From a virus (lineage: Duplodnaviria > Heunggongvirae > Uroviricota > Caudoviricetes): DNA of 64,000 nucleotides. The translations under genes and the position numbers were made by a program. The notes under the pieces were generated by a model, which was given only the letters and a program-made list of their open reading frames with translations, was not told the origin of the DNA and did no database searches. Location of the stretch: the IMG/VR virus record IMGVR_UViG_3300034102_002845; one strand, 5' to 3'. Below, piece after piece: positions 1-64,000 of this stretch (within the stretch, counting starts at the first letter, position 1; each line of letters begins with the position of its first letter).

Positions 1-306
1 CCTGAAGTCTCGCCGGAGGGAATTGAAAATTCCGGGTACGCACCGAAGTCCTTAGACGCTGCTCTCTACCACTTTGGGTCAACTTCGTCCTTTAAAGAGG
101 CCATCCTGCAGGCTGTGAACTATGGGGACGACTCAGACACGGTTGCTGCGATTACGGGGCAGCTAGCGGGTGCTTACTACGGGTATAAGGCTATACCAAA
201 GCGGTGGATTTCAGGGTTGCACGACAGTGAAAGACTTTTGCTCATAGCAAGCACTTTGTACGACCTTTCGTTTGGGGCGGTTCCCCCCCCCTTGTTTCTA
301 CTCTGA
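1..306 (+). CDS. ADP-ribosylglycohydrolase family protein, C-terminal part (5' end lies outside the window)
   Basis: Frame 1 is open from position 1. The translation ...SGYAPKSLDAALYHFGSTSSFKEAILQAVNYGDDSDTVAAITGQLAGAYYG matches the conserved C-terminal GDTDT...AGA..G region of the ARH/DraG family. Confidence 0.55.
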   Translation, partial: PEVSPEGIENSGYAPKSLDAALYHFGSTSSFKEAILQAVNYGDDSDTVAAITGQLAGAYYGYKAIPKRWISGLHDSERLLLIASTLYDLSFGAVPPPLFLL

Positions 307-319
307 AATAACGTATAAT
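274..319 (+). promoter_or_regulatory. hairpin plus sigma70-like promoter cassette
   Basis: GGGGCGGttCCCCCCCC; -35 ttgttt 292-297; -10 tataat 314-319; ATG 348. Confidence 0.55.
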
Positions 320-347
320 ACCCTTACTTAAGCTCTCGAAACCGCAA

Positions 348-755
348 ATGCATTTCTACGCGATCACACGCCGCGACCTTGACCCTGCTCAGCAAGCTAT
401 TCAGGCGGCTCACGCACAAGTTGAGTTTGCGAGAGTACACCCTGATTCTTTAGCCCAAGACCACCCGCCTTTCGTATGGCTATCGGCTGAGAACAAGTGG
501 GAGCTTTTGCAACTCTCGTGTGTTCTTCGGAGTTACGGACTCTCGGTGGTAGAATTTCACGATCCGGACTACAAGGGGTTTGACCCCAGTGCCCTAGCGT
601 GCCTGGTCGACGAAGACCACCGCTATGTGCTCTCTGAGTTCCCTTTATGGGTTCCCCTCAGGGCTACGCCGGTTGGACACCAAGGGGAAACGGTAGCTTC
701 ACATTTTTTCTCACTAATGCGGGAAGGCCGCTTGGAGAACCACGCGGAGGGGTAA
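348..755 (+). CDS. peptidyl-tRNA hydrolase PTH2-like protein
   Basis: YAITRRDLDPAQQAIQAAHAQVEFA and VVEFHDPDYKGFDPSALACLV align with archaeal/eukaryotic Pth2 (VIVVRSDL..GKIAAQVAHA ; [21 protein letters not shown]). Cassette promoter at 274-319. Confidence 0.5.
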   Translation: MHFYAITRRDLDPAQQAIQAAHAQVEFARVHPDSLAQDHPPFVWLSAENKWELLQLSCVLRSYGLSVVEFHDPDYKGFDPSALACLVDEDHRYVLSEFPLWVPLRATPVGHQGETVASHFFSLMREGRLENHAEG

Positions 756-764
756 AGTACCTTA

Positions 765-1985
765 GTGCTTGCTTCGGTTGTACGAATGTACGGAGAAATT
801 TCCCCTGATACCCTGGCGTTTGTGCACGACTTTACCCGTTGTGTGAAACCGGACGGTGGGGTGTACGGTACGGCAGGACAATGTCGCAAGGGGGTGGAGT
901 CCGCAAAGGAAACTCGCAGCATTCGACGAGAGTCTGTGCTTAAGAGTGTAGAACTTTACCAAAAGAATGGCTCTGACGATCTAAACAAGAATCTAAAGAC
1001 TCTTGAGGGAATGCTCTTGTCAAAGCCGGGGTACCGCACACATCTCACTGAGAGTGCACTTACCGCCTTGCGGTATCTTCGCCTAAAGTCCCACTTGGAG
1101 AAGAAGGCAGAGCAGACACAACAAAAGGGAGCTCTTCAGAGTCAATACGAAGAATTAGGGAGAAACTCACCGAAGTACACGCAAACACCCGGATCGAGCA
1201 AACCTTTACCGAAAGCCACGGTTGAGAAAGAGGTTGAGCTTCTTGAAAAAGAACTTGAAGCACTGAAGAAAAGAGTCCGAGCAATAGGAGAGCCTACCGA
1301 CGACGTGTCAAGAGAGAAGCTTTTACACCTGCAAAAGGAAGGTATGGAGCTCGGTCGAACACTTTCGAGTGCTCGCAAGGGCACTCTGTTACCACCGATT
1401 CTCACGTCTGTGTACGAACGACAAGGTTTTCATGCTCGACCGGAAGTTGTTGCAACACGATCGGAACTAGAGTCAAGAAAGGATATAGCTAGGAACCCTG
1501 ACGGAAGGCCAATTGTAGCCTATCGCGGCGTAAGTTCAAATGAGTTTTCCTTGCAGTTCAAAGGTGGTGGTCCAGACGGAGACAAGCACTTTCCTGGTGG
1601 CGGGATTTACGGGAGTGGGAGTTACTCTGCTTCTTCACCTTCATCTGGCAAGGTTAAACATGATAAGTGGGCCCAAGAGACAGCGAAAGACTATACAGGT
1701 GACTGGAGAAACGCCACAACCATGGTTTCAGCTTTTGCATTTCGGTCCGACGCACGACTCGTTCAGTTTGAGGGGGAGGGGAAGCAGTTTAAGCAGTGGG
1801 AAGAAGAAACATTGAAAAAGGCAAGAGAGATAACAGGGTATGACCATCACGATGTTGGATCCGCCGCTGCATCACTCGGGATACATGCGTACAGAGTTCC
1901 TCAAACAGACGGCCAAGACTTCTGGGTTGTTCTCAACCGTGGAGCAATCATCGTAGCGAACGACCCTGAATTAACACCGGACTAA
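765..1985 (+). CDS. hypothetical protein, coiled-coil N-terminus, C-terminal region with R-S-E ADP-ribosyltransferase-like motif order
   Basis: AYRG ... GSYSASS ... QFEGEG in the spacing expected for the cholera-toxin/T4 Alt-type ART fold. Weak, motif-level only. Confidence 0.3.
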   Translation: MLASVVRMYGEISPDTLAFVHDFTRCVKPDGGVYGTAGQCRKGVESAKETRSIRRESVLKSVELYQKNGSDDLNKNLKTLEGMLLSKPGYRTHLTESALTALRYLRLKSHLEKKAEQTQQKGALQSQYEELGRNSPKYTQTPGSSKPLPKATVEKEVELLEKELEALKKRVRAIGEPTDDVSREKLLHLQKEGMELGRTLSSARKGTLLPPILTSVYERQGFHARPEVVATRSELESRKDIARNPDGRPIVAYRGVSSNEFSLQFKGGGPDGDKHFPGGGIYGSGSYSASSPSSGKVKHDKWAQETAKDYTGDWRNATTMVSAFAFRSDARLVQFEGEGKQFKQWEEETLKKAREITGYDHHDVGSAAASLGIHAYRVPQTDGQDFWVVLNRGAIIVANDPELTPD

Positions 1986-2530
1986 AATGAACCTTAACGA
2001 CCCTACAACCAGCCGCACTCTCGCGGCACTTATACAGAACATTGCAGCGGATTCCCGTGAGCAGTTTCGACAGGATGCTGCCCAGACCCCAGACATGAAA
2101 ACCTTTCTGAAAGGGTTAAACCGGTACAAAACCACTCTGTGAAAATCTCTCGCAGTGAGATCGCTTACGGCGAAGCAATGAAAAAGCTTTTCACAGCCCA
2201 GTGGAACATTCCTCAAGCAGCCGCTGCACTCGGAAAGCCAGCGAGAGAAGAAAGCTGGTAAGAAACGAAAGAATTATTCCGTGAATATTGCGTGGAACAC
2301 ATACCTATCGCCTTCAACGCCGGGTAGTTTACCAACTCGAGAAAGGACTATACTGTGAAAGTCCTGAGACGTAAATACGTCGCCCATTATGAGTGAGTTC
2401 CTTGTCTTCACAGACAAGGTAGGACTCGGAGCCTAACATTGCGCTCTTAAATAAAATGTGCCGTGGGAAAATGCACCTTGAAACAGGTGAGTGACCGTTT
2501 CCTATACGGATGCCGAATTCTCTTTAGTAA

Positions 2531-3169
2531 ATGCTCAACCTCACTACATTTGTGGCCGTTTCCCTCGTTGGAACTGCTGCAACCCCTTTCAGCAACACCG
2601 TTGCCGCTAGGGACATTGCCCCAGAAACAACTTTCGAATCGCGCTTCATTTGCACAGGCTGCGGTCCAATCAATTCTCTGCCGACTCTCGCTTACAAACT
2701 CACCCCTGAGCGTAGAGCTCTACTAAACACCATTCGCTTCGCCGAGGGAACCTGGAAAGAAGGCCATAATGACGGCTACCGAGTTGTATTCGGGGGTGGA
2801 ATGGTATCCACGCTAGACCGACACCCTAACCAAGTACGCTACTCGCCGCGTTATGCTAGCGCAGCAGCGGGGGCCTACCAGTTTCTGCCAAGTACTTGGT
2901 ATGAGGCAGCCCGAAAGCTCAACCTGAGCGATTTCGGTCCCACTAACCAGGATCAGGCTGCCTTGTACTTAATCGAGCGACGCGACGCTTTGCACATCGC
3001 TGACTCTGGGAAGATTACCCCAACTCTACTCGCAAGACTCGCACCAGAATGGGCTTCCCTTCCAACTTACAATGGAAGCAGCTACTACGGTCAGCCGGTT
3101 AAAACCTACGACAACCTTCGCCTCTTCTATGAGAACAACTTGGCGTTGTTGCGCCAGGAGGAAGGTTGA
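2531..3169 (+). CDS. lambda R-like lytic transglycosylase (endolysin, GH104-like) with N-terminal signal/anchor
   Basis: IRFAEGT, GYRVVFGG, DRHP, AAGAYQFLPSTWYEAARKLNLSDFGPTNQDQAALYLIERRDAL and EWASLP align closely with phage lambda R. Hydrophobic N-terminus. Confidence 0.8.
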   Translation: MLNLTTFVAVSLVGTAATPFSNTVAARDIAPETTFESRFICTGCGPINSLPTLAYKLTPERRALLNTIRFAEGTWKEGHNDGYRVVFGGGMVSTLDRHPNQVRYSPRYASAAAGAYQFLPSTWYEAARKLNLSDFGPTNQDQAALYLIERRDALHIADSGKITPTLLARLAPEWASLPTYNGSSYYGQPVKTYDNLRLFYENNLALLRQEEG

Positions 3170-3678
3170 TGGGCGGTTTCCCGAACTTTACCTTGGGCCT
3201 TTCACGAGCTAAACTTGGGTCCAGCCTGAAACGGCTTCAGCTAGGTATACCTTCGCTGGGCCAACGGGCACTGAGCCGTGGTTGCGTAATGCAACGAACA
3301 CGGATGTTGAACTCTACTTTTTTCATGCGTCTTACAAGACTCGCTTCATTCTTTCTCGCCGCCGGACTTCTCTCCGGAGCACCCGCTCAAGCCAAGCAGT
3401 GCGGTCAAGCCAGCTGGTACGGTCCAGGCCTCTACGGAAATAAAACTGCCAACGGGGAGACTTTCCGACCCGGAACCATGACCGCTGCTCACCCGTACCT
3501 CCCCCTCGGGTCTTGGGTGCGAGTTGTCAATCGCGACAACGGTCTTATTGCCGACGTTCGCATTAACGACCGAGGACCCTATGTCGGTGGACGAATCATC
3601 GACCTGGGGCACGGATCTGCTCAGCGTCTTCGAGTAACTGAGAGTGGACTCGCTAACGTTTGCATCACTCGCATTTAA
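3166..3678 (+). CDS. RlpA-like double-psi beta-barrel (DPBB) protein with signal peptide (true start probably near 3325)
   Basis: CGQASWYGPGLYGNKTANGETF...GSWVRVVN...DRGPY is the RlpA/DPBB signature. Signal peptide MRLTRLASFFLAAGLLSGAPAQA. Confidence 0.55.
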   Translation: MMGGFPNFTLGLSRAKLGSSLKRLQLGIPSLGQRALSRGCVMQRTRMLNSTFFMRLTRLASFFLAAGLLSGAPAQAKQCGQASWYGPGLYGNKTANGETFRPGTMTAAHPYLPLGSWVRVVNRDNGLIADVRINDRGPYVGGRIIDLGHGSAQRLRVTESGLANVCITRI

Positions 3679-3731
3679 CCCCGTAGGGTGGTAACTTCGG
3701 TTGTCACCCTTTCCCATAGCTGTCCTGCCTA

Positions 3732-3998
3732 ATGATTTTCTACGACTCAACCCACGCCCAACGATTTGGGACTCAATTGTGCGAAGCACGGCTTTCTCAG
3801 GGATGGTCCAAGCAGGACATTGCGTTTGCCGCACAAATACCCGTAGAACTTCTTCGAAAGATTGAGCGAGGCTCCGAGGTAGACGTGGGGTTTGTGGCAG
3901 ATGTTGCAAGAGTGCTCGGGATTGTATTCACAATACTGCCTACCCGTGCAACACCGTTTTTCACCATCGAATGTAATTCTCTTGAGGTTAGTCCATGA
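3732..3998 (+). CDS. XRE-family helix-turn-helix transcriptional regulator
   Basis: RLSQGWSKQDIAFAAQIPVELLRKIERG is a Cro/C1-type HTH. Confidence 0.55.
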   Translation: MIFYDSTHAQRFGTQLCEARLSQGWSKQDIAFAAQIPVELLRKIERGSEVDVGFVADVARVLGIVFTILPTRATPFFTIECNSLEVSP

Positions 3999-4240
3999 AA
4001 ATGCAACAGCTTAAGCCGAAAGAACCTGACGGCTTCACTCTCATAGAACTCGTAATTTGCGTCGCTATTACTGTCATACTCCTCTCTGTTTCATCGAGTT
4101 TACTATTCGGTAAAAGTCCGTACAGAATGAGTGACTGTGTTCGATCTGGGGGAAACTGGACCGAAGGCACGGAGAACGGCAGCCCTGTCGCCCTTTGTAC
4201 TTATGGCCCTGGCCATGGCTCCACAAGTCCTGAGAACTAA
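3995..4240 (+). CDS. prepilin-type (type IV pilin-like / pseudopilin) protein
   Basis: KPKEPDGFTLIELVICVAITVILLSV is a class III signal peptide with the G|FTLIEL cleavage/methylation motif. Confidence 0.45.
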   Translation: MKMQQLKPKEPDGFTLIELVICVAITVILLSVSSSLLFGKSPYRMSDCVRSGGNWTEGTENGSPVALCTYGPGHGSTSPEN

Positions 4241-4362
4241 CGCAACCACCGTAGTTGTAACTCTAAGAGGGTTAGCAAAGTTTTGCAAAGGTTCGCACCC
4301 TTACAACTACTTTCCGGGATATGTAACCCGGTTCTGTACAGAAAACACACACAAAAACAAAC

Positions 4363-4998
4363 ATGACTTTTAAACTTATTGCCGCGTTAGCAGTTGCTTC
4401 CTTCCTGTCAACTCCGGTAGTGGCGTCCGAGGTTGGAAACTACGTCGGAGTTGGAGTGAATCTTAACCGCCAAGGAGTTGACGGTACCGAGTACACTTCG
4501 AACCGCACCGTCGCTGGAGTTTCGGTTCAGTCTCGGTTCCGTCTGAGCGAGCCATCCAATGTATCCACCTCTGTTCGCCCTTTCTTTAACTTTGCGGCTG
4601 GCCCCGACAGCCAAATTGGCTCTGCCGCTGGTGTCCTTGGCACCGTTGACTTTTCTCTTTCCGGTCGCATTGCTCCGATTGAAGAGGCGGTTGGGGTGAC
4701 AGGGGCAACAGGGGCAACAGGGCCAACGGGTCCAGTCGGTGAAGCCGGAACATACGTGAGTGACACGAACCTTTACGTTGGTATAGGTGGTCAATGGGCG
4801 TTGACGAACGACGGACAAGCCAACTACCAGACAAGTGTCGGACAAGGATCCCAGTTCCTCTTCGTTGCTGGTGTTGAGCGTTCTTTCTCACCTTCCCTCG
4901 TCGGGTTCGCTGATGTGAAATTCCCAACCCAGACGAATGGTATTTCCGGAACGGCTTACGCCCCTGTCGGCACTGTTGGGCTCGGGTTTAAGTTCTGA
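4363..4998 (+). CDS. secreted protein, possible outer-membrane beta-barrel
   Basis: Signal peptide MTFKLIAALAVASFLSTPVVAS. Alternating hydrophobic pattern, C-terminal ...GLGFKF (terminal Phe), short GATGATGPTGPVG stretch. A hairpin terminator follows. Confidence 0.35.
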   Translation: MTFKLIAALAVASFLSTPVVASEVGNYVGVGVNLNRQGVDGTEYTSNRTVAGVSVQSRFRLSEPSNVSTSVRPFFNFAAGPDSQIGSAAGVLGTVDFSLSGRIAPIEEAVGVTGATGATGPTGPVGEAGTYVSDTNLYVGIGGQWALTNDGQANYQTSVGQGSQFLFVAGVERSFSPSLVGFADVKFPTQTNGISGTAYAPVGTVGLGFKF

Positions 4999-5014
4999 TT
5001 ACCGTTAGAAGAAC

Positions 5015-5040
5015 GGGGGTGAACCCCCCCTCTTTACTTT
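5015..5040 (+). terminator. intrinsic terminator hairpin
   Basis: GGGGGtgaaCCCCCCC followed by TCTTTACTTT immediately after the stop of 4363..4998. Confidence 0.5.
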
Positions 5041-5186
5041 AAATTACTTAGGCTGTTTCTGATAAGTGAAGCACTAGGGCGCACAAACAAATAGATGAGT
5101 TTTGAGGGGGCAGCAAAGGAACCTCCAGTAGCTTCCCTTTAATTAAACATACCGTTGGTCAAGGAGCCGGTTAACCGTACCGCCAA

Positions 5187-5230
5187 GGGCGGTTTCCCGG
5201 CTTGTTTCTACGGAGAAGAAACGGTATACT
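5187..5230 (+). promoter_or_regulatory. hairpin plus promoter cassette
   Basis: GGGCGGtttCCCGGC; -35 ttgttt 5202-5207; 17-bp spacer; -10 tatact 5225-5230; ATG 5237. Confidence 0.55.
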
Positions 5231-5236
5231 TAGTTT

Positions 5237-5557
5237 ATGGAAAACACCCCGCTGAAAGCTTTCAGAAACTACCTTGCCGGAGCAAACCCAATGACACCCC
5301 TTAGAGACAGAATTAACGCACTGACCAAGCAAAACCTCCAACAACTAATCGAAGACTACGAGCAGTTTGAGAGAGACGGGGCGATTGGAGACTGCTACCT
5401 TCGTTCAACTGCGAAAGAATTTGCAGAGTCTCTCGGGATACAGGTATCCGGCGTGTTGTGGATGAATAGGATCGCCTTCGAGGCATATCGTGAGCTTTTC
5501 TATCGAGTACTGCAGGACTTACCGTACGAGTGCAGCGGAAGTGGGTATACGGTCTAG
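5237..5557 (+). CDS. hypothetical protein
   Basis: ORF begins 7 nt after the cassette -10 box (5225-5230). The N-terminus MENTP is echoed at 35980 and 46357. Confidence 0.35.
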   Translation: MENTPLKAFRNYLAGANPMTPLRDRINALTKQNLQQLIEDYEQFERDGAIGDCYLRSTAKEFAESLGIQVSGVLWMNRIAFEAYRELFYRVLQDLPYECSGSGYTV

Positions 5558-5640
5558 TTTCACCCCCCGTACGCGGCGGGAAACCGTCCTTTACCCTCGC
5601 ACCCAAACAAGCTATAGTAAGCTCACACCGTAAAACAACA

Positions 5641-6582
5641 ATGCACGTGACCAAAACTAAAGAGTATCAGAAAACAGAGCCGATCGAGGTTTACTTGAAT
5701 CGTGACGGTCAAAACCTGTACAAGATTTCAAAGACCTCCTTTACGTTTAGTGCCGGTGAAAGGCAGGTCCGGTTGCATGACACTCCCACGAGTTCGACGG
5801 ACATTATCGTAGACGCAGACATACACAGCGGAGAAAGTTTCGCCGAACTTCTTCTGACTCTGTCGGCCATCAAAGACCTTCCTGTGCTGCGAAGTCTACA
5901 ATTGAACATCCCGTACTTACCTTATAGCCGCCAAGACCGCCAGTGTGCTGAAGGGGAAGCGTTTTCGCTAAGAACTTTTGTAAAAGCTCTCGCACCCTAC
6001 CTTGACGGGGTAGGCGATAGGGTGTACACATGGGACGTGCACAGCCACGTTGCAAATGAGCTCTTTCGAACCGAAATCGGCTGCGAGTTCAACAACCTAC
6101 AACCCCAACTGTTTCTCCAGAAGTTCAAAGACCGGGGGGAAGAGTTTAGTGCTAAGACAATTGTGATTGCTCCGGACAAAGGTGCAGTCGAAAGAGCAAC
6201 CCTCGTTCAACAAGCACTGGGACTCCACTCTGTAGTGTACGCTACGAAAGTTCGCAACCCCGAAGACGGGCAAATCCTAAGGACGGAAGTTCCAGAAGAC
6301 GTCAGTTACAAGGGCAAAAACCTTCTGATTGTGGACGACATCTGCGACGGTGGTCGCACCTTTATCGAACTCGCCAAGGTTCTGCGTCAGTTCGATCCGT
6401 CTCGAATTGACCTCTATGTAACTCACGGAATTTTCTCCAAGGGTTTTAAAGTGTTTGGGGGCTTAATCGACAACTTTCACGTTGCTAACTTGCTCCCTTA
6501 TAAAAACTTTTACCAAGAGTTACCCTCGAGCTTGACCTACCTTCGCACCGAAAACTACCCCACCCCCCGCAACCAACCATGA
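5641..6582 (+). CDS. ribose-phosphate pyrophosphokinase (Prs)-like enzyme; candidate ADPR pyrophosphokinase (Adps-type)
   Basis: NIPYLPYSRQDR (Prs PYxxYxRQDR motif) and KNLLIVDDICDGGRTF (type I PRTase PRPP-binding loop). A TATAGT box lies at 5613-5618. The stop overlaps the start of the NAMPT-like gene. Confidence 0.65.
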   Translation: MHVTKTKEYQKTEPIEVYLNRDGQNLYKISKTSFTFSAGERQVRLHDTPTSSTDIIVDADIHSGESFAELLLTLSAIKDLPVLRSLQLNIPYLPYSRQDRQCAEGEAFSLRTFVKALAPYLDGVGDRVYTWDVHSHVANELFRTEIGCEFNNLQPQLFLQKFKDRGEEFSAKTIVIAPDKGAVERATLVQQALGLHSVVYATKVRNPEDGQILRTEVPEDVSYKGKNLLIVDDICDGGRTFIELAKVLRQFDPSRIDLYVTHGIFSKGFKVFGGLIDNFHVANLLPYKNFYQELPSSLTYLRTENYPTPRNQP

Positions 6583-8093
6583 AAATTTTTGCGCCCCACG
6601 CAACCGACTTTTACAAGACAGGACACCCTTCGCAAAACCCAGACGGCACCGAGGTAATCTACGCCAATATGACGGCAAGATCCGACAGGTTGGCGAACAT
6701 GCCCGCTGACTTCGATCACAAGATCGTCGTGGCGAACGTCCAAGGGACAATGAAGTGGATGCTTAGGGACCTTTGGAATGAGACCTTCTTCCAGCAACCC
6801 AAGGCCAAAGTGTTAGACAAGTACGAACGGCGAATGGACTCCTCGCTCGGAGAAGGTGTTGTCGGCACGGACCACATTGCTGAGCTTCACGACCTGGGCT
6901 ACATGCCGCTACACGTAAAGGCTCTGCCTGAGGGTAGCCGGGTTAACATTGGAGTGCCGTTTCTGACGGCGCAAAACACTCACAATGAGTTTAAGTGGCT
7001 GGCCCCGTGGCTAACCAACTATGTCGAAACAGCCAAGTCGTCGGAACTTTGGAAGGCCATCAATGTGGCAACCATCGCTTACGAGTTTCGCCGTCTTCTC
7101 GACCACTACGCTGAAGTCACAGGGAGTGACCCGCAGTTTGTTGACTTTCAGGGGCACGACTTCTCCGCTCGCGGAGTCGGAGGCATTCACGATGCCGCTG
7201 CGCACCAAATCGGCCACCTTTTTTCCTTCAAGGGCACGGACACAATCCTTTCCATTGACTACTTGGAAGATTACTACGAATGCGGTTCCGAGTTTATTGG
7301 GGGGAGTGTTCCCGCCACAGAACACAGTGTAACTTGCCTCGGAGGCCGGGAAAACGAAGTCGAGACAATTCGCCGGATTATCTCGAAAGTTTACCCCTCG
7401 GGGGTTATTAGTGTAGTCAGTGACACGTGGAATTACTGGGACACTCTCACAGTTACTGCTCCCAAACTGAAAGAAGATATTCTGAGCCGTAAGCCAAACG
7501 GGCTAGGGCTGGCCAAGGTCGTCTTCCGTCCCGACAGTGGTGACCCTGAGAAAATCATCTGCGGTGACGCTGACGCTGATCCAGGTAGCCGAGAGTACAA
7601 AGGCTCGCTTGAGCTTTTATGGGAGGTCTTCGGAGGAACGGTAAACGAGAAGGGTTTCAAGGTACTGAACCCTCGAGTTGGCTTAATTTACGGCGACTCG
7701 ATCACTCTTCCACGTGCCAGGGCCATCCTAGAGCACATGAGGCAGCTTGGGTGGGCGTCCGAAAACATTGTGTTTGGTATCGGTTCTTACACCTATCAAT
7801 ACCATACACGGGACACTTTCGGTATCGCATACAAAACGACCTGGGGGCAAATTAACGGTGTCGCCGTTGAAACTATGAAGGACCCTATTACAGACAGCGG
7901 CACGAAAAAGTCGGCGTTGGGTCTACTGCGAGTTGAAAGGGATGGGGAGAACTTTGTCCTTCATCAACAGCAGACTCGTGAGCAAGAGCAGCAAGGTGAG
8001 CTTCGCACCGTGTTCTTAAATAGCGTGGTCTACGGGGAGGACGTAAACTCACTGCCTAACATTCGTACTCGACTTCTCTACCCTGCGGCCTAG
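6579..8093 (+). CDS. nicotinamide phosphoribosyltransferase (NAMPT/NadV)-like enzyme; candidate Namat
   Basis: About 500 aa with FQGHDFSARGV and GTDTILSIDYLEDYY-type NAPRTase-family blocks. Translationally coupled to the upstream Prs-like gene (ATGA overlap). Confidence 0.65.
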   Translation: MKIFAPHATDFYKTGHPSQNPDGTEVIYANMTARSDRLANMPADFDHKIVVANVQGTMKWMLRDLWNETFFQQPKAKVLDKYERRMDSSLGEGVVGTDHIAELHDLGYMPLHVKALPEGSRVNIGVPFLTAQNTHNEFKWLAPWLTNYVETAKSSELWKAINVATIAYEFRRLLDHYAEVTGSDPQFVDFQGHDFSARGVGGIHDAAAHQIGHLFSFKGTDTILSIDYLEDYYECGSEFIGGSVPATEHSVTCLGGRENEVETIRRIISKVYPSGVISVVSDTWNYWDTLTVTAPKLKEDILSRKPNGLGLAKVVFRPDSGDPEKIICGDADADPGSREYKGSLELLWEVFGGTVNEKGFKVLNPRVGLIYGDSITLPRARAILEHMRQLGWASENIVFGIGSYTYQYHTRDTFGIAYKTTWGQINGVAVETMKDPITDSGTKKSALGLLRVERDGENFVLHQQQTREQEQQGELRTVFLNSVVYGEDVNSLPNIRTRLLYPAA

Positions 8094-8193
8094 GCTTGGT
8101 ACAAGGGGGGTTTACACCCCCTGTTCCGGGGTATAATTCTGAAAGAACTAACGTTCCCTCGTGCGATGGGGAAACACCTAAATCACAAAGGTC

Positions 8194-8784
8194 ATGGACT
8201 ACAAGACAATCGCATACAAGAAAACCATTCTGGTTTTAAATGCCACGTACGAACCCTTGAACCAGACCTCGTGGCGAAGGGCTAGAGTGCTTGTATTGAA
8301 GGACAAGGCCCATGTCGTGTCCAGCCGCACCATTCGCCTAAAAACATACGTCAAGGTTCCTCAAGCCAAGATGGCAGCGGCGAAGCCATCTCGCACCTTG
8401 ATTCTAAAACGGGACAATCACACCTGCCAGTATTGCGAGTACTCCGGTCCGAAACTAACACTGGATCACGTTTTACCAAAGTCAAGAGGTGGTCAAGACA
8501 CGTGGCAGAACCTGGTTACCAGCTGCCTTGAGTGCAACAACTGCAAGGACAATCGCACTCCGGAAGAGTGGGCGGTTGCCCTGAAGAAGGTGTTTGCGAA
8601 GGAAACCACGAACGTTTCTTCGCTGCCTTTCAGCTGGGATAGCTTTCAGATTGGGATGATGGAAACCCGAGTTACTCGACGTGGTACCACTCTCGCCTCA
8701 AAGCCGAAGGCACCTTACAGCAAAATGTCCGTTACAATCAGCACGGCGGAAGTTGAAGAGTGGCGTGAGTACGTCTATGTCTGA
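8194..8784 (+). CDS. HNH endonuclease
   Basis: CQYCEYSGPKLTLDHVLPKSRGGQDTWQNLVTSCLECNNCK is a canonical HNH motif with a zinc-binding Cys pair. Confidence 0.8.
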   Translation: MDYKTIAYKKTILVLNATYEPLNQTSWRRARVLVLKDKAHVVSSRTIRLKTYVKVPQAKMAAAKPSRTLILKRDNHTCQYCEYSGPKLTLDHVLPKSRGGQDTWQNLVTSCLECNNCKDNRTPEEWAVALKKVFAKETTNVSSLPFSWDSFQIGMMETRVTRRGTTLASKPKAPYSKMSVTISTAEVEEWREYVYV

Positions 8785-9660
8785 CTCTGGGCAGTGTATA
8801 CGGCACACCCATGAGGACCTAAAGGGGACATCCTGGTGCGGGAGAGCCCTTTATAGCTCTGACTGGGTATTTCAGAGTTTAGACCAGGCTGCGTGCGCTC
8901 AAATGGGCGAGAGTTGCCAAGTTCCTTGCAAAAGGTGCCTAAAGACGGCTACAGATGCACTGAAAGGGAACTACAGGTTACCAAACCAGACAAATAGCGA
9001 GACACTGCAAACCTCACTGGACGACTCCGCCCATGGGCACAAAATACTTGGAGAATTACAGAGAATTGTAGACCTTATTGGGGAAGGGCAGGTTAGACTG
9101 GATTCTACAACACAAGATATCACCTATAGTAATCTTTGGGACCTTTACGACTGAGCTCACCATGTTAAATAAACGCCTACAAGAACTTTTAAGCCAGTAC
9201 CCTGATGACACAGAGGTTATTCTGGTTACTCGCAGAAAACACGGCTATTGCTTTGAGAACGAGTTCACCATTGACAACATGGAAGTGAATCATTGTAACT
9301 ACACTACAAAGTGGCAGAGTAACATCGATCACTATTCCCTCGTATACAATATATGTGAGTATCGAGACGAAGTTAACGGTAAACTTGTTGACCTTAAAAT
9401 TCCCATGGTAACGAAGAGAGTCATAGTTTTAGAGGGTTAGCCCGTGCCAAATAAAAAAGTCAAATCGGCGATGAAGGGAGTAAAGTTGCTGGCTGAACTC
9501 ACCCTTTACTTTGCCGTGGCGTGCGGATCAGCTTATGGTGCCTTGAGACAGGGCTGGCCCCCTGAAATTCTAGCGGTGTCAGTAATTGCCGGTGGGTGGA
9601 CTTACTTATTTTTAGACTCAGATGGCTACTAGTCCGCACATTCGGTTAACCGCTTGCTTC

Positions 9661-9705
9661 GGGGGGGTTTCCCGGCTTGTTTCTGCCCCGAAAAAGCGGT
9701 AAAAT
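9661..9705 (+). promoter_or_regulatory. hairpin plus promoter cassette
   Basis: -35 ttgttt 9677-9682; 17-bp spacer; -10 taaaat 9700-9705; ATG 9733. Confidence 0.5.
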
Positions 9706-9732
9706 AACCAAGTAGCCAAGACCCATACAAAA

Positions 9733-10212
9733 ATGACACCTTTCCCTCTGTATAAATCTGGTGGTAGCTACTTTATTGACTTTCCACCCCTACCTGGAGA
9801 GGAGGAGGGATGCAATCACGTAGAAATATACGAGTACGACCACTGTGAGTGGTGCTGGTTGAACGAGGAAGAACACTCGGGTCCTTGGGGTAGCCTCAAA
9901 GAGGCTGAGGGGTCCGCACGTGAAATTTACGCAAGCAAGTGTTTGGAGGGAGTTCGCAACGATCTAAAAGACGCTTTTGAGCCATTTAATGGTAAATGCT
10001 TAGACGCGTCTAACGTGGAAACCCTCAAGGACTCTCTACGAGACGTGATTGTAAAGTACATCCCACTACCGTCTGTGCCAGTACTAAACTGGAAAGTTTT
10101 TTGCGACGATTCAAACAACTCTCCGCAAGATATCGGCAATGGCGTGATAAACGTTACAATCGTCTGCTCAACCTCAAGAACCAGTAAACACGAGACCCCA
10201 AATGACCAGTAA
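9733..10212 (+). CDS. hypothetical protein
   Basis: ORF follows the cassette at 9661-9705. Confidence 0.3.
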   Translation: MTPFPLYKSGGSYFIDFPPLPGEEEGCNHVEIYEYDHCEWCWLNEEEHSGPWGSLKEAEGSAREIYASKCLEGVRNDLKDAFEPFNGKCLDASNVETLKDSLRDVIVKYIPLPSVPVLNWKVFCDDSNNSPQDIGNGVINVTIVCSTSRTSKHETPNDQ

Positions 10213-10926
10213 CAACGGAAATCAGTCACCGTACACTCCACGAAAACCAGTTTTACCGACACCGCCAGTAGTGCGGTCAAATAAGTCTAGCCCTTACGAC
10301 GCAAGCGGGAGACCTAAAGCAGAATGACACCAAATTCTCTTCAAATCACAATAAAAACATTTAACTACTGGAAGAATTGGTGTTCAGTGCCTCAGGAAAC
10401 TACCTCTTGGGCCCTCGATTGTGACACTGAAGGTCTTTTCTGGCACGACGGCCACCACGCAACTTTCTGGTACCTGCTGAATGTTTCGTGGTATGCCATG
10501 AACGATAAGCTTTACGCTTACACCGGCTGCAAAGAACCTTTTGACGGGTTGCTTCGGGATTTTGACGAGTACTACTCTTGATTTCACCATGAACTTTCGA
10601 ACCGCATGGCTTCGCTTTTACTACCGAGTGAAAAACTCTTTTGATGTCTTAGAGCTTCCTAGCAATTATGATCACAGTGAGTCAGCCTTACCGCCACATG
10701 TTGACTGCCGGTTTATTCACATTAGTTCGAGTTATGGTGGGCTGGGGAACTTTCGGTGGGTAAACTCAAACCCTTCATCAGAGGGCTGTGTCAATACCTG
10801 GGGACGAATCATCTGGGCTGGACGATGGTCCCTGTTTGTTGTACCAGGTCGAATTCCCCGGTCCACGAGAAGCAAAAGACTCGAAGAGCTTCGGGCTCCG
10901 CGTTGGGGTGGTTAACCGTTTGCTCT

Positions 10927-10972
10927 GGGGCGGTTTACCCCCCTTGCCTTTCCGTAAGGAAAGCGGTATACT
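10927..10972 (+). promoter_or_regulatory. hairpin plus promoter cassette
   Basis: -35 ttgcct 10944-10949; spacer ttccgtaaggaaagcgg; -10 tatact 10967-10972; ATG 11001. Confidence 0.55.
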
Positions 10973-11000
10973 TAACTTGTGACCCCCAAAGACTCTTCAA

Positions 11001-11363
11001 ATGGCACAGAAACTTTTCAAAGTTGAGCGGTACGAATTTGACTTTGTGCTGGCCGAAGACGCAAAACAGGCCAGAGGCTTTGAGTTCGGGGACAGCGACC
11101 CGACAAAGACTGTTACCGAGATTACAGAGATGTCTCCCGAACAAGAGGGGTTTAACACGCGACCTGGACTCTTATGGAACCCGTGCGATGCTAGATCCCG
11201 CACTTGGGCTGTCGAAACCTGTGGCGAATGGCTCAAGCGTACCGAAGAGGGCCGTCTTCGTGAGAAAGAAGCAGAGCAACTTGTAGGACTTGCCTTGTCT
11301 AAGCTTTCCTCAGTGGAGAAAGCCGCAGTTTTGGACTGGGCGTCGAAACAACCTAAGGTCTGA
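11001..11363 (+). CDS. hypothetical protein
   Basis: ATG 29 nt after the cassette -10 box (10967-10972). Confidence 0.35.
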   Translation: MAQKLFKVERYEFDFVLAEDAKQARGFEFGDSDPTKTVTEITEMSPEQEGFNTRPGLLWNPCDARSRTWAVETCGEWLKRTEEGRLREKEAEQLVGLALSKLSSVEKAAVLDWASKQPKV

Positions 11364-12179
11364 CCTTTGCTCTGGTAACCTACTATAAGAAAGTGCCCAA
11401 CCCAACTAGCGAAACCTTCGACAAGATCCTGAGTTTCGACCCCTTAGATGCCGCCGAACGTTTAACCGGATCTTCCTACAAAGAGAGCCCAGGTACAGTG
11501 TCCCTTGGAATGGCAATGGCTCAGGAACACAATCCTCCAAAGTCCGAGCTCTGTCTGATGCCAACGACCGATTGAAGTGCAGAAGGCGATCCAAGGGCGG
11601 TTACCTTAAACCCACACAAAATTGTTCAACATAGCTAGAGAAACCTTCAACGAGACTCCAAGGTACACAGCCACCGAATGAAAACTCCTAACCCACCACA
11701 GAAGCCACGACTCGAACCCACTAAGAGACGACTTTCTCTTTGACGACGGAAACTTTTACCGCAGAGTAATTCCGAGAGGAGAGCGGGTAAGGACACCACC
11801 CGAATGGCTCAAGTCCACAGGTTATGTTATCCACGGGTATTACCCTGTAGCCAACCCAAACATAGTCAAAGATCTAGAAACAGCTTACCAACAGTGGGCA
11901 TCTCCCACTAATCCAGAGAGACAAACTTGCAAGCCTATGGCAACCCCTACGCTAGACCCGCAGCAGATTCAGCAACTCATTGAGGCTATTCAACAGCTTT
12001 CCGCAAAGCTCGATGCCCTTTCCGCCGTTGACCACACCGTGGACAAGATAACGGATAGTATTCTCACGTACAGTCTGCTTTTCCCTAAGATTTGACACTA
12101 TGGGCGCCGAGGACGGTTTCCACCCTTGTCTTTGCTCGGCAAAGACGGTATGATTACTTTAGTAGAGATACTCGAACCA

Positions 12180-12500
12180 ATGACAAACCTCCCTGAGAAC
12201 ATCACAATTAAAGAGACCTCTTATCTCGACCATGAGACCACTTTCTGTGGGAAGTTCAGCGACATTAAGAGAGCCCTTGACAAGCTCGAGAAAGAGGGTT
12301 GGGAGGGTATGGAACGCGAATCAAGAGGGTACGACGGTGCTGTTGAGTGCAATCTCTACAAGCACCGCCTAGAAACAGACGAAGAGCGGGACAAAAGGGT
12401 GAAGGCTCTTGGTCAAAAGGCGAAAAAAGAAGCTATTGCAAAGGAAGTGCGGCGGCAAAGGTATGAAACGTTAAGGAAGGAGTTTGGGGCGGACGACTAG
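12180..12500 (+). CDS. hypothetical protein (Lys/Glu-rich C-terminus)
   Basis: First ATG downstream of the -10 box (tatgat 12149-12154). The upstream part of the track ORF would begin inside the promoter. Confidence 0.3.
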   Translation: MTNLPENITIKETSYLDHETTFCGKFSDIKRALDKLEKEGWEGMERESRGYDGAVECNLYKHRLETDEERDKRVKALGQKAKKEAIAKEVRRQRYETLRKEFGADD

Positions 12501-13036
12501 TCGCCCCGCACCCTTGACCCCGCCTTAGTCACCCAGCCTATTAATCTCGTATGGACCCGAATCGCAACTCACTCGAAACCCTTCTCAAATTGCCAACTCA
12601 CAGGTTGCTAACATACTTTCGAGCAAACTTTTCCAGCTTCGCCTACGACGAAGACGAAGAGGGTTCCGCAACTAAGCGGTTTGAGCACCGAAAAGCCGCA
12701 ATCAAGGAAGAGCTGGCCCGTCGAGAGCATGTCCCCCGACCCAAGACCTGTAACTAGCCCGTTGCCCCACACCACCACCTTCACACTAGTGTAAAATGGC
12801 AAGAATCACCGAAGAGCAAGGTTTAAGATCAGCTCAAGATGTTTGGGTTATTGACTTGTATGAGTCTGAGCGAGAATGGGAAGCGAGTCCTGGTCCGAAT
12901 TCTTCACGACTTTTGTGGAGGCCAACGAGCGGTATACTACAGTGAACGCCGTAAACCCTGCGGATCATGTTCCCGACTACTACATCGTTGCATCGAAGCC
13001 TCGCAAGGCCATTCCGCGTCTAACTTGACTACCTTG

Positions 13037-13084
13037 AGGGGCGGTTTCCACCCCCTTGTTTCTGCGACGCAGAAACGGTATAAT
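13037..13084 (+). promoter_or_regulatory. hairpin plus promoter cassette
   Basis: -35 ttgttt 13056-13061; spacer ctgcgacgcagaaacgg (palindrome); -10 tataat 13079-13084; ATG 13112. Confidence 0.55.
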
Positions 13085-13111
13085 TGGTTCGTGACCAAAG
13101 CACCCCAACCC

Positions 13112-13735
13112 ATGAAGTCTCCCCCTGAATCAGTTACAGGACAACTTTTGCTGAAGCCAGGGGACAGTGTGTTTGTTCCTGGAAAAATACTTAAAAATTC
13201 TCCCGACGGTCGAACCTGGGGAACTGAAGTTCCTTACCTTCACTTTCGGAAGAGTCCAGTAAAAGACGGTCTCTACGTTGTGTCCGACATCTGGATGCAC
13301 CCAAAAGCAACGGACCCGAACGTTCCATCCTCCTACTGCTACACTCTGGTAAGAGTCCGTGATGATCGTACTTGGACAAAAGGGTGGAGAGTCAGACTCC
13401 GAACCTCCTTCACACCTGAAGACCTGTCCTCAACAAAACTGCCTTTCAACTGCGTCGACTGGGACAATCTCATTCGAGACGAAATAGTTGAGACCGCTGC
13501 GTACACCCCTGGCGAAAAGTTCGACATGGACGAGTTTAGAAAGGATCTCGGCCAAGTTCTTTACAAGCACAAGGTTACTCTGTCAGTAGACACGAAGTTC
13601 TCCGACTACTGGGACGATTACGGCACAGACCACCTTGTTGTACTCGTCAACGGAGAGATAAAAGGAGACCTCGGGACTAACTTTCCTAGAAGAAGATCCG
13701 AGCCGAGGTGGGACAACGGGGAACAAAACCGCTAA
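13112..13735 (+). CDS. hypothetical protein
   Basis: ATG 28 nt after the cassette -10 box (13079-13084). The track ORF 12839.. reads through the cassette, so the start is probably internal. Confidence 0.4.
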   Translation: MKSPPESVTGQLLLKPGDSVFVPGKILKNSPDGRTWGTEVPYLHFRKSPVKDGLYVVSDIWMHPKATDPNVPSSYCYTLVRVRDDRTWTKGWRVRLRTSFTPEDLSSTKLPFNCVDWDNLIRDEIVETAAYTPGEKFDMDEFRKDLGQVLYKHKVTLSVDTKFSDYWDDYGTDHLVVLVNGEIKGDLGTNFPRRRSEPRWDNGEQNR

Positions 13736-13736
13736 G

Positions 13737-13781
13737 AGCGGCTTCCCGCCATTGTTTCTGCTCTGCAGAAACGGTATCATT
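13737..13781 (+). promoter_or_regulatory. promoter cassette
   Basis: -35 ttgttt 13753-13758; spacer ctgctctgcagaaacgg; -10 tatcat 13776-13781; ATG 13811. Confidence 0.5.
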
Positions 13782-13810
13782 GCTTCATAGACACCCCATC
13801 GGACAAACTA

Positions 13811-14095
13811 ATGCAAATCTGGCAAACGTATTGCAGTTCAGACGATATCGAGGGTAGGGGCCCAATGGTTCCCAATCTCGTTTTCCTTCACCAGCCTCAC
13901 GCTGAAAGGTACATTGATGAGCAACCTGGAGTTATGGGGTTACTGGGCCGGAGAGGGGGCTGGGAGATTAAACCGGTTAACGTGATTGACTACGACATCG
14001 TTCAGGCGAAAGCCAGCAAGGAGAAAATTCGCCAGGAAGCTCTCAAGAAGCTCTCTCAAGAGGAGAAAGAAGCTCTTGGACTGACTTTCACCTAA
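13811..14095 (+). CDS. hypothetical protein
   Basis: Follows the cassette at 13737-13781. Confidence 0.3.
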   Translation: MQIWQTYCSSDDIEGRGPMVPNLVFLHQPHAERYIDEQPGVMGLLGRRGGWEIKPVNVIDYDIVQAKASKEKIRQEALKKLSQEEKEALGLTFT

Positions 14096-14145
14096 AGAGG
14101 AACGTTCACTCCCTTTCCCTCCTCGGCTGACCCCCATACTAAAAA

Positions 14146-15255
14146 ATGGAAATAAACCTGCGCCACTTTCTAATCGACTGGTTAAACTACCGTGTCGAGA
14201 CCGCTTTTGAAGCACTCGCTGAACACGACATTCGTGTTGCTCGCGACGAACGTTACCCTGCTCTCTACAACTTGAAGTACGGCAGTGTAATGGCGGACAA
14301 GGCACTGCCGATCGTTCGTGCCTGCCGTGGTGCCGTAGTCGAACTCGTTGACGATGGTACGGGCTCCCCGTACTTTCGGCTGGTTGCGTACGCCTTCGAT
14401 CGCTTTTTCAACGTTGGCGAGGGGTATGCCGCTGAGATTGATTGGTCCACTGCCCGTGTAGCTGAGAAGTATGACGGGTCTCTGATCAAGTTGTTTAGCT
14501 ATAAGGGGGATTGGGTAGTTTCAACCTCCGGTTCAGTCGCTGGTTCCTCGGAAGTAGGAACCACGGGTCGCTCCTTCTCCGAGTTGTTTTGGCACGTGTT
14601 TGACGAAGTTGGCTACGAGCGGGTGGACCTGGACCCTAATTTCGTGTATATCTATGAATTGTGCCACAAAGACAACAAAATTGTTGTAGACTACGAGACT
14701 CCCCTTTTACCTCTCTTAACTGTCCGTAGCGTAATAGATGACCTGAACGAAAAGGATCTCAAGTACTTTGAGAACCGATTCAATCTCGCTCAGACCTACG
14801 ACCTGCGCTCACATGAAGCTGTAACCCAGTTTGTAAACGACTCTTCTCGTGGTACCGCTGAAGGCGTAATTATTGTCGACGGAAACGGAAACCGCCAGAA
14901 AGACAAGTCCAACGTCTACTGTCAGTTGCACAGGGTTAAAGGAAACGGAGAACCGGATTTCTCCGAGCTTTTCCTGAACGACGACTTGGAAGAGTTTCTG
15001 CTTCACTTTCCCGAGTATCGTAGGGGTTTTGACGTTCACCTGCGTTCCATCGAAGTGATGGAGAGTGCGGTGAGCGAGAACATGAGGGCTCACAACCATC
15101 TTAACCAGAAGGATTTCGCTCAAGCCGTACTTGCCGAGTCAAAAGAACTTTCTGGAGCATGCTTTGCGATTCGATCCGGCAAAGTCGGATCCTTTGCAGA
15201 GTGGCTCGAAGGTTTAACCCCGAAAAAGCTCGACGTTTTGCTCGGAATTTCCTGA
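14146..15255 (+). CDS. RNA ligase, T4 Rnl1 (RnlA)-like
   Basis: Motif I EKYDGSL (compare T4 Rnl1 KEDGSL), then AEGVIIVDGNGNRQKDKSNVY (motif IV EGhh plus motif V lysines) about 150 aa downstream. Length 369 aa, similar to Rnl1. Confidence 0.6.
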   Translation: MEINLRHFLIDWLNYRVETAFEALAEHDIRVARDERYPALYNLKYGSVMADKALPIVRACRGAVVELVDDGTGSPYFRLVAYAFDRFFNVGEGYAAEIDWSTARVAEKYDGSLIKLFSYKGDWVVSTSGSVAGSSEVGTTGRSFSELFWHVFDEVGYERVDLDPNFVYIYELCHKDNKIVVDYETPLLPLLTVRSVIDDLNEKDLKYFENRFNLAQTYDLRSHEAVTQFVNDSSRGTAEGVIIVDGNGNRQKDKSNVYCQLHRVKGNGEPDFSELFLNDDLEEFLLHFPEYRRGFDVHLRSIEVMESAVSENMRAHNHLNQKDFAQAVLAESKELSGACFAIRSGKVGSFAEWLEGLTPKKLDVLLGIS

Positions 15256-15270
15256 CTAGTCCCTTTCTCC

Positions 15271-15528
15271 TTGCGCACCTACCCGAGACAAATGTACAAA
15301 GTCACATTCACAAACGCCCACCTTGAAAACCGCACCATCGAGTGCAGATTTTACGACTTGGAATTAAGTAGTATTCCGGCAAAGGGAAGCACGTTGACAC
15401 TAGAGCAAGTAACCTACCGTGTAGGTGACGCCCACTGGTTCATTAGCTATGACGACTCCCCAATGCACACAGGAAGGAACGCCGACGTGTCCGTAAAGAT
15501 TGAGTTGTTTCCCGTTCCCTTCAACTAA
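15271..15528 (+). CDS. hypothetical protein
   Basis: Compact ORF between two genes; no recognisable motif. Confidence 0.3.
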   Translation: MRTYPRQMYKVTFTNAHLENRTIECRFYDLELSSIPAKGSTLTLEQVTYRVGDAHWFISYDDSPMHTGRNADVSVKIELFPVPFN

Positions 15529-15539
15529 CCTGAGTCAAA

Positions 15540-16751
15540 ATGGCAAAGTCCCATAACTACGTCAATTCTAAAGGAGAGGAAATCGACTTCGCTGACTCCT
15601 TCAATGTCGGCTTAATAAATGACGCCATTGATGCAGCTACCGCTGCACTAGATGCCGAGCCTAGTGAGAATGTGCCAATTCCAGACCATGCGAGCATGCT
15701 CGCTTTCGCATGTGGCCGTGAGCCCTGGGCAACATGGCTGAAGTCTGGCGGCTCCCTGGAATCGGCTCACCTTGAGCTGTCTGATCTGATGCTGGCTGTC
15801 CTTGCCCAATGGGGCCAATCCACCCCGCCAGCGTCGGAGGTGAGTGATGGGCCAAGCGACGAGCAGATCGAACAGGTGGCGCAGCTAGTTTACGCGTCGA
15901 TGAGGTTCGCGGTTCCCGACATCCCCGCCATCTATGGCCTAAGCGAGTGGGTAGAGCGTGGCGGCGGTCCAATGCAGGTCAAGGCGCGGAAAACTGCTCG
16001 CGCCGTCCTCGCCCGCCGGGGCAACCCCGCCACCCTGGCTGAGCCGGAGCCGGGGGAGGTGGCGGGGGTTGCGGAATGGCTTAACAAGCGTGGACAGATG
16101 GCAGACCTAGGAGTAAAGGATTGGTATTTCCGCTCTGCCACCCTGCTCCAGCAGCAGGCTGCCGAGCTGGCCACCCTGCGGATTACGCATGAGGTGGACC
16201 AGGGGAAAGTGAAAGAGACTGTCGATGCCTTGGTAAAAGCTGAGGCCATCTTGACAGATGTAGTTGAGGGTGAGTCCCCTGTTGATTGCGGCCCCAGCAA
16301 TGCTCATAATTATTTTGCCGAACAATGTGGTCACCTTGAATCAGGTCTTGAAAAATGTGAAGAACTCCTGGAAAATATAAGGTCGGTGATCAAACGACAC
16401 GAAATCGGAAAGCATAGCCCGTCAAACGGCTTAGAGCCAGTATCTGTATCCGAGCGGCTGCCGGGAAGAGAGGATTGTGATAATGAGGGACGCTGTTGGT
16501 GGTTGATGAAACCCCTTGCGGCCAGGGCTTCACCGTCCTGGGTGTTTGGTTTATCTTCCACTAAAGATGGTCAGGGTGGAGTATTTTTCCAAACCCACTG
16601 GCTCCCTCACAATGCCATCCCCCTACCCCAGAATGTGGGAGTGCTATCTTCAAATGGTGAATATGAAGCGGGAAGTATGTGGATGGGCCACACTCGCCCC
16701 AACAGTGACGCCAGTAGGGTTGAGCAAGCAGCTACCAGGGGAGAAGGATGA
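15540..16751 (+). CDS. hypothetical protein with a GC-rich central segment
   Basis: 403-aa ORF. The roughly 15700-16100 stretch is visibly more GC-rich than its surroundings. C-terminus has CWWLMKP...WVFG...HWLPHNAIPLP. Confidence 0.4.
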   Translation: MAKSHNYVNSKGEEIDFADSFNVGLINDAIDAATAALDAEPSENVPIPDHASMLAFACGREPWATWLKSGGSLESAHLELSDLMLAVLAQWGQSTPPASEVSDGPSDEQIEQVAQLVYASMRFAVPDIPAIYGLSEWVERGGGPMQVKARKTARAVLARRGNPATLAEPEPGEVAGVAEWLNKRGQMADLGVKDWYFRSATLLQQQAAELATLRITHEVDQGKVKETVDALVKAEAILTDVVEGESPVDCGPSNAHNYFAEQCGHLESGLEKCEELLENIRSVIKRHEIGKHSPSNGLEPVSVSERLPGREDCDNEGRCWWLMKPLAARASPSWVFGLSSTKDGQGGVFFQTHWLPHNAIPLPQNVGVLSSNGEYEAGSMWMGHTRPNSDASRVEQAATRGEG

Positions 16752-17419
16752 GGGAGTCTAATTTCCACCGGAAACACCTTGTTTCTAAGGACTTTTCGGG
16801 GTCCGATATGCCTTACAGCACTTTCTTCAGGTCCAAACTCTGGGATGTTGATTTCAGCTTCGCTGACTTAACTGGTTCTGACTTTAGGCACTCCCTCATT
16901 CGCCGTTGCAACTTTAATGGTGCTATACTCAAAGGTGCTTTGTTTGAGGGGTGTAGTTTCGGGGCACTCAAATCTTCTTTTGTGGGTACCATCCTACCCC
17001 ACCATGGGGGTATTCCAGTCCAGGGGGCATTTCATGCTTATACGATAGCCGACTCTGGCTTGATTAGACTTGTTGTCCCTGCAGACGCCAGACGAGGGGT
17101 TAGTCTTCAGGGGTGTAAGTGGGTGTCTCATGCAAGAGTTTGCGAAGGCTCCGGAAGGTGCTGGGGTGTCGTTCACAGAGGGGTGTACGAAAGAGCAAAG
17201 TATATTAAGGGGGAAGTTGTATCCCCTGGGTGGAATATAGTCGTCTTCCTAACCAGGGGTGAAGCACTTGACGCTTTGGAGGAAGCCGCACGATTCAGTG
17301 TGCTGAAGCCTTACCCGTTGGACTTTGAAGGAAGCTACGGAGACTGGGTAAGCAGAAAACGGTTAACCGTGCCGGGGCAGACGGTTTCCCCCCTTGCCTT
17401 CGTGGAGCAAAAGAGCTAA
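16748..17419 (+). CDS. pentapeptide-repeat protein
   Basis: FSFADLTGSDFRHSLIRRCNFNGAILKGALFEGCSFGA are tandem A(D/N)LxX-type pentapeptide repeats. Confidence 0.45.
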   Translation: MRESNFHRKHLVSKDFSGSDMPYSTFFRSKLWDVDFSFADLTGSDFRHSLIRRCNFNGAILKGALFEGCSFGALKSSFVGTILPHHGGIPVQGAFHAYTIADSGLIRLVVPADARRGVSLQGCKWVSHARVCEGSGRCWGVVHRGVYERAKYIKGEVVSPGWNIVVFLTRGEALDALEEAARFSVLKPYPLDFEGSYGDWVSRKRLTVPGQTVSPLAFVEQKS

Positions 17420-17422
17420 ACT
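17375..17422 (+). promoter_or_regulatory. hairpin plus promoter cassette
   Basis: -35 ttgcct 17394-17399; -10 taaact 17417-17422; ATG 17429. Confidence 0.5.
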
Positions 17423-17428
17423 TAGACC

Positions 17429-17752
17429 ATGAAAAAGAAAGTTAAAAAGCGGCTCCAATCGCGCATCCGACGTGAAGTTTTCGACTTCTCGTACCCTGTG
17501 GACCTGGGTGAAGAGGTACGTAAAATTGAGAAGAATAGGAAAGCCATTCAGGCGCTCCGGGCTTTTCACTTTGCTTACGACCCAGACAGAAGGAGCGGCG
17601 AGGAGACCTATGGCTACACGAGTCTGGAAAGCATCGAGTCAAGCCTTAAGTATATTTGTGATCGCTGGGGCTGCGCTTTTCGCTTAACTTGGCTCCTCGG
17701 AGTCCCGAGCGCGGTCGCCAACCTAAAGAGTTCACCCAAATTATCCAAATGA
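17429..17752 (+). CDS. hypothetical protein
   Basis: ATG 7 nt after the cassette -10 box (17417-17422). Confidence 0.3.
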   Translation: MKKKVKKRLQSRIRREVFDFSYPVDLGEEVRKIEKNRKAIQALRAFHFAYDPDRRSGEETYGYTSLESIESSLKYICDRWGCAFRLTWLLGVPSAVANLKSSPKLSK

Positions 17753-18060
17753 CGTTCGCTCCAACAAAAGTTCTTGAGAAAGAAGTCGAATCCCTATTGA
17801 AATCTCTGAAAAAAGACATTCAAAACGACTACCGAGCTCACGAGGAAGACAGCATTCCGGGATTTTTGGTGACGATTGGTGCCGATTTGAACGATGACGG
17901 TTCCTTCTCTTGGGGTTTCCAAACCGGAGACAACAGCTATACTGGAGGAGCTTACGGCTTCCCCCACTGGGCAGTAGTCGGTCTCTATCGCCGAAGCAAC
18001 TGCCGTGCTCTTGCGCAAGACGTCGTAGAGCAGATAACTGCGGAGTCCAACTTCAAGTAG
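17689..18060 (+). CDS. hypothetical protein
   Basis: Overlaps the end of 17429..17752 in another frame. Glycine/aromatic-rich C-terminus. Confidence 0.25.
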   Translation: MAPRSPERGRQPKEFTQIIQMTFAPTKVLEKEVESLLKSLKKDIQNDYRAHEEDSIPGFLVTIGADLNDDGSFSWGFQTGDNSYTGGAYGFPHWAVVGLYRRSNCRALAQDVVEQITAESNFK

Positions 18061-18831
18061 CTCAGCCCTTTAAAACCCTAACCACACCCCTGAGTAAAAT
18101 GCCCTGCCGTGACCCTTTTTATGATGTCCTCACCACGACTTCCGCTCTCTTGAGAGTGAGAGTGCCGGGAATCCTGTGCTAGCTCCAGTTCGTTATCTGC
18201 TTCCGACCGAGCAAGCAAAGGACAACTTGCGCCTGTTTCTCAACCATGAAACTCGCTGAGGACCTAAAAAGAGTCGTCCGTACTCGGAAATCAAAGAGTA
18301 CTTCTTGGATCCTTTTACGGAGAATCCCCCTGGGCAAAAGTTCTGGTTTGTGAAAGTAGTGTCTGGTGAGGTTAAAAGTGTTATGTTGTGGGTGCTGGTT
18401 GCGCTATTCCACCCTCGAGAGAACTCCGTATCAGGTCTAAAGGGGAACTCGTAAGAACGACGCACTGTTGGGCGAACGACGAAGAACAAGCCAGGTCAAT
18501 TGCTCTAAGTGACTATTATGCGCAGACTTGCACAATAACGGACTAGACAATTACTTTGTTGAAAACAAATGAACAAGCTAAGATCAATTACTGACAAGGT
18601 ATTAAGATTTGGATGGGAGGACGGTGCCCGTGGCGGAAGTCGACCCTTTCGCTTATCCGTGTGGATTGAAGACACTCTACATTGGTGGAAAACGGGGGAG
18701 TCAACGATTCACTGTGTGAACGGTCTTAAGCACCACAGGGTTTATCTTAGTGCCACGAGAGCCCCGCACACGGCACCGCTTGATGTACCTTTCACTAGAC
18801 GGGGGGGAAAGGCTACCCCCCTAATAAAAGT

Positions 18832-19137
18832 TTGAGCAGGGTGATGGAAGACAACATTTCGAGACTACAGCAAATGACGAGAGATACGAGAGAAGAAACG
18901 GCTCGAATTCGTGAGGAAACAGCAATAATTGAAAAGGAGACCGCCCAGTACAGGGAACAAACAGCAAGGCTTAAGAAAGAAAACTCAAGACTGCGGGAGG
19001 AGATTCACCTTAAGCATGCTCAACGCCGTGAGCACAGGATAAAAATGGAAAGGGAAACGGAAGACAGGTTGCAAAGCATTGAGCTACGACTTCAGCAGTT
19101 GGAGGTTGCCCTGAAAAGCCAGTCGCAGGATGTGTGA
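18832..19137 (+). CDS. coiled-coil protein
   Basis: Heptad-like RE(E/Q)TA repeats (TREETARIREETAIIEKETAQYREQTARLKKE). Confidence 0.35.
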   Translation: MSRVMEDNISRLQQMTRDTREETARIREETAIIEKETAQYREQTARLKKENSRLREEIHLKHAQRREHRIKMERETEDRLQSIELRLQQLEVALKSQSQDV

Positions 19138-19172
19138 TCTTTCGAGTTGTTAGGGTCGTGCAAAGTTTTAGG

Positions 19173-19236
19173 GGGGCAAACCGCCCTAAACGTTCTGTTT
19201 TCCGTCTTGTTTCTGCTCTGCAGAAACGGTATAGTT
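19173..19236 (+). promoter_or_regulatory. hairpin plus promoter cassette (upstream of tyrS)
   Basis: -35 ttgttt 19208-19213; spacer identical to the 13759-13775 copy; -10 tatagt 19231-19236; ATG 19255. Confidence 0.55.
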
Positions 19237-19254
19237 AGTTTAATCACCAAGCCT

Positions 19255-20418
19255 ATGTTCACATCTAAACCTCCTTCAAGCCTAACCCGTGGAATAATTG
19301 ACACTTTTCCCGCAATAGCAGACGATACTTTTTTCACGACCCAGAAGAGGATAAAACTTGGGTTCGACCCGACCTCAAACTTTTTGCATCTGGGGCATTC
19401 TGTACTTCTTCGTAAGCTACGGACTTTTCAGGACCAGGGCCACATTCCCGTTGTCATTATTGGTGACTTCACTGCAAGAATAGGGGACCCCACGGGAAAG
19501 TCCTCGGTAAGAAAGCAACTTTCAAAAGAAGAAGTAGATTCCAACATTGACAGCTTCATTACAGCAATATCACGCTTCGTAAACCTGGAAAAATGTGAGC
19601 TGGTTCTCAACTCTAGCCATTTAGAGTGCCTACACTTGTCAGACATTGTTAAACTTCAGTCCATAACAACTGTACAGCAAATGATTGCAAAGCAAGATTT
19701 TGCACACCGCATTGAGTTACAAACTCCGATTAGGCTACACGAGTTTATGTACCCTTTGCTCCAAGGGTACGACAGTTTTCATGTAGAGTCGGACGTAGAG
19801 CTCGGTGGCACTGACCAGAAATTCAATGTTGGCTTGGGTAGAGAGGTTCAAAAACATTTCGACTCACCGGTCCAGCAAGTTGGTATGCTAATGCCAATTC
19901 TACCGGGCACCGACGGAGTGCAAAAAATGAGCAAAAGTCTGAACAATGCCATTGGACTCGACGAACACCCACTTCAAATGTTCTCTAAACTTGAGAAGGT
20001 TCCGGACCAATTGGTTAACGATTACATTACACTCCTCACCGACTGCAACCTGGATCAGTTTCCGGAAAATCCTCGAGAAAGACAGAAGCGAATGGCCGTA
20101 GAAGTCGTCTCCACCTTCCATGGAAGGGAGAAAGCTCTGAAGGCACTGAAAGACTCCGAGGCCCTTGTTTTCTCACAGACAATTGAAGTTAACGTGCCGG
20201 AAGTTTCGACTAAGGGAGTGGATTTTCCCTGCCGTCTAGCTACCATCCTAAAAACACTCAATTTGGTAGAAAGCACAAGCGAGGCTCGACGTAAAATAAA
20301 GGCAGGCTCTGTAAAAGTTGACGGGGTTGGGGTTACTGACGAAAACCTGACCATTGAGTCTGTCTCGAAGGGTGTTATTGTTCAACTGTCGAAAAAAGAC
20401 TTTTTTAAGTTGGTGTGA
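19255..20418 (+). CDS. tyrS: tyrosyl-tRNA synthetase (class I aaRS with C-terminal S4-like domain)
   Basis: GFDPTSNFLHLGHSVLL (compare E. coli TyrRS GFDPTADSLHLGHLVPL), ELGGTDQKFN, KMSKS motif KMSKSLNNAI, and C-terminal S4-like SEARRKIKAGSVKVDGVGV. ATG 19 nt after the cassette -10 box. Confidence 0.75.
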   Translation: MFTSKPPSSLTRGIIDTFPAIADDTFFTTQKRIKLGFDPTSNFLHLGHSVLLRKLRTFQDQGHIPVVIIGDFTARIGDPTGKSSVRKQLSKEEVDSNIDSFITAISRFVNLEKCELVLNSSHLECLHLSDIVKLQSITTVQQMIAKQDFAHRIELQTPIRLHEFMYPLLQGYDSFHVESDVELGGTDQKFNVGLGREVQKHFDSPVQQVGMLMPILPGTDGVQKMSKSLNNAIGLDEHPLQMFSKLEKVPDQLVNDYITLLTDCNLDQFPENPRERQKRMAVEVVSTFHGREKALKALKDSEALVFSQTIEVNVPEVSTKGVDFPCRLATILKTLNLVESTSEARRKIKAGSVKVDGVGVTDENLTIESVSKGVIVQLSKKDFFKLV

Positions 20419-20461
20419 TTTCCTTTGAGTTGGTCTTGACCGTGTGTGAACTCTCCAGTAT

Positions 20462-20506
20462 GGGCGGTTTACCCCCCTTTTCTCTGCGGGGCAGAAACGG
20501 TATACT
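20462..20506 (+). promoter_or_regulatory. hairpin plus promoter cassette
   Basis: GGGCGGtttaCCCCCC; spacer ctgcggggcagaaacgg; -10 tatact 20501-20506; ATG 20509. Confidence 0.5.
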
Positions 20507-20508
20507 AA

Positions 20509-20808
20509 ATGAGTTGTGTTCCTCCAAAAACAATGGATTCCACTAACGCGGTGACTCTTAGAGTTATAAGACCCCTTGATAACGCATCCGATTTGCTTAC
20601 AACGCTTGAAAACCGTGTCTTGTACGAGAACGAGAAGCGAGGGGAAGCAGAGGTGAAAGCCGAACGTTTTGCTCGCGCACTCGTGACCGTTTTGGATGGA
20701 GTGCAAGACCACGAACTGCAGAGCATGACGGGTCTGAGTGAAGCCGACTGCAACGAGATAGCTCGCACTCGCTCTGAGGCTGCCACTCTTGTTCCTGTAA
20801 GACTCTGA
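20509..20808 (+). CDS. hypothetical protein
   Basis: ATG 3 nt after the cassette -10 box (20501-20506). Confidence 0.35.
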   Translation: MSCVPPKTMDSTNAVTLRVIRPLDNASDLLTTLENRVLYENEKRGEAEVKAERFARALVTVLDGVQDHELQSMTGLSEADCNEIARTRSEAATLVPVRL

Positions 20809-20811
20809 AAG

Positions 20812-20857
20812 GGGGCGGTTTACCCCCCTTACCTTTCCGACAGGAAAGCGGTATAGT
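20812..20857 (+). promoter_or_regulatory. hairpin plus promoter cassette
   Basis: -35 ttacct 20829-20834; spacer ttccgacaggaaagcgg; -10 tatagt 20852-20857; leader shared with the 23973 and 24286 copies. Confidence 0.55.
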
Positions 20858-21023
20858 TACTTCAGTCCACTTGAGCAACCATGTTCCCCCTGAACGACCT
20901 TTCCGCACTTCACAGCATCTTCTTCACGTTGCTTGGCCTGATTTCATTGGTTCTTGTCCTCAATCGGCCCCAAACCCGAGCCTGACTCCCTCCACAAATT
21001 CTCCCGTCTCATTACCAAACAAA

Positions 21024-21455
21024 ATGACTCTTACGGCACAAGCGATTCGGACCGCCCAGGAAATCGCGTTAGATACCAACCCTGGCCTTCCACGGCTACC
21101 CCACATTCCAAACAACCTGCTGACGGACATTCTGTCCCCGGAACAGCAGGAGGAAAATCTTTTATTCCTCTCCCTTTGGGTGACTGAGCGAGACTCGCAC
21201 AATCTTGATATGAGAACTTGGCATGCGCATGCCAAGACAGTCTACGTAACCCTTCAAAACTGTGGCGAGGTCCATTGCATTTCGGGATTCGCACAAGTTA
21301 TGTGTGGTGAAAAGGGCTTCTTCATGTACCCTGGATTTGTTGGTCGCTTGCTACTTGGGGACGAAGCAGGCACGCACTTCACTGACAGCAACGCCGACGC
21401 ACTTTGCTTCCTTCGCCGAGTTATTTCGCGTAATTCCCCTGGTACTAGTGCTTGA
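21024..21455 (+). CDS. paralog-family protein (LPHIP...CGxVHCIxGFAQVMCG family), copy 1
   Basis: Shares LPHIP, LSPEQQEENL, LW(I/V)xERD, VHCI(S/G)GFAQVMCGE and LLG(D/E)EA..HF.D blocks with 21831..22241 and 38957..39493. Confidence 0.45.
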   Translation: MTLTAQAIRTAQEIALDTNPGLPRLPHIPNNLLTDILSPEQQEENLLFLSLWVTERDSHNLDMRTWHAHAKTVYVTLQNCGEVHCISGFAQVMCGEKGFFMYPGFVGRLLLGDEAGTHFTDSNADALCFLRRVISRNSPGTSA

Positions 21456-21462
21456 AACAAGA

Positions 21463-21735
21463 ATGGAAACCGAAATCCTAAACCTGCGGTCTTTGTGCCG
21501 CAAGCAACAAATTGCACTTGCAGTGTTGCGGTCAATGTGCAATTCACAGACGGGCCACCTAGTACTTGAGAATTGGGAGCCAACACTCGACGATCTCGAC
21601 CGCCGTGTGGATGCAGCACTGGCTGAGGTCCCTGCTCCAGGAGACAACTTTCCCGAGAAAACCGGCTTCCTTCGCAAGGCAAAAAATGCGTTTTTTCAAC
21701 CTTCTGTGCGGCATCAGTCTCCAGGACGACGGTGA
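21463..21735 (+). CDS. hypothetical protein
   Basis: First ATG after the stop of the preceding gene; no recognisable motif. Confidence 0.3.
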   Translation: METEILNLRSLCRKQQIALAVLRSMCNSQTGHLVLENWEPTLDDLDRRVDAALAEVPAPGDNFPEKTGFLRKAKNAFFQPSVRHQSPGRR

Positions 21736-21830
21736 TTGCTACAGGGCAACAACCCACCCACGTTAAACTACGGGTGTAAACTACGACCCGTGAGACCCTG
21801 CTCACTTAAAAACAACGAACCCTAAACAAA

Positions 21831-22241
21831 ATGACTACCTCCACCGAAACACGTCCGAGCACTCAGGCAAGTTCACTAACCATCCCTAGTCTCCCGCACA
21901 TTCCAGAAAGTTGGGACATTGTGCTTTCCCCTGAACAACAAGGAGAGAACTTACGGCACGTTGCACTCTGGATTGTGGAGCGTGACTTGGATAACTTCAA
22001 TATGTTTGCGTACCACCTGAATGGGGACTACACCAATTACTGGGAGGGAATAAACACCAGTAACTGCGGTACGGTTCACTGCATCGGAGGTTTCTCACAA
22101 GTTATGTGTGGAGAACTGGGCTTCACTGTCCACCCTCGGATTGCAGGAAACAGGCTGTTAGGAGAAGAGGCCGAAAGCCACTTCTCGGACACCACTGAAG
22201 ACGGTCTTGCTTTCCTTCGGGAAGTGATCGCTCGCGGTTAG
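21831..22241 (+). CDS. paralog-family protein, copy 2
   Basis: LPHIPESWDIVLSPEQQGENLRHVALWIVERD...CGTVHCIGGFSQVMCGE...LLGEEAESHFSDTTEDGLAFLREVIARG. Confidence 0.5.
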   Translation: MTTSTETRPSTQASSLTIPSLPHIPESWDIVLSPEQQGENLRHVALWIVERDLDNFNMFAYHLNGDYTNYWEGINTSNCGTVHCIGGFSQVMCGELGFTVHPRIAGNRLLGEEAESHFSDTTEDGLAFLREVIARG

Positions 22242-22614
22242 TATGCAACGAAACTACCCCTTCAGTCGAAAACACCGTCACCCGAAGGGGTCTCGGTGGG
22301 TCGAGGTGAAAGATGGGCTGAGGCTAACCCCAAATGAGAAGCTCATTCGTAAGCTGGACAAAGAGCGGGGTTCCCCCGAAGAGGTTACGCCAGTTGAAAT
22401 ACAAGTCTCATTGGGGTTTGTCCTCGTGGTGCTACTTTCGGTGCTTTATCTATTCGGTTTATTTTACCCGACCGCCCCATGAAATTCGACACAATTTACC
22501 TCCCCATCGAAGAAGCGATTCCTGCTGCCGCAGACTGGTGAGAACTATCAACCTGAAATCGACGGGCACTCCCTTATCAAGGTTTTATCGGTCGTTTCTC
22601 CGTAGCATAAGGGC

Positions 22615-22659
22615 AGGGCGGTTTCCCCCCCTGCCTTTCCGGAAGGAAAGCGGTAAACT
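22615..22659 (+). promoter_or_regulatory. hairpin plus promoter cassette
   Basis: -35 ctgcct 22631-22636; spacer ttccggaaggaaagcgg; -10 taaact 22654-22659; ATG 22681. Confidence 0.5.
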
Positions 22660-22680
22660 AAACTAGTTCAAAGCACTCAG

Positions 22681-23010
22681 ATGAATCTCGCTCAGCTCGA
22701 AAAGAGCATCCCCAACAGTTACAATCTAACAATTTCAAAGTCCCTAAAGAGGGACCAGGGCGACTGGTGGGACCGCTGGACCTGGGCCTTAAACAGCAGC
22801 GACAAACTCTACGAATCCCCCTGGTTCGGCTTCTCAACGTTACACGAAGTTCTCGAGGATCTTTCCACTCACCTTGAGCTTTACTCCGAGCTTTTTCAGA
22901 GCGACACGGCACACAAGGAAGAAACGGAAGAGGTGCTCACAGATGGCGAGCTCGATGAGCTTGTTAGGTGTTTGTCCTATCAGGACCCCGAACCCCGAAT
23001 ATCTAACTAG
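22681..23010 (+). CDS. hypothetical acidic protein
   Basis: Follows the cassette at 22615-22659. Confidence 0.35.
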   Translation: MNLAQLEKSIPNSYNLTISKSLKRDQGDWWDRWTWALNSSDKLYESPWFGFSTLHEVLEDLSTHLELYSELFQSDTAHKEETEEVLTDGELDELVRCLSYQDPEPRISN

Positions 23011-23041
23011 CTTACCTTAAACCGCACCCCTAAACCTGAAA

Positions 23042-23935
23042 ATGACAGTCACACTGAAAGCCACTCATCTTGTAAACGAGGGAAGCTACCTTATTCAAAG
23101 AAGCCACACATCCGCCAGCCTTGAGGTGGATGGAATCCCTGTAACGGCAAACACTTTCGTTGTGTCGGACCCTACGACCATCCTTAGTGTTCGCGTGTTT
23201 CAACCCGCAGTTACGCATTATGAGAACGAGACTGGTAGCACTTTGTCAGTCGAGTCGTACATGGAACAGAAAAGCGATCTCGCTTCAAAAGGCACCCCGG
23301 AAGAGGGGTACTCAAGCTGCTACATCTTTGAGAATCTCGACGACGAATTCGCCTACAAGCGTTTTCTCAAAACGTGGGAGCCGGTGTTCGGCGAGTCTCG
23401 CACGGAAAAGGATCCCGTCAAACTTGAGGTGGTGGAGGTTCGTACCAACTCCGGCGACCCAGACATTCAGTCTATGTGGAACTCTCCGCAATGCGCAACC
23501 AAGGCACACCTATACACCTTAGACCGCAATGCGATTTCTCTCCGAGACTTCAAAGCTTGTTGCGAAGCTCATGGCTTAGACTACAATATCCCGTCCCACA
23601 GCGGTATTCGATTTGCAAAGATCGACGGGAAGTACGCCGGGTTTGACGACATGGACTTTTCCAAGTCTCCCCCTTTCATTGGTACTCTCGACCAGTGCAA
23701 AGCAGAAAAGTTGTCTCTTTACAAGAGGGTGACGAATACTATCAAACTATACATTGCGAAGTATAGGACGAAACCCGCACTGAAAAACGCTGCGGAGGTT
23801 CTATCAGATCTAGACGCCATTCGGGTCATGGTACAGAAAGCCACACCCATGAAAGCCTCTCGCGACAATCACACTGCCGCACTCGCAGCAATCAATAAGC
23901 TGCAGACCTCAGTTCGTAGGGAGATATTGGACTAA
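23042..23935 (+). CDS. hypothetical protein
   Basis: 297-aa ORF with coding-like composition. Confidence 0.4.
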   Translation: MTVTLKATHLVNEGSYLIQRSHTSASLEVDGIPVTANTFVVSDPTTILSVRVFQPAVTHYENETGSTLSVESYMEQKSDLASKGTPEEGYSSCYIFENLDDEFAYKRFLKTWEPVFGESRTEKDPVKLEVVEVRTNSGDPDIQSMWNSPQCATKAHLYTLDRNAISLRDFKACCEAHGLDYNIPSHSGIRFAKIDGKYAGFDDMDFSKSPPFIGTLDQCKAEKLSLYKRVTNTIKLYIAKYRTKPALKNAAEVLSDLDAIRVMVQKATPMKASRDNHTAALAAINKLQTSVRREILD

Positions 23936-23978
23936 GGCGGTTCACCCCCTTGCCTTCCCGGCAGGAAAGCGATATAGT
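23936..23978 (+). promoter_or_regulatory. hairpin plus promoter cassette
   Basis: -35 ttgcct 23950-23955; -10 tatagt 23973-23978; ATG 24002. Confidence 0.55.
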
Positions 23979-24001
23979 TACTTCAGTCCACGCACGCAAC
24001 C

Positions 24002-24220
24002 ATGACCTTCGACCCTCAAGCAGAAGCACGCTCAATGCTGCTTTGTTGGGAAAAGTACTACGTTATTCCACCTAACACTAAAACACTTCGAGATTGCGCT
24101 GAGCATGGCGCTACACACTGCGCCTACGGCTGGCCAAAGTTTCCGGACCCCAGATGGAACAGTGAGCAGATCGAAGCGTATCTTGCTGCCTACTGCTCTG
24201 CCCCGCATAGTCCGTGCTGA
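24002..24220 (+). CDS. hypothetical small protein
   Basis: Follows the cassette at 23936-23978. Shares a near-identical 5' leader with the genes at 20881 and 24317. Confidence 0.35.
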   Translation: MTFDPQAEARSMLLCWEKYYVIPPNTKTLRDCAEHGATHCAYGWPKFPDPRWNSEQIEAYLAAYCSAPHSPC

Positions 24221-24245
24221 GGCACACCCACCGATCCCTTTCTTT

Positions 24246-24291
24246 GGGGCGGTTTACCCCCCTTTCTTTCTCGAAGAGAAAGCGGTATAGT
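24246..24291 (+). promoter_or_regulatory. hairpin plus promoter cassette
   Basis: Spacer tctcgaagagaaagcgg (palindrome); -10 tatagt 24286-24291; ATG 24317. Confidence 0.5.
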
Positions 24292-24316
24292 TACTTCAGG
24301 CAACTCCGAAGCAACC

Positions 24317-24592
24317 ATGGCATTCCACCCCCAAGCAGAAGCCGATCTCGAAGCACTTTGGCTGGGGCTTCCCGAAGACGCCCGCAGGAAGGTTGAGAAG
24401 ATGCCCGCAGGTTTGCGAGACTCTTTTTTGCAGTTGACGCACTCCTATGCACTTTCCGCCTACGAACTTGGATCTCGGCGATCCAGGCAAGACTGCCACC
24501 GGGCTATTTTACTTGTGGCTGAGAAGGTGCATCCCGACAGCAACTTGGAAAGTTTTCTGGAGCCTGACTACGGAATGGTGCCCCGTGCGTAG
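24317..24592 (+). CDS. hypothetical small protein
   Basis: Follows the cassette at 24246-24291. Confidence 0.35.
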   Translation: MAFHPQAEADLEALWLGLPEDARRKVEKMPAGLRDSFLQLTHSYALSAYELGSRRSRQDCHRAILLVAEKVHPDSNLESFLEPDYGMVPRA

Positions 24593-25144
24593 ATCTACCA
24601 ACGAACCAATGAATCTTAGCAAAGTTTTTTGAATTTCCGCTACCCCCCTGAACCGAAGCAAAGCCGTGATCAACCCCAAGCCACCGATAACAGATGCGCA
24701 AAGAAACATGTTACGGCTGATTGAACGCAGCACGGACTCAGGGGACGGATGGCTCTCAGTGTCTAGCCTCCTTTGGAAGCTGGTGGTGGATCAAAGCCAC
24801 CCAGAACTAACTGAGTTGGATCAAGAAAACACGCGGGTCCGGTTTACACCGGAAGGACTCATTGTGATGAAGTATTTGCCATGACTCTTGAGTCACCAAT
24901 TCTTAATCTTGCAGAGTTTCTCGGCAAAGAAGTTATCATTCTGCTACGCAACGGTCCTACACAAGCCGGAGTTATTATACCTTCTTCGATTGAGTTGCTG
25001 CCATGGGGCTGGATGACCGGGTTGTACCCCTACTCCATAGACTCAGCTCCAGCTCTTACTTGGACCGGCACAGGTCGGTGGGATATTATTGATGAACACG
25101 AGTACGACATTATGAAAATTGATCTAAAAACTGAATGAGAAACA

Positions 25145-25702
25145 ATGACTGAGGTTGAAGAGGCAAGGAAAGTGTACACAGGAATTGGGGGCCGAGAAAC
25201 ACCTGAGCCGATTCTGGCACTTATGGGCCGAATTTCGGCAAGGATGGACCGTCTAGGATTCACACTGCGCTCGGGTGGTGCTGATGGCGCCGATGCGGCT
25301 TTTGAAGCAAACTCCAGGAGAAAGGAGATATTCTTGCCGTGGAACGGATTCAACGGACGGTACCACGACGGTAAATCCCACTTTGATTATCTTTTGTGCC
25401 CAGGACGAGAGCTAGCTCAAGAAAGCGTGGAGCGGTTCCATCCCGCACCCTCTCGGCTCTACGATAAGGGGCGAAAGTTAATGGCTAGGAACGCGATGCA
25501 AGTTCTAGGGAGAGACTGCAAGAGCCCAACAGACGTGGTAATTTGCTGGACAAAAAATGGTAAGGATGTCGGTGGAACCTCACAGGCGATTCGCATCGCT
25601 AGGTTTCACAACATTCCCGTTCTCAACCTGGGAAACCTAGCCACAGAAACATACTTTACTGCTTTCACAGACGATCCTGACTCGCCTTTTGTTCTTCCTT
25701 AG
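25145..25702 (+). CDS. SLOG-superfamily (DprA/Smf/LOG-like Rossmann) protein
   Basis: TGIGGRETPEPIL...LGFTLRSGGADGADAAFEAN resembles the DprA/SLOG GxG...SGGAxGxDxxA core. Confidence 0.35.
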   Translation: MTEVEEARKVYTGIGGRETPEPILALMGRISARMDRLGFTLRSGGADGADAAFEANSRRKEIFLPWNGFNGRYHDGKSHFDYLLCPGRELAQESVERFHPAPSRLYDKGRKLMARNAMQVLGRDCKSPTDVVICWTKNGKDVGGTSQAIRIARFHNIPVLNLGNLATETYFTAFTDDPDSPFVLP

Positions 25703-25768
25703 AGCGGTTTCCCGGTTACCTTGGGGCGGTTTCCCCCCGTTTGTTTTTCAGACGGAAAACGCTATAGC
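25703..25768 (+). promoter_or_regulatory. double-hairpin plus promoter cassette
   Basis: Two GCGGTTTCCC units; -35 ttgttt 25741-25746; -10 tatagc 25763-25768; ATG 25814. Confidence 0.5.
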
Positions 25769-25813
25769 AGGTTTATACGGGGCAAACCCCGCAATCCACC
25801 TTTTACCAGAAAA

Positions 25814-26125
25814 ATGGCATTCACATCCGAAGGAACAATCGAAATCCACCTTCCCGAGTTTTGGGACTGGGTTCACGAAAACTATCTCCCTGTCCCCAGG
25901 GGGTCTGAGGTACGTTATGGGGTTCCCCGCATCAACCGTGGGAACTCCGTCATGGAAATTGACTTTGCGGCTGCTACCGAGTGCGATCCGGCGGATTGGG
26001 CGGTGAAGCCGAAGGCGGTGACCCAGGGGGATTCTGCTGGCGCTGCACAAACTGAAAGTCCTACCGAAGGGGGAGCTCAACATACCATTGAGCTGCGTGT
26101 ATCGCAAAACTTTTATGACGTGTGA
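25814..26125 (+). CDS. hypothetical protein
   Basis: First ATG after the tandem-hairpin cassette at 25703-25768. Confidence 0.35.
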   Translation: MAFTSEGTIEIHLPEFWDWVHENYLPVPRGSEVRYGVPRINRGNSVMEIDFAAATECDPADWAVKPKAVTQGDSAGAAQTESPTEGGAQHTIELRVSQNFYDV

Positions 26126-26271
26126 CCCTTCTTGCAAAGGCTGACGGTATAAGTAAAGCCGACGTCATAAGAGGTGCTGTGTACTCTGTAATCAAGGGAG
26201 TTCTGCAGAACTAAGCCGCTTAGCACCCGAAGACAAGCACCAAAAGTCAACCAACCAAACCACAACGCAAA

Positions 26272-27393
26272 ATGGCAAACATTGAACGCAAACTCGCCTC
26301 CGTCCGAAAAGTAACGGAGATCCGACCAATCCCAGACGCCGACGCAATTGAGTGCGCCATCGTGGGAGGTGGCTGGCCCGTTGTCGTGAAGAAGGGGGAG
26401 TTCCAAGCTGGTGATCTTGCAATCTATTTCGAGATTGACTCGTGGATTCCCCACGAACTTGCCCCGTTCTTGTCCAAAGGGAAGGAACCAAGGGAGTACA
26501 ATGGAGTGAAGGGGGAGAGGTTGAAAACCGTCCGGCTCCGTGGTCAAGTCTCCCAGGGTCTCCTACTTCGCTTCTCGGACATCTCTCCAAGCTTCTACGT
26601 TGTTTCGCTAGCTGAACCTTATGGGGGGAGGGGATCTCTCCGAGTTGATGAGTGTGTGTGGCAAGAAGGCGAAGACTTCACTCTAGAGTTTGGTATTCAA
26701 AAGTGGGAGGCCACGGTCCCCGCTTGCCTTGCGGGACAAGTTCGTGGAAACTTCCCGAGTTTTTTGGTTAAGAGTGACCAAGAGAGATGTCAAAATATCG
26801 TGAGAAAAATCTTCGAGGAGCACAAGGAGGAAACCTACGAAGTTTCTCTGAAGCTGGACGGGTCTTCCTGCACCATTTATGCCCGAGACGGGGACAGTGG
26901 CGTGTGTAGTCGCAACCTAGACCTTAAGGAAACAGAAGGAAACAGCTTCTGGAAGGCTGCTCGAGAACAAGGTGTAATTGACGCCTTGCTGACCTATAAT
27001 AAGGAAACCGGTCGCAACATTGCTCTTCAGATGGAGCTGTGCGGTGAAGGGATTCAAGAAAACCAAGAAGGAATCAAAGGACAACGGCTTTTTCTTTTTG
27101 ACGTCTTCGACATCGACACTCAGACCTACATGAAGCCGGGGCAGCGACTTGTTTTCCTTGACGAGGTTTTGACTGAGCTTGGGGCCAAGTTGGAACACAC
27201 TCCCATTATTGACCTTCGAACTTACGTTGCCGGACGATTCGCCAACCTTGACGAGCTACTTGCTTATGCAGATGGTCCGTCTATGAACCCAAAAGTCAAG
27301 CGTGAAGGTGTGGTGTTCAAATCGTACGACTCCGCGTTCTCCTTCAAGGCCATTAGCAACGAGTGGTTGCTGTGGAAAGGGAAGAAAGGGTGA
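26272..27393 (+). CDS. RNA ligase, DraRnl/Rnl5-type (N-terminal OB-like domain plus nucleotidyltransferase)
   Basis: N-terminus VRKVTEIRPIPDADAIECAIVGGGWPVVVKKGEFQAGDLAIYFEIDSWIP. Motif I EVSLKLDGSSCTIY, motif III LQMELCGEGI, motif IV KREGVVFKS, and C-terminal lysines. Confidence 0.6.
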   Translation: MANIERKLASVRKVTEIRPIPDADAIECAIVGGGWPVVVKKGEFQAGDLAIYFEIDSWIPHELAPFLSKGKEPREYNGVKGERLKTVRLRGQVSQGLLLRFSDISPSFYVVSLAEPYGGRGSLRVDECVWQEGEDFTLEFGIQKWEATVPACLAGQVRGNFPSFLVKSDQERCQNIVRKIFEEHKEETYEVSLKLDGSSCTIYARDGDSGVCSRNLDLKETEGNSFWKAAREQGVIDALLTYNKETGRNIALQMELCGEGIQENQEGIKGQRLFLFDVFDIDTQTYMKPGQRLVFLDEVLTELGAKLEHTPIIDLRTYVAGRFANLDELLAYADGPSMNPKVKREGVVFKSYDSAFSFKAISNEWLLWKGKKG

Positions 27394-27410
27394 GGGTGAA
27401 TTGCCCCTAA

Positions 27411-27455
27411 GGGCGGTTTCCCGCCCTTGTTTCTCCGGGGGCAAAACGCTATAAT
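27411..27455 (+). promoter_or_regulatory. hairpin plus promoter cassette
   Basis: GGGCGGtttcCCGCCC; -35 ttgttt 27427-27432; 17-bp spacer; -10 tataat 27450-27455. Confidence 0.55.
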
Positions 27456-28723
27456 AAATGAGTTAGTTTATCCTCCGCCAAACCTAAATGTCCGCCCCAA
27501 CCTCGTACAACTACCCTCAGGGCACTACTCCCGAAGCGATTGAAGCCTTTCGCACCTTATGGTGTCAAACACCTGAAGACGACGTCCGCCTAGGCTCCGT
27601 CTCTGAAATTTTCCTGAAGGGGTTTGCTTCCGGTCGGATTTCACTATTTGAGCAACTTTCCCGCGATCTCTCCGACTTGGATGAAAGGGTTGAGGACCTA
27701 GAGCGATTCCGACACGCAACCGCAAATTACGACTCGTTCGGCAACTACACACGTCCTTAAGATGGAACTCCCCCCCCCGTTAACGGCAACCGACAAGATA
27801 TACTGGAATAGTGCCTTAACTGATTTCCTGGCCGTTTGGCCAATGACCAAAGATGACACCGCATTTTTCACCGCGTCTGTTGAAGGTGCTCGTTCTTCGT
27901 CAACGAAGCGTATTGCGGCAGTGGTCTTGAGCGACACTCCACTTCGTTCAACCTTTCTAATCTTTCTAAAGGGGTATGTTTTAGGGCGCATCAAACAGAT
28001 GTCCACAAATGGGGTAGATGGGGACACCTGAAGCAAATATCCTAATGATTGAAACCAGAGACACACCCTTGGTGACATTCTCCAATTCAAACCGCAAAGC
28101 ACAAATCTCAAAAATGGAACTACTTGCCATAGCCCTGTTCAGTGTAGCCATCGGTGCCTTCGGCTATATAAGCGATCGAAGAGACTGGAACGGGGGCTTC
28201 TGCAGGGAGTCCGGAAAACCGTGGGTTCAGTTTGACACCGCAAGCGACGGTTCCCGAGGATACAAAGACGGGTCTGACAACTACATTTGGATTTCTTACC
28301 CCGTCGATCACTCGAAAGTTTCCTAGCACCCTAAACCGAGCCATTTCAACCCCCATATACACAACCACCCAAAAGGATAAATCCAGAAGACCGAATCTTG
28401 TTTGACCCTCTCACTGAAACTTTCACGTATCCTGACGGGATTCAAGAAACCCTGGCCCAATACAAACGACGAACTTACCAGTTCGAGTACATTCGCAATC
28501 TCCAGAGTGCACTCGAAGAACTTAAGGTTCTTTACCAAAACCCTGGCTGCATGACAGAACCTGAGTACTGTAGGGCTAAAAATAAAATCGAGGAAGAGTT
28601 TAACTTCTGGGAACTTAACCTTTTCGTCGAGTACGACGATGAGGACTTTGGTAGTTCACCTAAGTACCCGCATTAACACAAAACTCTGCCCCAGCCTCTC
28701 TGGCTAACTCATCACTCGTCAAA

Positions 28724-28891
28724 ATGTCTCCACTACTCTCCGCGATCATCTGGATGTTTATAATGTGGGTGTCCATATTTTTGGGTCTCGTACGTTACAG
28801 GGAAAATAAACTAGGGTGGGCTTCCTTTAATTTTTTGACCACCGTAGTAGCACTTTGCAACCTTATATTTTTGGGTCTGAAACCCAATTAA
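28724..28891 (+). CDS. small membrane protein (55 aa, two predicted TM helices)
   Basis: MSPLLSAIIWMFIMWVSIFLGLVRY...TTVVALCNLIFLGL. Below the ORF-track length cutoff; found by eye. Confidence 0.35.
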   Translation: MSPLLSAIIWMFIMWVSIFLGLVRYRENKLGWASFNFLTTVVALCNLIFLGLKPN

Positions 28892-28895
28892 CCGT

Positions 28896-29405
28896 ATGAG
28901 TACACTTTATAGGGCCAACGGAGACCTGTTAGTGCTGGCTCGCAAGGGTCAGTTTGACATAATTGTCCACGGCGCTAATTGTTTTAATAAGATGGCTTCA
29001 GGCATCGCGGGGCAAATTAGCCGTGAGCACCCTGAAGCAGCGAACGTTGACCTTTCCACTCGGGCAGGGGACCGGGGCAAACTCGGTCGTTTTACCCTGG
29101 CACAGGTTCAAGGGAGCGGTAACCATACTTTCTACATTGTCAACGCATATACTCAGTACTCTTACGGAAGGGGCAAAGACATTTTCGAGTATGACTTTTT
29201 CCGAGACTTTCTCAAAAGTTTTCAAACTTTTTTGAGGAGCGGCGCCATGGCTGCGCCACTGGACGGGAAGTTTGCGGTAGGATTCCCATACATTGGGTGC
29301 GGTCTCGCTGGCGGTAACGAAGACACGATAGTAAAAATGCTTGAAAGTTTCTCCCTATCCTGCCACGATATTGCGGAAGTCACTCTCGTACGGTACGTGC
29401 GATGA
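28896..29405 (+). CDS. macro domain (ADP-ribose-binding/processing) protein
   Basis: FDIIVHGANCFNKMASGIAGQI ... FYIVNAYTQ ... FPYIGCGLAGGN, consistent with the MacroD/YmdB fold pattern. Confidence 0.55.
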   Translation: MSTLYRANGDLLVLARKGQFDIIVHGANCFNKMASGIAGQISREHPEAANVDLSTRAGDRGKLGRFTLAQVQGSGNHTFYIVNAYTQYSYGRGKDIFEYDFFRDFLKSFQTFLRSGAMAAPLDGKFAVGFPYIGCGLAGGNEDTIVKMLESFSLSCHDIAEVTLVRYVR

Positions 29406-29600
29406 CCTCGCTGCAGTGGTTAAACATCGCCTCGTGTGCTGCTCGTCGCCTTTCCGCTCTACGGCTTCGAGGGTCGTCCACCACCGAAGCCAAGGTCGGA
29501 GAAAAGGCTACCTTGGACATGGCTCTGTCTAAGGCGAACATGGCCATTATGGCTCGCTTAAGGGCACATTTTACGTCGAACAGCCCAAGCCAGAGGTAAA

Positions 29601-29646
29601 GGGGACGGTTTTCCCCCTTTGCTTTTCGGGGCAAATGGGCTATACT
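29601..29646 (+). promoter_or_regulatory. hairpin plus promoter cassette
   Basis: -10 tatact 29641-29646; ATG 29693. Confidence 0.45.
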
Positions 29647-29692
29647 AGCTTTAGGGAGTTCACCCTCTACAACGAACTCTCAGAAACCTTTC

Positions 29693-30022
29693 TTGAAGAA
29701 AATGAAAACCTTTCTTGAACCCTTGCGCAGAGTCAACTACGTGGTTGTTGGTAACAGAGCCGTGAACGCGGCACTGACTACGATTGCGTGGTCCGTTCTC
29801 CTTTTTGGCCTTGCGAGTAAGGCTGTCAAGGCTCTAAGACCCCACCTTGTCGTTGCCCTGAAGGCACTGCTTAATGCCCTGGAGGAGCCACCGTCACCGG
29901 TCCAACCCCTTGCTCTTGCAGAGTCTCCTGCGCCATCCCCGGTTGTCTCAGCACCTGCTGTCGCCAGAAAAAGGCCCACCCGTCGCGAGCCTGCACAACA
30001 CAAAGGATTTCTACGTGGCTAA
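29693..30022 (+). CDS. hypothetical protein (one TM segment, Pro/Ala-rich tail)
   Basis: Follows the cassette at 29601-29646. Confidence 0.3.
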   Translation: MKKMKTFLEPLRRVNYVVVGNRAVNAALTTIAWSVLLFGLASKAVKALRPHLVVALKALLNALEEPPSPVQPLALAESPAPSPVVSAPAVARKRPTRREPAQHKGFLRG

Positions 30023-30067
30023 GGGCGGTTTCCCCCCCTTGCTTCTTAGACGGAAAACGCTATAGTA
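30023..30067 (+). promoter_or_regulatory. hairpin plus promoter cassette
   Basis: -35 ttgctt 30040-30045; -10 tatagt 30062-30067; ATG 30073. Confidence 0.55.
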
Positions 30068-30072
30068 ATATC

Positions 30073-30810
30073 ATGAATAACGTTACTTCCAATTTTGCCT
30101 TCATCGGCGACCTACACTCTCAGAGAAAGCCCTTGCTCAAAGCACTCGATTATTGCAGAGGAGCAAATTGCACACCAATTTTCCTCGGAGACCTTTTTGA
30201 CTCTCGTATGGAAACAAGCGACAGCGCAGGTGTGTATAAAGCTGTCAGCCAAGCCGTGGAAGAAGGGGCGATTGTGCTTCGAAGCAACCACCAAAACAAG
30301 CTGGAGCGTTACGCTCGCGGGAACAACGTGGTTCTTAAAGAGGGCTTTGAGCGTACTGTGCAAGACTTCTCAGACGCAGGTATCCCTATTGAGGAAGTCT
30401 CTGCCTGGCTGGAAACTTTTCCCTACGGGGTTGCCTTGCGAGATTCCCGAGGGACCGAGTACCGTTGTGCTCACGCGATGTTTCCGAAGTGGGTTCTTGT
30501 TCCGCCGTCTTACACAGGAGTATACCGTGTGAATGAGGTTACGAGAAAAGCCAAGGACTACATGCTATTTGGTCCTCGCCGTCCCGGTGCGGTGTACCCT
30601 CAAGATGAGACTCGTGTCTTTTGGTGGGAAGAGGAATGCGATCGGACCTGGGTTCGTGTCGCAGGACACTACCACCACGTTCACACGAGCGAGAGGAGCC
30701 TGGTTCTCGACGGTCAGATGGGTGGTAGCACTCAGAAAAGTTTTGACCCGGCGCACGCTCGCCTCTGTGTGTGGAACCTGGAAGAACAAACCCTTGTTCA
30801 GTTTGCTTAG
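30073..30810 (+). CDS. calcineurin-like metallophosphoesterase (PrpE/ApaH-like)
   Basis: FIGDLHSQ, IFLGDLFDSR, RSNHQNK are the GDxH / GDxxDRG / GNHE-type metallophosphatase motifs. ATG 6 nt after the -10 box. Confidence 0.65.
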   Translation: MNNVTSNFAFIGDLHSQRKPLLKALDYCRGANCTPIFLGDLFDSRMETSDSAGVYKAVSQAVEEGAIVLRSNHQNKLERYARGNNVVLKEGFERTVQDFSDAGIPIEEVSAWLETFPYGVALRDSRGTEYRCAHAMFPKWVLVPPSYTGVYRVNEVTRKAKDYMLFGPRRPGAVYPQDETRVFWWEEECDRTWVRVAGHYHHVHTSERSLVLDGQMGGSTQKSFDPAHARLCVWNLEEQTLVQFA

Positions 30811-31408
30811 TCTCCCAACCCTTAACTTATGAACCCCAACCCCTACGACACTGCCTTACATGGTAAGGCGTTTTCCCTTGGCGATGCAATTCAGACTCGA
30901 CTATGGGACCTTTCCGTGCAATGTCATCTCCTCCTTGATCGCGGACAGTTTGACCTCGTAAGGCTCCTTCAAGCTGAGGGCGAAGCTCTCGCTAAGGCCT
31001 ACGAAAACCAAGAAACCTTCCTTGTAACACACTTTAACCGAAATGAAAGCTGACAGAGTAGTTCGAGACGGCAAAGTCGCCGTGTTATATAGCCCAGGCT
31101 TTGGCGCTGGTTGGAGCACATGGAACTCCAGTGATGGTGAGGGTAACGACGGTCTCGAAAACTTTCTGTTGTTCGACCCCACCCTGGTGCACATGGTTGA
31201 AGACGACCGCCGAGACTCCATTCCAGAGTACGTTGAGTCCGTTTACCCCGAGTCCTACTTTTACGGTGGTGGCGCAGGAAAACTTTCAATTTACTGGGTA
31301 CCTGAAGGGGTTATGTTTAGGGTTACGGACTACGACGGGTTTGAGTCCCTTGAGTTTCGTGACGCTGAAGACTGGAAAATTGCTTAGCTCCCTACCCTGT
31401 AACCCCAC

Positions 31409-31570
31409 ATGCTAATACGAGTTCTTGGTGTCGCTGCTGGAGCATCGCTACTCTTGCTCATTCTTCTTTTGAGGGGACTTCCAGTGGTGTTCTTCCTCAA
31501 AATTGTACCGCTCGCACTCCTCCTTTGTGTTGCATGTGCGTTTATTTACGCCGGTGTAACTAAAGACTAG
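31409..31570 (+). CDS. small membrane protein (53 aa)
   Basis: MLIRVLGVAAGASLLLLILLLRGLPVVFFLKIVPLALLLCVACAFIYAGV. Found by eye. Confidence 0.3.
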   Translation: MLIRVLGVAAGASLLLLILLLRGLPVVFFLKIVPLALLLCVACAFIYAGVTKD

Positions 31571-31615
31571 CTCAGCCTTAATTCCAAACCACTCACATTC
31601 AAAATCACATTCAAA

Positions 31616-32434
31616 ATGTCACTCGCAAAAATTGGTATCGGCGTTGGTGCCGGTGCTCTCCTTCTCGCCCTCACCGCTGGTCAGTTCACTACGATCAACA
31701 CCGGTGAAAACGGGCTCTATGTCGGTTTCGACGGCCAAGTGAAAAACGAGGTTCTGACACCAGGCATTAAGTACGACGGGTTCGGATCCATTAAGGTGTT
31801 CAACACCCGAAAGATCACGGTAACTGCAAACGACCTTCGCCCGAAGACCAAGGACAACACCATCATGAAAGAGATGGATGTTACTGTAACATACAGCATC
31901 AACCCTAACTCCCTTTACGAGTTCTTCACCAACTACGATCTGACTAATCACGGGATTGCCGAAAATGGTCAGCTTCAACTAATGTCCAGCTACATTTCCA
32001 GGTTGATTACATCCGCCGTAAATCAGTCTGTCGATGAGTTCCCCGCACTAGCTGTAAACAGCAGCCTAGAACAGATTCAAGACACAATCAAAACCAACCT
32101 GTCCGAAGCTCTTCGAAAGAACGGCCTTGACGGTAGAATAACCGTCGACTCCACCATCGTAGGCAAAGCTGACTTACCGGACGACTTGGTGGCATCGGTG
32201 AATCGTGTAGTTGCCGCCCAATCTGGCCTAAAAGAGCAGCAAGTTAAGACTGAAACAGCTCAACTTAAGGCCGAGGAAAACAAGGCACTGGCATCCACAG
32301 TGACTTCGCAGTCTCTTGAGTACCAACGTCTTGAGGTTCTCCGTGAAGCCATGAAAAACGGCAGTATTCAGAAAATTCTGATTAACGGTGCCAACGTGCT
32401 CTCCCTTTCTGAGGGTGTTTTTAACACGAAGTGA
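31616..32434 (+). CDS. SPFH/band-7 (prohibitin/HflKC-like) membrane protein
   Basis: N-terminal TM (IGIGVGAGALLLALTAG), then a beta-rich PGIKYDGFGSIKVFNTRKITVT segment and a long coiled-coil (QSGLKEQQVKTETAQLKAEENKA). Confidence 0.45.
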   Translation: MSLAKIGIGVGAGALLLALTAGQFTTINTGENGLYVGFDGQVKNEVLTPGIKYDGFGSIKVFNTRKITVTANDLRPKTKDNTIMKEMDVTVTYSINPNSLYEFFTNYDLTNHGIAENGQLQLMSSYISRLITSAVNQSVDEFPALAVNSSLEQIQDTIKTNLSEALRKNGLDGRITVDSTIVGKADLPDDLVASVNRVVAAQSGLKEQQVKTETAQLKAEENKALASTVTSQSLEYQRLEVLREAMKNGSIQKILINGANVLSLSEGVFNTK

Positions 32435-32451
32435 GTGTGGTCCGGGGGTAA

Positions 32452-32497
32452 GGGCGGGAAGCCGCCCCTTGCTTCCCCGTAGCAAACACGCTAGTAT
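32452..32497 (+). promoter_or_regulatory. hairpin plus promoter cassette
   Basis: GGGCGGgaagCCGCCC; -35 ttgctt 32469-32474; -10 tagtat 32492-32497. Confidence 0.45.
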
Positions 32498-33745
32498 ACC
32501 CTTACAAAACCATCGCACTGGCACCATAACCCAAAGAAAACCGCAAAGAAAACATGGGAATGTATACAGAGATTTACGTCAACGTTGACCTCAAAGCATC
32601 GACACCCGACGACGTCATTACCGTTCTCAAGGCAATGTGCGGAAAGCTCGACGAAGACTCGAAAAGAGAGGCCCTGAAGGACCTTCCAGACCGCTGGGGT
32701 TGGCTTTTCAGTGACGGCAGCTATTACACTCCACGAACACACTGCAAGTTCCTGGAACGAGACACGATCTCGAAGCAATGGGCGATTCTAGGAAAAGGCG
32801 ACATTAAGAACTACCAGGGAGAGATTCAAAAGTTCTTTGAATGGATTTCACCGTGGGTAGCCGGCGATAAGGGTGACTTTATCGGCTACTCACGGTACGA
32901 GGAAAACCAACAACCGCAACTCTACTTCTTAACAAAACAATGAACTTCGACAACTTTGGCCAGATTTGGAACGAGTCCCGTGGCCGATTCACAAAGTCTG
33001 GACGCGACACCATTCACGAAACGAAAATTGAGGAATGGGTAGATAGGGGCGTTGACCTTGCCTTTGACCCTTCCTTCTGGGAAGGTATGGTTCGTGGAGC
33101 TATTGAACGTCTTCAAGAAGAGATCGCAGGTACGGACAACCTGCGCTGATTGCACCGCCGTCCGACCCAAACTCCTGATCAACCAACCTCGCAAAACCAT
33201 GGGACTTGACTCCTACCTTTACGCTGAGAAATACCTTGGCAACTACGACCATTCGTCCGACGAAGAAAAAGAAACGTAAAACAAGATTGTAACAGCTTTG
33301 GGTCTGACCGACTTTGCAGCCGTTAGGCGCAACAGTCTTTACACGCGAGTCGAAGTTGCTTACTGGCGTAAAGCCAACCACATTCACAAGTTCTTTGTGG
33401 ATCTATCTGAGGGGGAAGACAACTGCGAAGACATTGATGTTGGCCGAGACGACTTGGTAGAACTTCTCTCTCGGTGCAAAAAACTCCTCGAAAGTAGGGA
33501 CACCCCTGCGGAAACAAACACAGTAAACCCTGCGGAGATCCTACCCACCGAAGGGGGATTCTTCTTCGGCTCGACAGACTACGGTGAGAATTACTACGCC
33601 GACCTTGAACACACAGTCAAAGTCCTGGAGAAAGTCCTCAACCACCCTGCTATCCCTGATGGAGACTGGAGTTGGACTTTCGTGTACCGTGCCTCTTGGT
33701 GAGTGAAGCTACCACTGTAAACCCACTAAAGTTCCCTTAGTTCAT

Positions 33746-35287
33746 TTGGACGGGAGCAAAGTTGATACAGCTTTAATTTGTATCCAAACAAACAATCAAC
33801 TTGAGAAAATGACAACCTTTTTAAACGCACTCGAAAACGAGTTTAACCAAACTACCACTGCAAACGGTGCAAAGGCATACAAGTCCACCGAGTCTAAGTG
33901 CCTGGACCTTTTTGGAAAGATTGCAGCTTGCCGTGACAACATCAGCGAAGCAACTCGCCTATTCAATCTTGCTTATGCCGTCGCCCCTGAGACCGCAACT
34001 CGAATCTTATTTTGGGCACGCGACATTCGTGGGGGCCAGGGAGAGCGAAAGATCTTTCGAGAAGTTTTTAAGGAACTCGTCCGCAATGACACCGCTGTCG
34101 GTGAGAAACTCGTCGGGCTAATTCCACAGTACGGGCGCTGGGACGACCTTGTTGCACTCGAAGGAACTTCCGTGTGGAACGTTGCACTCGAAGTGATTAA
34201 AGAACAGCTTAACGCCGATCTAAACACGGAAATTGGAAAGTCCGTTTCACTTCTGGCAAAGTGGCTGCCTTCCATTAACGCATCGAGCCAAGAATCCAAG
34301 CGAGTTGGCCGCCTTATCGCCAAGGAAATGGGTTGGACCGAGAGGCAGTACCGCAAGGCTCTGACTGCCCTCAGGTCACAAGTCAAGATTGTTGAGCAGC
34401 CAATGTGTGCCCGTGAGTGGGAAAGCATTGACTACGGTGTGTTGCCCTCTCGCGCAGGGTTTATGTACCGCAAAGCCTTTGCAAAGCGCGACGGCAACCG
34501 TTACCAATCCTACCTTGACTCGGTAGAGAAAGGTGAGGCAAAAATCAATGCCGGTACGATCTACCCTTACGAAATCGTGCACAAGTACCTTTACGGGGGT
34601 GAAAAGAGCGATCAGACTCTAAACTTAATGTGGGAGGCTCTACCCAACTACATGGAGGGAGAGCAGCTAAACGGCCTTGTAGTTGCTGATGTCTCGGGGT
34701 CTATGGGCCAGAACGGCGGCATGCCCATGGCGGTTTCAATCTCGCTGGCGATGTACATCGCTGAGCGTAACACCGGGGCATGGAAGGATAAGTTCCTAAC
34801 CTTCTCAGGAAGCCCGAAGCTGCAGTCTGTCACCGGGAGAAACATTGCTGAGCGTGTTAATAACCTTAGTCGAGCCAAGTGGGACATGAATACAGACCTG
34901 CAAGCAGTCTTCGATCTTGTGTTGGCTACCGCAACGAGGAACCATATTCCTGAAGGGGAAATGCCTCGCAAGCTCATCATTGTCTCAGACATGCAGTTTG
35001 ATTCCTGCTGCAGAAACAACTCAGTGACAAACTTTGAGGCGGTGCGAATCAAGTATGCTCAAGCAGGGTATTCCTTGCCGGAACTTGTCTTCTGGAATGT
35101 TAGCTCTAGCGGCAACGTACCTATGAAAATGCATGACACGGGAACTTGCCTGGTCTCCGGGTGCAGCCCTTCAATCCTGAAAGCTGTGCTTACTGGCGGG
35201 GTAATTACGCCTGTAGGGGTTATGCGTGACGCTGTTTACACTGAAAGGTACGACGCTGTCGGTGCCGTATTTGCTGAAGGAGCATGA
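33746..35287 (+). CDS. von Willebrand factor A (vWA) domain protein with large N-terminal helical domain (possibly TROVE/DUF2828-like)
   Basis: MIDAS motif LVVADVSGSMG at residue ~310, downstream T/D ligands (KLIIVSDMQFD). The first 300 aa are helical. An alternative start is at 33809. Confidence 0.55.
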   Translation: MDGSKVDTALICIQTNNQLEKMTTFLNALENEFNQTTTANGAKAYKSTESKCLDLFGKIAACRDNISEATRLFNLAYAVAPETATRILFWARDIRGGQGERKIFREVFKELVRNDTAVGEKLVGLIPQYGRWDDLVALEGTSVWNVALEVIKEQLNADLNTEIGKSVSLLAKWLPSINASSQESKRVGRLIAKEMGWTERQYRKALTALRSQVKIVEQPMCAREWESIDYGVLPSRAGFMYRKAFAKRDGNRYQSYLDSVEKGEAKINAGTIYPYEIVHKYLYGGEKSDQTLNLMWEALPNYMEGEQLNGLVVADVSGSMGQNGGMPMAVSISLAMYIAERNTGAWKDKFLTFSGSPKLQSVTGRNIAERVNNLSRAKWDMNTDLQAVFDLVLATATRNHIPEGEMPRKLIIVSDMQFDSCCRNNSVTNFEAVRIKYAQAGYSLPELVFWNVSSSGNVPMKMHDTGTCLVSGCSPSILKAVLTGGVITPVGVMRDAVYTERYDAVGAVFAEGA

Positions 35288-35469
35288 TCTGGATCAAATT
35301 GCCGGGTGCCCTCTGCATCGTTCTGCAAACCGTTTTCATAACTTTGAAGGTAGCGGGTCAGGTTTCCTGGCCCTGGCTCACAGTGCTTTCACCGACTCTT
35401 GTGCCAATTTTTCTACTTGGGTTGGGAGCCCTTTGGATGATTCTTCAGGTACTTACACATGAGAAATAA
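35284..35469 (+). CDS. small membrane protein, tandem paralog A
   Basis: LKVAGQVSWPWLTVLSPTLVPIFLLGLGALWMIL matches LKLTGQISWPWVSVLSPIVILGSVSILSLILLLL in the next gene. Confidence 0.4.
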   Translation: MIWIKLPGALCIVLQTVFITLKVAGQVSWPWLTVLSPTLVPIFLLGLGALWMILQVLTHEK

Positions 35470-35472
35470 CTA

Positions 35473-35661
35473 ATGTTTACGAATCTCTCAGCTTCGTTAA
35501 TGACAGCCCAGGGTCTTCTCATCGGATTGAAATTAACGGGGCAAATATCCTGGCCATGGGTCTCGGTGCTTAGCCCAATCGTAATCTTAGGCTCTGTGTC
35601 CATTTTGTCACTCATTCTGCTTCTGCTACTGTCGAATTTGTATGCAAGGTCAACCAAGTGA
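35473..35661 (+). CDS. small membrane protein, tandem paralog B
   Basis: See paralog A. Confidence 0.4.
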   Translation: MFTNLSASLMTAQGLLIGLKLTGQISWPWVSVLSPIVILGSVSILSLILLLLLSNLYARSTK

Positions 35662-35904
35662 ATCGCATAGCGAGTGGGCTCCCTTTTCCTCTTCTTTGCG
35701 GGAGGAGTACGACAGTCTTGTAGAAAACTTACGAAGTCGTGGCCTAGACAATGTTATTTCTTGGGAGAACTTTCTAAGAGACTTCACACCCTTAGTTGGA
35801 CACGAAATACCAACCGAGTACCGCCATTACGACGTAAGAGTGTCGGAAGATGGTGAAGTTATCGAGTTGTACAAGGGAACTCGACGAGTAACAAATTTGA
35901 GCCA

Positions 35905-35970
35905 GGGCGGTTAACCGCCCCTAGCGGTTCGGTTTTCACCCTTTCCTTCGCTCAGCAAAACCGCTATAGT
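35905..35970 (+). promoter_or_regulatory. hairpin plus promoter cassette
   Basis: GGGCGGttaaCCGCCC; -10 tatagt 35965-35970; followed by a truncated MENTP reading frame. Confidence 0.45.
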
Positions 35971-36013
35971 TCATGTATGGAAAACACCCCAGTACACAGC
36001 ATCTTCTCGGGGG

Positions 36014-36367
36014 ATGCCTCCTTTCTCCGTTAGCCATAAAGCAATGTGGAAGTTTAACAAACCCCTGAGTCAATTGCGCTCTTTTCGTGACAGTTTACTG
36101 AGGGACGACCAACACACCTACGCCACAAGGCTTGGAGAAATTGTGGAGTCCCTCGAAGAGTGGTACGAAGGTGCCCTGGAGTTGAACGAAGAAGCAAGTG
36201 GAGCAGGTGGCTTTGATGAGCTAAGCAGAGTGTACAGGGAGGCCAACTCAATCTACGAGTCTAAGCTCTCCGATGAAGCCAAGTATGACCTTATTTTCTC
36301 CAAGAAGATATCACAAAAGTCCCCTTCTCGTGGTACGACCCTGACACATCTTACGAGAAGGACGTAA
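36014..36367 (+). CDS. hypothetical protein
   Basis: 117-aa ORF directly upstream of the tRNA block. Confidence 0.3.
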   Translation: MPPFSVSHKAMWKFNKPLSQLRSFRDSLLRDDQHTYATRLGEIVESLEEWYEGALELNEEASGAGGFDELSRVYREANSIYESKLSDEAKYDLIFSKKISQKSPSRGTTLTHLTRRT

Positions 36368-36543
36368 GGTACTTTATGAACGCCTTTCGAGAGTACATGG
36401 GTGGTGCCCCGCGATAGGCCCCGAGTAAGGGTCTCTGCTTGATTCCGTTTACCCCTAGCACTTCCAACCTATGATACGGATGTGGAGCTCAAGGTTCCAC
36501 TCCTCGCCCCCTTAACCTCCACCCAGCAAAGCGGTGCGAAAAC

Positions 36544-36664
36544 CGAAGAGTAGCCAAGTGGTTAGGCAGCGGTAATGCAAAAAGATTACCTAGCTTAGGT
36601 AATTCAGCAACTACCCAATACGCAAAAGGAACCGCCATACGCAAGTTCGAATCTTGCCTCTTCG
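36544..36664 (+). ncRNA. tRNA-like gene with a ~50-nt extra region between the anticodon-arm-like hairpin and the T-arm
   Basis: Perfect 7-bp acceptor stem (CGAAGAG/CTCTTCG), D-arm GCC-AAGTGGTTA-GGC, hairpin GGTAAT-gcaaaaag-ATTACC at the anticodon position, ~50-nt insert, T-arm GCAAG-TTCGAAT-CTTGC. Confidence 0.4.
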
Positions 36665-37137
36665 ATTGTTTCTCTATGGGAAACGTAGATAGTTCAGCGA
36701 TTTACCCTAACTCTCTTGGGAAAAACAACTATCTAGTTAAACCCAAACTTTATCTCCATAATGGTAGTAAAAGACCTTTGTTCTCGATCCAAGTAATTTG
36801 CCAAGCGAACGTAGACCCAACAAAAAGACATGACACCTACTGAAGCAGGTTTTGACGGTGACAAGGGCATACGGTTAGACGTGCCGAGTAAAGGGATAGG
36901 GCATGACGTATTGTATCGACTGAAGCGAGGTAAGACCCTACCCAAAAACTCCCAAAACAAATCGTTAAAGAACATGCTGATCTGGCATTACCCTGACGAT
37001 AGCGACTCTAAGCTCTTGTTCTGTAACTCTGACGGGGAGTGGTTTAATTTAACCTTTGAACCCACTAAAATTGGAGAGTAGCTCAAGGGCTAAGAAAAAC
37101 TTTCAATATTGCTCCAGGTAGTTTTCGGAGCAAATAC

Positions 37138-37252
37138 GGGACCGTAGCTCAACTGGTAGAGCACGAAAAGTTATCTTGACAAAGATACATCAGCAATTAA
37201 ATTACCTCTTTTAAAGGCGCGGTTGCAGGTTCGAGTCCTGCCGGTCCCATTC
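37138..37252 (+). tRNA. tRNA-like gene with a ~35-40 nt insertion in the anticodon region (intron-containing, split or degenerate tRNA)
   Basis: Acceptor GGGACCG/CGGTCCC plus discriminator A. D-arm GCTC-AACTGGTA-GAGC. T-arm GCAGG-TTCGAGT-CCTGC. The anticodon region is replaced by ~50 nt containing hairpin TATCTT-gaca-AAGATA, and AAAAG/CTTTT could form an anticodon-stem-like helix. Confidence 0.45.
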
Positions 37253-37263
37253 CCATTTTTACT

Positions 37264-37806
37264 ATGACTAACAGCAAGACCTCATTTCTCCTAACTCAAA
37301 ACCACCTGAAACTGCTGAGAAGAATGCACGTTGGGTGGAGCAACTGTGAATTCGGTGCTCCGGAAATAGACCCGAAAAGACCGTATGGCAACAGTTGGGT
37401 TATCGGAGACATACACGAAATTCTGACTGGAGAAGACCTAGAAGAATTGACCGAGTCACAGGAAGAGGAGTACAGGCAACTTCACGAACAAACTCAAACA
37501 GCCCTCCAAATCATTCTCTCTACGGGGAAGTTTGAGGAAGGTTTGTACATGCTTATTGAACCGTATTCTTCTACTTGGGTGCGGAAAGCCATGATCAATT
37601 CCATGGCCTACAAAGACTACACAGCCAGTATGGTCTTCGATACTGAAGACAAGATTATTGTTGGTCGTGTCCTAGACATCGACGACATTATCTCGTTTCA
37701 CGGCGAAACGATAGCTGAATTTGAATCCAACTTTCATGCAGCCATCGAAGACTATCTAGCCGCATCCCAGGAACTTGGCTCTTCGCCGGAAAAGCCCGCA
37801 AGTTAA
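37264..37806 (+). CDS. protein with C-terminal HicB-like (UPF0150) antitoxin-type domain
   Basis: YTASMVFDTEDKIIVGRVLDIDDIISFHGETIAEFESNFHAAIEDYL fits the HicB N-domain pattern (y.a.v..d....y.a...dlpg....GeT.eEa..n..eAie.yl). Flanked by the tRNA-like gene and a degenerate copy of its 3' half. Confidence 0.45.
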   Translation: MTNSKTSFLLTQNHLKLLRRMHVGWSNCEFGAPEIDPKRPYGNSWVIGDIHEILTGEDLEELTESQEEEYRQLHEQTQTALQIILSTGKFEEGLYMLIEPYSSTWVRKAMINSMAYKDYTASMVFDTEDKIIVGRVLDIDDIISFHGETIAEFESNFHAAIEDYLAASQELGSSPEKPAS

Positions 37807-37824
37807 GGTACTTCGGGTGTCTAA

Positions 37825-37860
37825 GGTTCGGTTTCAGGTTCGAGTCCCGCCGGTTCCATT
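37825..37860 (+). repeat. degenerate direct repeat of the 3' half (T-arm + acceptor) of the tRNA-like gene at 37138-37252
   Basis: GGTTtCAGGTTCGAGTCCcGCCGGTtCCATT matches GGTTgCAGGTTCGAGTCCtGCCGGTcCCATT at 37222-37252. Confidence 0.5.
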
Positions 37861-38588
37861 TTCACACGAACAATGAACAGAGTTTCAATTGCGATCTTGG
37901 CGCTTTGCACCGCTTTATCTGGCAACGATGCATTGTGCAAGACTCAAATGGTTGTGACAGGCAGGAACGCAGAAGAAGTACAAAGAAATGCGTTCAGGGC
38001 CAAAATGAGCTACCCGCTCAGGCCGCTAAAGTGTAGTCAACGGTGCTCCCAATTGTGGGAAAGAGATTGATTGTGATGTGGGGACTCTCAGCCCTAAAGG
38101 AAGGGCGGTCTCCCGCCTTGCCTTCCCCCTAGTAAAGGCGGCATGATTATAGCGTGTAAGCGATTCAAATGACAAACCGTTCCCGGTCCGCTCAGGCGGT
38201 TCTGAACACTGTCTTAAATGAAGCGGAGCCTCGATCCGTGCAGTTACAAGCGATAGCAGATGCCGCTGCCGTTCTCCGAGTCGCTGCGGATCAAGTGGTG
38301 CCACCTGACCCCTGCGGCAACGACTGCTGCATCACCCAATGCGAGCAGATCCGCGCCGAACTCTTCGCCATCACCACCGAACTAGAAGGGCGGTTACCCG
38401 CCTTGCCTTGCCTTTTCTAGGAAAAGCTAGCCATAGGGTACCGGGCCCAAGGGTCCCGCTCCTAAGATCTCACCACGGGGAATGGGCGGTTTCCCGCCCC
38501 CCTCTCCCTTGCCGTGCACACGCTAAAGTTAATCAGCTCACCTTCCACCGTCAACCATCCAATGAAATACCGCATTCGACACGAAGTA

Positions 38589-38878
38589 TGAAACCCGAAA
38601 ACCCGTACGTTCGCGCTGTAGTTGGCCTTGTGTTCTTTACTGCGGCACTCGGACTAGTAATTCAAGTGGTGGCGGCAATTGACGTGGCCATCCGTAGAGC
38701 CGATGAGCATGCCGCCAAGACTGAGAGAGAAGAAGAGAAAGTCCTAGCTGAAAAGTGCAAGTTACTGAGCAATTCGGCTCGTGCCTCCGTGTACATAACC
38801 CAAGAGCCCTTGAGCCTCTACATTTGCAGCGACCAGGGTGTCTCAACTTACTTTGTGACACGTAGGCTGTTCCCCTAG
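38589..38878 (+). CDS. hypothetical membrane protein
   Basis: TM helix AVVGLVFFTAALGLVIQVVAAI. First ATG after a cluster of cassette-like hairpins at 38388-38530. Confidence 0.3.
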
Positions 38879-38956
38879 GTTTGCTCAGTTGGGCAAAGCC
38901 CCGCACCTTATACCTGCGCGACTCTTTCCAAACAAACTACCCCTTTGAACGAAACA

Positions 38957-39493
38957 ATGACCACAACACTGACGCCAGCTGAAGCCACTCGGGTTGCTCA
39001 CCGGATGTGCACATCACAAGGGCTCCCTCCGCTCCCGCATATCCCGGCGAATTTCCTACTCGCCCTTGACGCCTTAGAGGAGTGCACGTACAGAAACGTA
39101 GAAGACTTGGGAGGGTTGACACCCGAACAACAGGAAGCCAATCTCCTCCATGTCGCACTATGGATTGTTGAGCGCGACCGGAAAAACCTCCACATGGAGA
39201 GGTGGCACAAGCTCTGGTTTGACACTGACAGAACAACTTACGAAGATTGGTCCTTCTGGAAGGAACCATCGAACGAAGCAGGTTTTCACACGTGCGGGAC
39301 CACTCACTGTCTGGCGGGCTTCGCGCAGGTTATGGGAGGGGTTGGTGCTTTTACTCTCACACCTAAAGAAGCGGGAGAGGTGCTTCTCGGATCGAATGCA
39401 GCAGGCCACTTCTTCGACACTGACGAACAAGCACTTGTTTTCCTGGAACAAGTTATTGAACGTAATTCCCATTCAGTACACCCCACTGAGTAG
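38957..39493 (+). CDS. paralog-family protein, copy 3
   Basis: LPPLPHIPANFLLALDAL...LTPEQQEANLLHVALWIVERD...CGTTHCLAGFAQVMGG...LLGSNAAGHFFDTDEQALVFLEQVIERN. Confidence 0.5.
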   Translation: MTTTLTPAEATRVAHRMCTSQGLPPLPHIPANFLLALDALEECTYRNVEDLGGLTPEQQEANLLHVALWIVERDRKNLHMERWHKLWFDTDRTTYEDWSFWKEPSNEAGFHTCGTTHCLAGFAQVMGGVGAFTLTPKEAGEVLLGSNAAGHFFDTDEQALVFLEQVIERNSHSVHPTE

Positions 39494-40328
39494 TATGAAA
39501 ATCACGTATAACGCACCGTCGAAAGTTGAACGCACCGTCGAACTTAACGAGTCCGATTTCCCGCCCCTTTATGGCGCAATCCGAGACTGTTTCCTGCAGA
39601 GACTTAAATCTTTCGGCTTGTCCAACCCGTTCTTCCCCTTTGAGTACGAAGCAATCGAGTTCTGTCGCACGGCGGGAGTTGATACGACTAATCGCATAGA
39701 CGTGGTCGAATTCTTTGAGACGCTTCTTTTGAGGGGAACCCCGGAAGTTTCAAACATTTCGGAGGAAGATGAAAACGGCAATCACTAGCTTAAGGGTGGC
39801 CGAGAAGGTTTCGGTGCAGTCAGGGGACTTTCCCGACATCCCCTATCTTATTGTCAACCTAACATGGAAAGTATCCCCCAACAGCACGCACTTTCAGTGG
39901 TTTCTCGACGATACGAAAGATATCGTGCAGCAGTTAAGCGTCGTAAATCCTGAAAAATGGGACGACCCGTTCTCACTATTCGAAATAGAATTTGAAAAAG
40001 TTTGGATTCCGCACGGAGATAGGTGGAAGTACATTCCAAAGTTCAACACTTTCTGGTACAAGGATTACGTTTCAGACTGCCCGGTTGTTAGGTCCACCTT
40101 AAAAGAGCTCGAACACTTTCAGCAGAGAGAAAAGTTTTCGTCGGAGTACCGGTTTTTCGATGAGAGTATTTTGTACAAGCATCTCTCGGTCTTGTGCACC
40201 TTTACGGACTGATCCGGGTAAATTACACTGTACAGACCTTTCGCAGAGCAACGTTGGAACAAACGAATAAAGAGCCAGAGTGTTGCCGCAGAAGTTTCGG
40301 CGCATCCTTGATTGACACAGCTAAACGA

Positions 40329-40550
40329 ATGCTGGACGATCCGTCGTTTGCCCCTCGCCAAGTGGCAAAGGACCGACTCGCACTTTGTGAGAGCAACGTG
40401 TGCGGCTCCTTCAATGAAAAAAGCTCAACCTGTGACGTGTGCGGATGCTTTCTTCCCGCTAAGACAACCATGGCAAACATGCGGTGCCCGCGAGACTACT
40501 GGGTTGAGTGGGTGAGAGGGGAGTCCAATGACGCGGGAGAGGGGGCTTAA
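40329..40550 (+). CDS. Cys-rich small protein (putative zinc ribbon)
   Basis: CESNVCGSFNEKSSTCDVCGCFLPAKTTMANMRCP shows a C-x4-C ... C-x2-C-x-C ... C pattern. Confidence 0.3.
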   Translation: MLDDPSFAPRQVAKDRLALCESNVCGSFNEKSSTCDVCGCFLPAKTTMANMRCPRDYWVEWVRGESNDAGEGA

Positions 40551-40602
40551 GTCAGGGGTGCCTTGCAGATAAGGTTTACTACCCCCTGTGGGACGCTATT
40601 CT

Positions 40603-40674
40603 AGTCATGAAAGCCCTGGTAGCTCAGTGGAAGAGCACTGTCCTTCTAAGACACCGGTCGTGGGTTCGAATCCC
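40603..40674 (+). tRNA. tRNA-Arg (anticodon TCT)
   Basis: Acceptor GCCCTGG/TCAGGGC, D-arm GCTC-AGTGGAA-GAGC, anticodon loop CTTCTAA (U33, TCT, A37), T-arm with GGTTCGAATCC, discriminator G. Folded manually. Confidence 0.75.
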
Positions 40675-40933
40675 TCTCAGGGCGTCGGCTGCCTTTGCAG
40701 CCACACTAAACAACAACAATACAAAATGGCAAATCTTTCAATAGTTGATCGTGCCGCACGAATTAGCAACAAAAGCCCCAGGGGAGCAAAGCTCCTTCTG
40801 AAGCTTAGCGAGGCGAGCACCAGCACTGAAGTTCAAAGTGCTCTTGACGAATTTGACTTGGCGTTCGGAGTTCAAACTCCCTCTGTCTGAGCTTTACCTT
40901 GGGTTCCACCCCACACGGTGGTTCCCCCTTCAT

Positions 40934-41022
40934 GGGCGCGTGGTGTACGGTGCACAGGGACCATTATAAAGTCCTCTCCGGCAGATTACCGGCTAGTTAG
41001 GGTTCGACTCCCTACGCGCCTA
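40934..41022 (+). tRNA. type II (long variable arm) tRNA with atypical 9-nt anticodon loop; identity unresolved
   Basis: Acceptor GGGCGCG/CGCGCCT (G-U), D-arm GTGT-ACGGT-GCAC, anticodon stem GGGAC/GTCCT enclosing CAUUAUAAA, variable hairpin CCGG-cagatta-CCGG, T-arm TAGGG-TTCGACT-CCCTA. Confidence 0.55.
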
Positions 41023-41112
41023 CTTAGTTTCAACTAGCCGAAAACTCGTTAAAGAACCCACACAAAGGCCATCTTCGGTGAACGACACAGGAGTGGCCCA
41101 CCACGGTGACAA

Positions 41113-41197
41113 GGAAGAGTGGCTGAGCGGCCGAAAGCAGCAGCTTCGAACACTGTAGAGGGTTAAACCTCCGGGGGTTCAAATCCCCCCTCTTCCG
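41113..41197 (+). tRNA. tRNA-Ser (anticodon CGA), type II
   Basis: Acceptor GGAAGAG/CTCTTCC, 3-bp D-stem with 11-nt loop (Ser-like), anticodon loop TTCGAAC (U33, CGA, A37), variable hairpin GAGG-gttaaa-CCTC, T-arm GGGGG-TTCAAAT-CCCCC, discriminator G. Confidence 0.75.
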
Positions 41198-41683
41198 TTT
41201 ACGGTTTCCCCTTTGAACACATAGAGGTTCAACGGCGCTAAAGAAACCGTTATACACATGCAAAATGACAATTAAAGACAAACCAGAATTCGTGAATGAA
41301 GTAATTTCACGGGTGATTAACAACGCACCAATAAGCGAAGTTATCCGCGTATACTCCCTCTCCGTGAAAGCGGCAATTGACGAGCTTGACGACGACGGCT
41401 TCTTTCAGGCCGTGCTTAACGCAGGGTACACTGACCTAATTGAAAAGTACGCTGACTTAGACGACCTTGACGAATTTGTTGAGGGTTTCCCGGGTAGTGG
41501 GGGTTGTGGGGGAAGTGTGGTCTACGAGAACACAGGAAGGTCGGAAGTTCAAAGTGCTCTTGACGAGCTTAACCTTGACGTTGGTCTTTGACGAACCGAC
41601 GTTCGCACTAGCGACACTGGATACTAGGGCCAAAGGAAGAAGAGTCTCAGATTCTGCGGACTATGCTTAAAACCCTATGAAAA

Positions 41684-41727
41684 GGGCGGTTTCCACCCTT
41701 GCCTTCCCGAGTCAAAGGGGTTATAAT
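41684..41727 (+). promoter_or_regulatory. hairpin plus promoter cassette
   Basis: -35 ttgcct 41699-41704; 17-bp spacer; -10 tataat 41722-41727; ATG 41758. Confidence 0.55.
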
Positions 41728-41757
41728 GGGTGTGTAAGCGAGCTTAGTTCTCCAAGT

Positions 41758-42306
41758 ATGAAGCGTGCCATCAAAATTGACGGCAAGGTTACCGTCCCTA
41801 ACTTCACTATTGAGAAACTCCTACGATCGGTGTCAGAAGCTGCGGCGGGTACCCGAAGGTCTGACCCACGGTTGTGGACTCTGGGGGATGTTGGAACTAG
41901 GTCAGTTCCAGACTGGCTTCGCGCCACTTTGCCCGAGGCTCTTACGCTTCTGAACCTTACGGGCCAGCAATACAGGTTTCCCGACCCGTCTGACAATATG
42001 CGCCGCGAGGGCGCCACGGTTGTATACGGGAAAGGGTCCGTAGGCTCGCACGAAGACTACCAGATGACAGGCTTGTCTCTGCTGGTTTATCTCGGGGGGC
42101 ACACGCCTGACGACGAGGCTCCCTACGGCAGCCAGCTCATATCTGAAGGCGAATTTTACGCTGGCGGAAAAATGACATTGATGAGGCCGGGGGACGCGCT
42201 AGTTTTTGACGATAGGGAAACGCACTCTTGGATGGCCAACGGCTGCTGGTTCTTTCTCGTTAGCCCCCTCAACAAGATTGAATATGCCAAAGCTTCTCCC
42301 GCTTAA
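41758..42306 (+). CDS. 2OG-Fe(II) oxygenase/cupin-like protein
   Basis: HxD...H arrangement: GSHEDYQ ... GGKMTLMRPGDALVFDDRETHSW. ATG 31 nt after the cassette -10 box. Confidence 0.4.
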   Translation: MKRAIKIDGKVTVPNFTIEKLLRSVSEAAAGTRRSDPRLWTLGDVGTRSVPDWLRATLPEALTLLNLTGQQYRFPDPSDNMRREGATVVYGKGSVGSHEDYQMTGLSLLVYLGGHTPDDEAPYGSQLISEGEFYAGGKMTLMRPGDALVFDDRETHSWMANGCWFFLVSPLNKIEYAKASPA

Positions 42307-42511
42307 TTCCTTCGTCGAACAAGTTGCACAACATTCCTTTAACAACTGGGATGGTGGCGGAGACGGCAGAATTGGGGACTTATTTTGGCCTGCGATTATC
42401 TACGGTGTGCCTGAAGTTGATTTAGAAAGGAAGGTTAGGGCAAAGTTTCAGGACATAAAAGCTGAGTTTAACGAAAGATTCATCTTCAACTAACCAACCG
42501 ACAAGTGAAAG

Positions 42512-43108
42512 GTGCCGAAAAGTATTCTCTGCCAAATTGACCCCCGAGGGCGCCTACAAAAACCTGAAACACTTCAGGAGTACGGAAAGCTTCGGGACTA
42601 CATGATTCAAAGGCCCTGGGAGTCGCTCAGTGACGGGGTCTTCCTTGAGCTAGTTACCGAGAAAGGTTGCACCTTTTACGGTTGCCTGTTCAAAGGACTC
42701 GACCTCATGGAACTTCAGTATCAGCGTTTGTGCTGGCATACGCAAACTCTCATTGGAGTGGACTTTGACAAGTGCGAAGTTCATCCCGAGAAAATGGTCA
42801 AGCTTTACACTGAGCTAGGCTACAAGCCTTGGCTCGCTTACCGAACGTTTTCTGACGGTCAACACCCTGGAAAGAGCTCATATCGACTCCTGTGGAAAGT
42901 TGATGTGAATCTAAATGTTTCCTACGAAACGACCCATGTCTTTATCAAAGCCCTTGCCGCGTTAGCTGGAAAGGGGGTGGCGGACAAACATAGCATGGAC
43001 CCTAGCCGAATGTGGCAAGGTTCTCGAAAGGGATACGTGCACTACGACCCTGACGCCCCTTTGCTCGACCTGACGGGACAACCGGACCCTAAAACACCTG
43101 ACACTTAG
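42512..43108 (+). CDS. hypothetical protein
   Basis: 198-aa ORF, no recognisable motif. Confidence 0.35.
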   Translation: MPKSILCQIDPRGRLQKPETLQEYGKLRDYMIQRPWESLSDGVFLELVTEKGCTFYGCLFKGLDLMELQYQRLCWHTQTLIGVDFDKCEVHPEKMVKLYTELGYKPWLAYRTFSDGQHPGKSSYRLLWKVDVNLNVSYETTHVFIKALAALAGKGVADKHSMDPSRMWQGSRKGYVHYDPDAPLLDLTGQPDPKTPDT

Positions 43109-43117
43109 AAAACATCT

Positions 43118-43621
43118 GTGAAAACCGCTGTAACGTTCGGGAGGTTTAACATAGGCCACCCCGGCCATGTTGAGCTAGTTAAAAAGTTGCTCACCCTTGG
43201 TTCGACCGCTAAAGTTTATGTGTCCTTAGGGAGACAGAACAACGACTGGGACCTTCGAGTTTTACTTCTGCGGACGCTGTGCCGCCAAGCGAGCATTGAC
43301 CTGAGTAGGGTATCATTTCTAAAGGCCATCGATCCCTATGCGGGGTTGTCAGATGTTCTAAAAAGCAGGAAGCCAAGCGAAGTGGTTCTCGTTCTGGGGT
43401 CCGACCAAGCTTCACTCGGATTGCAGCTTTCGCACACCTTCGGAGTCTCTTTTCATGAGAACGAACGAAGTGGTTCGAGCACGGCGCTGAGAAAGGTTTT
43501 AGACCAAGGCAAAAACCCTGCACCTTTTCAGGGGAATAGGTACGCTTTAAAACTTGCAACACTCTTGAGAAACAATGAAAAGTTCCGAAAAGCTCAAAGA
43601 AAAGTTAAGGCGTCTGCTTAA
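43118..43621 (+). CDS. cytidylyltransferase-family nucleotidyltransferase (NMN/NaMN adenylyltransferase-like)
   Basis: N-terminal FGRFNIGHPGHVELV is the (H/T)xGH nucleotidyltransferase motif at the expected position. Confidence 0.45.
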   Translation: MKTAVTFGRFNIGHPGHVELVKKLLTLGSTAKVYVSLGRQNNDWDLRVLLLRTLCRQASIDLSRVSFLKAIDPYAGLSDVLKSRKPSEVVLVLGSDQASLGLQLSHTFGVSFHENERSGSSTALRKVLDQGKNPAPFQGNRYALKLATLLRNNEKFRKAQRKVKASA

Positions 43622-43822
43622 GGGCTGCCCTGGCGTCAAAGTGGGTGCGTCATGGCCCTGGAACGACCTGGAGTTTAGAGAGATTGCCTGGGTGGTTCAA
43701 GACTATGTGAACAACAGTGGGGACGTTGTGAATGAGGACCCTCTTCATGAGTGGGTTGAAGAGTATAACTTTTTCCGGTCTGAGACCAAAAGCTAAAGTT
43801 GGCCGGTAAACCGCTTGTCCTT

Positions 43823-43865
43823 GGGCGGTTTCCCGCCTTGCCCTGACGAGGAATAACGGTATAAT
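43823..43865 (+). promoter_or_regulatory. hairpin plus promoter cassette (upstream of the Pnk-like kinase)
   Basis: GGGCGGtttCCCGCC; -35 ttgccc 43838-43843; -10 tataat 43860-43865; ATG 43872. Confidence 0.55.
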
Positions 43866-43871
43866 ATAAAT

Positions 43872-44333
43872 ATGGAAAACAACCTCGAAGCATACGTGAT
43901 GGTCGGTGCCCCCGGCTCCGGTAAGTCAACCCATGTATCCAAACTACTGGCTTTACACCCAGATGCCGTTGTAATTTCCGGCGATGAAATCCGCGCTGAG
44001 CTCTACGGGAACGCGGACATTCAAGGAAATTACGTAGAAATCCACGACCGCATGCTTGAGATTCTGGAGGAGAGTGTAGGTCGGACTATAGTTATGGATG
44101 GTACCCACTACAAGGCAGCTTACCGCAAGGAAGCAGTTGCTATGCTAAACTCGTACGGTTACTGCAAAATCACCGCTGTTGTCCTTGACAAGCCCCTCAC
44201 CGTTTGCCTGCGCCAGAATGCTTCTCGCGAGCGTAGGGTTCCGGAAGAAGTGATTGAGCGCATGCACGCCTCCTTACAAGCTTCCCTCAAGAATATCAAC
44301 GAACCCTTCCACCGTATTGACTTCATATACTGA
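43872..44333 (+). CDS. polynucleotide 5'-kinase (T4 Pnk kinase-domain-like P-loop kinase)
   Basis: MVGAPGSGKSTHVSKL (Walker A), ISGDEIR, MDGTHY, RQNASRERRVPEEVIERM parallels T4 Pnk IGCPGSGKST...NRDDYR...DTNL...RNSKRGTKAVPIDVLRSM. ATG 7 nt after the cassette. Confidence 0.6.
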   Translation: MENNLEAYVMVGAPGSGKSTHVSKLLALHPDAVVISGDEIRAELYGNADIQGNYVEIHDRMLEILEESVGRTIVMDGTHYKAAYRKEAVAMLNSYGYCKITAVVLDKPLTVCLRQNASRERRVPEEVIERMHASLQASLKNINEPFHRIDFIY

Positions 44334-44337
44334 CAAG

Positions 44338-45045
44338 ATGATAACTTACGACAACAAAATACAGCCGGGGGACGTAGTTGCTCTGGGGGACATTCACGCG
44401 ACCTGGACTCTTTTCGAACAATTTCTAAATTGGGTGAAAGGGTCTCAAGCCACCGTCATACTTTTAGGTGACATGATTGATCGTGGTAGGGGCGACCTGA
44501 AAGTTTTGGAGTATACGAAAAAGCTCCTCGACGATCCGGAAAGTTGGGGGCTTCAAGCCTTTTATGCCCTGATGGGGAACCACGAGAGGATGTTTCTTGA
44601 CGCCCTTGACGACCCAAGTAGTTACGTTCTGTGGATTCGAAACGGGGGAAACTATGACCAAGTGGGTGACATGGAGAGGGAACATAAGGAGTGGATTCGA
44701 AATCTACCCTTGTATATGACAATTGGAGATACCCTTTTCATTCACGCAGGGGTGTACCCTGGTCACGACCCTGCAAAGCTCATTGTCGATGGAAGAGGCG
44801 AGGCACTCCTGTGGATTCGACAACCTTTTCTAAAATACGGGCCGGAGTTCGAAGGGTGGAACCCACGGCTGAAGAAAGTCGTTCATGGTCACACACCAAC
44901 CAACTTCGAGGAACCACCTCAGGACCACCGTCCCGTTGTGAAGGGACAACGCGTAAATATAGATACGGGTGCGTTTATTAAGACGAAGGGTCGCCTAACC
45001 GCTTACAACGTCACTCAAAATACTTTTCACCAGTTCTCACGGTAA
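44338..45045 (+). CDS. PPP-family (lambda phosphatase-like) metallophosphoesterase
   Basis: VVALGDIHATW, ILLGDMIDRG, LMGNHE, VVHGHTP form the binuclear metallophosphatase motif set. Starts 5 nt after the kinase stop. Confidence 0.7.
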   Translation: MITYDNKIQPGDVVALGDIHATWTLFEQFLNWVKGSQATVILLGDMIDRGRGDLKVLEYTKKLLDDPESWGLQAFYALMGNHERMFLDALDDPSSYVLWIRNGGNYDQVGDMEREHKEWIRNLPLYMTIGDTLFIHAGVYPGHDPAKLIVDGRGEALLWIRQPFLKYGPEFEGWNPRLKKVVHGHTPTNFEEPPQDHRPVVKGQRVNIDTGAFIKTKGRLTAYNVTQNTFHQFSR

Positions 45046-45105
45046 CCTTACAAGGACTAGTATAGAGCCAAGTTCCGACACTAAAACCACACCAGAACCT
45101 AAACA

Positions 45106-45990
45106 ATGAAACTGCTTCTCGTAGACACATCCGCGCTATTCTTTCGCTCTCGCTCAGCTCTCTGTCGAGCTATGGGTGAAATGGTTACGAGCTATGGAGC
45201 ACCGGTAACTGGGACTTATGGGTTTTGCAACGCCTTATTCGCCGTAATGGCTCAGTACGAGTACGATTGCGTAGTTCCTTGTACCGATAAGGGTGGGAAC
45301 TTTCGCAAGAAAGAATCTGGTACTTATAAGGCGAACCGAGAAAAAGCCAGCGTTGAGCACTACTCCGACCTTTCCCTCCTGGTTGAAGACGTCCTTCCAG
45401 CTCTTGGCTTTTCGCCAGTGGGTGCCCAGGGTTTTGAGGCGGACGATGTTGTAGCCCATATTTCTCGTAACTCTCCCGGGTATAGTGAAGTTCACATTTT
45501 GACTTGCGACAAGGACTTGCTTCAGCTTGTCAACGACAGGGTAAAGGTGCTGCTTTTCAACTCAGCTAAGAAGATGGAGCTGGTTGACATTGAGGGTGTT
45601 AAAGGGCACTTCGGTGTTCCCCCCTCAGACGTCAAGTTCTTCAAGGCTTTGTCTGGGGACTCCTCAGATAACATATCAGGTGTCTCCGGCGTTGGCCCTA
45701 AGACCGCTGTGAAGATAATCCAAGAGTGCCACACCAGCGGTACAAACTCAGAGTTGTCCCTTGCTGATCGTATAGCATTTCACCCTAAGGTTATTCCCGC
45801 TGCGTCCACATTCTTTAGTAACCTTCGCTTGGTCACTCTTGAGAACGACGTCCCCGACATGTCGTGGTACGCATCTTCACCGCCGTCTGAACAGAGTGTA
45901 GAAGCACTCTTTGAGGGTTTAGAGTTCAAGTCGTACTTGAAGCCAGCACGGTTGAGCAAGATTCTGAAAACACTCAAGGTTGTTTCGTAG
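45106..45990 (+). CDS. 5'-3' exonuclease / flap endonuclease (T4 RNase H / Pol I 5'-exo family)
   Basis: MKLLLVDTSALFFRS, GFEADDVVAHI, helix-hairpin-helix region GVSGVGPKTAVKII. Confidence 0.8.
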   Translation: MKLLLVDTSALFFRSRSALCRAMGEMVTSYGAPVTGTYGFCNALFAVMAQYEYDCVVPCTDKGGNFRKKESGTYKANREKASVEHYSDLSLLVEDVLPALGFSPVGAQGFEADDVVAHISRNSPGYSEVHILTCDKDLLQLVNDRVKVLLFNSAKKMELVDIEGVKGHFGVPPSDVKFFKALSGDSSDNISGVSGVGPKTAVKIIQECHTSGTNSELSLADRIAFHPKVIPAASTFFSNLRLVTLENDVPDMSWYASSPPSEQSVEALFEGLEFKSYLKPARLSKILKTLKVVS

Positions 45991-46021
45991 GACGAATAAC
46001 TACCGATCACACCTTCGGACC

Positions 46022-46267
46022 ATGAAATACCCACGTGTCCGCCCCAGACTCACTTACATCCGCATCCTTGGAAATATTGCGTTGGTAGTTGGACAATTTG
46101 TTTTGCTTTTCTTGGACCGCAAGGTGGGCCTATTAATTCTGATTACAGGAAGCATTCTGAGCCTTCCCTTCTTTGTAAAGAAAAAGCAGTGGGATGTGGT
46201 AGCTGTCATCGTAGTTGGAATAACCCTGAACGTCTTTGGGCTAATACACAGTCCAGTCCCTAACTAG
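46022..46267 (+). CDS. small membrane protein
   Basis: Two to three hydrophobic helices (ILGNIALVVGQFVLLFL ; LLILITGSILSLPFF ; VVAVIVVGITLNVFGLI). Confidence 0.35.
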   Translation: MKYPRVRPRLTYIRILGNIALVVGQFVLLFLDRKVGLLILITGSILSLPFFVKKKQWDVVAVIVVGITLNVFGLIHSPVPN

Positions 46268-46282
46268 TCCTTGCGGGTGAGT

Positions 46283-46350
46283 GGGCGGTTAGACCCCCCT
46301 TCATGGGGCGGTTTCCACCCTTTGTTTCTGCCTCGCAGAAACGGTATAGT
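46283..46350 (+). promoter_or_regulatory. double-hairpin plus promoter cassette
   Basis: -35 ttgttt 46322-46327; spacer ctgcctcgcagaaacgg; -10 tatagt 46345-46350. Confidence 0.5.
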
Positions 46351-47731
46351 AAATGTATGGAAAACGACTCAGTCCGCTCCAAACTTGGACCCCGCCAAAA
46401 GGGTCGGAAACGAAAGGGCAGGACCAAGCCCCAAGCTCTTCGCCAAGCGAGAGCTCGCCGCGCCTGCCTCCTTCAAAAGTTGACTCCTCAGTCCCACCCG
46501 CAAGCAAAGCAATGACCTGCACCCCTGCCACTGAGAAGAGTGAAACTAATGCTTCTGCCCTTGCGTCTGAGTACAACGGGGTTTGGGCGTCTGTTCACGA
46601 TGCCCGAAAGAAACTTGCCCAAGTGAACTGCCCCTCTCGCGGTACTAGGGATGAGGAAGCATGGGAGTTATTCTGCGAGGAACGGGAAGCGGCTCTTGAA
46701 AAGCTCAGGCAAGTAGAGGACTACCTCATGGACTTGGCTTTCCAGTACTCCTGCGAAGCTTCTCGCAACCTTTCTGTGTAGCATGTGTAGGACATGGAAA
46801 ACAGCAACTTAAGCAAAATTAAGCCGAAACTGCGAACGAACGGCAGAGTCTCGGGGAACTTCGGAAGGAACAAAATCCAAGGTAAACTAGGAACCCTGGA
46901 CCTCAGCTCTGAGGTACTGAACAAGGAAAACCTGCAGATCCCGAACCGGGCCGCAGTTTACGAGCGACTCGAACAAGCCTATAATACCACCACGGACCCT
47001 AAACTTAGGGCCACCCTGGCTGAAATGCTTAGAAAGCGAAGAGCTACGGTCCGAGTCAGAGATGTGACGAAAACCAGCAAACCACGATCGGACTACTGGG
47101 AGGAGGTCAACCGTGTACGATAAACCTGCCCCGTACAAGTCACCCCTTCGAGTTGGGTTTAACTTCCCCTCGTTCGTAACCTACAAGTGCCCCACTACGG
47201 ATGTACTCGTGGGGAAAGTTTACAAAAATGCCGAAGGAAAGTGGTATCTTACCTCTTCGTACCTAAGGTGGCAACCAATCGAGGTTTTCACTAAGATAGG
47301 GGGCTTTCTCTTCCTAAACCAACTTCACAAGAGGCGACACCATACCCAATGAAACCAACAAACCCCACTCGAACACTCAACCATCTGAACCTTGTTAAGA
47401 AGGGTACCCAGAAGAGGGTGGCACTCTACAAGGCTCAGCTTGAAATGGCCAAAAAACCCCAATCATAACCTATGAGCCATACTTCCGCGATTACACAGGT
47501 CTTCACACAGTGTAAAGGTGAAGAAATTCACCGTTCGGTGAGTCTCCCCAACTCAGACTGGCTCGTTTTAGCTCAGTGTGCCGAAGCCTTTTCCTCCACC
47601 TTCAGGGCACAAGCGAGTCAGGTTATTGCAACTTATGTGACACGTGGACAGCTTGATTTGGCTGTGAGCGAGGCAGCGAAAATGAACATATTGCTTCAAA
47701 AACTAGACAGTATTTATATTGCCCTTGTGTC

Positions 47732-48133
47732 GTGACACCTAAAAATAACCCCTTAGTAGTGTTTGACATTGATATGACACTTACGAGTGAGTGGTATTAC
47801 GAAGATAATGTTGCAACGCTTCGAGCCAATTTGCCACTCGTTCAACTTGCAGTATCTCTAGCTGTATCCGGTATTACAATCCTTATATCCACTGCTCGCC
47901 CAAATCGTCTTCGAGCCGACTCAGAAAACTGGCTACAAAGTGTGGGTGTTAAGTTCGACGCCTTATACATGAGAGAGGACGGGGACGATCGCCCCGACCA
48001 CTACGTTAAGACCGAGCAAGCTCTCGCAATTATTGAAGATTTCGGACGCCCTTCGCTTTGGTACGACGACAACCAAGACAACTGTAAAGTTGTGAGAGAA
48101 CTTGGGATTCCTTGCGTTCAGGTTATGCAATGA
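47732..48133 (+). CDS. HAD-superfamily phosphatase-like protein
   Basis: VVFDIDMTLT is the DxDxT motif I; ISTARPN may be the motif II Thr/Ser; later Asp residues. Confidence 0.45.
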   Translation: MTPKNNPLVVFDIDMTLTSEWYYEDNVATLRANLPLVQLAVSLAVSGITILISTARPNRLRADSENWLQSVGVKFDALYMREDGDDRPDHYVKTEQALAIIEDFGRPSLWYDDNQDNCKVVRELGIPCVQVMQ

Positions 48134-49041
48134 CTCATACACACTCGCACCACCCCCCTAGGAAAAGAAGAGACATAATGGCTACCATGGCCGAAATGAG
48201 CTTCCACCTACCTAATGTCGTGCCAGAGAGACAGGAGCTTGTTGCAAACTTTATGGTAGAGCAACTTCGTGGTGCGCCCACGGTGCCAAACAACTACTCA
48301 AAACACCAAACAACAACCATGAGAATTGATCCTGTTATTTCCGTTTCCCTGCCTCGTGAAACTTGGTTGCTCATCAATGACCTTCTCAAGGAGAAGCAAG
48401 CGTCTTTCGAACGTGACATTGACCGAGTGGACGACATCGGCAGAGCCGACTACGCCCAGGTGTTAATTGACTACGCCGAACAATGCAAGCAAGCATCAGA
48501 CGAAATCTGTTTAGCACATTCCCTGGCGTCCTTCGACCTCTGAGTCCCACAATCCCCCGGTCAAATGTTATCTACTGACACACGACTTCAACTACAAACC
48601 ATTGCAGACCGAATCTCAAGAAACGATGAGGTTTCCTTTGAGGAGATTTCCCTTATTCAGAAATGGTCAGACCACAATCGCCACGCCTACGAGATCCTTC
48701 AGAGGGCGCGTCGGAGAGCAATCACGGGGGAGCCTGAGCCGGGGTCACTCGACGAACTTATCGACGGGATGAACCTCGGCTTTGCGGATCCTTCCTCTCA
48801 TTTAGTTGGACCACAGTCCCCAGACGATCTTGCAAACTTTTTCAGGGCTCCCTCGTGGCTGAGACATGACTAAGGGCCATGGTACTTCTGAGACACGGGC
48901 AGAGGCCAAGCTCGAGACTTTAGATCCCACAACCCCGTGGTACGAGTTTCTCTCCTACTGTGAAGCTTGTCGGAGCTTGAACGTGAAAGCGTCTGTTGGT
49001 CGCTTTACCCGTTACCAAAACTATATTCGAACAATTTCGCT

Positions 49042-49749
49042 ATGAGTTACACAGGACAGTTAATAACCTTTGAAGGTCTTGACGGCTGCGGAAAAACAAC
49101 CCAGCTCCACGCTGTGTTTGACTGGCTATCACGTAGTGGGAGACTACCCGAAGGGACCAAGGTTGTTACAACTCGAGAGCCAGGATGTTTACCAGGTGTG
49201 CGAGACTTGCTTAAGAACCCTAAGGCTGCGATCACACCGAAAGCCGAACTTTTACTGCTCATGGCCGACCGGGCTCAGCACGTTGCAACAGTAATAATGC
49301 CAGAGCTGGAAAAAGGTAACTGGGTGTTATGCGACCGATTTTACGCGAGCACCTTAGCCTATCAAGGGTGGGGACGAGGTTTGGGGCCTGAAGCGGTAGA
49401 GAAAGCCCACGAACTTGCCTGCGGAGTCTTGTACCCTGACTTAGAACTGTTTTTCGACGTCCCCGTTGATGAGTCTCTAAGACGACTCTCACGACGAGAA
49501 GGCGAAGGGCTGTCTGTCCGAGACAGATTTGAGCGTTCAGAACGACCTTTTTTCGACCGCATACTTACGGGATTTCAAAAGCCCAACGAACAACTGGGAC
49601 TGAAATGGTACCCCGTGGTTACAATCGACGGGTGTCAAACGGTTGATGAGATTACACGGGAATGCATACGACTAGTATCCAAGCTTCTGCCACGAGAGGC
49701 GAACTTCACGGACGTACCCCCGTGTCAAGTGAAAGATCCCGAGTTTTAG
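49042..49749 (+). CDS. tmk: thymidylate kinase
   Basis: LITFEGLDGCGKTTQ (P-loop), DRFYASTLAYQG, lid-region arginines. Confidence 0.85.
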   Translation: MSYTGQLITFEGLDGCGKTTQLHAVFDWLSRSGRLPEGTKVVTTREPGCLPGVRDLLKNPKAAITPKAELLLLMADRAQHVATVIMPELEKGNWVLCDRFYASTLAYQGWGRGLGPEAVEKAHELACGVLYPDLELFFDVPVDESLRRLSRREGEGLSVRDRFERSERPFFDRILTGFQKPNEQLGLKWYPVVTIDGCQTVDEITRECIRLVSKLLPREANFTDVPPCQVKDPEF

Positions 49750-49783
49750 TACTACACTTCTAAAGAAACCTACAAAGTTCGGC

Positions 49784-50224
49784 TTGAGCGGGAGACATCA
49801 TGGAGTCAGCCACGATCTTGCAAGACTGACGAAAAACTTTGTTAAAACTTCCACATTTGATATGAAACCTTTTCTACACGGGAGGATACATGCCAGAAAG
49901 TACGGAGGCTCTCCCGACGACTACGCCGACATCGACGACTTTATTGACAGTAGCAAGATTGCCTTTCCCGACATTCGTCACCGGGCATTGCTGCACTCGT
50001 CGTTCGGGTGTTTTGTCGTTGAGCAGATGTTCGGTCGCACACGCACAAACTCTGCTGGAATAACTTACTCTCCCCGAGACATCGCCGAAGATCACATTAT
50101 TCAAGACCTCGGGTTCATTCCCACGGTCGAAAAGTACCTGAAAAACATGGTTGCACAACCGTGGATGTCTGGCACTAACAAGTCACCCAACAAACAAACC
50201 AAATTCATTCCAATCGGAGACTAA
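49784..50224 (+). CDS. hypothetical protein carrying the 60-nt repeat unit
   Basis: Contains EQMFGRTRTNSAGITYSPRDI, encoded by the repeat at 50044-50104. Confidence 0.3.
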   Translation: MSGRHHGVSHDLARLTKNFVKTSTFDMKPFLHGRIHARKYGGSPDDYADIDDFIDSSKIAFPDIRHRALLHSSFGCFVVEQMFGRTRTNSAGITYSPRDIAEDHIIQDLGFIPTVEKYLKNMVAQPWMSGTNKSPNKQTKFIPIGD

Positions 50225-50227
50225 ACC

Positions 50228-50677
50228 ATGTCACAATCCCTCGACTTACTTATTCAAGAGTTTACAGAGCAACAAGAGAGATTCCAAAAGGTCGCACAGG
50301 AAAGGCTGAAAGAGTACTTTGCTGAGTTTTGGGAAAAGAACCCTGCCATCAAGGCCATACATTGGTCTCAGTACGCCCCGTATTTCAACGATGGGGATCC
50401 GTGTACGTTTAGCGTGCATGACCCGTACTTCACGAACGCCGAAGGAGACGACCTTGACGACTTGACACACTGGGGGGAGTACGACGGAGAGAAGGAGGGT
50501 GTGTGGTCAGACCAAGACCCTGAGTTCGACGGCGTGAACGTTGAGTCCACACAATCCCTGGCGAAACTACTCACATCAGGTGTTATGGAGCCGATCATGA
50601 AGATCATGTTTGGTTCTGACAACGTCATAGTTGCGACTCGGGAGGGTTTCAGCGTAGACTGCGCTGAACATGACTGA
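50228..50677 (+). CDS. hypothetical acidic protein
   Basis: 149 aa, strongly acidic (DDLDDLTHWGEYDGEKEG). Confidence 0.35.
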   Translation: MSQSLDLLIQEFTEQQERFQKVAQERLKEYFAEFWEKNPAIKAIHWSQYAPYFNDGDPCTFSVHDPYFTNAEGDDLDDLTHWGEYDGEKEGVWSDQDPEFDGVNVESTQSLAKLLTSGVMEPIMKIMFGSDNVIVATREGFSVDCAEHD

Positions 50678-50713
50678 CTTGGTGAAGGGGTTGAACGGTT
50701 AACCCCTACCTTA

Positions 50714-50757
50714 GGGCGGTTTACCCCCTTTGTTCTGCCCCACCGAAACGGTATAGT
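50714..50757 (+). promoter_or_regulatory. hairpin plus promoter cassette
   Basis: -35 ttgttc 50730-50735; -10 tatagt 50752-50757; ATG 50782. Confidence 0.5.
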
Positions 50758-50781
50758 TAAAGAGTCAATTCGACAACGAAA

Positions 50782-51312
50782 ATGCTTACCCAAACTGCTC
50801 AGCCCCTTGATAAGCAGCACGCTGGACAAATTCTCCTTCGTGCTACGCGATTCCTGACTGCACCCACCCTAAGCCCCCGACCCGACGGGTCTGTGAGGGA
50901 TGTAGCACTCGACACCCGCTGGTTGGGGCGAGACCTCGTTCGTGAAGTTTTCCGGGGCCGAACTGCTGACGAAACGGATGGAAAGTACGTGGACGTTGTT
51001 ACGGACACAGGGAAAAGGCTGCGAGTGTTCACTCGTGTTATTTCACGTAGAGCCAATAACGCACTGGTCGCACTTGCAGGGTCTCCTGAGATAAGCCCCA
51101 TCAACTTCGCAACTGAAGCGGATAAGCCAGACTCAGTCTTGCTCGTTGCTGTAAATCCTCAGCGAAACACTGTTGACGTCTTTGACTTCCCCCTTGAAGA
51201 CCGAGGCGGAAAGAAAGTGACCAGGGAGAACTTGGCTGTGTCCTGGTCGGTGAAAAGGCAGAGTTACGGTAAGCACCAAGCGAAACTCACATACAGCTAC
51301 AAAGCTAAATGA
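50782..51312 (+). CDS. hypothetical protein
   Basis: Follows the cassette at 50714-50757. Confidence 0.35.
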   Translation: MLTQTAQPLDKQHAGQILLRATRFLTAPTLSPRPDGSVRDVALDTRWLGRDLVREVFRGRTADETDGKYVDVVTDTGKRLRVFTRVISRRANNALVALAGSPEISPINFATEADKPDSVLLVAVNPQRNTVDVFDFPLEDRGGKKVTRENLAVSWSVKRQSYGKHQAKLTYSYKAK

Positions 51313-51372
51313 GATCTGCTAGTCTCTAGCAGCACTTTCACCGGGCAAGTGACGGTTAACCGAACCTTTCGA

Positions 51373-51417
51373 GGACGGTTTCCCCGCTTGCCCTTTTCAC
51401 TCGTAAGAAGCTATAGT
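51373..51417 (+). promoter_or_regulatory. hairpin plus promoter cassette
   Basis: -35 ttgccc 51388-51393; -10 tatagt 51412-51417; ATG 51424. Confidence 0.5.
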
Positions 51418-51423
51418 ATTTGT

Positions 51424-52029
51424 ATGGAACTAAAATCGACCCTTTCTGAGTCGTTCTTTCGCCGGTTCTGCCCAGATCCCACGGTGATGTACGATCTTGG
51501 AGAGATTTACGCAGAATTTAACGCCCTCTACTTCAACGGGGGCTTACCAATTCTTCCTTGTAAGACTCGGATAGACGAAAACGGAGAAACTTGGTCGCGA
51601 TATGACACTCTAAAGTGGGATGGTCGCATGGGTCGCAGAATCCTGGGCACATACAAAACGTCTGCACGACGCGGATTTGGAACCATTCGACTCTCTCGCG
51701 TAATTGCAGGTGACCCTGTAAAAACAAGAAGCATTCTCCTGCACGAGATGCTTCACAAGTACCTTGATTTTGAGTGTCGAGACGACGGGATTAAGGGCCA
51801 CGGTGAAAATTTCGTGAAGGAGGCAAAGAGAATCAACAAACTTTGTGAAAGCACTGGAGTTAAGCACCGCATTCAATTCTACGACGAAGAGATTACACAG
51901 AGTTATCCGTTTGTTTTACCAGAGCTTCTGGGAGACAAAGTTCATTGCAGCAAAGACCTCGATATCGCTCGCAACATGCAGTCTGTGATGAGGGCCGCGT
52001 TCTCACAAAAATTCGAGTACTTTCAGTGA
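51424..52029 (+). CDS. SprT-like zinc metalloprotease-domain protein
   Basis: ILLHEMLHKYL HExxH motif in a SprT-like context (YFNGGLP...). ATG 7 nt after the cassette. Confidence 0.45.
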   Translation: MELKSTLSESFFRRFCPDPTVMYDLGEIYAEFNALYFNGGLPILPCKTRIDENGETWSRYDTLKWDGRMGRRILGTYKTSARRGFGTIRLSRVIAGDPVKTRSILLHEMLHKYLDFECRDDGIKGHGENFVKEAKRINKLCESTGVKHRIQFYDEEITQSYPFVLPELLGDKVHCSKDLDIARNMQSVMRAAFSQKFEYFQ

Positions 52030-52529
52030 GACCTTCGGGTCTCTTTTTATTTCAACCAAAACATGTACTATGAGACCTAAACAAGAACAATTGAACGAAT
52101 GGGGAGAACGTTACTTCTGTGAAGACCAGTCTAAAACCGAACTTTTTGTGCAAGAGGTGGCAGAGTGGGTAGTCAAGGAAATTGCACAGGAGTTTGACAG
52201 GAAAGAACAAGCAGGTGCAAAAGGTTACGGGCCAAGTGTTCCCGCTAAACTAGTACGACAGTTTGGTTCGCCACCTGGTCCAACACTGAAGCAGCTTTCC
52301 TTGCTTGCTCTAAACGAACTTGTGCCTCTCGAGGACAGGGAGAAAAGTTCATACAAGCTGCTGTTAACCGTTATTTCAACCTTGCCCGAGACACCAACCA
52401 ATACTCTTTAAGAGTGTGTGATTGATGTTAATTAGTGACACCTTTTACTAGGGTCAACTCTTTTGTTTAGTCGCAAGAAAAAGAGCCAGTTAACCTCGTT
52501 GGGTAATAATTCATCCTGATCAACCGAAG

Positions 52530-54017
52530 ATGACTTTTGAGACAGAAAATTTAACGAAGGGTTCTAAAGCCGCTTCACCCGGAAATGAAAAATGCAACGA
52601 TAACTGTTCTGTAAGTGAAGCCGTTGTCTGTGATTTACGCTCTCGCCAAGAGCCCCGCCGAATCGACCTCGACAAACTATACGAGTGCGACCCGAAAGAC
52701 TACATTGGCTATTTCGCCGACGAAACTTCTTACGACAATCTTATTCAAGAAGACTGCGACGTTTATGTGGGCGGAGTGAAAGTTGTTGCCTTTCGTAAGG
52801 CACTTTTTCCAAAGCTGCGCGATGGTTCGAAAGGTAGCCCGGAAACTTGGAAATACTTTCGCTGGGCAGCAAGAGACTTGTACTCCGACCAACGAGGTCT
52901 AGTTGCGGGTAAAGAACTAACTACTCAACTCGAGATAAGGGTAACAAACGGTATTCTAAACTTCTTCAAGAAGGCGATGGCCGGTCAAGTCACTGACGTA
53001 GAAGAGGCACTAAAAATTGCTTCTCTCTCCCCCGACATGTCAAAGCTCACTGTCCGAGTGAATGATGTTAAAAAGGACTTCCCAGAAATTGAGAAAGCTT
53101 TAGAACCTATCGAGAAGGAACTTCGCAAGAAAACGCTGAGCGAAGAAAGAAAAGTAGAGCTGAAGGAAGCGAAGGGTAGGGAACTTGCGAAGTGGTTCCC
53201 GACTTGGCTGTCTGAGACTTGGAGTGCGTCTAAGGACAAGGTTTCTGAGGCGAAACGTGCCGACGACAGATACGTGGGAAAACAATACCGTTCAAACAAG
53301 TGCTATTCCAACGTGATTGGTGCTTTTGATAGGGGTGCACGTAACCCCTACGGTCGACTAACTGCAACTACCGTTCGAGATTACGAAGGGTTCGTCAGTC
53401 ACACTGATATTTATCAAACCGCTTGTTCCGCACTCAAAGAGACCCTAAACACTCCTGAAAACCCTCGGTGGGACCGCCTTAACGAACGGTTCAGTAACGT
53501 GAAAGACCCGCACTACAACCTGTTCGGGACGGTATTCACTGCCCTAACGCTAAACTGGAATTTCCGCTGTGCGATGCACTACGACGGAAATAACTGTGAA
53601 GGGGGTATCGCCGTTCTTACCGCAATTACTCAGGGCGAATATGACGGCCATTACCTTGTGTTCCCTGAGATCCGTTGCGCTTTTGACCTTCGCGACGGAG
53701 ATTTCATTGCAGGCGACAACCAGGGCTTGATTCACGGCAACACCGCGATGATCCCGAAAACTCCGGACGCTGAACGAGTGTCGTTCGTTTTCTATTCACG
53801 AGAGCGCATGACCGTTCTTGACGACATGGAGTGCGAGGACTGCCGCCGAGATTTCATGCGATACGCGGCAGACAACCACAAGGAATACGGAAAGGGTCAC
53901 AAGACCTGGAATGGTGTCTGGAGCGGAATGTGGAAATCACCGGAATGGATGTCGTATAAAGCCGAACACGGCATGGAACGTTGCTCAAACACCAACTACT
54001 GGGGCACCGAGAATTGA
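52530..54017 (+). CDS. large protein with C-terminal 2OG-Fe(II)-oxygenase-like HxD...H core
   Basis: AMHYDGNNCEGGIAVL ... GDNQGLIHGNTAM with ~55-aa spacing. The N-terminal 300 aa are uncharacterised. Confidence 0.35.
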   Translation: MTFETENLTKGSKAASPGNEKCNDNCSVSEAVVCDLRSRQEPRRIDLDKLYECDPKDYIGYFADETSYDNLIQEDCDVYVGGVKVVAFRKALFPKLRDGSKGSPETWKYFRWAARDLYSDQRGLVAGKELTTQLEIRVTNGILNFFKKAMAGQVTDVEEALKIASLSPDMSKLTVRVNDVKKDFPEIEKALEPIEKELRKKTLSEERKVELKEAKGRELAKWFPTWLSETWSASKDKVSEAKRADDRYVGKQYRSNKCYSNVIGAFDRGARNPYGRLTATTVRDYEGFVSHTDIYQTACSALKETLNTPENPRWDRLNERFSNVKDPHYNLFGTVFTALTLNWNFRCAMHYDGNNCEGGIAVLTAITQGEYDGHYLVFPEIRCAFDLRDGDFIAGDNQGLIHGNTAMIPKTPDAERVSFVFYSRERMTVLDDMECEDCRRDFMRYAADNHKEYGKGHKTWNGVWSGMWKSPEWMSYKAEHGMERCSNTNYWGTEN

Positions 54018-54035
54018 GTCCTAAAGACTACCAAA

Positions 54036-54533
54036 GTGGCATTTAACGAACGAAACACAGCATTACTAACAATGGACACAAACAAACAGCTTAACGGTGG
54101 CGATGCGGAGCGGCAAGTTGCCTCGGGGATTAATGACCCCCGTGAATCAACAACACCCATTACAGACGAACAAATGTTCGGTCGCACCCGTACAAACTCT
54201 GCGGGAATAACTTACTCCCCCCGAGACATCGACGCGGAGCGGCAAGTTGCCTCAGGGATTAGTGACCCCCGTGAAGCACCAACCGCCATTACAGTGGAAC
54301 TCCCTGTAAACTTCGCTGAGGCTTTTCGATCGCTCGCTGAAAGAGAGGGGTTGTCGGAGGGTGACCTTATTGTACGATCGCTCGGGCTCTACTCCGTTGC
54401 ATCTCAAGCCGAGAGTGAAGGGTACGGACTGACGTTTACTCGTATTGAGGGAACCAACGACCTGACCGCCAAGGAAGCAATTCGCATCGAAGATGAGCCT
54501 GTTTCAAACTTGTTTATTCCGGGTAAGAGGTGA
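54036..54533 (+). CDS. repeat-containing protein
   Basis: Tandem DAERQVASGI(N/S)DPRE(S/A)(T/P)T(P/A)IT units flanking a copy of QMFGRTRTNSAGITYSPRDI. Confidence 0.35.
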   Translation: MAFNERNTALLTMDTNKQLNGGDAERQVASGINDPRESTTPITDEQMFGRTRTNSAGITYSPRDIDAERQVASGISDPREAPTAITVELPVNFAEAFRSLAEREGLSEGDLIVRSLGLYSVASQAESEGYGLTFTRIEGTNDLTAKEAIRIEDEPVSNLFIPGKR

Positions 54534-54577
54534 GACGGTTTCCCGCCCTTGTCTCTGCAGCGTATACACGGTAAAAT
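54534..54577 (+). promoter_or_regulatory. hairpin plus promoter cassette
   Basis: -35 ttgtct 54549-54554; 17-bp spacer; -10 taaaat 54572-54577; ATG 54587. Confidence 0.5.
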
Positions 54578-54586
54578 TAGCCACAG

Positions 54587-55180
54587 ATGGAAATATACTT
54601 TAGCACAGACGTTGAGACCGACGGACCGATCCCCGGACCTAACAGCATGCTTTCGCTCGGGTCGGCTGCGTTTTCTCCTGAAGGAGAAATCTTGGGCACC
54701 TTCTCTGTGAACTTAGAGACCCTCCCCGGAGCCGAACCGGACCCCACTACCCAAGCGTGGTGGGAGTCTCACCCGGAGGCCTACAGAGCAACCAGAGAGA
54801 AGGTTTTACCTGCCGACCGAGCCATGCTCGCCTTTTCTCAATGGGTCAGTGCTACAGCAAGCTCGTTCTCTCAAGCGAATGTTCGAAAAGTTTCTCCAGT
54901 GTTCGTGGGTTTTCCTGCAGGGTTTGACTTTCTTTTCGTGTATTGGTACCTTATTCGGTTCACTGGACAGTCCCCATTTAGCTTCTCGGCGCTTGACGGT
55001 AAGACCTATGCTATGGCCTTGCTCAAAAGAGGATACCGGGAGTCCACCAAACGGAACTACCCGAAAGAGTGGTTTCCCCTCGAAAACAAGCATACTCACA
55101 TCGCTGTAGAGGATGCTATTGAACAAGGTCGTATTTTCTGCAATATGCTTCGATCCAATCTTGACTCTACGTGTCAATGA
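54587..55180 (+). CDS. DEDDh 3'-5' exonuclease (DnaQ/RNase T/oligoribonuclease-like)
   Basis: Exo [12 protein letters not shown], Exo II region, Exo [14 protein letters not shown] (H-x4-D). Confidence 0.7.
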
Positions 55181-55365
55181 CTAACAAAGTTAAAGAGTGC
55201 TGCGAAAAACTTAGCTTGTCCCTGAAGTTAAGGGGAGAGGGAAACGAGGACGCGGAGGAGGCCTTGCTCGACGAGCTTGACCTTCTTTGGCTGAAGTTGT
55301 CGAGAGAAGAGACCCAGTGGGTTAATGCCAATATACTGTCGTTGTTACCTAACTAATTACCCACC

Positions 55366-56130
55366 GTGATGAAAAATCCTACTTTCCTACTCCAGTCCGG
55401 AGGACCACTACAAACCGAAAAGGTTGCGTGTAGCTTCTCCTGTTACCCCGTTCGATATTGCTCGTTTGATGATCTGTCGAAGTTAGACCCTAAAGGTTTC
55501 ATGGCTACATTGATTCCTGTGGGATCGGTGGAATTTGTTCAAGCTTACAGTGAACACGTAGGTATTGTGCTACCTGAGGACTTTTCCTACGGGTGTAATG
55601 GAGAACTGAAAAAGTACCTTATGAGGTCCGTTCGACAAGGAGTGTACGGTGAAGCAACCTTGGAAGACTTTGTGAAGCCAACCGCAATAAAGTTGTTTAC
55701 CGGGGACATCAAGAGAGAGCTCGAACTGAAGATACCTGGACTAATTTCTGATAACACTTCAGTGTGGGTCTCTCAGGCTGTGCCCTTTGAGTCGGAATTT
55801 CGGTTCTACATTCACGACTTCATTGGGGGTGGTAAAATTCAGGGGTGGTCGCGGTATGACGACAAGCCCGTAAGAAACCCTGAACCTGACTTTGGCCTGG
55901 TTGAAGAGATTATGGGTGTGCTAGAGGCAAATATTGCGCCCGGTGCTTACACGATTGACATCGGCTGGAGGCCTGACCTGAATCGGTACTGCCTAGTTGA
56001 ACTTAACGATGCGTGGTCACTGGGATTTTACGAAAATAGTGACCCGCAATCGAACCCACCAACTCGACAGCAGTACGCTGACATGCTGGTGTCTCGCTGG
56101 AGACAAATTATCTTTTGCAACTTAGTTTAA
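55366..56130 (+). CDS. ATP-grasp-fold enzyme (tentative)
   Basis: C-terminal YCLVELNDAW resembles the E-x-N Mg-binding motif of ATP-grasp ligases. Low-complexity evidence only. Confidence 0.35.
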   Translation: MMKNPTFLLQSGGPLQTEKVACSFSCYPVRYCSFDDLSKLDPKGFMATLIPVGSVEFVQAYSEHVGIVLPEDFSYGCNGELKKYLMRSVRQGVYGEATLEDFVKPTAIKLFTGDIKRELELKIPGLISDNTSVWVSQAVPFESEFRFYIHDFIGGGKIQGWSRYDDKPVRNPEPDFGLVEEIMGVLEANIAPGAYTIDIGWRPDLNRYCLVELNDAWSLGFYENSDPQSNPPTRQQYADMLVSRWRQIIFCNLV

Positions 56131-56218
56131 CCACCAGATAACACAGTCGGAGATAAGAGGACGCAGCAGACGTCTACTCTTGACGCTCCAACAACAGTCA
56201 CATCAACTGCACTCAAAT

Positions 56219-57046
56219 ATGGACTATCAGATTGCCATCCCAACTTACGGACGGCCCGAGGGAGTGAAGAAACTCACTCTAAATTACCTTGAAAAAACAG
56301 ACATTAATTGTTCCCACGTGACTTTGTTCGTGGCAAACGATGAAGAGAAGGAAGATTATCAGAGTTCAAACCCCACCTACAATATCGTTGTTGGTGAAAA
56401 GGGTTTGACAAGACAACGTCACTTCATCTCTAACTTTTACGACAAAGGGACTCCTATTTTTTCGTTCGACGACGACGTTAGCGCCGTTGAGGAACTTGAG
56501 CTTCTGGAGAATCTCGAGGGAACTCAGAAGCCACTCGACCACCCGTGTCGCCTGAAAACCGTGGTGGAGCTATCAGAGCTTATTGATCGAGGATTCCGAA
56601 TGTGCAAGCGGCGCGATATTGGCCTGTTCGGTTTCTATGCCGTTCGCAACAAGGGTTTTCTTCACCCAAAGGTGACTGTGGGGCTCAAGTTCATTATGGG
56701 CCACGCATTTGGTTTCTACGCAGGCGACCCAGCCTTTGAGCTAATCACTGAGTACAGTATGAAGGACGACTACTTCTTGTCTCTGTACCACACTGTTAAC
56801 GGAAACGGGACACTGCGATTCGACAACATTTGTGTGAAAGCTAAACAGCACACAGGGGGTGGCGGAACCTGTGAAGACCTGGAGCGAAAGCTTCAGATCA
56901 ATAATCAAACCGTAGAGAAACTTTGTGCCGAGTTTCCTGACCTCGCGAGTCCAAAGAGCCGTCGAACAAAGGATGAGTGGCTTTCCCGGTACTCTGAAAT
57001 CCGCCTCAAAACCATCACAAACGAGACAATCTCAGTGTTTAACTGA
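56219..57046 (+). CDS. GT-A fold glycosyltransferase (family 2-like)
   Basis: IAIPTYGRPE N-terminal motif and FSFDDDV DxD motif. Confidence 0.5.
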   Translation: MDYQIAIPTYGRPEGVKKLTLNYLEKTDINCSHVTLFVANDEEKEDYQSSNPTYNIVVGEKGLTRQRHFISNFYDKGTPIFSFDDDVSAVEELELLENLEGTQKPLDHPCRLKTVVELSELIDRGFRMCKRRDIGLFGFYAVRNKGFLHPKVTVGLKFIMGHAFGFYAGDPAFELITEYSMKDDYFLSLYHTVNGNGTLRFDNICVKAKQHTGGGGTCEDLERKLQINNQTVEKLCAEFPDLASPKSRRTKDEWLSRYSEIRLKTITNETISVFN

Positions 57047-57117
57047 GCACCAAGGCGGTTTTCCGCCCTTTACTGTATGATCCTCCTCCCTATGTTTAGA
57101 ATAGCTTCCGGCTACCA

Positions 57118-57474
57118 ATGATTCCCGACCCGAAGAAAACCATCGTTTTCGATGTTGACGACACCATCCTCACAACAGAAAACCGCGATTACGAAAACTC
57201 TCTACCGAAGATGGAAGTAATTGTGGGTATGCGAGCAATGAAGGACGCAGAGTGGACGATCGTCTTGAATACCGCGAGGGGAATGGGTCGTTCAGACGGC
57301 GACATCGAAAGAGTGAGACAAGAAGTTATCGAGGAAATCGAAAAGTTCTGCACTAAATTCGATGTACCCTACGATACCATTTTGGTTGGAAAACCTTGGG
57401 CGGCATACTACGTAGACGACAAAGCACTGACCCCCGCTCAATTCTCCGCAAAATACAAGGAAATCGCACAATGA
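57118..57474 (+). CDS. HAD-superfamily phosphatase-like protein
   Basis: IVFDVDDTILT DxDxT motif and LNTARG motif II. Stop overlaps the start of the next gene (ATGA). Confidence 0.45.
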   Translation: MIPDPKKTIVFDVDDTILTTENRDYENSLPKMEVIVGMRAMKDAEWTIVLNTARGMGRSDGDIERVRQEVIEEIEKFCTKFDVPYDTILVGKPWAAYYVDDKALTPAQFSAKYKEIAQ

Positions 57475-58184
57475 AGAACGCACTAATTCTTGCTGCCGGT
57501 CGTAGTACTCGGTTTGGCCGAAACAAACTTGAGGAAAAGTTTGACGGGATGTCACTTCCTTACCTGGCTGCCAAGTTCGCTCTTGAAAACGGTGCGGAAA
57601 ACATCTATCTGACGCTCTCGCGCTCGGCGATTAAGACCGACGGGACACGCATCTACCATCCTGTTCTAGATGAAGTTTCCAAGATTTGCGACCCGATTGT
57701 TCGTTTCCAGAGTGAGGAAACTTACGGACCAGGCGCTGCGATTACCACGTGGGCAGGCGTGATCAATGGTCCGTTCACTGTTCTGTTTGGGGATAATTAC
57801 TACCACGGAACGATCCCCCATGCCGAACGAGTTTTACTTGGCTCTGACCTTGAGAACTCAGTGTGGTTTTCATATCTTCATAAGTCACTAAATCCACGAA
57901 ATCTTCAACTCGCCACAGTAATCGACAACTATGTGATTGAAAAACCACACGGACAACTCGAAGGCCGTTACTTCTGTGGTTTTGCCCGTTTCCCTGCGGG
58001 ATACCTTGACACCATTGGTGACCTTCGCAAGAGCGACCGTGGCGAGGTTGAAATTACGGATATGATAAACATGGCGGAGCATCGTCAAGCAGTATCACTT
58101 TCTTCCATGGGTGTGATATGGGGAGACTTAACTTACGAGGCGGATTGCGCTCGCATTCGGGAGCTTGTTAGTGAAGGGAAGTAG
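57471..58184 (+). CDS. sugar-phosphate (MobA/GlmU/LicC-like) nucleotidyltransferase
   Basis: MKNALILAAGRSTRFG is the canonical NTP-transferase G-rich loop. Confidence 0.6.
   Translation: MKNALILAAGRSTRFGRNKLEEKFDGMSLPYLAAKFALENGAENIYLTLSRSAIKTDGTRIYHPVLDEVSKICDPIVRFQSEETYGPGAAITTWAGVINGPFTVLFGDNYYHGTIPHAERVLLGSDLENSVWFSYLHKSLNPRNLQLATVIDNYVIEKPHGQLEGRYFCGFARFPAGYLDTIGDLRKSDRGEVEITDMINMAEHRQAVSLSSMGVIWGDLTYEADCARIRELVSEGK

Positions 58185-64000: not shown

Follow-up and report, generated by a model that had tools for sequence, protein, structure and literature searches.

A probable NARP1-type Adps–Namat gene pair in an uncultured jumbo phage

The window analysed here, a stretch of 64,000 nucleotides from a Caudoviricetes virus record (IMGVR_UViG_3300034102_002845), carries a Prs-like gene followed directly by a Nampt-family gene. 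The question raised by this locus is whether the two products make NMN by classical salvage or form a NARP1 pair, in which an Adps and a Namat rebuild NAD+. The latter had been proposed in the initial annotation. NARP1, described in 2024, occurs in ~4% of the phages sequenced so far, and about one in three jumbo phages carries NadV-like genes.

Table 1. Coordinates of the gene pair and of other features in the window
Feature	Position	Strand	Details or basis
Promoter-like site TTTACC-N17-TATAGT	5590–5618	+	consensus scan
Adps-like gene	5641–6582	+	ATG start, 313 aa
ATGA start/stop overlap of the two genes	6579–6582	+	read from sequence
Namat-like gene	6579–8093	+	ATG start, 504 aa
Poa1p/OARD1-type macrodomain, 169 aa	28896–29405	+	PHROG, homology, profile search
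HxGH (HIGH-motif) nucleotidyltransferase, 167 aa, possible accessory only	43118–43621	+	

Both open reading frames were present as initially annotated: the first, containing the strings PYLPYSRQDR and LLIVDDICDGGRTF, and a Nampt-family ORF of ~500 aa joined to it by an ATGA overlap (Table 1). The ATG at 6579–6581 lies over the TGA at 6580–6582, and the pair shares 4 nt. The overlap suggests translational coupling of the two genes. The start at 6579 was favoured because the N-terminus of the Namat-like protein aligned residue for residue with that of phi92 gp108 (MKIFAPHATDFYK / MNIFAPFATDWYK). A longer reading of the first ORF from GTG-5530 was less likely, because lineage homologs have ~305–316 aa and the ATG at 5641 is preceded, at a distance of 22 nt, by a TATAGT box. 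This box is -10-like, and no other site in the window matched the TTTACC-N17-TATAGT pattern exactly (chance expectation, 0). A related signal, a GC hairpin followed by GCGGTATAGTTA ~20–25 nt before the ATG, was found at the genes at 19255, 24002, 24317, and 50782. A promoter upstream of the Adps-like gene is weakly suggested. No SD-like motif was found upstream of either start; such motifs were rare window-wide (5 of 44 genes). The pair is flanked by a 106-aa ORF on one side and an HNH endonuclease gene on the other. The upstream ORF (5237–5557), considered as a possible RyR-domain/RyDEP or other accessory gene, had no match in any library (including Pfam, PHROG, and NCBIfam). Scanning the NAD-related ORFs with PADLOC yielded only trivial PRTase-loop matches.

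The first protein matched Pribosyltran (6.8e-12) and Pribosyltran_N (7.5e-07) in Pfam and PHROG 619 (2e-64). Its score against TIGR01251 was 126.8 bits, which was 3–4 times below that of E. coli Prs (423 bits) and inside the range of known or operon-linked Adps (98–134 bits). Against PRK01259 it scored 83.7 bits, compared with a cutoff of 297 and 532 bits for E. coli Prs. The protein did not qualify as a canonical class I Prs: scores with all Prs equivalog models were far below cutoff, and the DDMIDTGGT loop was absent. The PP loop was DDICDGGRTF (residues 232–241), identical to that of phi92 and a Felix O1-like phage; the ICP1 Adps type is DDICDGAASF (C215–S220). Housekeeping PP loops differ, with DDMIDTGGTL in E. 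coli Prs and DDIISTGGT in archaeal PRPS. The PP-loop motif was common to 25 of the 27 aligned Namat-linked or lineage Prs-like proteins.

Structures of ICP1 Adps (PMC13586617) show its catalytic K185 and its acceptor residues. F36, R97, H134, and D179 of the window protein matched ICP1 F18, R87, H121, and D161; K203 matched the catalytic K185; and D232, D233, and D236 matched D212, D213, and D216. This acceptor and catalytic residue set is necessary but not discriminating, because canonical PRPS has it too. The THGIFSKG motif was also present. At the adenine contacts, the residue equivalent to ICP1 F18 is Phe in E. coli Prs as well. The second contact, ICP1 F92, is replaced by Cys102 in the window, by Cys in phi92 and Acinetobacter, and by Met in the Felix O1-like phage; F92 is therefore not family-wide. 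The tail after the last conserved block was Pro-rich (YPTPRNQP) and had 27 residues, at the long end of the range of the Adps references (14–29), compared with 39 in E. coli Prs. Aligned by HMMER to E. coli Prs, the protein matched only up to residue 289–290 of 315. Both observations would fit a loss of the C-terminal α11–α12 filament and regulatory module, which Adps lacks. In a neighbour-joining (NJ) tree, which had a small sample and poorly supported internal Adps nodes, the Namat-linked Prs-like proteins including that of the window formed a clade with 83% bootstrap, with E. coli and archaeal PRPS outside. The best solved Prs match, in a PDB set without the ICP1 Adps structures, was archaeal class III PRPS with only 66 bits. 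The first protein is predicted to be an ADP-ribose pyrophosphokinase with a PRPP-synthetase fold (ADPR + ATP → ADPR-PP + AMP). The NARP1-specific metabolite was assigned as ADPR-PP by Osterman et al. (m/z 720.01, positive mode).

The second protein matched PF04095 (3.8e-34), PHROG 448 (5.9e-177), and NF006629 (498.8 bits). Its best solved relative was SpβL1 Namat (9W5X/9W5W) with 439 bits, compared with 187 bits for mammalian canonical Nampt. The SCH motif, part of the adenine clamp, was GSYTYQYHTRD in the window and GSFTYQYNTRD in SpβL1; the same columns read GGGLLQQLDRD in KVP40-like Nampts such as that of ValKK3 and GGALLQKLTRD in mouse Nampt. SCH position Phi3 was His in the window and is usually Asn or Val. 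In Namats, the SCL loop contributes a stacking Arg, Lys, or Tyr; the candidate in the window, R37, was aligned to R40 of SpβL1 (TARSDRLA and TPRTSRVE, respectively). The SCL loop is variable and 4 residues longer in the window than in SpβL1, so the equivalence of R37 and R40 is alignment-dependent. The catalytic core was kept in the HMMER alignment to 9W5X (HDFSARG, GTDT, ATEHS, RPDSGD, and YGDS).

A small NJ tree of 34 sequences and 488 columns (200 bootstraps) placed the window protein and all characterised Namats in one clade with 100% bootstrap, and KVP40-like and mouse enzymes outside. The clade includes SpβL1, ICP1, and close relatives of Bas63 and Gary. Felixounavirus AYO145A was used as the proxy for Bas63 and ABurr for Gary, so what is said here of Bas63-like and Gary-like proteins was read from related phages and not from the published proteins themselves. 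Only one Nampt-family gene was found by tblastn of the window. The tblastn scores of the Namat-like protein against phages were bimodal, at 300–577 bits for NARP1-type and 125–180 bits for T4-like phages; in the former, the match adjoined a Prs-like gene wherever checked. The second protein is predicted to be a nicotinamide ADP-ribose transferase (ADPR-PP + nicotinamide → NAD+ + PPi).

The module was conserved among relatives. The window was ~94–95% identical to a 277-kb metagenomic contig (JGI 3300044625 Ga0453695_0000004), and the pair followed by the HNH gene was conserved in related phage contigs of 66–280 kb, with synteny in those of 66–189 kb. Adps was upstream of Namat in all seven phage reference loci with a Namat adjoining a Prs-like gene, and is reported upstream-adjacent to Namat in 97% of the Adps clade. 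Searching phages with the DNA of the pair was uninformative, yielding only short stretches of 65–70% identity inside nadV genes. Among named proteins, those nearest to the Namat-like protein were chromosomal Acinetobacter and Vibrio "NadV" proteins (~60% identity), which nested in the Namat clade, had the same motifs, and adjoined an Adps-like prs paralog. These bacterial proteins were PRPP-dependent in the historical interpretation. The best "phage" match for Namat, Acinetobacter phage MD-2021a, was really a mislabelled bacterial chromosome contig. A NadM reading of the third gene on that contig was dropped; the gene is without an HxGH domain and fits NrtR.

Compared with the NARP1 systems of Bas63/JohannRWettstein, SpβL1, Fado, and ICP1 (Osterman et al. 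2024), the window has the same families, order (Adps upstream), and clades. It also has the same Namat SCH motif, SCL Arg stacker, Adps PP-loop type, and catalytic Lys, Asp, His, and Arg. However, identity to characterised Adps was only ~33–39%, and identity to Namat of ICP1 and the Felix O1-like phage was ~40–45% (tblastn). The window Namat differs from the NARP1 references in the 4 additional SCL residues and a 4-residue insertion, KWLA, before WLTNY. The characterised NARP1 genes are spaced, whereas those of the window overlap by ATGA and belong to a jumbo-size genome. The gammaproteobacterial prs-nadV(-nrtR) operons of Acinetobacter, Shewanella, and Vibrio (Rodionov et al. 2008) share the two-gene order and carry the NARP1 motifs DDICDGGATF and GSFTYNYLTRD; such chromosomal operons are now regarded as bacterial NARP1 (PMC12774641). 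They are chromosomal and under the ADPR-sensing NrtR repressor, whereas in the window, which is phage DNA, no nrtR gene adjoins the pair. Between the two, the Prs-like proteins were 37% identical and the NadV-like proteins 60% identical.

The proposed match to NARP1 (Adps + Namat) agreed with all sequence-level discriminators published to date: the clamp, the PP loop, the catalytic residues, the gene order and adjacency, and the clade placement. In the phylogenetic check, the pair did not cluster with housekeeping Prs/NadV, and the nearest "NadV" proteins nested inside the Namat clade. The analysis establishes the order and overlap of the two genes, their family signatures and clade placement, and that the module is conserved among related phages. 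Very probably, the pair is a NARP1 operon carried by an uncultured jumbo phage. During infection, a host TIR, SIR2, or SEFIR NADase (Thoeris, DSR1/2, SIR2-HerA) would cleave NAD+ to ADP-ribose and nicotinamide. The Adps-like protein would then move the β,γ-pyrophosphate of ATP onto the distal ribose of ADPR, at its 1'' hydroxyl, generating ADPR-PP. The Namat-like protein, on its Nampt scaffold, would let nicotinamide displace the pyrophosphate of ADPR-PP, giving NAD+ directly. Both reactions, the preferred substrates, and the role against host defences are inferred from published studies of homologs in Bas63, SpβL1, ICP1, Fado, DyoEdafos, and Paenibacillus.

Classical salvage or a NARP2-like pathway would be an alternative, in which the first protein is a dedicated PRPP synthetase, the second produces NMN as a nicotinamide phosphoribosyltransferase, and the HxGH ORF acts as NMNAT. 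NARP2 (Nampt + Nmnat, Vibrio phage KVP40) likewise has a Nampt-superfamily enzyme, and the window may also encode an adenylyltransferase. KVP40 Nampt prefers PRPP over ADPR-PP. However, the Nampt-family protein of the window was outside the KVP40-type clade and bears the ADPR-PP clamp that KVP40-type enzymes lack (GGGLLQ). A Prs-like gene adjoins it, and this Prs-like protein has no DDMIDTGGT loop for ribose-5-phosphate and scored below all Prs equivalog cutoffs. The nucleotidyltransferase is only a candidate NMNAT and lies 35 kb from the pair. The initial annotation had called it NMNAT-like with NARP2-like logic; it was indeed an HxGH nucleotidyltransferase, but NMNAT specificity and NARP2 logic were unproven. 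Its match to real NMNATs was not significant (E = 0.29), and PPAT and NadD matched almost as well. Its conserved neighbours were genes for a Pnkp-like kinase, a metallophosphatase, and an exonuclease, which are RNA-end-healing or RNA-repair genes. An NMNAT identity of this protein is possible, and the salvage or NARP2-like reading of the pair is highly improbable.

A NARP1-type pair could also serve mainly phage metabolism and not counter-defence. It would recycle ADPR from phage ADP-ribosylation and de-ribosylation enzymes, or sustain NAD+-dependent phage enzymes, in parallel with the chromosomal NrtR-regulated bacterial prs-nadV operons. These operons are the nearest named relatives, the Shewanella repressor is released by ADPR, and housekeeping roles of bacterial NARP1 have been proposed in published work. 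The window itself carries a macrodomain and an ADP-ribosylglycohydrolase fragment, the latter annotated as a C-terminus at 1–306 and confirmed by PF03747 (1.2e-21). However, in every phage tested, deletion or addition of NARP1 altered sensitivity to NAD+-depleting defences, and published results show no surplus NAD+ made by NARP1 without a defence system. An ADP-ribosyltransferase could not be verified in the window either. The R-S-E ADP-ribosyltransferase proposed at 765–1985 was unsupported in every search: Pfam (even at E ≤ 5), NCBIfam, and PDB gave nothing, and the YRG and GSYS strings were seen while the ExE motif was absent. The sole match was PHROG "minor head protein" (2.3e-13). A mainly metabolic role is considered quite improbable, and counter-defence by NARP1 is the preferred reading.

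The macro domain of the initial annotation was borne out, by profile methods only. The ORF matched PHROG 335 "phosphatase" at 1.2e-37 and was 40% identical (1e-31) to "Macro_Poa1p_like" gp024 of Pseudomonas phage EM, which is located directly after Namat. It was 30% identical (8e-17) to ABurr gp179, located between Adps and Namat. A four-protein profile matched the PDB macrodomains BT1257 (8e-17), OARD1 (3e-14), and Poa1p 6lfu (4e-10); the single-sequence AF2 model had a pLDDT of 36. The ORF is thus a candidate Adpp-like enzyme, an ADPR-1''-phosphate phosphatase whose product, ADPR, could enter the pathway. More tentatively, this unlinked Poa1p-type macrodomain might convert ADPR-1''-phosphate, an aRES-type defence product, to ADPR. 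The NARP1-AP system (Adps-Adpp-Namat) of Vibrio phage Gary (Osterman et al. 2026 preprint) shares a Poa1p-like macrodomain homolog with the window. However, no Adpp macro-domain phosphatase was found within two genes of the pair, where the neighbours are the 106-aa ORF and the HNH gene, and the macro gene of the window lies 20.8 kb downstream (macro gene start to namat stop). Of the 2,736 phage records that contained homologs, many lack NARP1. A functional link between the macrodomain and NARP1 is unproven, because the family occurs in thousands of phages without NARP1.

The pair, the macrodomain, and the HxGH protein might together form a dispersed three-part toolkit covering three NAD+-breaking defence modes, which is unlikely. 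In such a toolkit, the pair would rebuild NAD+ after canonical NADases, the macrodomain would handle aRES-type cleavage, and the HxGH protein, if an NMNAT, would re-ligate NMN with ATP. The NMN would come from Metis-type NAD+ cleavage (to AMP and NMN) or from residual PRPP activity of Namat. If true, NARP1 and an NMNAT branch would occur in one genome, a combination found in none of ~20,000 phage genomes (Osterman et al.). The annotation of the ORF at 61058–61573 as nucleoside 2-deoxyribosyltransferase-like was supported by Nuc_deoxyri_tr2 (8.7e-35). Any link of this protein to NAD+ is hypothetical.

Judged by its motifs and clade placement, the pair is a well-supported, ordinary new example of the NARP1 counter-defence already described. 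The finding matters little alone and has three modest uses. Adpp-family macrodomains may act in trans, and counts of Adpp among operon neighbours (15% of NARP1 operons) may therefore underestimate NARP1-AP. NARP1 is extended to a lineage of large phages from freshwater metagenomes. The Namat of this lineage was sister to those of the chromosomal prs-nadV operons of gammaproteobacteria, a position relevant to whether transfer ran from bacteria to phages or the reverse. Two recently published residue-level rules, the SCH/SCL clamp of Namat and the PP loop of Adps, cleanly classified a divergent pair of an uncultured jumbo phage. In databases, such pairs are still named Prs and Nampt.

The adjacent genes for the Prs-like first protein and the NAMPT-family second protein very probably form an operon of NARP1, the phage pathway that rebuilds NAD+ with Adps and Namat. 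Of the 115 ORFs in the window (64 kb, GC 0.50) that reach 60 aa, 99 are on the + strand; three tRNA genes lie at 40.6–41.2 kb. Because it was 93–95% identical to a 277,244-bp metagenomic contig across long stretches, the window is part of an uncultured jumbo phage. The initial annotation had described adjacent Prs-like and NAMPT-like ORFs, and their coordinates, quoted motifs and ATGA overlap were all found, with the ATG of the second gene overlapping the TGA of the first at 6579–6582. By Pfam, PHROGs and NCBIfam, the first protein belongs to the ribose-phosphate pyrophosphokinase superfamily and the second is a member of the NAPRTase/Nampt superfamily.

Coordinates and database matches of features in the window
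Feature	Position	Strand	Details
Adps-like ORF	5641–6582	+	ATG start, 313 aa
Namat-like ORF	6579–8093	+	504 aa
HNH endonuclease	8194–8784		~100 nt downstream of Namat; PF01844 1.7e-13; PHROG 16726 5e-49
Repeated intergenic element	~10910–10974, 20813–20880, 23936–24002, 24250–24317, 50715–50782		GC-rich hairpin GGGCGGTTTACCCCCC, second short hairpin, GCGGTATAGTTAC, ~20–25 nt, CAACCATG
T4 Rnl1-like ligase	14146–15255		RNA-repair set
Tyrosyl-tRNA synthetase	19147–20418		tRNA-synt_1b 3.2e-66; S4 domain
RNA ligase	26272–27393		RNA-repair set; PHA02142 OB domain
DUF2828/DUF7788 protein	33746–35287		513 aa; DUF2828 1.3e-33; DUF7788 2.2e-51
tRNA genes	40613–41197		Arg-TCT, Ile-TAT, Ser-CGA
Pnkp-like polynucleotide kinase	43872–44330		RNA-repair set
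Metallophosphatase	44338–45045		RNA-repair set
TET/JBP-family 2OG-Fe dioxygenase	52530–54017		1.2e-13
TET-associated glycosyltransferase	56180–57046		2.4e-10

Osterman et al. reported that phage Prs-like/Nampt-like pairs are in reality Adps and Namat. Adps converts ADPR and ATP to ADPR-PP, and Namat converts ADPR-PP and nicotinamide to NAD+. In their data, Adps formed a separate clade, 97% of whose members had a Namat neighbour; KVP40-type Nampts (NARP2) formed a distinct, Nmnat-linked clade; and no phage carried both NARP1 and NARP2. Residue-level rules for the NARP1 enzymes came from two 2026 structural papers. Adps retains the PRPS acceptor residues, has a remodelled PP loop (ICP1 Cys215–Ser220), carries its catalytic Lys185 on a β-hairpin and lacks the C-terminal α11–α12 module (PMC13586617). 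The adenine "selectivity clamp" of Namat consists of the SCH, a conserved helix motif GS-X-Φ-X-Φ-X-Φ-TRD whose positions 3 and 7 are aromatic, and the SCL, a variable loop giving an Arg, Lys or Tyr stacker.

In an alignment that included ICP1 Adps and E. coli Prs, F36, R97, H134 and D179 of the first protein corresponded to ICP1 F18, R87, H121 and D161, and its K203, D232, D233 and D236 to K185, D212, D213 and D216. ICP1 F92 was replaced by Cys and was not kept in other Adps either. The PP loop, DDICDGGRTF, was the same in phi92 and a Felix O1-like phage and was of the ICP1 type (DDICDGAASF); the corresponding loops were DDMIDTGGTL in E. coli Prs and DDIISTGGT in archaeal class III PRPS. The blocks THGIFSKG and K[VIK]R[DN]xxxGxI were common to Namat-linked proteins and different in canonical Prs. 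The Pro-rich C-terminal tail extended 27 residues past the last conserved block, compared with 39 in E. coli; its shortness may reflect loss of α11–α12, but among Adps tails it is one of the longer ones. The window protein scored 127 bits with TIGR01251 and 84 bits with PRK01259, versus 423 and 532 bits for E. coli Prs. As a control, known or operon-linked Adps were scored beside it, and those of ICP1, phi92, the Felix O1-like phage and ABurr (a proxy for phage Gary), with the Acinetobacter prs paralog, gave 98–134 bits with TIGR01251. In a neighbour-joining tree, whose internal nodes were weak, all Namat-linked Prs-like proteins including that of the window grouped apart from E. coli and archaeal PRPS with 83% support. 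By these signatures, the first protein is classified as Adps type.

The top solved relatives of the second protein were 9W5X and 9W5W (439 bits), which are structures of SpβL1 Namat; mammalian Nampts all scored ~187 bits. Alignment to SpβL1 Namat showed that the whole catalytic core was kept. The Y/Y/T-R-D of its SCH (GSYTYQYHTRD) matched SpβL1 F392/Y396/T398-R399-D400, and its Arg37 aligned with SpβL1 Arg40. Among the 34 sequences compared, an aromatic-rich SCH was present in all proteins from NARP1-type loci, and GG[GA]LLQ took its place in the enzymes of KVP40-like ValKK3, Roth27 and Synechococcus phage B3 and in mouse Nampt. A neighbour-joining tree of these sequences (488 columns, 200 bootstraps) placed the second protein in a 100%-supported clade with the Namats of SpβL1, ICP1, the Bas63 and Gary proxies and one mycobacteriophage; NARP2-type and animal enzymes were outside. 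The second protein is thus assigned, from its sequence, to the Namat type. PDB 9ke8/9keo, named nicotinamide phosphoribosyltransferase, also fell within the Namat clade, where its neighbours, at 91% bootstrap, were the enzymes from SpβL1 and Staphylococcus phage. The SCH of this structure, GAQTYQRNTRD, lacks the aromatics of positions 3 and 7; the enzyme could prove instructive as a naturally occurring variant of the clamp.

A tblastn search of 50,697 phage records with the second protein gave bimodal bit scores, 300–577 versus 125–180. The higher group included ICP1, Felix O1-like, phi92-like, Kayvirus and mycobacteriophage records. A Prs-like gene adjoined the match in every inspected high-scoring locus except DSS3_VP1 (258 bits). 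The lower group consisted of T4-like phages, whose inspected loci had no Prs neighbour. In phage B3, an annotated NMNAT lies two genes upstream of the Nampt-family gene.

The nearest named relatives of the second protein (~60% identity) were proteins called "NadV" that are encoded on Acinetobacter and Vibrio chromosomes. The best match in the phage collection, CAKLQF020000015.1 ("Acinetobacter phage MD-2021a", 11099–14316), was rejected as a phage record; its transporters, AraC regulators and similar genes mark a mislabelled Acinetobacter chromosomal contig. The bacterial "NadV" relatives were nested within the Namat clade, had the SCH GSFTYNYLTRD and were preceded by a prs paralog with the PP loop DDICDGGATF; both NARP1 motifs were present in the pair of the mislabelled contig. 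The distinction from housekeeping Prs/NadV therefore stands. The third gene of this contig, annotated as bifunctional NMNAT/ADP-ribose pyrophosphatase, had no HxGH domain in its sequence and resembles NrtR, a regulator that senses ADPR. This order agrees with the one described by Rodionov et al. (2008), prs-nadV-nrtR; they left the dedicated prs paralog unexplained and found that ADPR frees Shewanella NrtR from its operator. Later work demonstrated that, in Paenibacillus, a NARP1 encoded on the bacterial chromosome is active. The results suggest that the well-known prs-nadV-nrtR operon of gammaproteobacteria is a NARP1 induced by ADPR.

The NARP1 architecture proposed in the initial annotation agreed with gene anatomy, signatures, clade placement and synteny. 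By analogy with characterised homologs, Adps would add pyrophosphate to the distal ribose of the ADPR that defences release, and Namat would join ADPR-PP and nicotinamide. The regenerated NAD+ would blunt Thoeris, DSR and SIR2-type defences. The HxGH nucleotidyltransferase (43118–43621) could instead complete classical PRPP/NMN salvage; with the Adps-type PP loop and the Namat-type SCH, this is highly improbable. A chiefly metabolic role in ADPR recycling would employ the same two enzymes and is improbable. It is unlikely, though conceivable, that NARP1 acts in a dispersed toolkit with a trans-acting Adpp (the macrodomain at 28896–29405, apart from the pair) and NMNAT against canonical, aRES-type and Metis-type NAD+ cleavage. 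As NARP1, a known pathway, the window pair adds one more case.

The Adps and Namat genes are predicted to be transcribed together, with their translation coupled. The ATG at 5641 is preceded, at a distance of 22 nt, by a TATAGT box that belongs to the sole match to TTTACC-N17-TATAGT in the window. This region resembles a recurring phage element, in which a GC hairpin is followed by GCGGTATAGTTA ~20–25 nt before the ATG; the Adps gene is preceded by a degenerate copy of the repeated intergenic element. The element is probably a terminator and promoter cassette of this phage, and nothing like it occurs between the Adps and Namat genes. No SD-like motif precedes either gene, and SD-like tetramers were found upstream of only 5 of 44 larger window genes, which suggests a host or phage relying little on SD (e.g., Bacteroidota, cyanobacteria).

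In related contigs of 66–189 kb, the order was DPBB-domain gene ... Prs-like, Namat-like, HNH endonuclease, with 70–79% nucleotide identity in the pair; the HNH position was kept in L009, L012 and L013. The Namat of L009 (10001–12448, P0003), like those of L010 and L011, has 815 aa and is 85–87% identical to the window protein. An insert of ~305 aa lies exactly within the catalytic RPD|SGD motif (RPD-C...SGN-SGDPEKI), and its boundaries appear intein-like. Since this insert accompanies a conserved downstream HNH gene, the Namat gene may be a homing-element target.

The HxGH nucleotidyltransferase gene is followed immediately by those of the Pnkp-like kinase and metallophosphatase, as in relatives. 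The phage also encodes a tyrosyl-tRNA synthetase. The 406-aa ORF at 765–1985, a possible ADP-ribosyltransferase in the initial annotation, adjoins the ADP-ribosylglycohydrolase fragment. Its middle part looks like a coiled coil, and its C-terminal domain has YRG and GSGSYS strings; it had no match in Pfam, NCBIfam or PDB, and its sole match was PHROG "minor head protein" (2.3e-13). The DUF2828/DUF7788 protein is kept in the 277-kb relative. The TET/JBP dioxygenase and TET-associated glycosyltransferase together resemble a module for hypermodifying DNA cytosines.

Follow-up and report, generated by a model that had tools for sequence, protein, structure and literature searches.

The window analyzed here, a 64,000-nucleotide stretch of viral DNA (IMG/VR record IMGVR_UViG_3300034102_002845), carries a gene for a tyrosyl-tRNA synthetase (TyrRS) that is apparently complete and functional, a judgment on enzymatic activity that we draw from the sequence. 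The explanation that we consider likely is that the gene encodes a catalytically competent type 2 TyrRS of a jumbo cyanophage, belonging to an old viral clade, carried as a mobile accessory cassette, and serving to supplement the charging of tRNA-Tyr. Below we describe the evidence for the enzyme, its phage origin, its ancestry, and its mobility, and weigh competing explanations of its role.

Identification of the synthetase gene

The TyrRS open reading frame lies on the plus strand, ends at 20418, and has two possible starts, TTG at 19147 and ATG at 19255. We favor the ATG because a promoter-like element described below falls within the longer, TTG-started frame; the resulting coding sequence (19255..20418) specifies 387 amino acids plus a stop, and the same start was chosen by independent gene callers on JGI, ENA, and Logan contigs. 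The whole protein scores 341.4 bits against the NCBIfam tyrS model (TIGR00234), exceeding its curated equivalog cutoff of 113.8 (E=7.7e-102) and covering profile positions 35-403 of 406, and matches Pfam tRNA-synt_1b with E=2.5e-66. Tryptophanyl-tRNA synthetase identity was considered and rejected, with a trpS (TIGR00233) score of 46.8 bits where the cutoff is 176.75.

The sequence-only reading of this locus had proposed a full-length class I TyrRS with a characteristic N-terminal motif, a KMSKS loop, and a C-terminal S4-like domain, and had named degenerate motifs or a grouping with TrpRS as results that would speak against it. Each of the proposed features is present. The N-terminal motif GFDPTSNFLHLGHSVLL occupies residues 36-52 and includes the HIGH signature as H45-L-G-H48 (19387..19398, plus strand), the KMSKS loop spans K224-S228 (19924..19938, plus strand), and the S4-like domain covers residues 327-366 (20233..20352, plus strand; Pfam S4 28.7 bits, cutoff 22.8). 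On close alignment, both signature motifs are intact: they are invariant among the 35 phage and cyanobacterial TyrRS sequences of our alignment A1, and they align with the HLGH of TyrRS structures in the PDB and the KMSKS of 1h3e, 6bqy, and 6byq.

The substrate-binding residues are likewise retained. We take the tyrosine/Tyr-AMP site of the Bacillus stearothermophilus enzyme, from the Fersht mutagenesis literature, to consist of Thr40, Asp78, Lys82, Arg86, Tyr169, Gln173, Asp176, Asp194, and Gln195; the phage protein has T40, D78, K82, R86, Y166, Q170, D173, D187, and Q188, all invariant or nearly so in A1, and the conserved set also takes in H45, H48, K224-S228, and D251. The position of B. 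stearothermophilus Tyr34 is a lysine in the phage protein, as it is in the type 2 enzymes of Thermus, Acinetobacter, and Helicobacter. Asp251 (20005..20007, plus strand), invariant in A1, aligns in the context 'vPDpl' / 'vPDql' with Asp259 of Thermus TyrRS, which we take from the paper describing 1H3E to be the reader of anticodon base G34.

An AF2 model of the protein has a pLDDT of 89.2 (82-92 over the S4-like domain), and a Foldseek search with it returned Thermus TyrRS-tRNA complexes as top matches, superposed over the full length with a TMq of 0.85. The invariant HIGH and KMSKS motifs, the tRNA-synt_1b match, and the AF2/Foldseek results identify a class I Rossmann-fold catalytic domain, and alignment, Pfam, and model together identify the anticodon-binding aspartate and S4-like domain of a bacterial TyrRS. 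The protein is of bacterial type 2, the Thermus and cyanobacterial type. Compared with the Thermus thermophilus enzyme (PDB 1H3E, 9SDF), to which it is 34-35% identical, it shares HIGH, KMSKS, and the anticodon-reading aspartate, and its C-terminal domain superposes in the tRNA-bound arrangement, but it is about 40 residues shorter and the similarity of the C-terminal domain is weak.

Phage genome context

The window derives from a >200-kb (jumbo) cyanophage, of which Synechococcus phage S-CBWM1 is a distant relative. Contigs reach 262-280 kb, and about 16 ORFs of the window have S-CBWM1 homologues at 30-62% amino acid identity, including one collinear block. S-CBWM1 (Aokuangvirus, 139 kb) is the nearest isolate, resembles the window in GC content (~51%), and has a tRNA-rich early region (PMC7472177); it differs in having no TyrRS but 36 tRNAs, including a tRNA-Tyr, and its genome is about half as large. 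Around the TyrRS gene, small ORFs are densely packed and co-directional, and neighboring gene content includes a PRPP synthetase-like gene, NAMPT, the RNA ligase Rnl1 and two further RNA ligases, an endolysin, and two phosphoesterases. No capsid or terminase gene was found within the 64-kb window, where the sole virion-type signal is a partial match of 765-1985 to a PHROGs minor-head-protein family, and a megablast search of the 20 kb around TyrRS against 50,697 phage records gave zero matches. The window had also been described as centered on tRNA functions; the tRNA block and the RNA ligases on which that description drew are real, whereas the PTH2-like gene proposed at 348-755 is not supported, Pfam finding nothing in 348-752 even at E<=0.1.

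Since the closest cellular relatives of the protein are cyanobacterial, we considered that a cellular tyrS might sit on a mis-assembled or mis-binned contig. This explanation is effectively refuted. Assemblies made independently for JGI, ENA, and Logan (up to 262 kb) place the same gene in the same phage-type surroundings, its product shares only about 50% of its residues with any cyanobacterial TyrRS, its neighbors are phage genes with S-CBWM1 homologues, and related synthetases lie on IMG/VR viral contigs. The contigs include JGI Ga0453727_0000003 (262,030 bp) and ENA ERZ27272090 k141_795803 (199,389 bp).

A probably old viral clade of TyrRS

Some 70 clusters at 57-72% identity make up the viral TyrRS clade into which the phage protein falls (its nearest relatives are 71% identical to it); beyond this clade, identity drops to ~50% for cyanobacteria; the best GTDB matches are all Cyanobacteria, at 47-49%. 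All five clade members sampled lie in phage-type contexts. An alignment-based scan of IMG/VR found TyrRS-like genes in 44 viral contigs, and clade members occur on contigs of up to 279 kb. In neighbor-joining trees, the phage clade is monophyletic (bootstrap 200/200 and 100/100) and groups with cyanobacterial TyrRS (again 200/200 and 100/100), the supports from Biopython agreeing with a separate neighbor-joining run. The phage branch is long (0.53, compared with 0.32, from the common node), and cyanobacterial monophyly without the phages receives only 72-73% support. With neighbor-joining trees alone and a phage branch of this length, a position sister to Cyanobacteria is not separable from one nested within them, and the viral clade would accordingly descend from, or be sister to, cyanobacterial TyrRS.

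For TyrRS pairs at 90-95% amino acid identity, dN/dS is 0.11-0.22, indicating purifying selection. These pairs come from another subclade than the window TyrRS, because the six contigs carrying the identical protein have zero nucleotide differences in the gene and are uninformative on selection. Monophyly of the viral clade, its ~50% identity to cyanobacterial enzymes, and purifying selection point to an old viral lineage rather than a recent host capture, which answers the choice that the sequence-only reading had left to an alignment and tree. Recent capture from a picocyanobacterial host in particular was rejected: phage and picocyanobacteria group together in only 2/100 bootstraps, and their identity is ~50%.

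The cyanobacterial enzymes (Cyanobium, Microcystis, Oscillatoriaceae, Prochlorococcus) are 47-53% identical to the phage protein and share its domain order, motifs, and G34-reading aspartate. The phage clade forms a separate, phage-encoded monophyletic group on a longer branch, lacks an insertion of ~8-11 residues before KLGxDPT and a 3-residue 'TPG' loop, and reads KLGFDPT where the cyanobacterial enzymes read KLGIDPT. The viral clade is as diverse as the cyanobacterial TyrRS sampled, which would put the capture well before present-day hosts, and it could mark an uncultured jumbo-cyanophage lineage.

Phage synthetases, TyrRS among them, were already known, and tend to be recorded simply as oddities of large genomes. 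Complete synthetases had been called rare outside giant viruses and a few jumbo phages, but they are less so than that suggests: metagenomic huge phages carry up to 15 aminoacyl-tRNA synthetases (PMC7162821), Eneladusvirus and RaK2-like jumbo phages (Serratia phage BF, Yersinia phage fHe-Yen9-04, Erwinia pEa_SNUABM) carry a TyrRS alongside tRNAs and tRNA-processing genes (PMC7760394), and the 44 IMG/VR contigs add to these. The Eneladusvirus enzymes, from phages of enterobacteria, are only 26-28% identical to the window TyrRS and so were acquired independently, from another lineage of bacterial TyrRS. The main text of Al-Shayeb et al. (2020) makes no mention of Cyanobacteria, whereas the present case is a single synthetase that a cyanophage lineage carries on a mobile cassette. 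In INPHARED (release of 31 August 2025), no cyanophage record matches the window TyrRS, so the present case extends the carriage of translation genes to viruses of major primary producers.

A mobile cassette bounded by repeated promoter-like elements

The TyrRS gene lies between two copies of a hairpin-plus-promoter motif that we found through k-mer enrichment. Copy 1 of the promoter-like element lies at 19207..19235 on the plus strand, with the motif TGTTTCTGC-N3-GCAGAAACGGTATA(GT) at 19208-19235, 20 nt upstream of the ATG, and consists of a -35-like TTGTTT, 17 nt containing the palindrome TTTCTGC..GCAGAAA, and a -10-like TATAGT. Copy 2, TTTCTCTGC-GGG-GCAGAAACGGTATACT (20479..20506, plus strand), matches the motif exactly, with 0 mismatches, and would serve the next ORF. 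A terminator-like hairpin, UUUAGGGgGGcaaaCCgCCCUAAA, lies at 19167..19190, 3' of the upstream gene (18832-19137), with a GGGCGGTTT core on its minus strand; a second, at 20446..20472 on the plus strand just past the TyrRS stop, ends in GGGCGGUUUAC, is followed by CCCCCCUUUUCUCU, and is part of the repeated element. Folding energies are -14.6 and -16.3 kcal/mol, respectively, but the z-scores of single hairpins are weak (-1.3 and -1.2).

GGGCGGTTT occurs 19 times, 18 of them on the plus strand, compared with 0.82 expected; a relaxed promoter pattern has 10 matches, all on the plus strand, compared with 0.58 expected; and a looser scan for the promoter core finds 16 intergenic copies, again exclusively on the plus strand. 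A scan for strict sigma-70 consensus promoters and terminators found nothing on the plus strand upstream of TyrRS, passing over copy 1 because its -35 is TTGTTT. The suggestion that the gene has its own cassette promoter is therefore borne out as a repeated motif 5' of TyrRS; the promoter and terminator activities of the elements are predicted from their sequence.

Three relatives (L159, L161, and L164) have flanking DNA about 90% identical to the window but lack a 1,271-bp segment (19217..20487) bounded by the two promoter-element copies. By BLASTN they are collinear with the window up to 19233 and from 20477, with 19234-20476 missing, and a junction alignment (A4) shows a single chimeric promoter element in all three, with the crossover mapping to a common CTGC beside the 3-nt spacer. 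No TyrRS match was found across the whole of a 277-kb relative contig, IMGVR_UViG_3300044625_001067 (277,244 bp). Gain and loss of the segment would both account for the indel. With the segment between the two element copies exactly missing in three relatives, we interpret TyrRS as a PeSL-like accessory cassette.

PeSL (promoter-early stem-loop) cassettes, defined in T4-type phages (Arbiol et al. 2010; Comeau et al. 2014), have the same repeated stem-loop plus sigma-70-like promoter, small accessory genes, and repeat-bounded indels (PMC2839356, PMC4122927), and all of these, together with the direction of transcription, are found here. The motif itself is a different one, the lineage is S-CBWM1/Aokuangvirus-like, and what is carried is a full synthetase, not an ORFan. 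Early-promoter and terminator activity and excised mini-circles are further hallmarks of PeSLs, whereas the present system is known from sequence. The hairpin-plus-promoter cassette around TyrRS extends PeSL-like modular shuffling beyond T4-type phages, to cargo of known biochemical function.

A cassette that has lately been shuffled in through its promoter elements might also be a neutral passenger of no benefit in this genome. Its precise presence or absence among close relatives would fit such a history, as would a GC content of 45.2% (ORF mean 50.4%; second lowest among 75 ORFs) and a closest TyrRS only 71% identical when the flanks have relatives at 90% nucleotide identity. We nonetheless regard this as quite improbable: catalytic and tRNA-binding residues are all invariant despite divergence of up to ~45% among clade members, the dN/dS values above indicate constraint within a subclade, and the identical gene occurs on many independent contigs and in 42 index blocks of the collection.

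Substrate and role of the phage synthetase

By analogy with its family, the phage TyrRS would act as a homodimeric class I enzyme that activates tyrosine with ATP through its HIGH and KMSKS motifs and then passes it to a class II tRNA-Tyr(GUA) with a long variable arm, Asp251 recognizing the anticodon and the C-terminal S4-like domain holding the variable arm. We looked for a tRNA-Tyr gene in the window and the 10 kb that follow it (~74 kb of the phage in all), as well as in ~25 related loci, and found none, so we assume that the substrate is the host tRNA-Tyr; a phage copy outside the sequence covered could also serve. The gene would form a self-contained unit between two direct copies of the hairpin-plus-promoter element in an early-gene-like region; host RNA polymerase would probably transcribe it in the early phase of infection and stop at the gene's own hairpin. 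Because recombination between such elements would add or remove it, as for PeSL cassettes, TyrRS would be accessory rather than core. The most likely benefit is a generic one, that charging of tRNA-Tyr is sustained once supply from the host becomes limiting or ceases, and the presence/absence polymorphism suggests that this physiological benefit would be conditional. With genomes ~90% identical in flanking DNA that differ by one clean cassette, what a viral synthetase contributes to fitness can be tested directly.

A more specific but speculative benefit, raised by the sequence-only reading, would be counter-defense against hosts or competitors that attack Tyr-tRNA supply, with TyrRS and the phage RNA ligases restoring charged tRNA-Tyr after attack by a nuclease that cuts tRNA-Tyr or a toxin that inactivates the host TyrRS. 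Polymorphism among ~90% identical genomes is what conditionally useful arms-race genes would show, and the region holds three RNA-ligase genes and two phosphoesterases. Host biology offers precedents: tRNA-Tyr is a documented defense target of the PtuAB effector of Retron-Eco7, countered by the tRNA-Tyr of T5 (PMC11555353), and in Synechococcus, limitation of tRNA makes cells resistant to cyanophages (PMC11726456). However, a synthetase alone does not replace a cleaved tRNA, and this phage has no tRNA-Tyr in its ~74 kb, nor do relatives have one beside TyrRS. PADLOC families matched neither TyrRS nor its nine neighbors, and the RNA ligases occur in relatives both with and without TyrRS. We know of no toxin that targets TyrRS. 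On balance, we consider counter-defense possible but unlikely. Still somewhat less probable is the broader proposal that the cassette is a host-range or counter-defense determinant, gained and lost within one jumbo-cyanophage population through promoter-element recombination, under fluctuating selection by hosts that restrict Tyr-tRNA through tRNA-Tyr nucleases, tRNA down-regulation, or attack on the host TyrRS. The phage would then maintain tRNAs largely on its own, TyrRS being a single module of a system that also takes in the three RNA ligases, the phosphoesterases, a conserved class II-like tRNA(UAU), and interrupted tRNA genes.

The unusual tRNAs of this phage lineage, which are conserved across relatives, also bear on whether TyrRS has a non-canonical role, either in charging tRNA(UAU) or an interrupted tRNA, or as an RNA chaperone or splicing cofactor like fungal mitochondrial CYT-18. 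The class II-like tRNA(UAU), at 40934-41023, combines a long variable arm with a probable A73, both features of bacterial tRNA-Tyr, and the relative S-CBWM1 contains group I introns. Recoding of AUA by this tRNA as a TyrRS substrate was nevertheless rejected: the seven AUA codons of the TyrRS gene fall in Ile/Val/Leu alignment columns, including the near-invariant Ile76, indicating that AUA is read as isoleucine and not tyrosine, and neither G34 nor U35 is present in the UAU anticodon, whereas TyrRS retains the G34-reading aspartate. In CYT-18-type splicing factors, a lineage-specific N-terminal extension and insertions form the intron-binding surface; in the phage clade, the only length changes from cyanobacterial TyrRS are deletions, with no such insertions or extension. 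CYT-18 structures appear only at ranks 47-50 of the Foldseek search, far below bacterial TyrRS, and Rfam finds zero group I introns in the window. A non-canonical role is thus highly unlikely, and canonical supplementation of Tyr-tRNA charging is the reading that we prefer. The interrupted tRNA genes form a family in which the insertion is a conserved structured insert of ~40 nt.

An intact tyrosyl-tRNA synthetase gene

The plus-strand open reading frame ending at 20418 begins at a TTG (19147) or an ATG (19255) and encodes 387 aa from the ATG. A sequence-only reading had placed a tyrosyl-tRNA synthetase (TyrRS) with a C-terminal S4-like domain at 19255-20418, and the reading frame, Pfam, and NCBIfam agree: tRNA-synt_1b matches with E=2.5e-66, the S4 domain exceeds its gathering score, and the tyrS equivalog TIGR00234 scores 341 bits (cutoff 113.8). 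The protein does not group with TrpRS, the NCBIfam trpS score of 46.8 bits lying below its cutoff of 176.75. The closest solved structures are the type 2 bacterial TyrRSs of Acinetobacter (6bqy), Helicobacter (6byq), and Thermus (1h3e).

The string GFDPTSNFLHLGHSVLL singled out by that reading is present at residues 36-52 and KMSKS at residues 224-228, and neither the HIGH group nor KMSKS is degenerate. Using an alignment of 24 members of the viral clade (the approximately 70 protein clusters nearest to this TyrRS) and 11 cyanobacterial enzymes, together with HMMER alignments to PDB chains, we examined the residues known to be functional in the Bacillus stearothermophilus and Thermus enzymes. 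All are present: T40, H45, and H48 of the HIGH group; D78, K82, and R86; Y166, Q170, and D173 of the tyrosine pocket; D187 and Q188; and D251, which aligns with Thermus Asp259, the reader of anticodon base G34. An AlphaFold2 model from the same alignment has a mean pLDDT of 89.2 and a pTM of 0.82, and its top Foldseek matches are full-length Thermus TyrRS-tRNA-Tyr complexes (TMq 0.85, ~424 aligned columns), so that the S4-like domain is modeled in a tRNA-bound arrangement. Nei-Gojobori dN/dS ranges from 0.11 to 0.22 for pairs at 90-95% amino acid identity in one viral subclade. From the intact residues, the model, and the low dN/dS, we conclude that this is probably a functional synthetase gene.

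The phage and its host

Megablast against 50,697 phage records gave no match. By tblastn, the 495-aa protein at 52530-54017 matches phage S-CBWM1 at 59% identity, and about 16 plus-strand ORFs have S-CBWM1 homologues (30-62% identity), with a collinear block between 51349-58917 (parts 51349-54017 and 56180-58917) and S-CBWM1 2659-7897. S-CBWM1 is an Aokuangvirus of 139 kb with 51.6% GC and 36 tRNAs that infects an estuarine Synechococcus (PMC7472177); the GC content of the window is ~50%. The identical TyrRS gene occurs in the same context on JGI, ENA, and Logan contigs, the largest of 262,030 bp, and the counterpart of the window in ENA is ERZ27272090 k141_795803 (199,389 bp). These homologues and long contigs identify the source as a jumbo cyanophage distantly related to S-CBWM1, which has a tRNA-Tyr gene and lacks a TyrRS, whereas the phage studied here has a TyrRS.

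The sizeable ORFs are all co-directional and mostly small, and include an endolysin, an exonuclease, and a thymidylate kinase. The plus-strand PRPP-synthetase-like (ribose-phosphate pyrophosphokinase-like) and NAMPT/NAPRTase-family genes at 5530-8093, which overlap by 4 nt, resemble an NAD+ salvage pair such as that of vibriophage KVP40. The 495-aa protein is a Tet/JBP 2OG-Fe dioxygenase (plus strand; its S-CBWM1 annotation is 'SNF2 DNA repair protein'), and beside it, on the same strand within 52530-58917, lie R2K ATP-grasp, TAGT/glucosyltransferase-like, nucleotidyltransferase-like, and APH-kinase-like genes, likely a DNA hypermodification module.

The sequence-only reading also described a tRNA-centred gene content. 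Its RNA ligases are borne out by three annotated genes: a T4 Rnl1-type ligase (14146-15255), a PHA02142 ligase with OB-fold plus RNA_ligase (26272-27393), and an RNA_ligase gene (60098-60730). Its 'PTH2-like' ORF (348-755, plus strand) finds no support, with no Pfam match even at E<=0.1. With two metallophosphoesterases (30073-30810 and 44254-45045) and a DUF2828/DUF7788 protein labeled 'RNA-binding protein' in PHROGs (33746-35287), the ligases form an RNA-repair repertoire of unusual density.

Origin of the viral TyrRS clade

A search of 5.8 billion proteins returned the exact TyrRS, then ~70 clusters of 380-404 aa at 57-72% identity, below which identity falls to ~50% with named cyanobacterial TyrRSs (Oscillatoriaceae, Desertifilum, Cyanobium, Microcystis, and others). 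The members of the 57-72% group that we examined all have phage-like surroundings, with densely packed small ORFs in one direction, RNA ligases, and a CCA-adding enzyme, on contigs of 118-280 kb, and eight members are on IMG/VR viral contigs of up to 279 kb. Among the matches listed in a GTDB scan of one genome per species, members of the clade were absent from cellular genomes; the best cellular matches were only Cyanobacteria (47-49%), with other phyla at 44% or less.

Neighbor-joining (NJ) trees of 200 sequences (373 columns, 200 replicates) and an independent Biopython run (44 sequences, 100 replicates) recovered the viral clade as monophyletic (200/200 and 100/100) and joined it to Cyanobacteria (200/200 and 100/100). 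Cyanobacteria were monophyletic without the phages in 145/200 and 73/100 replicates, the next outgroup was Obscuribacterales (85/100), and a grouping of phages with picocyanobacteria appeared in 2/100. From the common node, the viral branch measures 0.53 substitutions per site versus 0.32. The bootstrap values and branch lengths therefore point to an old capture of cyanobacterial affinity, answering whether the gene is a recent host capture or an old viral lineage in favor of the latter. NJ does not separate two placements of the clade, as the sister group of every cyanobacterium sampled or as a rapidly evolving branch arising within Cyanobacteria.

Synthetases are established in jumbo and huge phages (PMC7162821, PMC7950403, PMC7824862), and a TyrRS is annotated in Eneladusvirus (PMC7760394). 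The Eneladusvirus protein is only 26-28% identical to ours and represents an independent acquisition. IMG/VR has 44 viral contigs with TyrRS-like genes, spread over several unrelated lineages: the viral clade at 58-72% identity to the query, and a number of unrelated groups at 25-51%, whose contigs in some cases span 150-437 kb. These unrelated groups suggest that large phages acquired TyrRS independently and repeatedly. The gene thus belongs to a known kind; what is new is that uncultured jumbo cyanophages have a large viral TyrRS clade of old, cyanobacterial origin, and INPHARED contains no cyanophage record matching this TyrRS.

A repeated promoter-like element and a TyrRS indel

K-mer enrichment in intergenic DNA uncovered a composite element, a GC-rich hairpin with a GGGCGGTTT end followed by TTGTTTCTGC-N3-GCAGAAACGGTATA(G/A/C)T; in the repeat listing the promoter part is TTGTTTCTGC-N3-GCAGAAACGGTATAgT. 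It reads as a TTGTTT -35-like box, 17 nt with a palindrome, and a TATAgT -10-like box. GGGCGGTTT occurs 19 times versus 0.82 expected, 18 of them on the plus strand. The promoter core has at least 16 copies, all on the plus strand and mostly in intergenic gaps (5219, 10961, 13073, 13769, 19224, 20495, 20846, 24280, 25757, 27444, 30055, 43854, 46339, 50746, 59610, and 60062). A strict consensus scan did not call the promoter, and single-hairpin folding z-scores are weak; promoter and terminator activities of the element are putative.

Two copies flank the TyrRS gene. Copy 1 (19207-19235, plus strand) ends 20 nt 5' of the ATG, which favors 19255 over the upstream TTG as the start; a hairpin (20446-20472) lies 3' of the stop codon, followed by copy 2 (20479-20506). 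The 'cassette promoter' of the sequence-only reading therefore corresponds to a repeated element directly upstream (relaxed pattern: 10 matches versus 0.58 expected), with presumed promoter activity. In other TyrRS subclades, some genes have a promoter-like site immediately upstream and others abut the preceding gene.

The 'cassette promoter' led to the most informative result, the pairing of the element with a TyrRS indel. Among IMG/VR relatives retrieved via a gene neighboring TyrRS, three contigs (one of 277,244 bp) show 88-94% nucleotide identity to the immediate flanks and 79.9-96% over all aligned blocks, with the minimum just downstream. All three are collinear with the window up to 19233 and from 20477, and lack the intervening segment, exactly the TyrRS gene; the 277-kb relative has no TyrRS match anywhere on the contig. 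Each junction holds a single element whose left half is that of copy 1 and whose spacer and right half are those of copy 2. From this chimeric element, TyrRS forms a 1,271-bp indel (19217-20487) produced by recombination between the two direct copies. The GC content of TyrRS, second lowest among 75 ORFs (45.2% versus a mean of 50.4%), and its nearest relatives being only 71% identical both fit cassette exchange between phage lineages.

Such behavior has been described for the promoter-early stem-loop (PeSL) cassettes of T4-type phages (PMC2839356, PMC4122927), which share an indel bounded by a repeated stem-loop/promoter element; unlike them, the element here has another motif, in another phage lineage, with cargo of known function. 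The locus offers clean evidence for TyrRS as a mobile promoter-bounded cassette, and the repeats probably mark many further shuffled single-gene cassettes in the region.

The TyrRS neighborhood is hyperplastic. Six contigs with a nucleotide-identical TyrRS (L001-L006) vary in the first kb downstream (20419-21500), where ungapped comparison counts 324 mismatches per kb, which means an indel or replacement. Their gene content also varies at 21500-27400 and at ~11.4-13.0 kb (~6-8 kb upstream of TyrRS), and L004 carries a reverse-strand 377-aa gene in place of the PHA02142 ligase.

Possible roles of the synthetase

The enzyme would act as an ordinary bacterial TyrRS on class II tRNA-Tyr(GUA). No tRNA-Tyr gene was found in the window, in the 10 kb past its end, or beside TyrRS in relatives, which makes the host tRNA the default substrate. 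The phage tRNAs (Arg-UCU, Ser-CGA, a Lys-UUU-like gene, and a tRNA with anticodon UAU) match codons that are likely to be rare in a high-GC host (AGA, AUA, and AAA; window codons were counted and host usage assumed). The most economical role is that TyrRS would maintain tyrosine charging when the host supply runs short or is cut off during a prolonged, high-yield infection, and its presence/absence polymorphism implies a conditional benefit.

The sequence-only reading proposed a counter-defence role, which TyrRS may have: retrons are documented to target tRNA-Tyr (PMC11555353), and cyanophage resistance can arise from tRNA limitation (PMC11726456). A cleaved tRNA, however, cannot be made good by a synthetase on its own. 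TyrRS is unlikely to assist splicing as CYT-18 does, since the viral clade differs from cyanobacterial TyrRSs only by deletions and the window contains no group I intron.

Unusual tRNA genes

The tRNAs are more unusual objects than TyrRS. Interrupted tRNA genes of 112-119 nt, scoring 41-50 bits with the Rfam tRNA model and missed by ARAGORN, occur in the window (37138-37249, plus strand) and on related contigs L155 (12022-12133), L156 (11785-11902, 12992-13109), L149 (11746-11861, 11987-12104, 12378-12491), and L150 (12160-12278, 12624-12742). Inspection by eye shows one ~40-47-nt insert shared by differing tRNA bodies, whose anticodons are Lys-UUU, GUU, Gly-UCC, and possibly UCA; in each it separates nt 28 from nt 29, on the 5' side of the anticodon stem. 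Within it are a CAGCAAT motif and a hairpin, GTTAYCTTG-N3-5-AAGRTAC, that is conserved and shows compensatory changes. At E<=1 the insert has no Rfam match, and its length falls short of that of a group I intron. These interrupted genes may be the window's most novel feature. The insert could be a mini-intron spliced by proteins (three RNA ligases are encoded by the phage), or could serve protection or regulation.

The tRNA(UAU) at 40934-41023 (plus strand) is 90-95 nt long across homologues (L142, L143, L146, L149-L152, and L154-L157), with an invariant UAU anticodon, a long class II-like variable arm, probably A73, and a 6-bp anticodon stem with a C.A pair adjoining the loop. Its only Rfam match is a sub-threshold tRNA-Sec-like one (26 bits). 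We rejected recoding of AUA as tyrosine through this tRNA because the AUA codons of the TyrRS gene sit in Ile/Val/Leu columns. The TyrRS alignment suggests that AUA is read as Ile, so tRNA(UAU) could be an atypical tRNA-Ile or resemble an allo-tRNA. Its conservation extends to distant relatives, and both its acceptor and its anticodon stem show compensatory changes.

What the first reader, a model, noticed from the sequence alone, without database searches (positions are those of the whole stretch)
37138..37870. tRNA-like gene with an intervening sequence in the anticodon region, followed by a HicB-domain ORF and then a degenerate repeat of the tRNA 3' half
At 37138-37252 there is a clean acceptor stem, D-arm and T-arm, but the anticodon position is occupied by about 50 nt containing its own hairpin. 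It is far too short for a group I intron. Immediately downstream lies the ORF at 37264-37806, whose C-terminus is HicB-like. Right after that ORF, the sequence GGTTtCAGGTTCGAGTCCcGCCGGTtCCATT (37830-37860) repeats the 3' half of the tRNA-like gene (37222-37252). This looks like the scar of an element that inserted into the 3' end of a tRNA gene, so a mini-integrative cassette carrying the HicB-like gene. Alternatively the locus produces a tRNA that needs unconventional processing, which is interesting given the phage's own ligase and kinase set.
Basis: seen in the sequence. Interest (0 to 1): 0.65.

Follow-up and report, generated by a model that had tools for sequence, protein, structure and literature searches.

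The report
Phage tRNA carrying a Ro60-protein handle
The "interrupted tRNA" is most likely not a gene with an intron or an integration scar but a complete lysine tRNA with a built-in docking arm for a Ro60-like protein encoded just upstream; this pairing recurs in many large phages, sometimes as circularly permuted tRNA genes, and I found no description of it.

Summary
All four observations are real. Window 37138-37249 scores as a tRNA. By hand it is a tRNA-Lys(UUU) cloverleaf with 39 nt (37166-37204) inserted between nucleotides 28 and 29 of the anticodon stem. The ORF at 37264-37806 ends in a HicB piece, and 37823-37860 repeats the tRNA 3' part.

The insert is a conserved module: an A-rich linker, a covarying 6-9 bp hairpin, the invariant CAGCAAUUA, and an A/U linker. 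It sits at the same tRNA position in dozens of phage contigs and in many isoacceptors. It also occurs split across circularly permuted tRNA genes. A second copy lies at window 36544-36665.

The module is tightly linked, same strand and usually 0.1-2 kb downstream, to a DUF2828/DUF7788 gene (window 33746-35287). The predicted fold of that protein matches only Ro60/Rsr proteins over its full length. This is the Rsr-Y RNA (YrlA) arrangement with a different motif and a full tRNA.

The best reading is a Y-RNA-like tRNA chimera (about 0.6). Genuine splicing is not excluded (about 0.2).

The "cassette" idea fails. Relatives keep the ORF's N-terminal domain next to the tRNA without HicB or the repeat. 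The HicB piece is 218 bp, 100% identical to a hicAB locus assembled from a metagenome, and fused in frame.

The parts
33746..35287 (+). Gene for a Ro60-like protein (Pfam DUF2828 + DUF7788; helical N-terminal part plus vWA-like C-terminal part). It is the proposed protein partner of the two tRNA-like RNAs downstream.
36544..36665 (+). Second tRNA-like RNA with the same module. It has a type-II-like D arm and an intact anticodon stem (GCGGU/ACCGC). In place of the 7-nt loop there are 57 nt. No canonical anticodon loop can be recovered.
   Evidence: Rfam tRNA 44.7 bits with permissive filters. It is 120/122 identical to L004:1954-2075. Relatives show a compensatory UGC/GCA to UGU/ACA change flanking the module.
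36584..36613 (+). Module of the second RNA: hairpin GAUUACCUA-GCU-UAGGUAAUU (36584-36604) followed by the motif variant CAGCAACUA (36605-36613).
37138..37249 (+). The flagged feature: a tRNA-Lys(UUU)-type cloverleaf with a 39-nt module inserted between nucleotides 28 and 29 (5' strand of the anticodon stem). No CCA is encoded.
   Evidence: Rfam tRNA 48.5 bits. In-silico removal gives CGCCU-CUUUUAA-AGGCG. The 28:42 pair changes from G-C to U-A in L013.
37166..37204 (+). The conserved module. It consists of the A-rich linker AAAAGU (37166-37171), the hairpin UAUCUU-GACA-AAGAUA (37172-37187), the spacer CAU, the invariant CAGCAAUUA (37191-37199) and the A/U linker AAUUA (37200-37204). It is the proposed docking site for the Ro60-like protein.
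   Evidence: The same module occurs at the same tRNA position in 32 distinct interrupted tRNAs and, split, in 35 permuted genes. Hairpin covariation: 6 of 6 pairs change on both sides and 91% of cells are paired.
37264..37806 (+). Fusion ORF. Residues 1-107 are a phage domain of unknown function that normally stands alone (about 105-115 aa). Residues 108-110 (RKA) join the two parts. Residues 111-180 are the N-terminal, toxin-binding domain of HicB; the DNA-binding C-terminus is missing.
37586..37803 (+). Captured hicB fragment: 218/218 nt identical to hicAB locus L024 and 215/217 to L023, both from metagenome assemblies. The match includes 5 nt upstream of the hicB start codon.
   Evidence: The source contig carries HicA-HicB in a toxin-antitoxin island. 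The closest genomes (92% aa) are freshwater Prochlorococcaceae MAGs.
37823..37860 (+). Degenerate direct repeat of the 3' part of the 37138 RNA (33/38 identical to 37214-37251). Its T stem is broken. It is part of the 37583-37871 indel that is absent from L013.
   Evidence: The exact sequence is found only in close relatives. It is not found next to bacterial hicB genes.
14146..15255 (+). T4 Rnl1-type RNA ligase gene. This is context and is not shown to act on the RNAs.
   Evidence: Pfam RNA_lig_T4_1, E=1.4e-13.
26272..27393 (+). Second RNA ligase gene (PHA02142 OB fold + RNA_ligase). This is context and is not shown to act on the RNAs.
   Evidence: Pfam hits at 4.6e-28 and 1.4e-21.

Best explanation
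Window 37138-37249 encodes a Y-RNA-like non-coding RNA built from a whole tRNA-Lys. A conserved 39-nt module branches from the anticodon stem on two flexible A/U-rich linkers. The module is a hairpin followed by single-stranded CAGCAAUUA. It serves as the docking site for the Ro60-like ring protein encoded 1.9 kb upstream on the same strand (33746-35287). A second such RNA lies at 36544-36665.

The particle would work like bacterial Rsr-YrlA. The protein holds the handle. The tRNA body, here including a real anticodon arm, engages proteins that recognise tRNAs. Candidates are processing and repair enzymes, or host anticodon nucleases for which it could act as bait.

Shown here: the tRNA fold, the conserved covarying module, its fixed position in the tRNA, the Ro60-type fold of the protein, and the strand-specific gene-RNA linkage. 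Inferred: physical binding, that the RNA stays unspliced, and the biological role.

The neighbouring ORF is a separate matter. A phage protein became fused to the toxin-binding half of a recently captured HicB. It is plausibly an anti-HicA device (inference).
For: (a) tRNA fold. Rfam tRNA 48.5 bits, with a compensatory 28:42 change across the insert in L013.

(b) The module is a family. It gave 32 distinct interrupted tRNAs of many isoacceptors, with the module always after nucleotide 28 or 29. It also gave 35 distinct circularly permuted tRNA genes. In those, the 3'-half leader carries the 3' helix strand plus the motif, and the 5'-half trailer carries the complementary strand. Examples are CTGTCTTG/AAGACAG, GCATCTTG/AAGATGC and GGAGTCCAG/TGGACTCC.

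(c) Covariation. 92.8% of cells pair against 61.9% in shuffles and 40-47% when partners are slid. All 6 hairpin pairs change on both sides. There are 32 distinct helix sequences.

(e) Linkage, RNA to protein. The DUF2828 gene is the top ORF cluster in the flanks, present in 44 of 98 loci at 99% down to about 21% identity, always on the same strand and often adjacent.

(f) Linkage, protein to RNA. Of 79 loci picked by the protein, 47 carry the module, all on the gene's strand and none on the other. For homologues of at least 60% identity it is mostly 130-700 nt past the stop codon, often in 2-4 copies. Loci at 44-46% identity carry permuted versions with motif variants.

(g) This is the published rsr-YrlA pattern: the RNA lies within 4 kb on the same strand, has a tRNA-like domain in T, acceptor, D order, and has a short conserved motif near its 5' end (PMC4201824). 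Phage Ro60-Y RNA pairs are known (PMC12135203).

(h) Against precise splicing. Linker lengths vary, 5-19 nt on the 5' side and 4-11 nt on the 3' side, with no conserved junction nucleotides. Where flanks were available, the module-bearing tRNA duplicates a normal tRNA with the same anticodon in 4 of 18 arrays: L164, L185, L182 and L218. Some copies, including window 36544 and the U33G loop in L025/L240, have non-canonical loops.
Against: No binding or expression data exist. The docking role is inferred from linkage and from analogy.

The motif CAGCAAUUA differs from the known Ro-binding motifs (GGUCCGA, GNCGAAN0-1G). No Rfam Y RNA or YrlA model matches, even at E<=5.

Pfam does not call the protein TROVE. 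A sequence profile finds no Ro60 in the PDB. The structural model is only moderate (pLDDT 67, TM about 0.4).

Most copies keep a perfect 5-bp anticodon stem and a canonical 7-nt loop with U33 and a purine at 37 once the module is removed in silico, and they carry many different anticodons. Permuted genes often encode CCA. That is what real, spliced tRNAs would look like. A mere scaffold would not obviously need these features.

The phage encodes two RNA ligases.
Confidence: 0.6

Rival explanations
1. A genuine new class of protein-dependent tRNA intron. The 39-nt module is cut out and the halves are joined by the phage's own RNA ligases, giving a working tRNA-Lys. The leader and trailer of the permuted genes are removed the same way. 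The Ro60-like protein would act as the recognition or chaperone subunit.
For: In-silico removal restores canonical anticodon arms in most interrupted and permuted genes, with many different anticodons. There is a compensatory change across the insert. Permuted genes have a 7-bp acceptor stem, a discriminator base and often CCA plus a spacer, as pre-tRNAs do. Rnl1-like and Rnl2-like ligases and metallophosphatases are encoded in the window. In many arrays the module-bearing tRNA's anticodon is not represented by a regular tRNA within the sequence available.
Against: No endonuclease candidate was found among 31 window ORFs scanned. I saw no bulge-helix-bulge at the junctions. Linker lengths vary and junction nucleotides are not conserved. 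The module-bearing tRNA is redundant with a normal isoacceptor in four arrays. Some members have no recoverable anticodon loop. The spliced-junction sequence was found in none of 241 million metagenome records. That last point is weak evidence. The tight coupling to a Ro60-type protein has a ready precedent in unspliced Y RNAs.
Confidence: 0.22
2. The tRNA-3' repeat and the HicB ORF are the scar of a small element that integrated site-specifically into the 3' end of the tRNA gene.
For: A real 38-nt direct repeat of the tRNA 3' part lies downstream. The DNA in between includes recently acquired bacterial sequence. Gene order around the tRNA-like gene differs among relatives: in L025 the small ORF that follows the repeat in the window sits directly after the tRNA-like gene.
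Against: L013 and L025 have the tRNA-like gene next to the ORF's N-terminal domain without the repeat. The indel relative to L013 is 37583-37871, and its left end lies inside the ORF. There is no integrase. No tRNA lies next to hicB in the 80 genome loci or the two metagenome contigs L023 and L024. The hicB piece is a truncated, in-frame fragment and not a cassette. Illegitimate or microhomology-driven recombination fits better: AGGTTCGA is shared by the hicB stop region and the T loop. That last point is my inference.
Confidence: 0.07
3. A dead tRNA gene disrupted by a short insertion (a promoter, a MITE-like element or junk) with no function of its own.
For: The insert contains TTGACA-16 nt-TAAATT, matching 10 of 12 sigma-70 consensus positions. 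ARAGORN does not call a tRNA here.
Against: The -35-like hexamer is not conserved in relatives, which have CTTGTACAAG or CTTGGATAAGG. Promoter-like hits in the region are no more frequent than in shuffles, 6 against 6.3. The module is conserved with covariation across phages whose partner protein has diverged to about 40% identity. It always has the same position and orientation, and there is no target duplication.
Confidence: 0.04

Closest known systems
Bacterial and phage Ro60 (Rsr)-Y RNA particles, especially YrlA (Chen et al. 2014, PMC4201824; Thermus phage phiLo Ro60 with Yrl1/Yrl2, PMC12135203)
   Same: A ring-type Ro60-fold protein with a vWA domain. One to several small RNAs are encoded within a few kb on the same strand. 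The RNA combines a protein-binding module (a helix plus a short conserved single-stranded motif) with a tRNA-like domain. The permuted relatives found here have the same T arm, acceptor, D arm order as YrlA. M. smegmatis YrlA is even cut by RNase P and receives CCA.
   Different: The protein belongs to DUF2828/DUF7788 and is not recognised as TROVE by Pfam. The motif is CAGCAAUUA, not GNCGAA or GGUCCGA, and no Rfam Y RNA model matches. The RNA keeps a complete tRNA, including a canonical anticodon stem-loop with a real anticodon. In the window the tRNA is not permuted, and the module is an insertion at position 28/29 with free acceptor ends.
Circularly permuted and split tRNA genes of Cyanidioschyzon merolae, other algae and some archaea (recalled from my own knowledge; my literature search found none reported for bacteriophages)
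   Same: In relatives the 3' half precedes the 5' half. Leader and trailer pair with each other. The break lies in the anticodon arm.
   Different: Those genes use a bulge-helix-bulge motif and the archaeal/eukaryal splicing endonuclease. Here there is a hairpin plus a sequence motif and a linked Ro60-like gene. The window's own gene is collinear, not permuted.
Bacterial tRNA group I introns
   Same: An intervening sequence in the anticodon arm of a bacterial-type tRNA gene.
   Different: The insert is 39 nt, against more than 200 nt. There is no Intron_gpI match in the window. The position is in the stem and not in the loop.
HicAB type II toxin-antitoxin systems
   Same: Residues 111-180 of the ORF are a HicB N-terminal domain, 100% identical to a real HicB encoded next to HicA.
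   Different: There is no HicA in the window. There is no DNA-binding C-terminal domain. The fragment is fused to an unrelated phage domain.

Membership tests
Ro60-Y RNA (Rsr/YrlA-type) ribonucleoprotein | Protein with the Ro60 architecture: a HEAT-repeat (TROVE) ring plus a vWA domain | tested here: met
Ro60-Y RNA (Rsr/YrlA-type) ribonucleoprotein | Small RNA gene(s) within about 4 kb of the protein gene on the same strand | tested here: met
   In the window the RNAs start 1.26 and 1.85 kb past the stop codon, on the same strand. Of 79 protein-selected loci, 47 carry the module on the same strand and none on the opposite strand. The gene is present in 44 of 98 RNA-selected loci.
Ro60-Y RNA (Rsr/YrlA-type) ribonucleoprotein | RNA contains a tRNA-like domain (T arm, D arm, acceptor-like stem) | tested here: met
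   Rfam tRNA scores of 48.5 and 44.7 bits. Cloverleaf covariation is shown.
Ro60-Y RNA (Rsr/YrlA-type) ribonucleoprotein | Known Ro-binding motif (GGUCCGA, or GNCGAAN0-1G) or a match to Y RNA/YrlA covariance models | tested here: not met
   The conserved motif is CAGCAAUUA. No Rfam family other than tRNA matches 36480-37900 at E<=5.
Ro60-Y RNA (Rsr/YrlA-type) ribonucleoprotein | The RNA is physically bound by the protein | not testable with these tools
   This needs EMSA, RIP or a structure.
tRNA gene with an endonuclease/ligase-type (bulge-helix-bulge) intron | Bulge-helix-bulge at the exon-intron junctions, and a splicing endonuclease gene | tested here: inconclusive
   No BHB is evident by inspection. 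The junctions are variable A/U-rich linkers. No tRNA-intron endonuclease appeared among 31 window ORFs scanned against Pfam, but many ORFs were not scanned.
tRNA gene with an endonuclease/ligase-type (bulge-helix-bulge) intron | Removal of the insert restores a canonical tRNA | tested here: met
   CGCCU-CUUUUAA-AGGCG in the window. The same holds in about two thirds of the other copies (21 of 32 interrupted genes and 22 of 35 permuted genes). It does not hold for 36544-36665.
Group I intron in a tRNA | Catalytic core of more than 200 nt; match to Intron_gpI | tested here: not met
   The insert is 39 nt, and there is no Intron_gpI hit in the window.
Integrative element at a tRNA 3' end (att repeats) | Direct repeats bound the acquired DNA, an empty site in relatives matches those bounds, and an integrase is present | tested here: not met
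   L013 lacks 37583-37871 and not 37253-37829. No integrase lies between the repeats.
HicAB toxin-antitoxin module | HicA toxin gene adjacent, and a full-length HicB with a DNA-binding domain | tested here: not met
   No HicA in the window. HicB is truncated after residue 71.

The most novel reading that the evidence does not exclude
The module is a true intervening sequence. In that case large phages carry their own protein-dependent tRNA splicing pathway. A Ro60-like recognition protein, an unknown nuclease and the phage RNA ligases would mature both interrupted and circularly permuted tRNA genes. This would be the first such pathway in the bacterial world, and it would give T4-type RNA ligases a housekeeping substrate.
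Probability: 0.2. Interest if true: 0.95.

Novelty: new variant of a known kind. Interest (0 to 1): 0.78.

Why it matters
If this is right, three things follow.

First, it assigns a function class, Ro60-like RNA-binding ring, to DUF2828/DUF7788. That family has thousands of "hypothetical" members in metagenomes.

Second, it defines a new, easily searchable RNA class: tRNA plus hairpin plus CAGCAAUUA. Standard tRNA finders miss or mis-call it. This affects tRNA counts in large phages.

Third, it documents circularly permuted tRNA genes in bacteriophages.

It also makes one question directly testable. The question is what Ro60-Y RNA particles do during infection. Here the RNA carries a genuine anticodon arm whose anticodon changes between close relatives. 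That suggests interaction with anticodon-specific factors such as host anticodon nucleases or repair enzymes.

The HicB fusion is a clean example of a phage capturing half of a bacterial antitoxin gene at 100% nucleotide identity.

Tried and rejected
Promoter reading of the insert. TTGACA-16-TAAATT is not conserved in relatives, and promoter-like hits are no more frequent than chance.

Repeated element within the window. The 30-mer is unique. A relaxed scan found only the two copies with a T loop downstream, plus one chance-like hit at 10660 inside coding sequence.

DNA similarity to deposited phages. No match for 36000-39000 in INPHARED.

A first collection pattern (AGATAC-N1-4-CAGCAATTA) returned mostly chance hits.

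Donor of the tRNA 3' repeat. It is not next to bacterial hicB genes. Its exact sequence occurs only in close relatives.

Search for an uninterrupted or spliced version of the tRNA. There were no hits in metagenome contigs.

Function of the ORF's N-terminal domain. There is no Pfam hit and no structural neighbour. It is not consistently linked to the Ro-like gene, occurring in 12 of 79 loci.

A protein alignment mixing HicB and N-domain homologues misaligned and was discarded.

Literature. Searches for permuted or intron-containing phage tRNAs, for DUF2828 and for the motif found no description of this system.

Not done. No covariance model was built. The census rests on an exact 9-mer, or one mismatch, plus a T-loop pattern, so divergent members are under-counted. 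BHB folding was judged by eye only.
Full report
OBSERVATION

The region was read directly. ARAGORN finds three tRNAs in the window and none at 37138. The Rfam tRNA covariance model does match 37138-37249(+). The score is 48.5 bits against a gathering score of 29, with 52 nt replacing 13 model positions of the anticodon arm (repeated).

By hand the molecule reads as follows:
- acceptor 5' strand GGGACCG, then UA;
- D arm GCUC-AACUGGUA-GAGC, then A;
- CG, then 39 nt (37166-37204);
- CCU-CUUUUAA-AGGCG, then CGGUU;
- T arm GCAGG-UUCGAGU-CCUGC;
- acceptor 3' strand CGGUCCC, then A.

Deleting the 39 nt leaves a perfect 5-bp anticodon stem and a 7-nt loop with U33, anticodon UUU and A37. The body resembles bacterial tRNA-Lys; that resemblance is from my own knowledge. 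The insert therefore lies between nucleotides 28 and 29, in the 5' strand of the anticodon stem. It contains the hairpin UAUCUU-GACA-AAGAUA.

The ORF at 37264-37806 exists. Its residues 110-180 match a HicB-like PHROG at E=1.3e-21. The downstream repeat is real: 37823-37860 matches 37214-37251 in 33 of 38 positions.

WHAT THE ORF AND THE REPEAT ARE

A search of 5.8 billion proteins splits the ORF into two unrelated parts. Residues 1-107 belong to a family of stand-alone phage proteins of about 105-115 aa with no annotation. Residues 111-180 are the first 70 residues of bacterial HicB antitoxins and are 100% identical to P0009.

At the DNA level, 37586-37803 is 218/218 identical to a hicB on ENA contig L024 and 215/217 identical to JGI contig L023. 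On L023, hicB follows hicA inside a cluster of toxin-antitoxin genes. The identity stops where the DNA-binding half of HicB would begin. The closest genomic HicB proteins (92%) are in freshwater Prochlorococcaceae MAGs. This hints at the host. No HicA is encoded in the window.

Twelve IMG/VR contigs that are 95-99% identical share the whole arrangement. The more distant relative L013 (85%) has the tRNA-like gene and a 114-aa ORF consisting of the N-terminal domain only. Window 37583-37871 is replaced there by about 30 nt, so both the hicB piece and the tRNA-3' repeat are missing. L025 (76% protein identity) also lacks both and has the two small ORFs in the opposite order.

I read this part as a recent illegitimate capture of half a host antitoxin gene, fused in frame. 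It is plausibly kept because the toxin-binding half of HicB can neutralise a host HicA; that is inference. The N-terminal domain gave a confident model (pLDDT 82) with no structural neighbour.

THE INSERT IS A CONSERVED MODULE

Rfam scans of relatives showed further tRNA hits of 112-118 nt: two in L025 and three in L027. Their sequences carry the same insert in different tRNAs. It has four parts:
- an A-rich linker;
- a hairpin whose sequence changes while pairing is kept;
- 2-4 nt followed by the invariant CAGCAAUUA;
- an A/U linker.

L013 differs from the window by CG..CG to CU..AG at pairs 27:43 and 28:42. This is a compensatory change across the insert.

Sorting the hits gave 32 genuine distinct interrupted tRNAs and 35 distinct cases of a second kind.

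In the second kind, the tRNA 5' half lies 64-71 nt downstream of the motif, directly after the 3' half. These are circularly permuted tRNA genes. The leader of the 3' half carries "..AAGAC-N4-5-ACAGCAAUUA". The trailer of the 5' half carries the exactly complementary strand, and the two strands change together from locus to locus.

Removing the module in silico gives canonical anticodon arms in about two thirds of the copies of both kinds (21 of 32 interrupted and 22 of 35 permuted). The anticodons include Lys, Gly, Pro, Thr, Glu, Phe, Val, Asn, Trp, Tyr, Gln, Arg and Ile. The module always follows nucleotide 28 or 29.

On a 25-sequence alignment the cloverleaf plus hairpin is 92.8% paired. 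Shuffles give 61.9% and slid partners give 40-47%. All six hairpin pairs change on both sides.

The window holds a second copy at 36544-36665, with the motif variant CAGCAACUA. Rfam scores it as a tRNA at 44.7 bits with 57 nt in place of the loop, and no canonical loop can be recovered from it.

THE LINKED PROTEIN

I clustered all ORFs in the flanks of 98 module-bearing loci. The largest cluster, present in 44 loci, is the homologue of window 33746-35287. Identities run from 99% down to about 21%. The gene is always on the RNA's strand and is often directly adjacent.

The reverse test was as follows. Of 79 viral loci chosen by the protein, 47 carry the motif plus a T loop on the gene's strand and none on the other strand. 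For homologues of at least 60% identity the module mostly lies 130-700 nt after the stop codon, often in several copies. Loci at 44-46% identity carry permuted tRNA-like genes with motif variants such as ACAGCUAUU.

INTERPRETATION

This is the genetic signature of Ro60 and its Y RNAs. Chen et al. (PMC4201824) found YrlA RNAs within 4 kb of rsr on the same strand in more than 250 bacteria and in 22 phages. YrlA has a short conserved motif near its 5' end and a tRNA-like domain in the order T arm, acceptor-like stem, D arm. M. smegmatis YrlA is cut by RNase P and receives CCA. A phage Ro60 with two Y-like RNAs has been characterised structurally (PMC12135203). A jumbo-phage survey notes TROVE proteins "with a tRNA-like partner" in cellular organisms (PMC7824862).

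The permuted genes found here have YrlA's topology. The window's gene is a collinear version of the same thing.

I therefore take the 39 nt to be a protein handle and not an intron. Four observations support this:
- Linkers on both sides vary widely in length and lack conserved junction nucleotides.
- In four of 18 arrays with flanks available, the module-bearing tRNA duplicates a normal tRNA with the same anticodon.
- Some copies have non-canonical loops.
- No spliced or uninterrupted version of this tRNA turned up in 241 million metagenome records. This point is weak evidence.

What keeps the splicing reading alive is how tRNA-like these RNAs are. They have canonical anticodon arms and real anticodons, permuted genes often encode CCA, and the window encodes two RNA ligases. 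I put the Y-RNA-like reading at about 0.6 and splicing at about 0.2.

Related contigs carry the same tRNA body with different anticodons. For the GGGGAAU body these are UCC, UAC and CAU. For the GCCGAAA/GCCGAAG bodies they are GUC, GUU and GCC. This suggests the anticodon arm is under changing rather than absent selection. One testable idea is that it serves as bait for, or a sensor of, anticodon-specific host nucleases. This is speculation.

COMPARISON AND NOVELTY

The system works like Rsr-YrlA and passes the fold, linkage and tRNA-likeness tests. It fails the motif and covariance-model test. The protein is not recognised as TROVE by sequence. I file it as a new variant of a known kind.

Seven literature searches found no description of DUF2828-linked tRNA chimeras, of this motif, or of permuted tRNA genes in bacteriophages. 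The library searched is incomplete, so prior description cannot be excluded.

LIMITS

There are no expression or binding data. The protein model is of moderate confidence. The census depends on a near-exact 9-mer and on capped scans, so its counts are lower bounds and the sample is biased towards the canonical motif. The origin of the 3' repeat and the order of rearrangements around 37583-37871 remain unresolved.

Noticed in passing
L164:7587-7700(+), L191(-):2942-3050, L212:9947-10060(+), L247(-), L185(-), L175, L223, L242 and others: Circularly permuted tRNA genes inside phage tRNA arrays. The 3' half comes first, then often CCA plus a 3-8 nt spacer, then the 5' half. Leader and trailer are complementary. 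Some have their own TTGATT-17-TATAAT promoter directly upstream (L164, L212, L222, L261).
   Followed up: partly
L025:2373-2490, L192:346-463, L215:1525, L240, L256; L027:6533, L218:3979, L231, L128: The same tRNA body (identical acceptor stems) carries different anticodons in related contigs. For the GGGGAAU body these are UCC, UAC and CAU. For the GCCGAAA/GCCGAAG bodies they are GUC, GUU and GCC. This suggests rapid anticodon turnover in module-bearing tRNAs.
   Followed up: partly
window 40934-41023 (+): ARAGORN calls a 90-nt tRNA-Ile(UAU) with the anticodon at position 32. The Rfam tRNA model does not reach its gathering score there. It may be another unusual tRNA-like gene or a false call.
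   Followed up: no
L242:630-800, L251, L265, L220, L217: Two tandem copies of the helix-plus-motif unit (GUGGAC-N3-ACAGCAA[C/U]UA) lie upstream of one permuted tRNA. The first copy sits inside a larger hairpin. Further ACAGCAAUC-type motifs follow the 5' half.
   Followed up: no
L030 and L031: 4875-5072; L030: 2498-3256: A group I intron (Rfam 53.6 bits) lies downstream of a homologue of the ORF's N-terminal domain, in a phage that also encodes a Thg1-like (tRNA-His guanylyltransferase family) protein.
   Followed up: no
L164:6133-6245; L409:9294-9890: A RAGATH-33 RNA (137.9 bits) and a ROOL RNA (207.7 bits) sit in the same tRNA arrays as the permuted tRNAs or the Ro60-like gene.
   Followed up: no
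window 37586-37803; L268, L269, L273, L281: The captured hicB is closest (92% aa, about 90% nt) to hicB genes of freshwater Prochlorococcaceae MAGs from Lake Mendota. Many of the related viral contigs come from similarly numbered samples. This is a host hint: picocyanobacteria.
   Followed up: partly
P0007, P0035, P0026, P0064 (homologues of ORF residues 1-107): The unknown N-terminal domain (conserved GAPEIDPKRPYGNS) is fused to other C-terminal domains in other phages: WGR (PF05406) in P0035, a region homologous to it in P0007, and a short unidentified C-terminal extension in P0026 and P0064. It seems to act as a carrier for small binding domains.
   Followed up: no
L012:3074-3076 (window about 37341-37461): One close relative has a deletion of about 120 bp inside the ORF's N-terminal domain while keeping the HicB part and the repeat.
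   Followed up: no
window 5530-8093, 19147-20418, 30073-32434, 52530-57046: Gene content typical of a large phage: PRPP synthetase and NAPRTase (NAD salvage), a tyrosyl-tRNA synthetase, a metallophosphatase plus a Band 7/SPFH protein just upstream of the Ro60-like gene, and a TET/JBP dioxygenase with its associated glycosyltransferase (DNA hypermodification).
   Followed up: partly
L025:3700-4310 versus window 37264-38070: Gene order differs. In L025 the small ORF (a homologue of window 37873-38070) directly follows the tRNA-like gene and the N-domain ORF comes after it. In the window the order is reversed, and the small ORF is preceded by the tRNA-3' repeat. This suggests recombination at tRNA 3' ends.
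   Followed up: no
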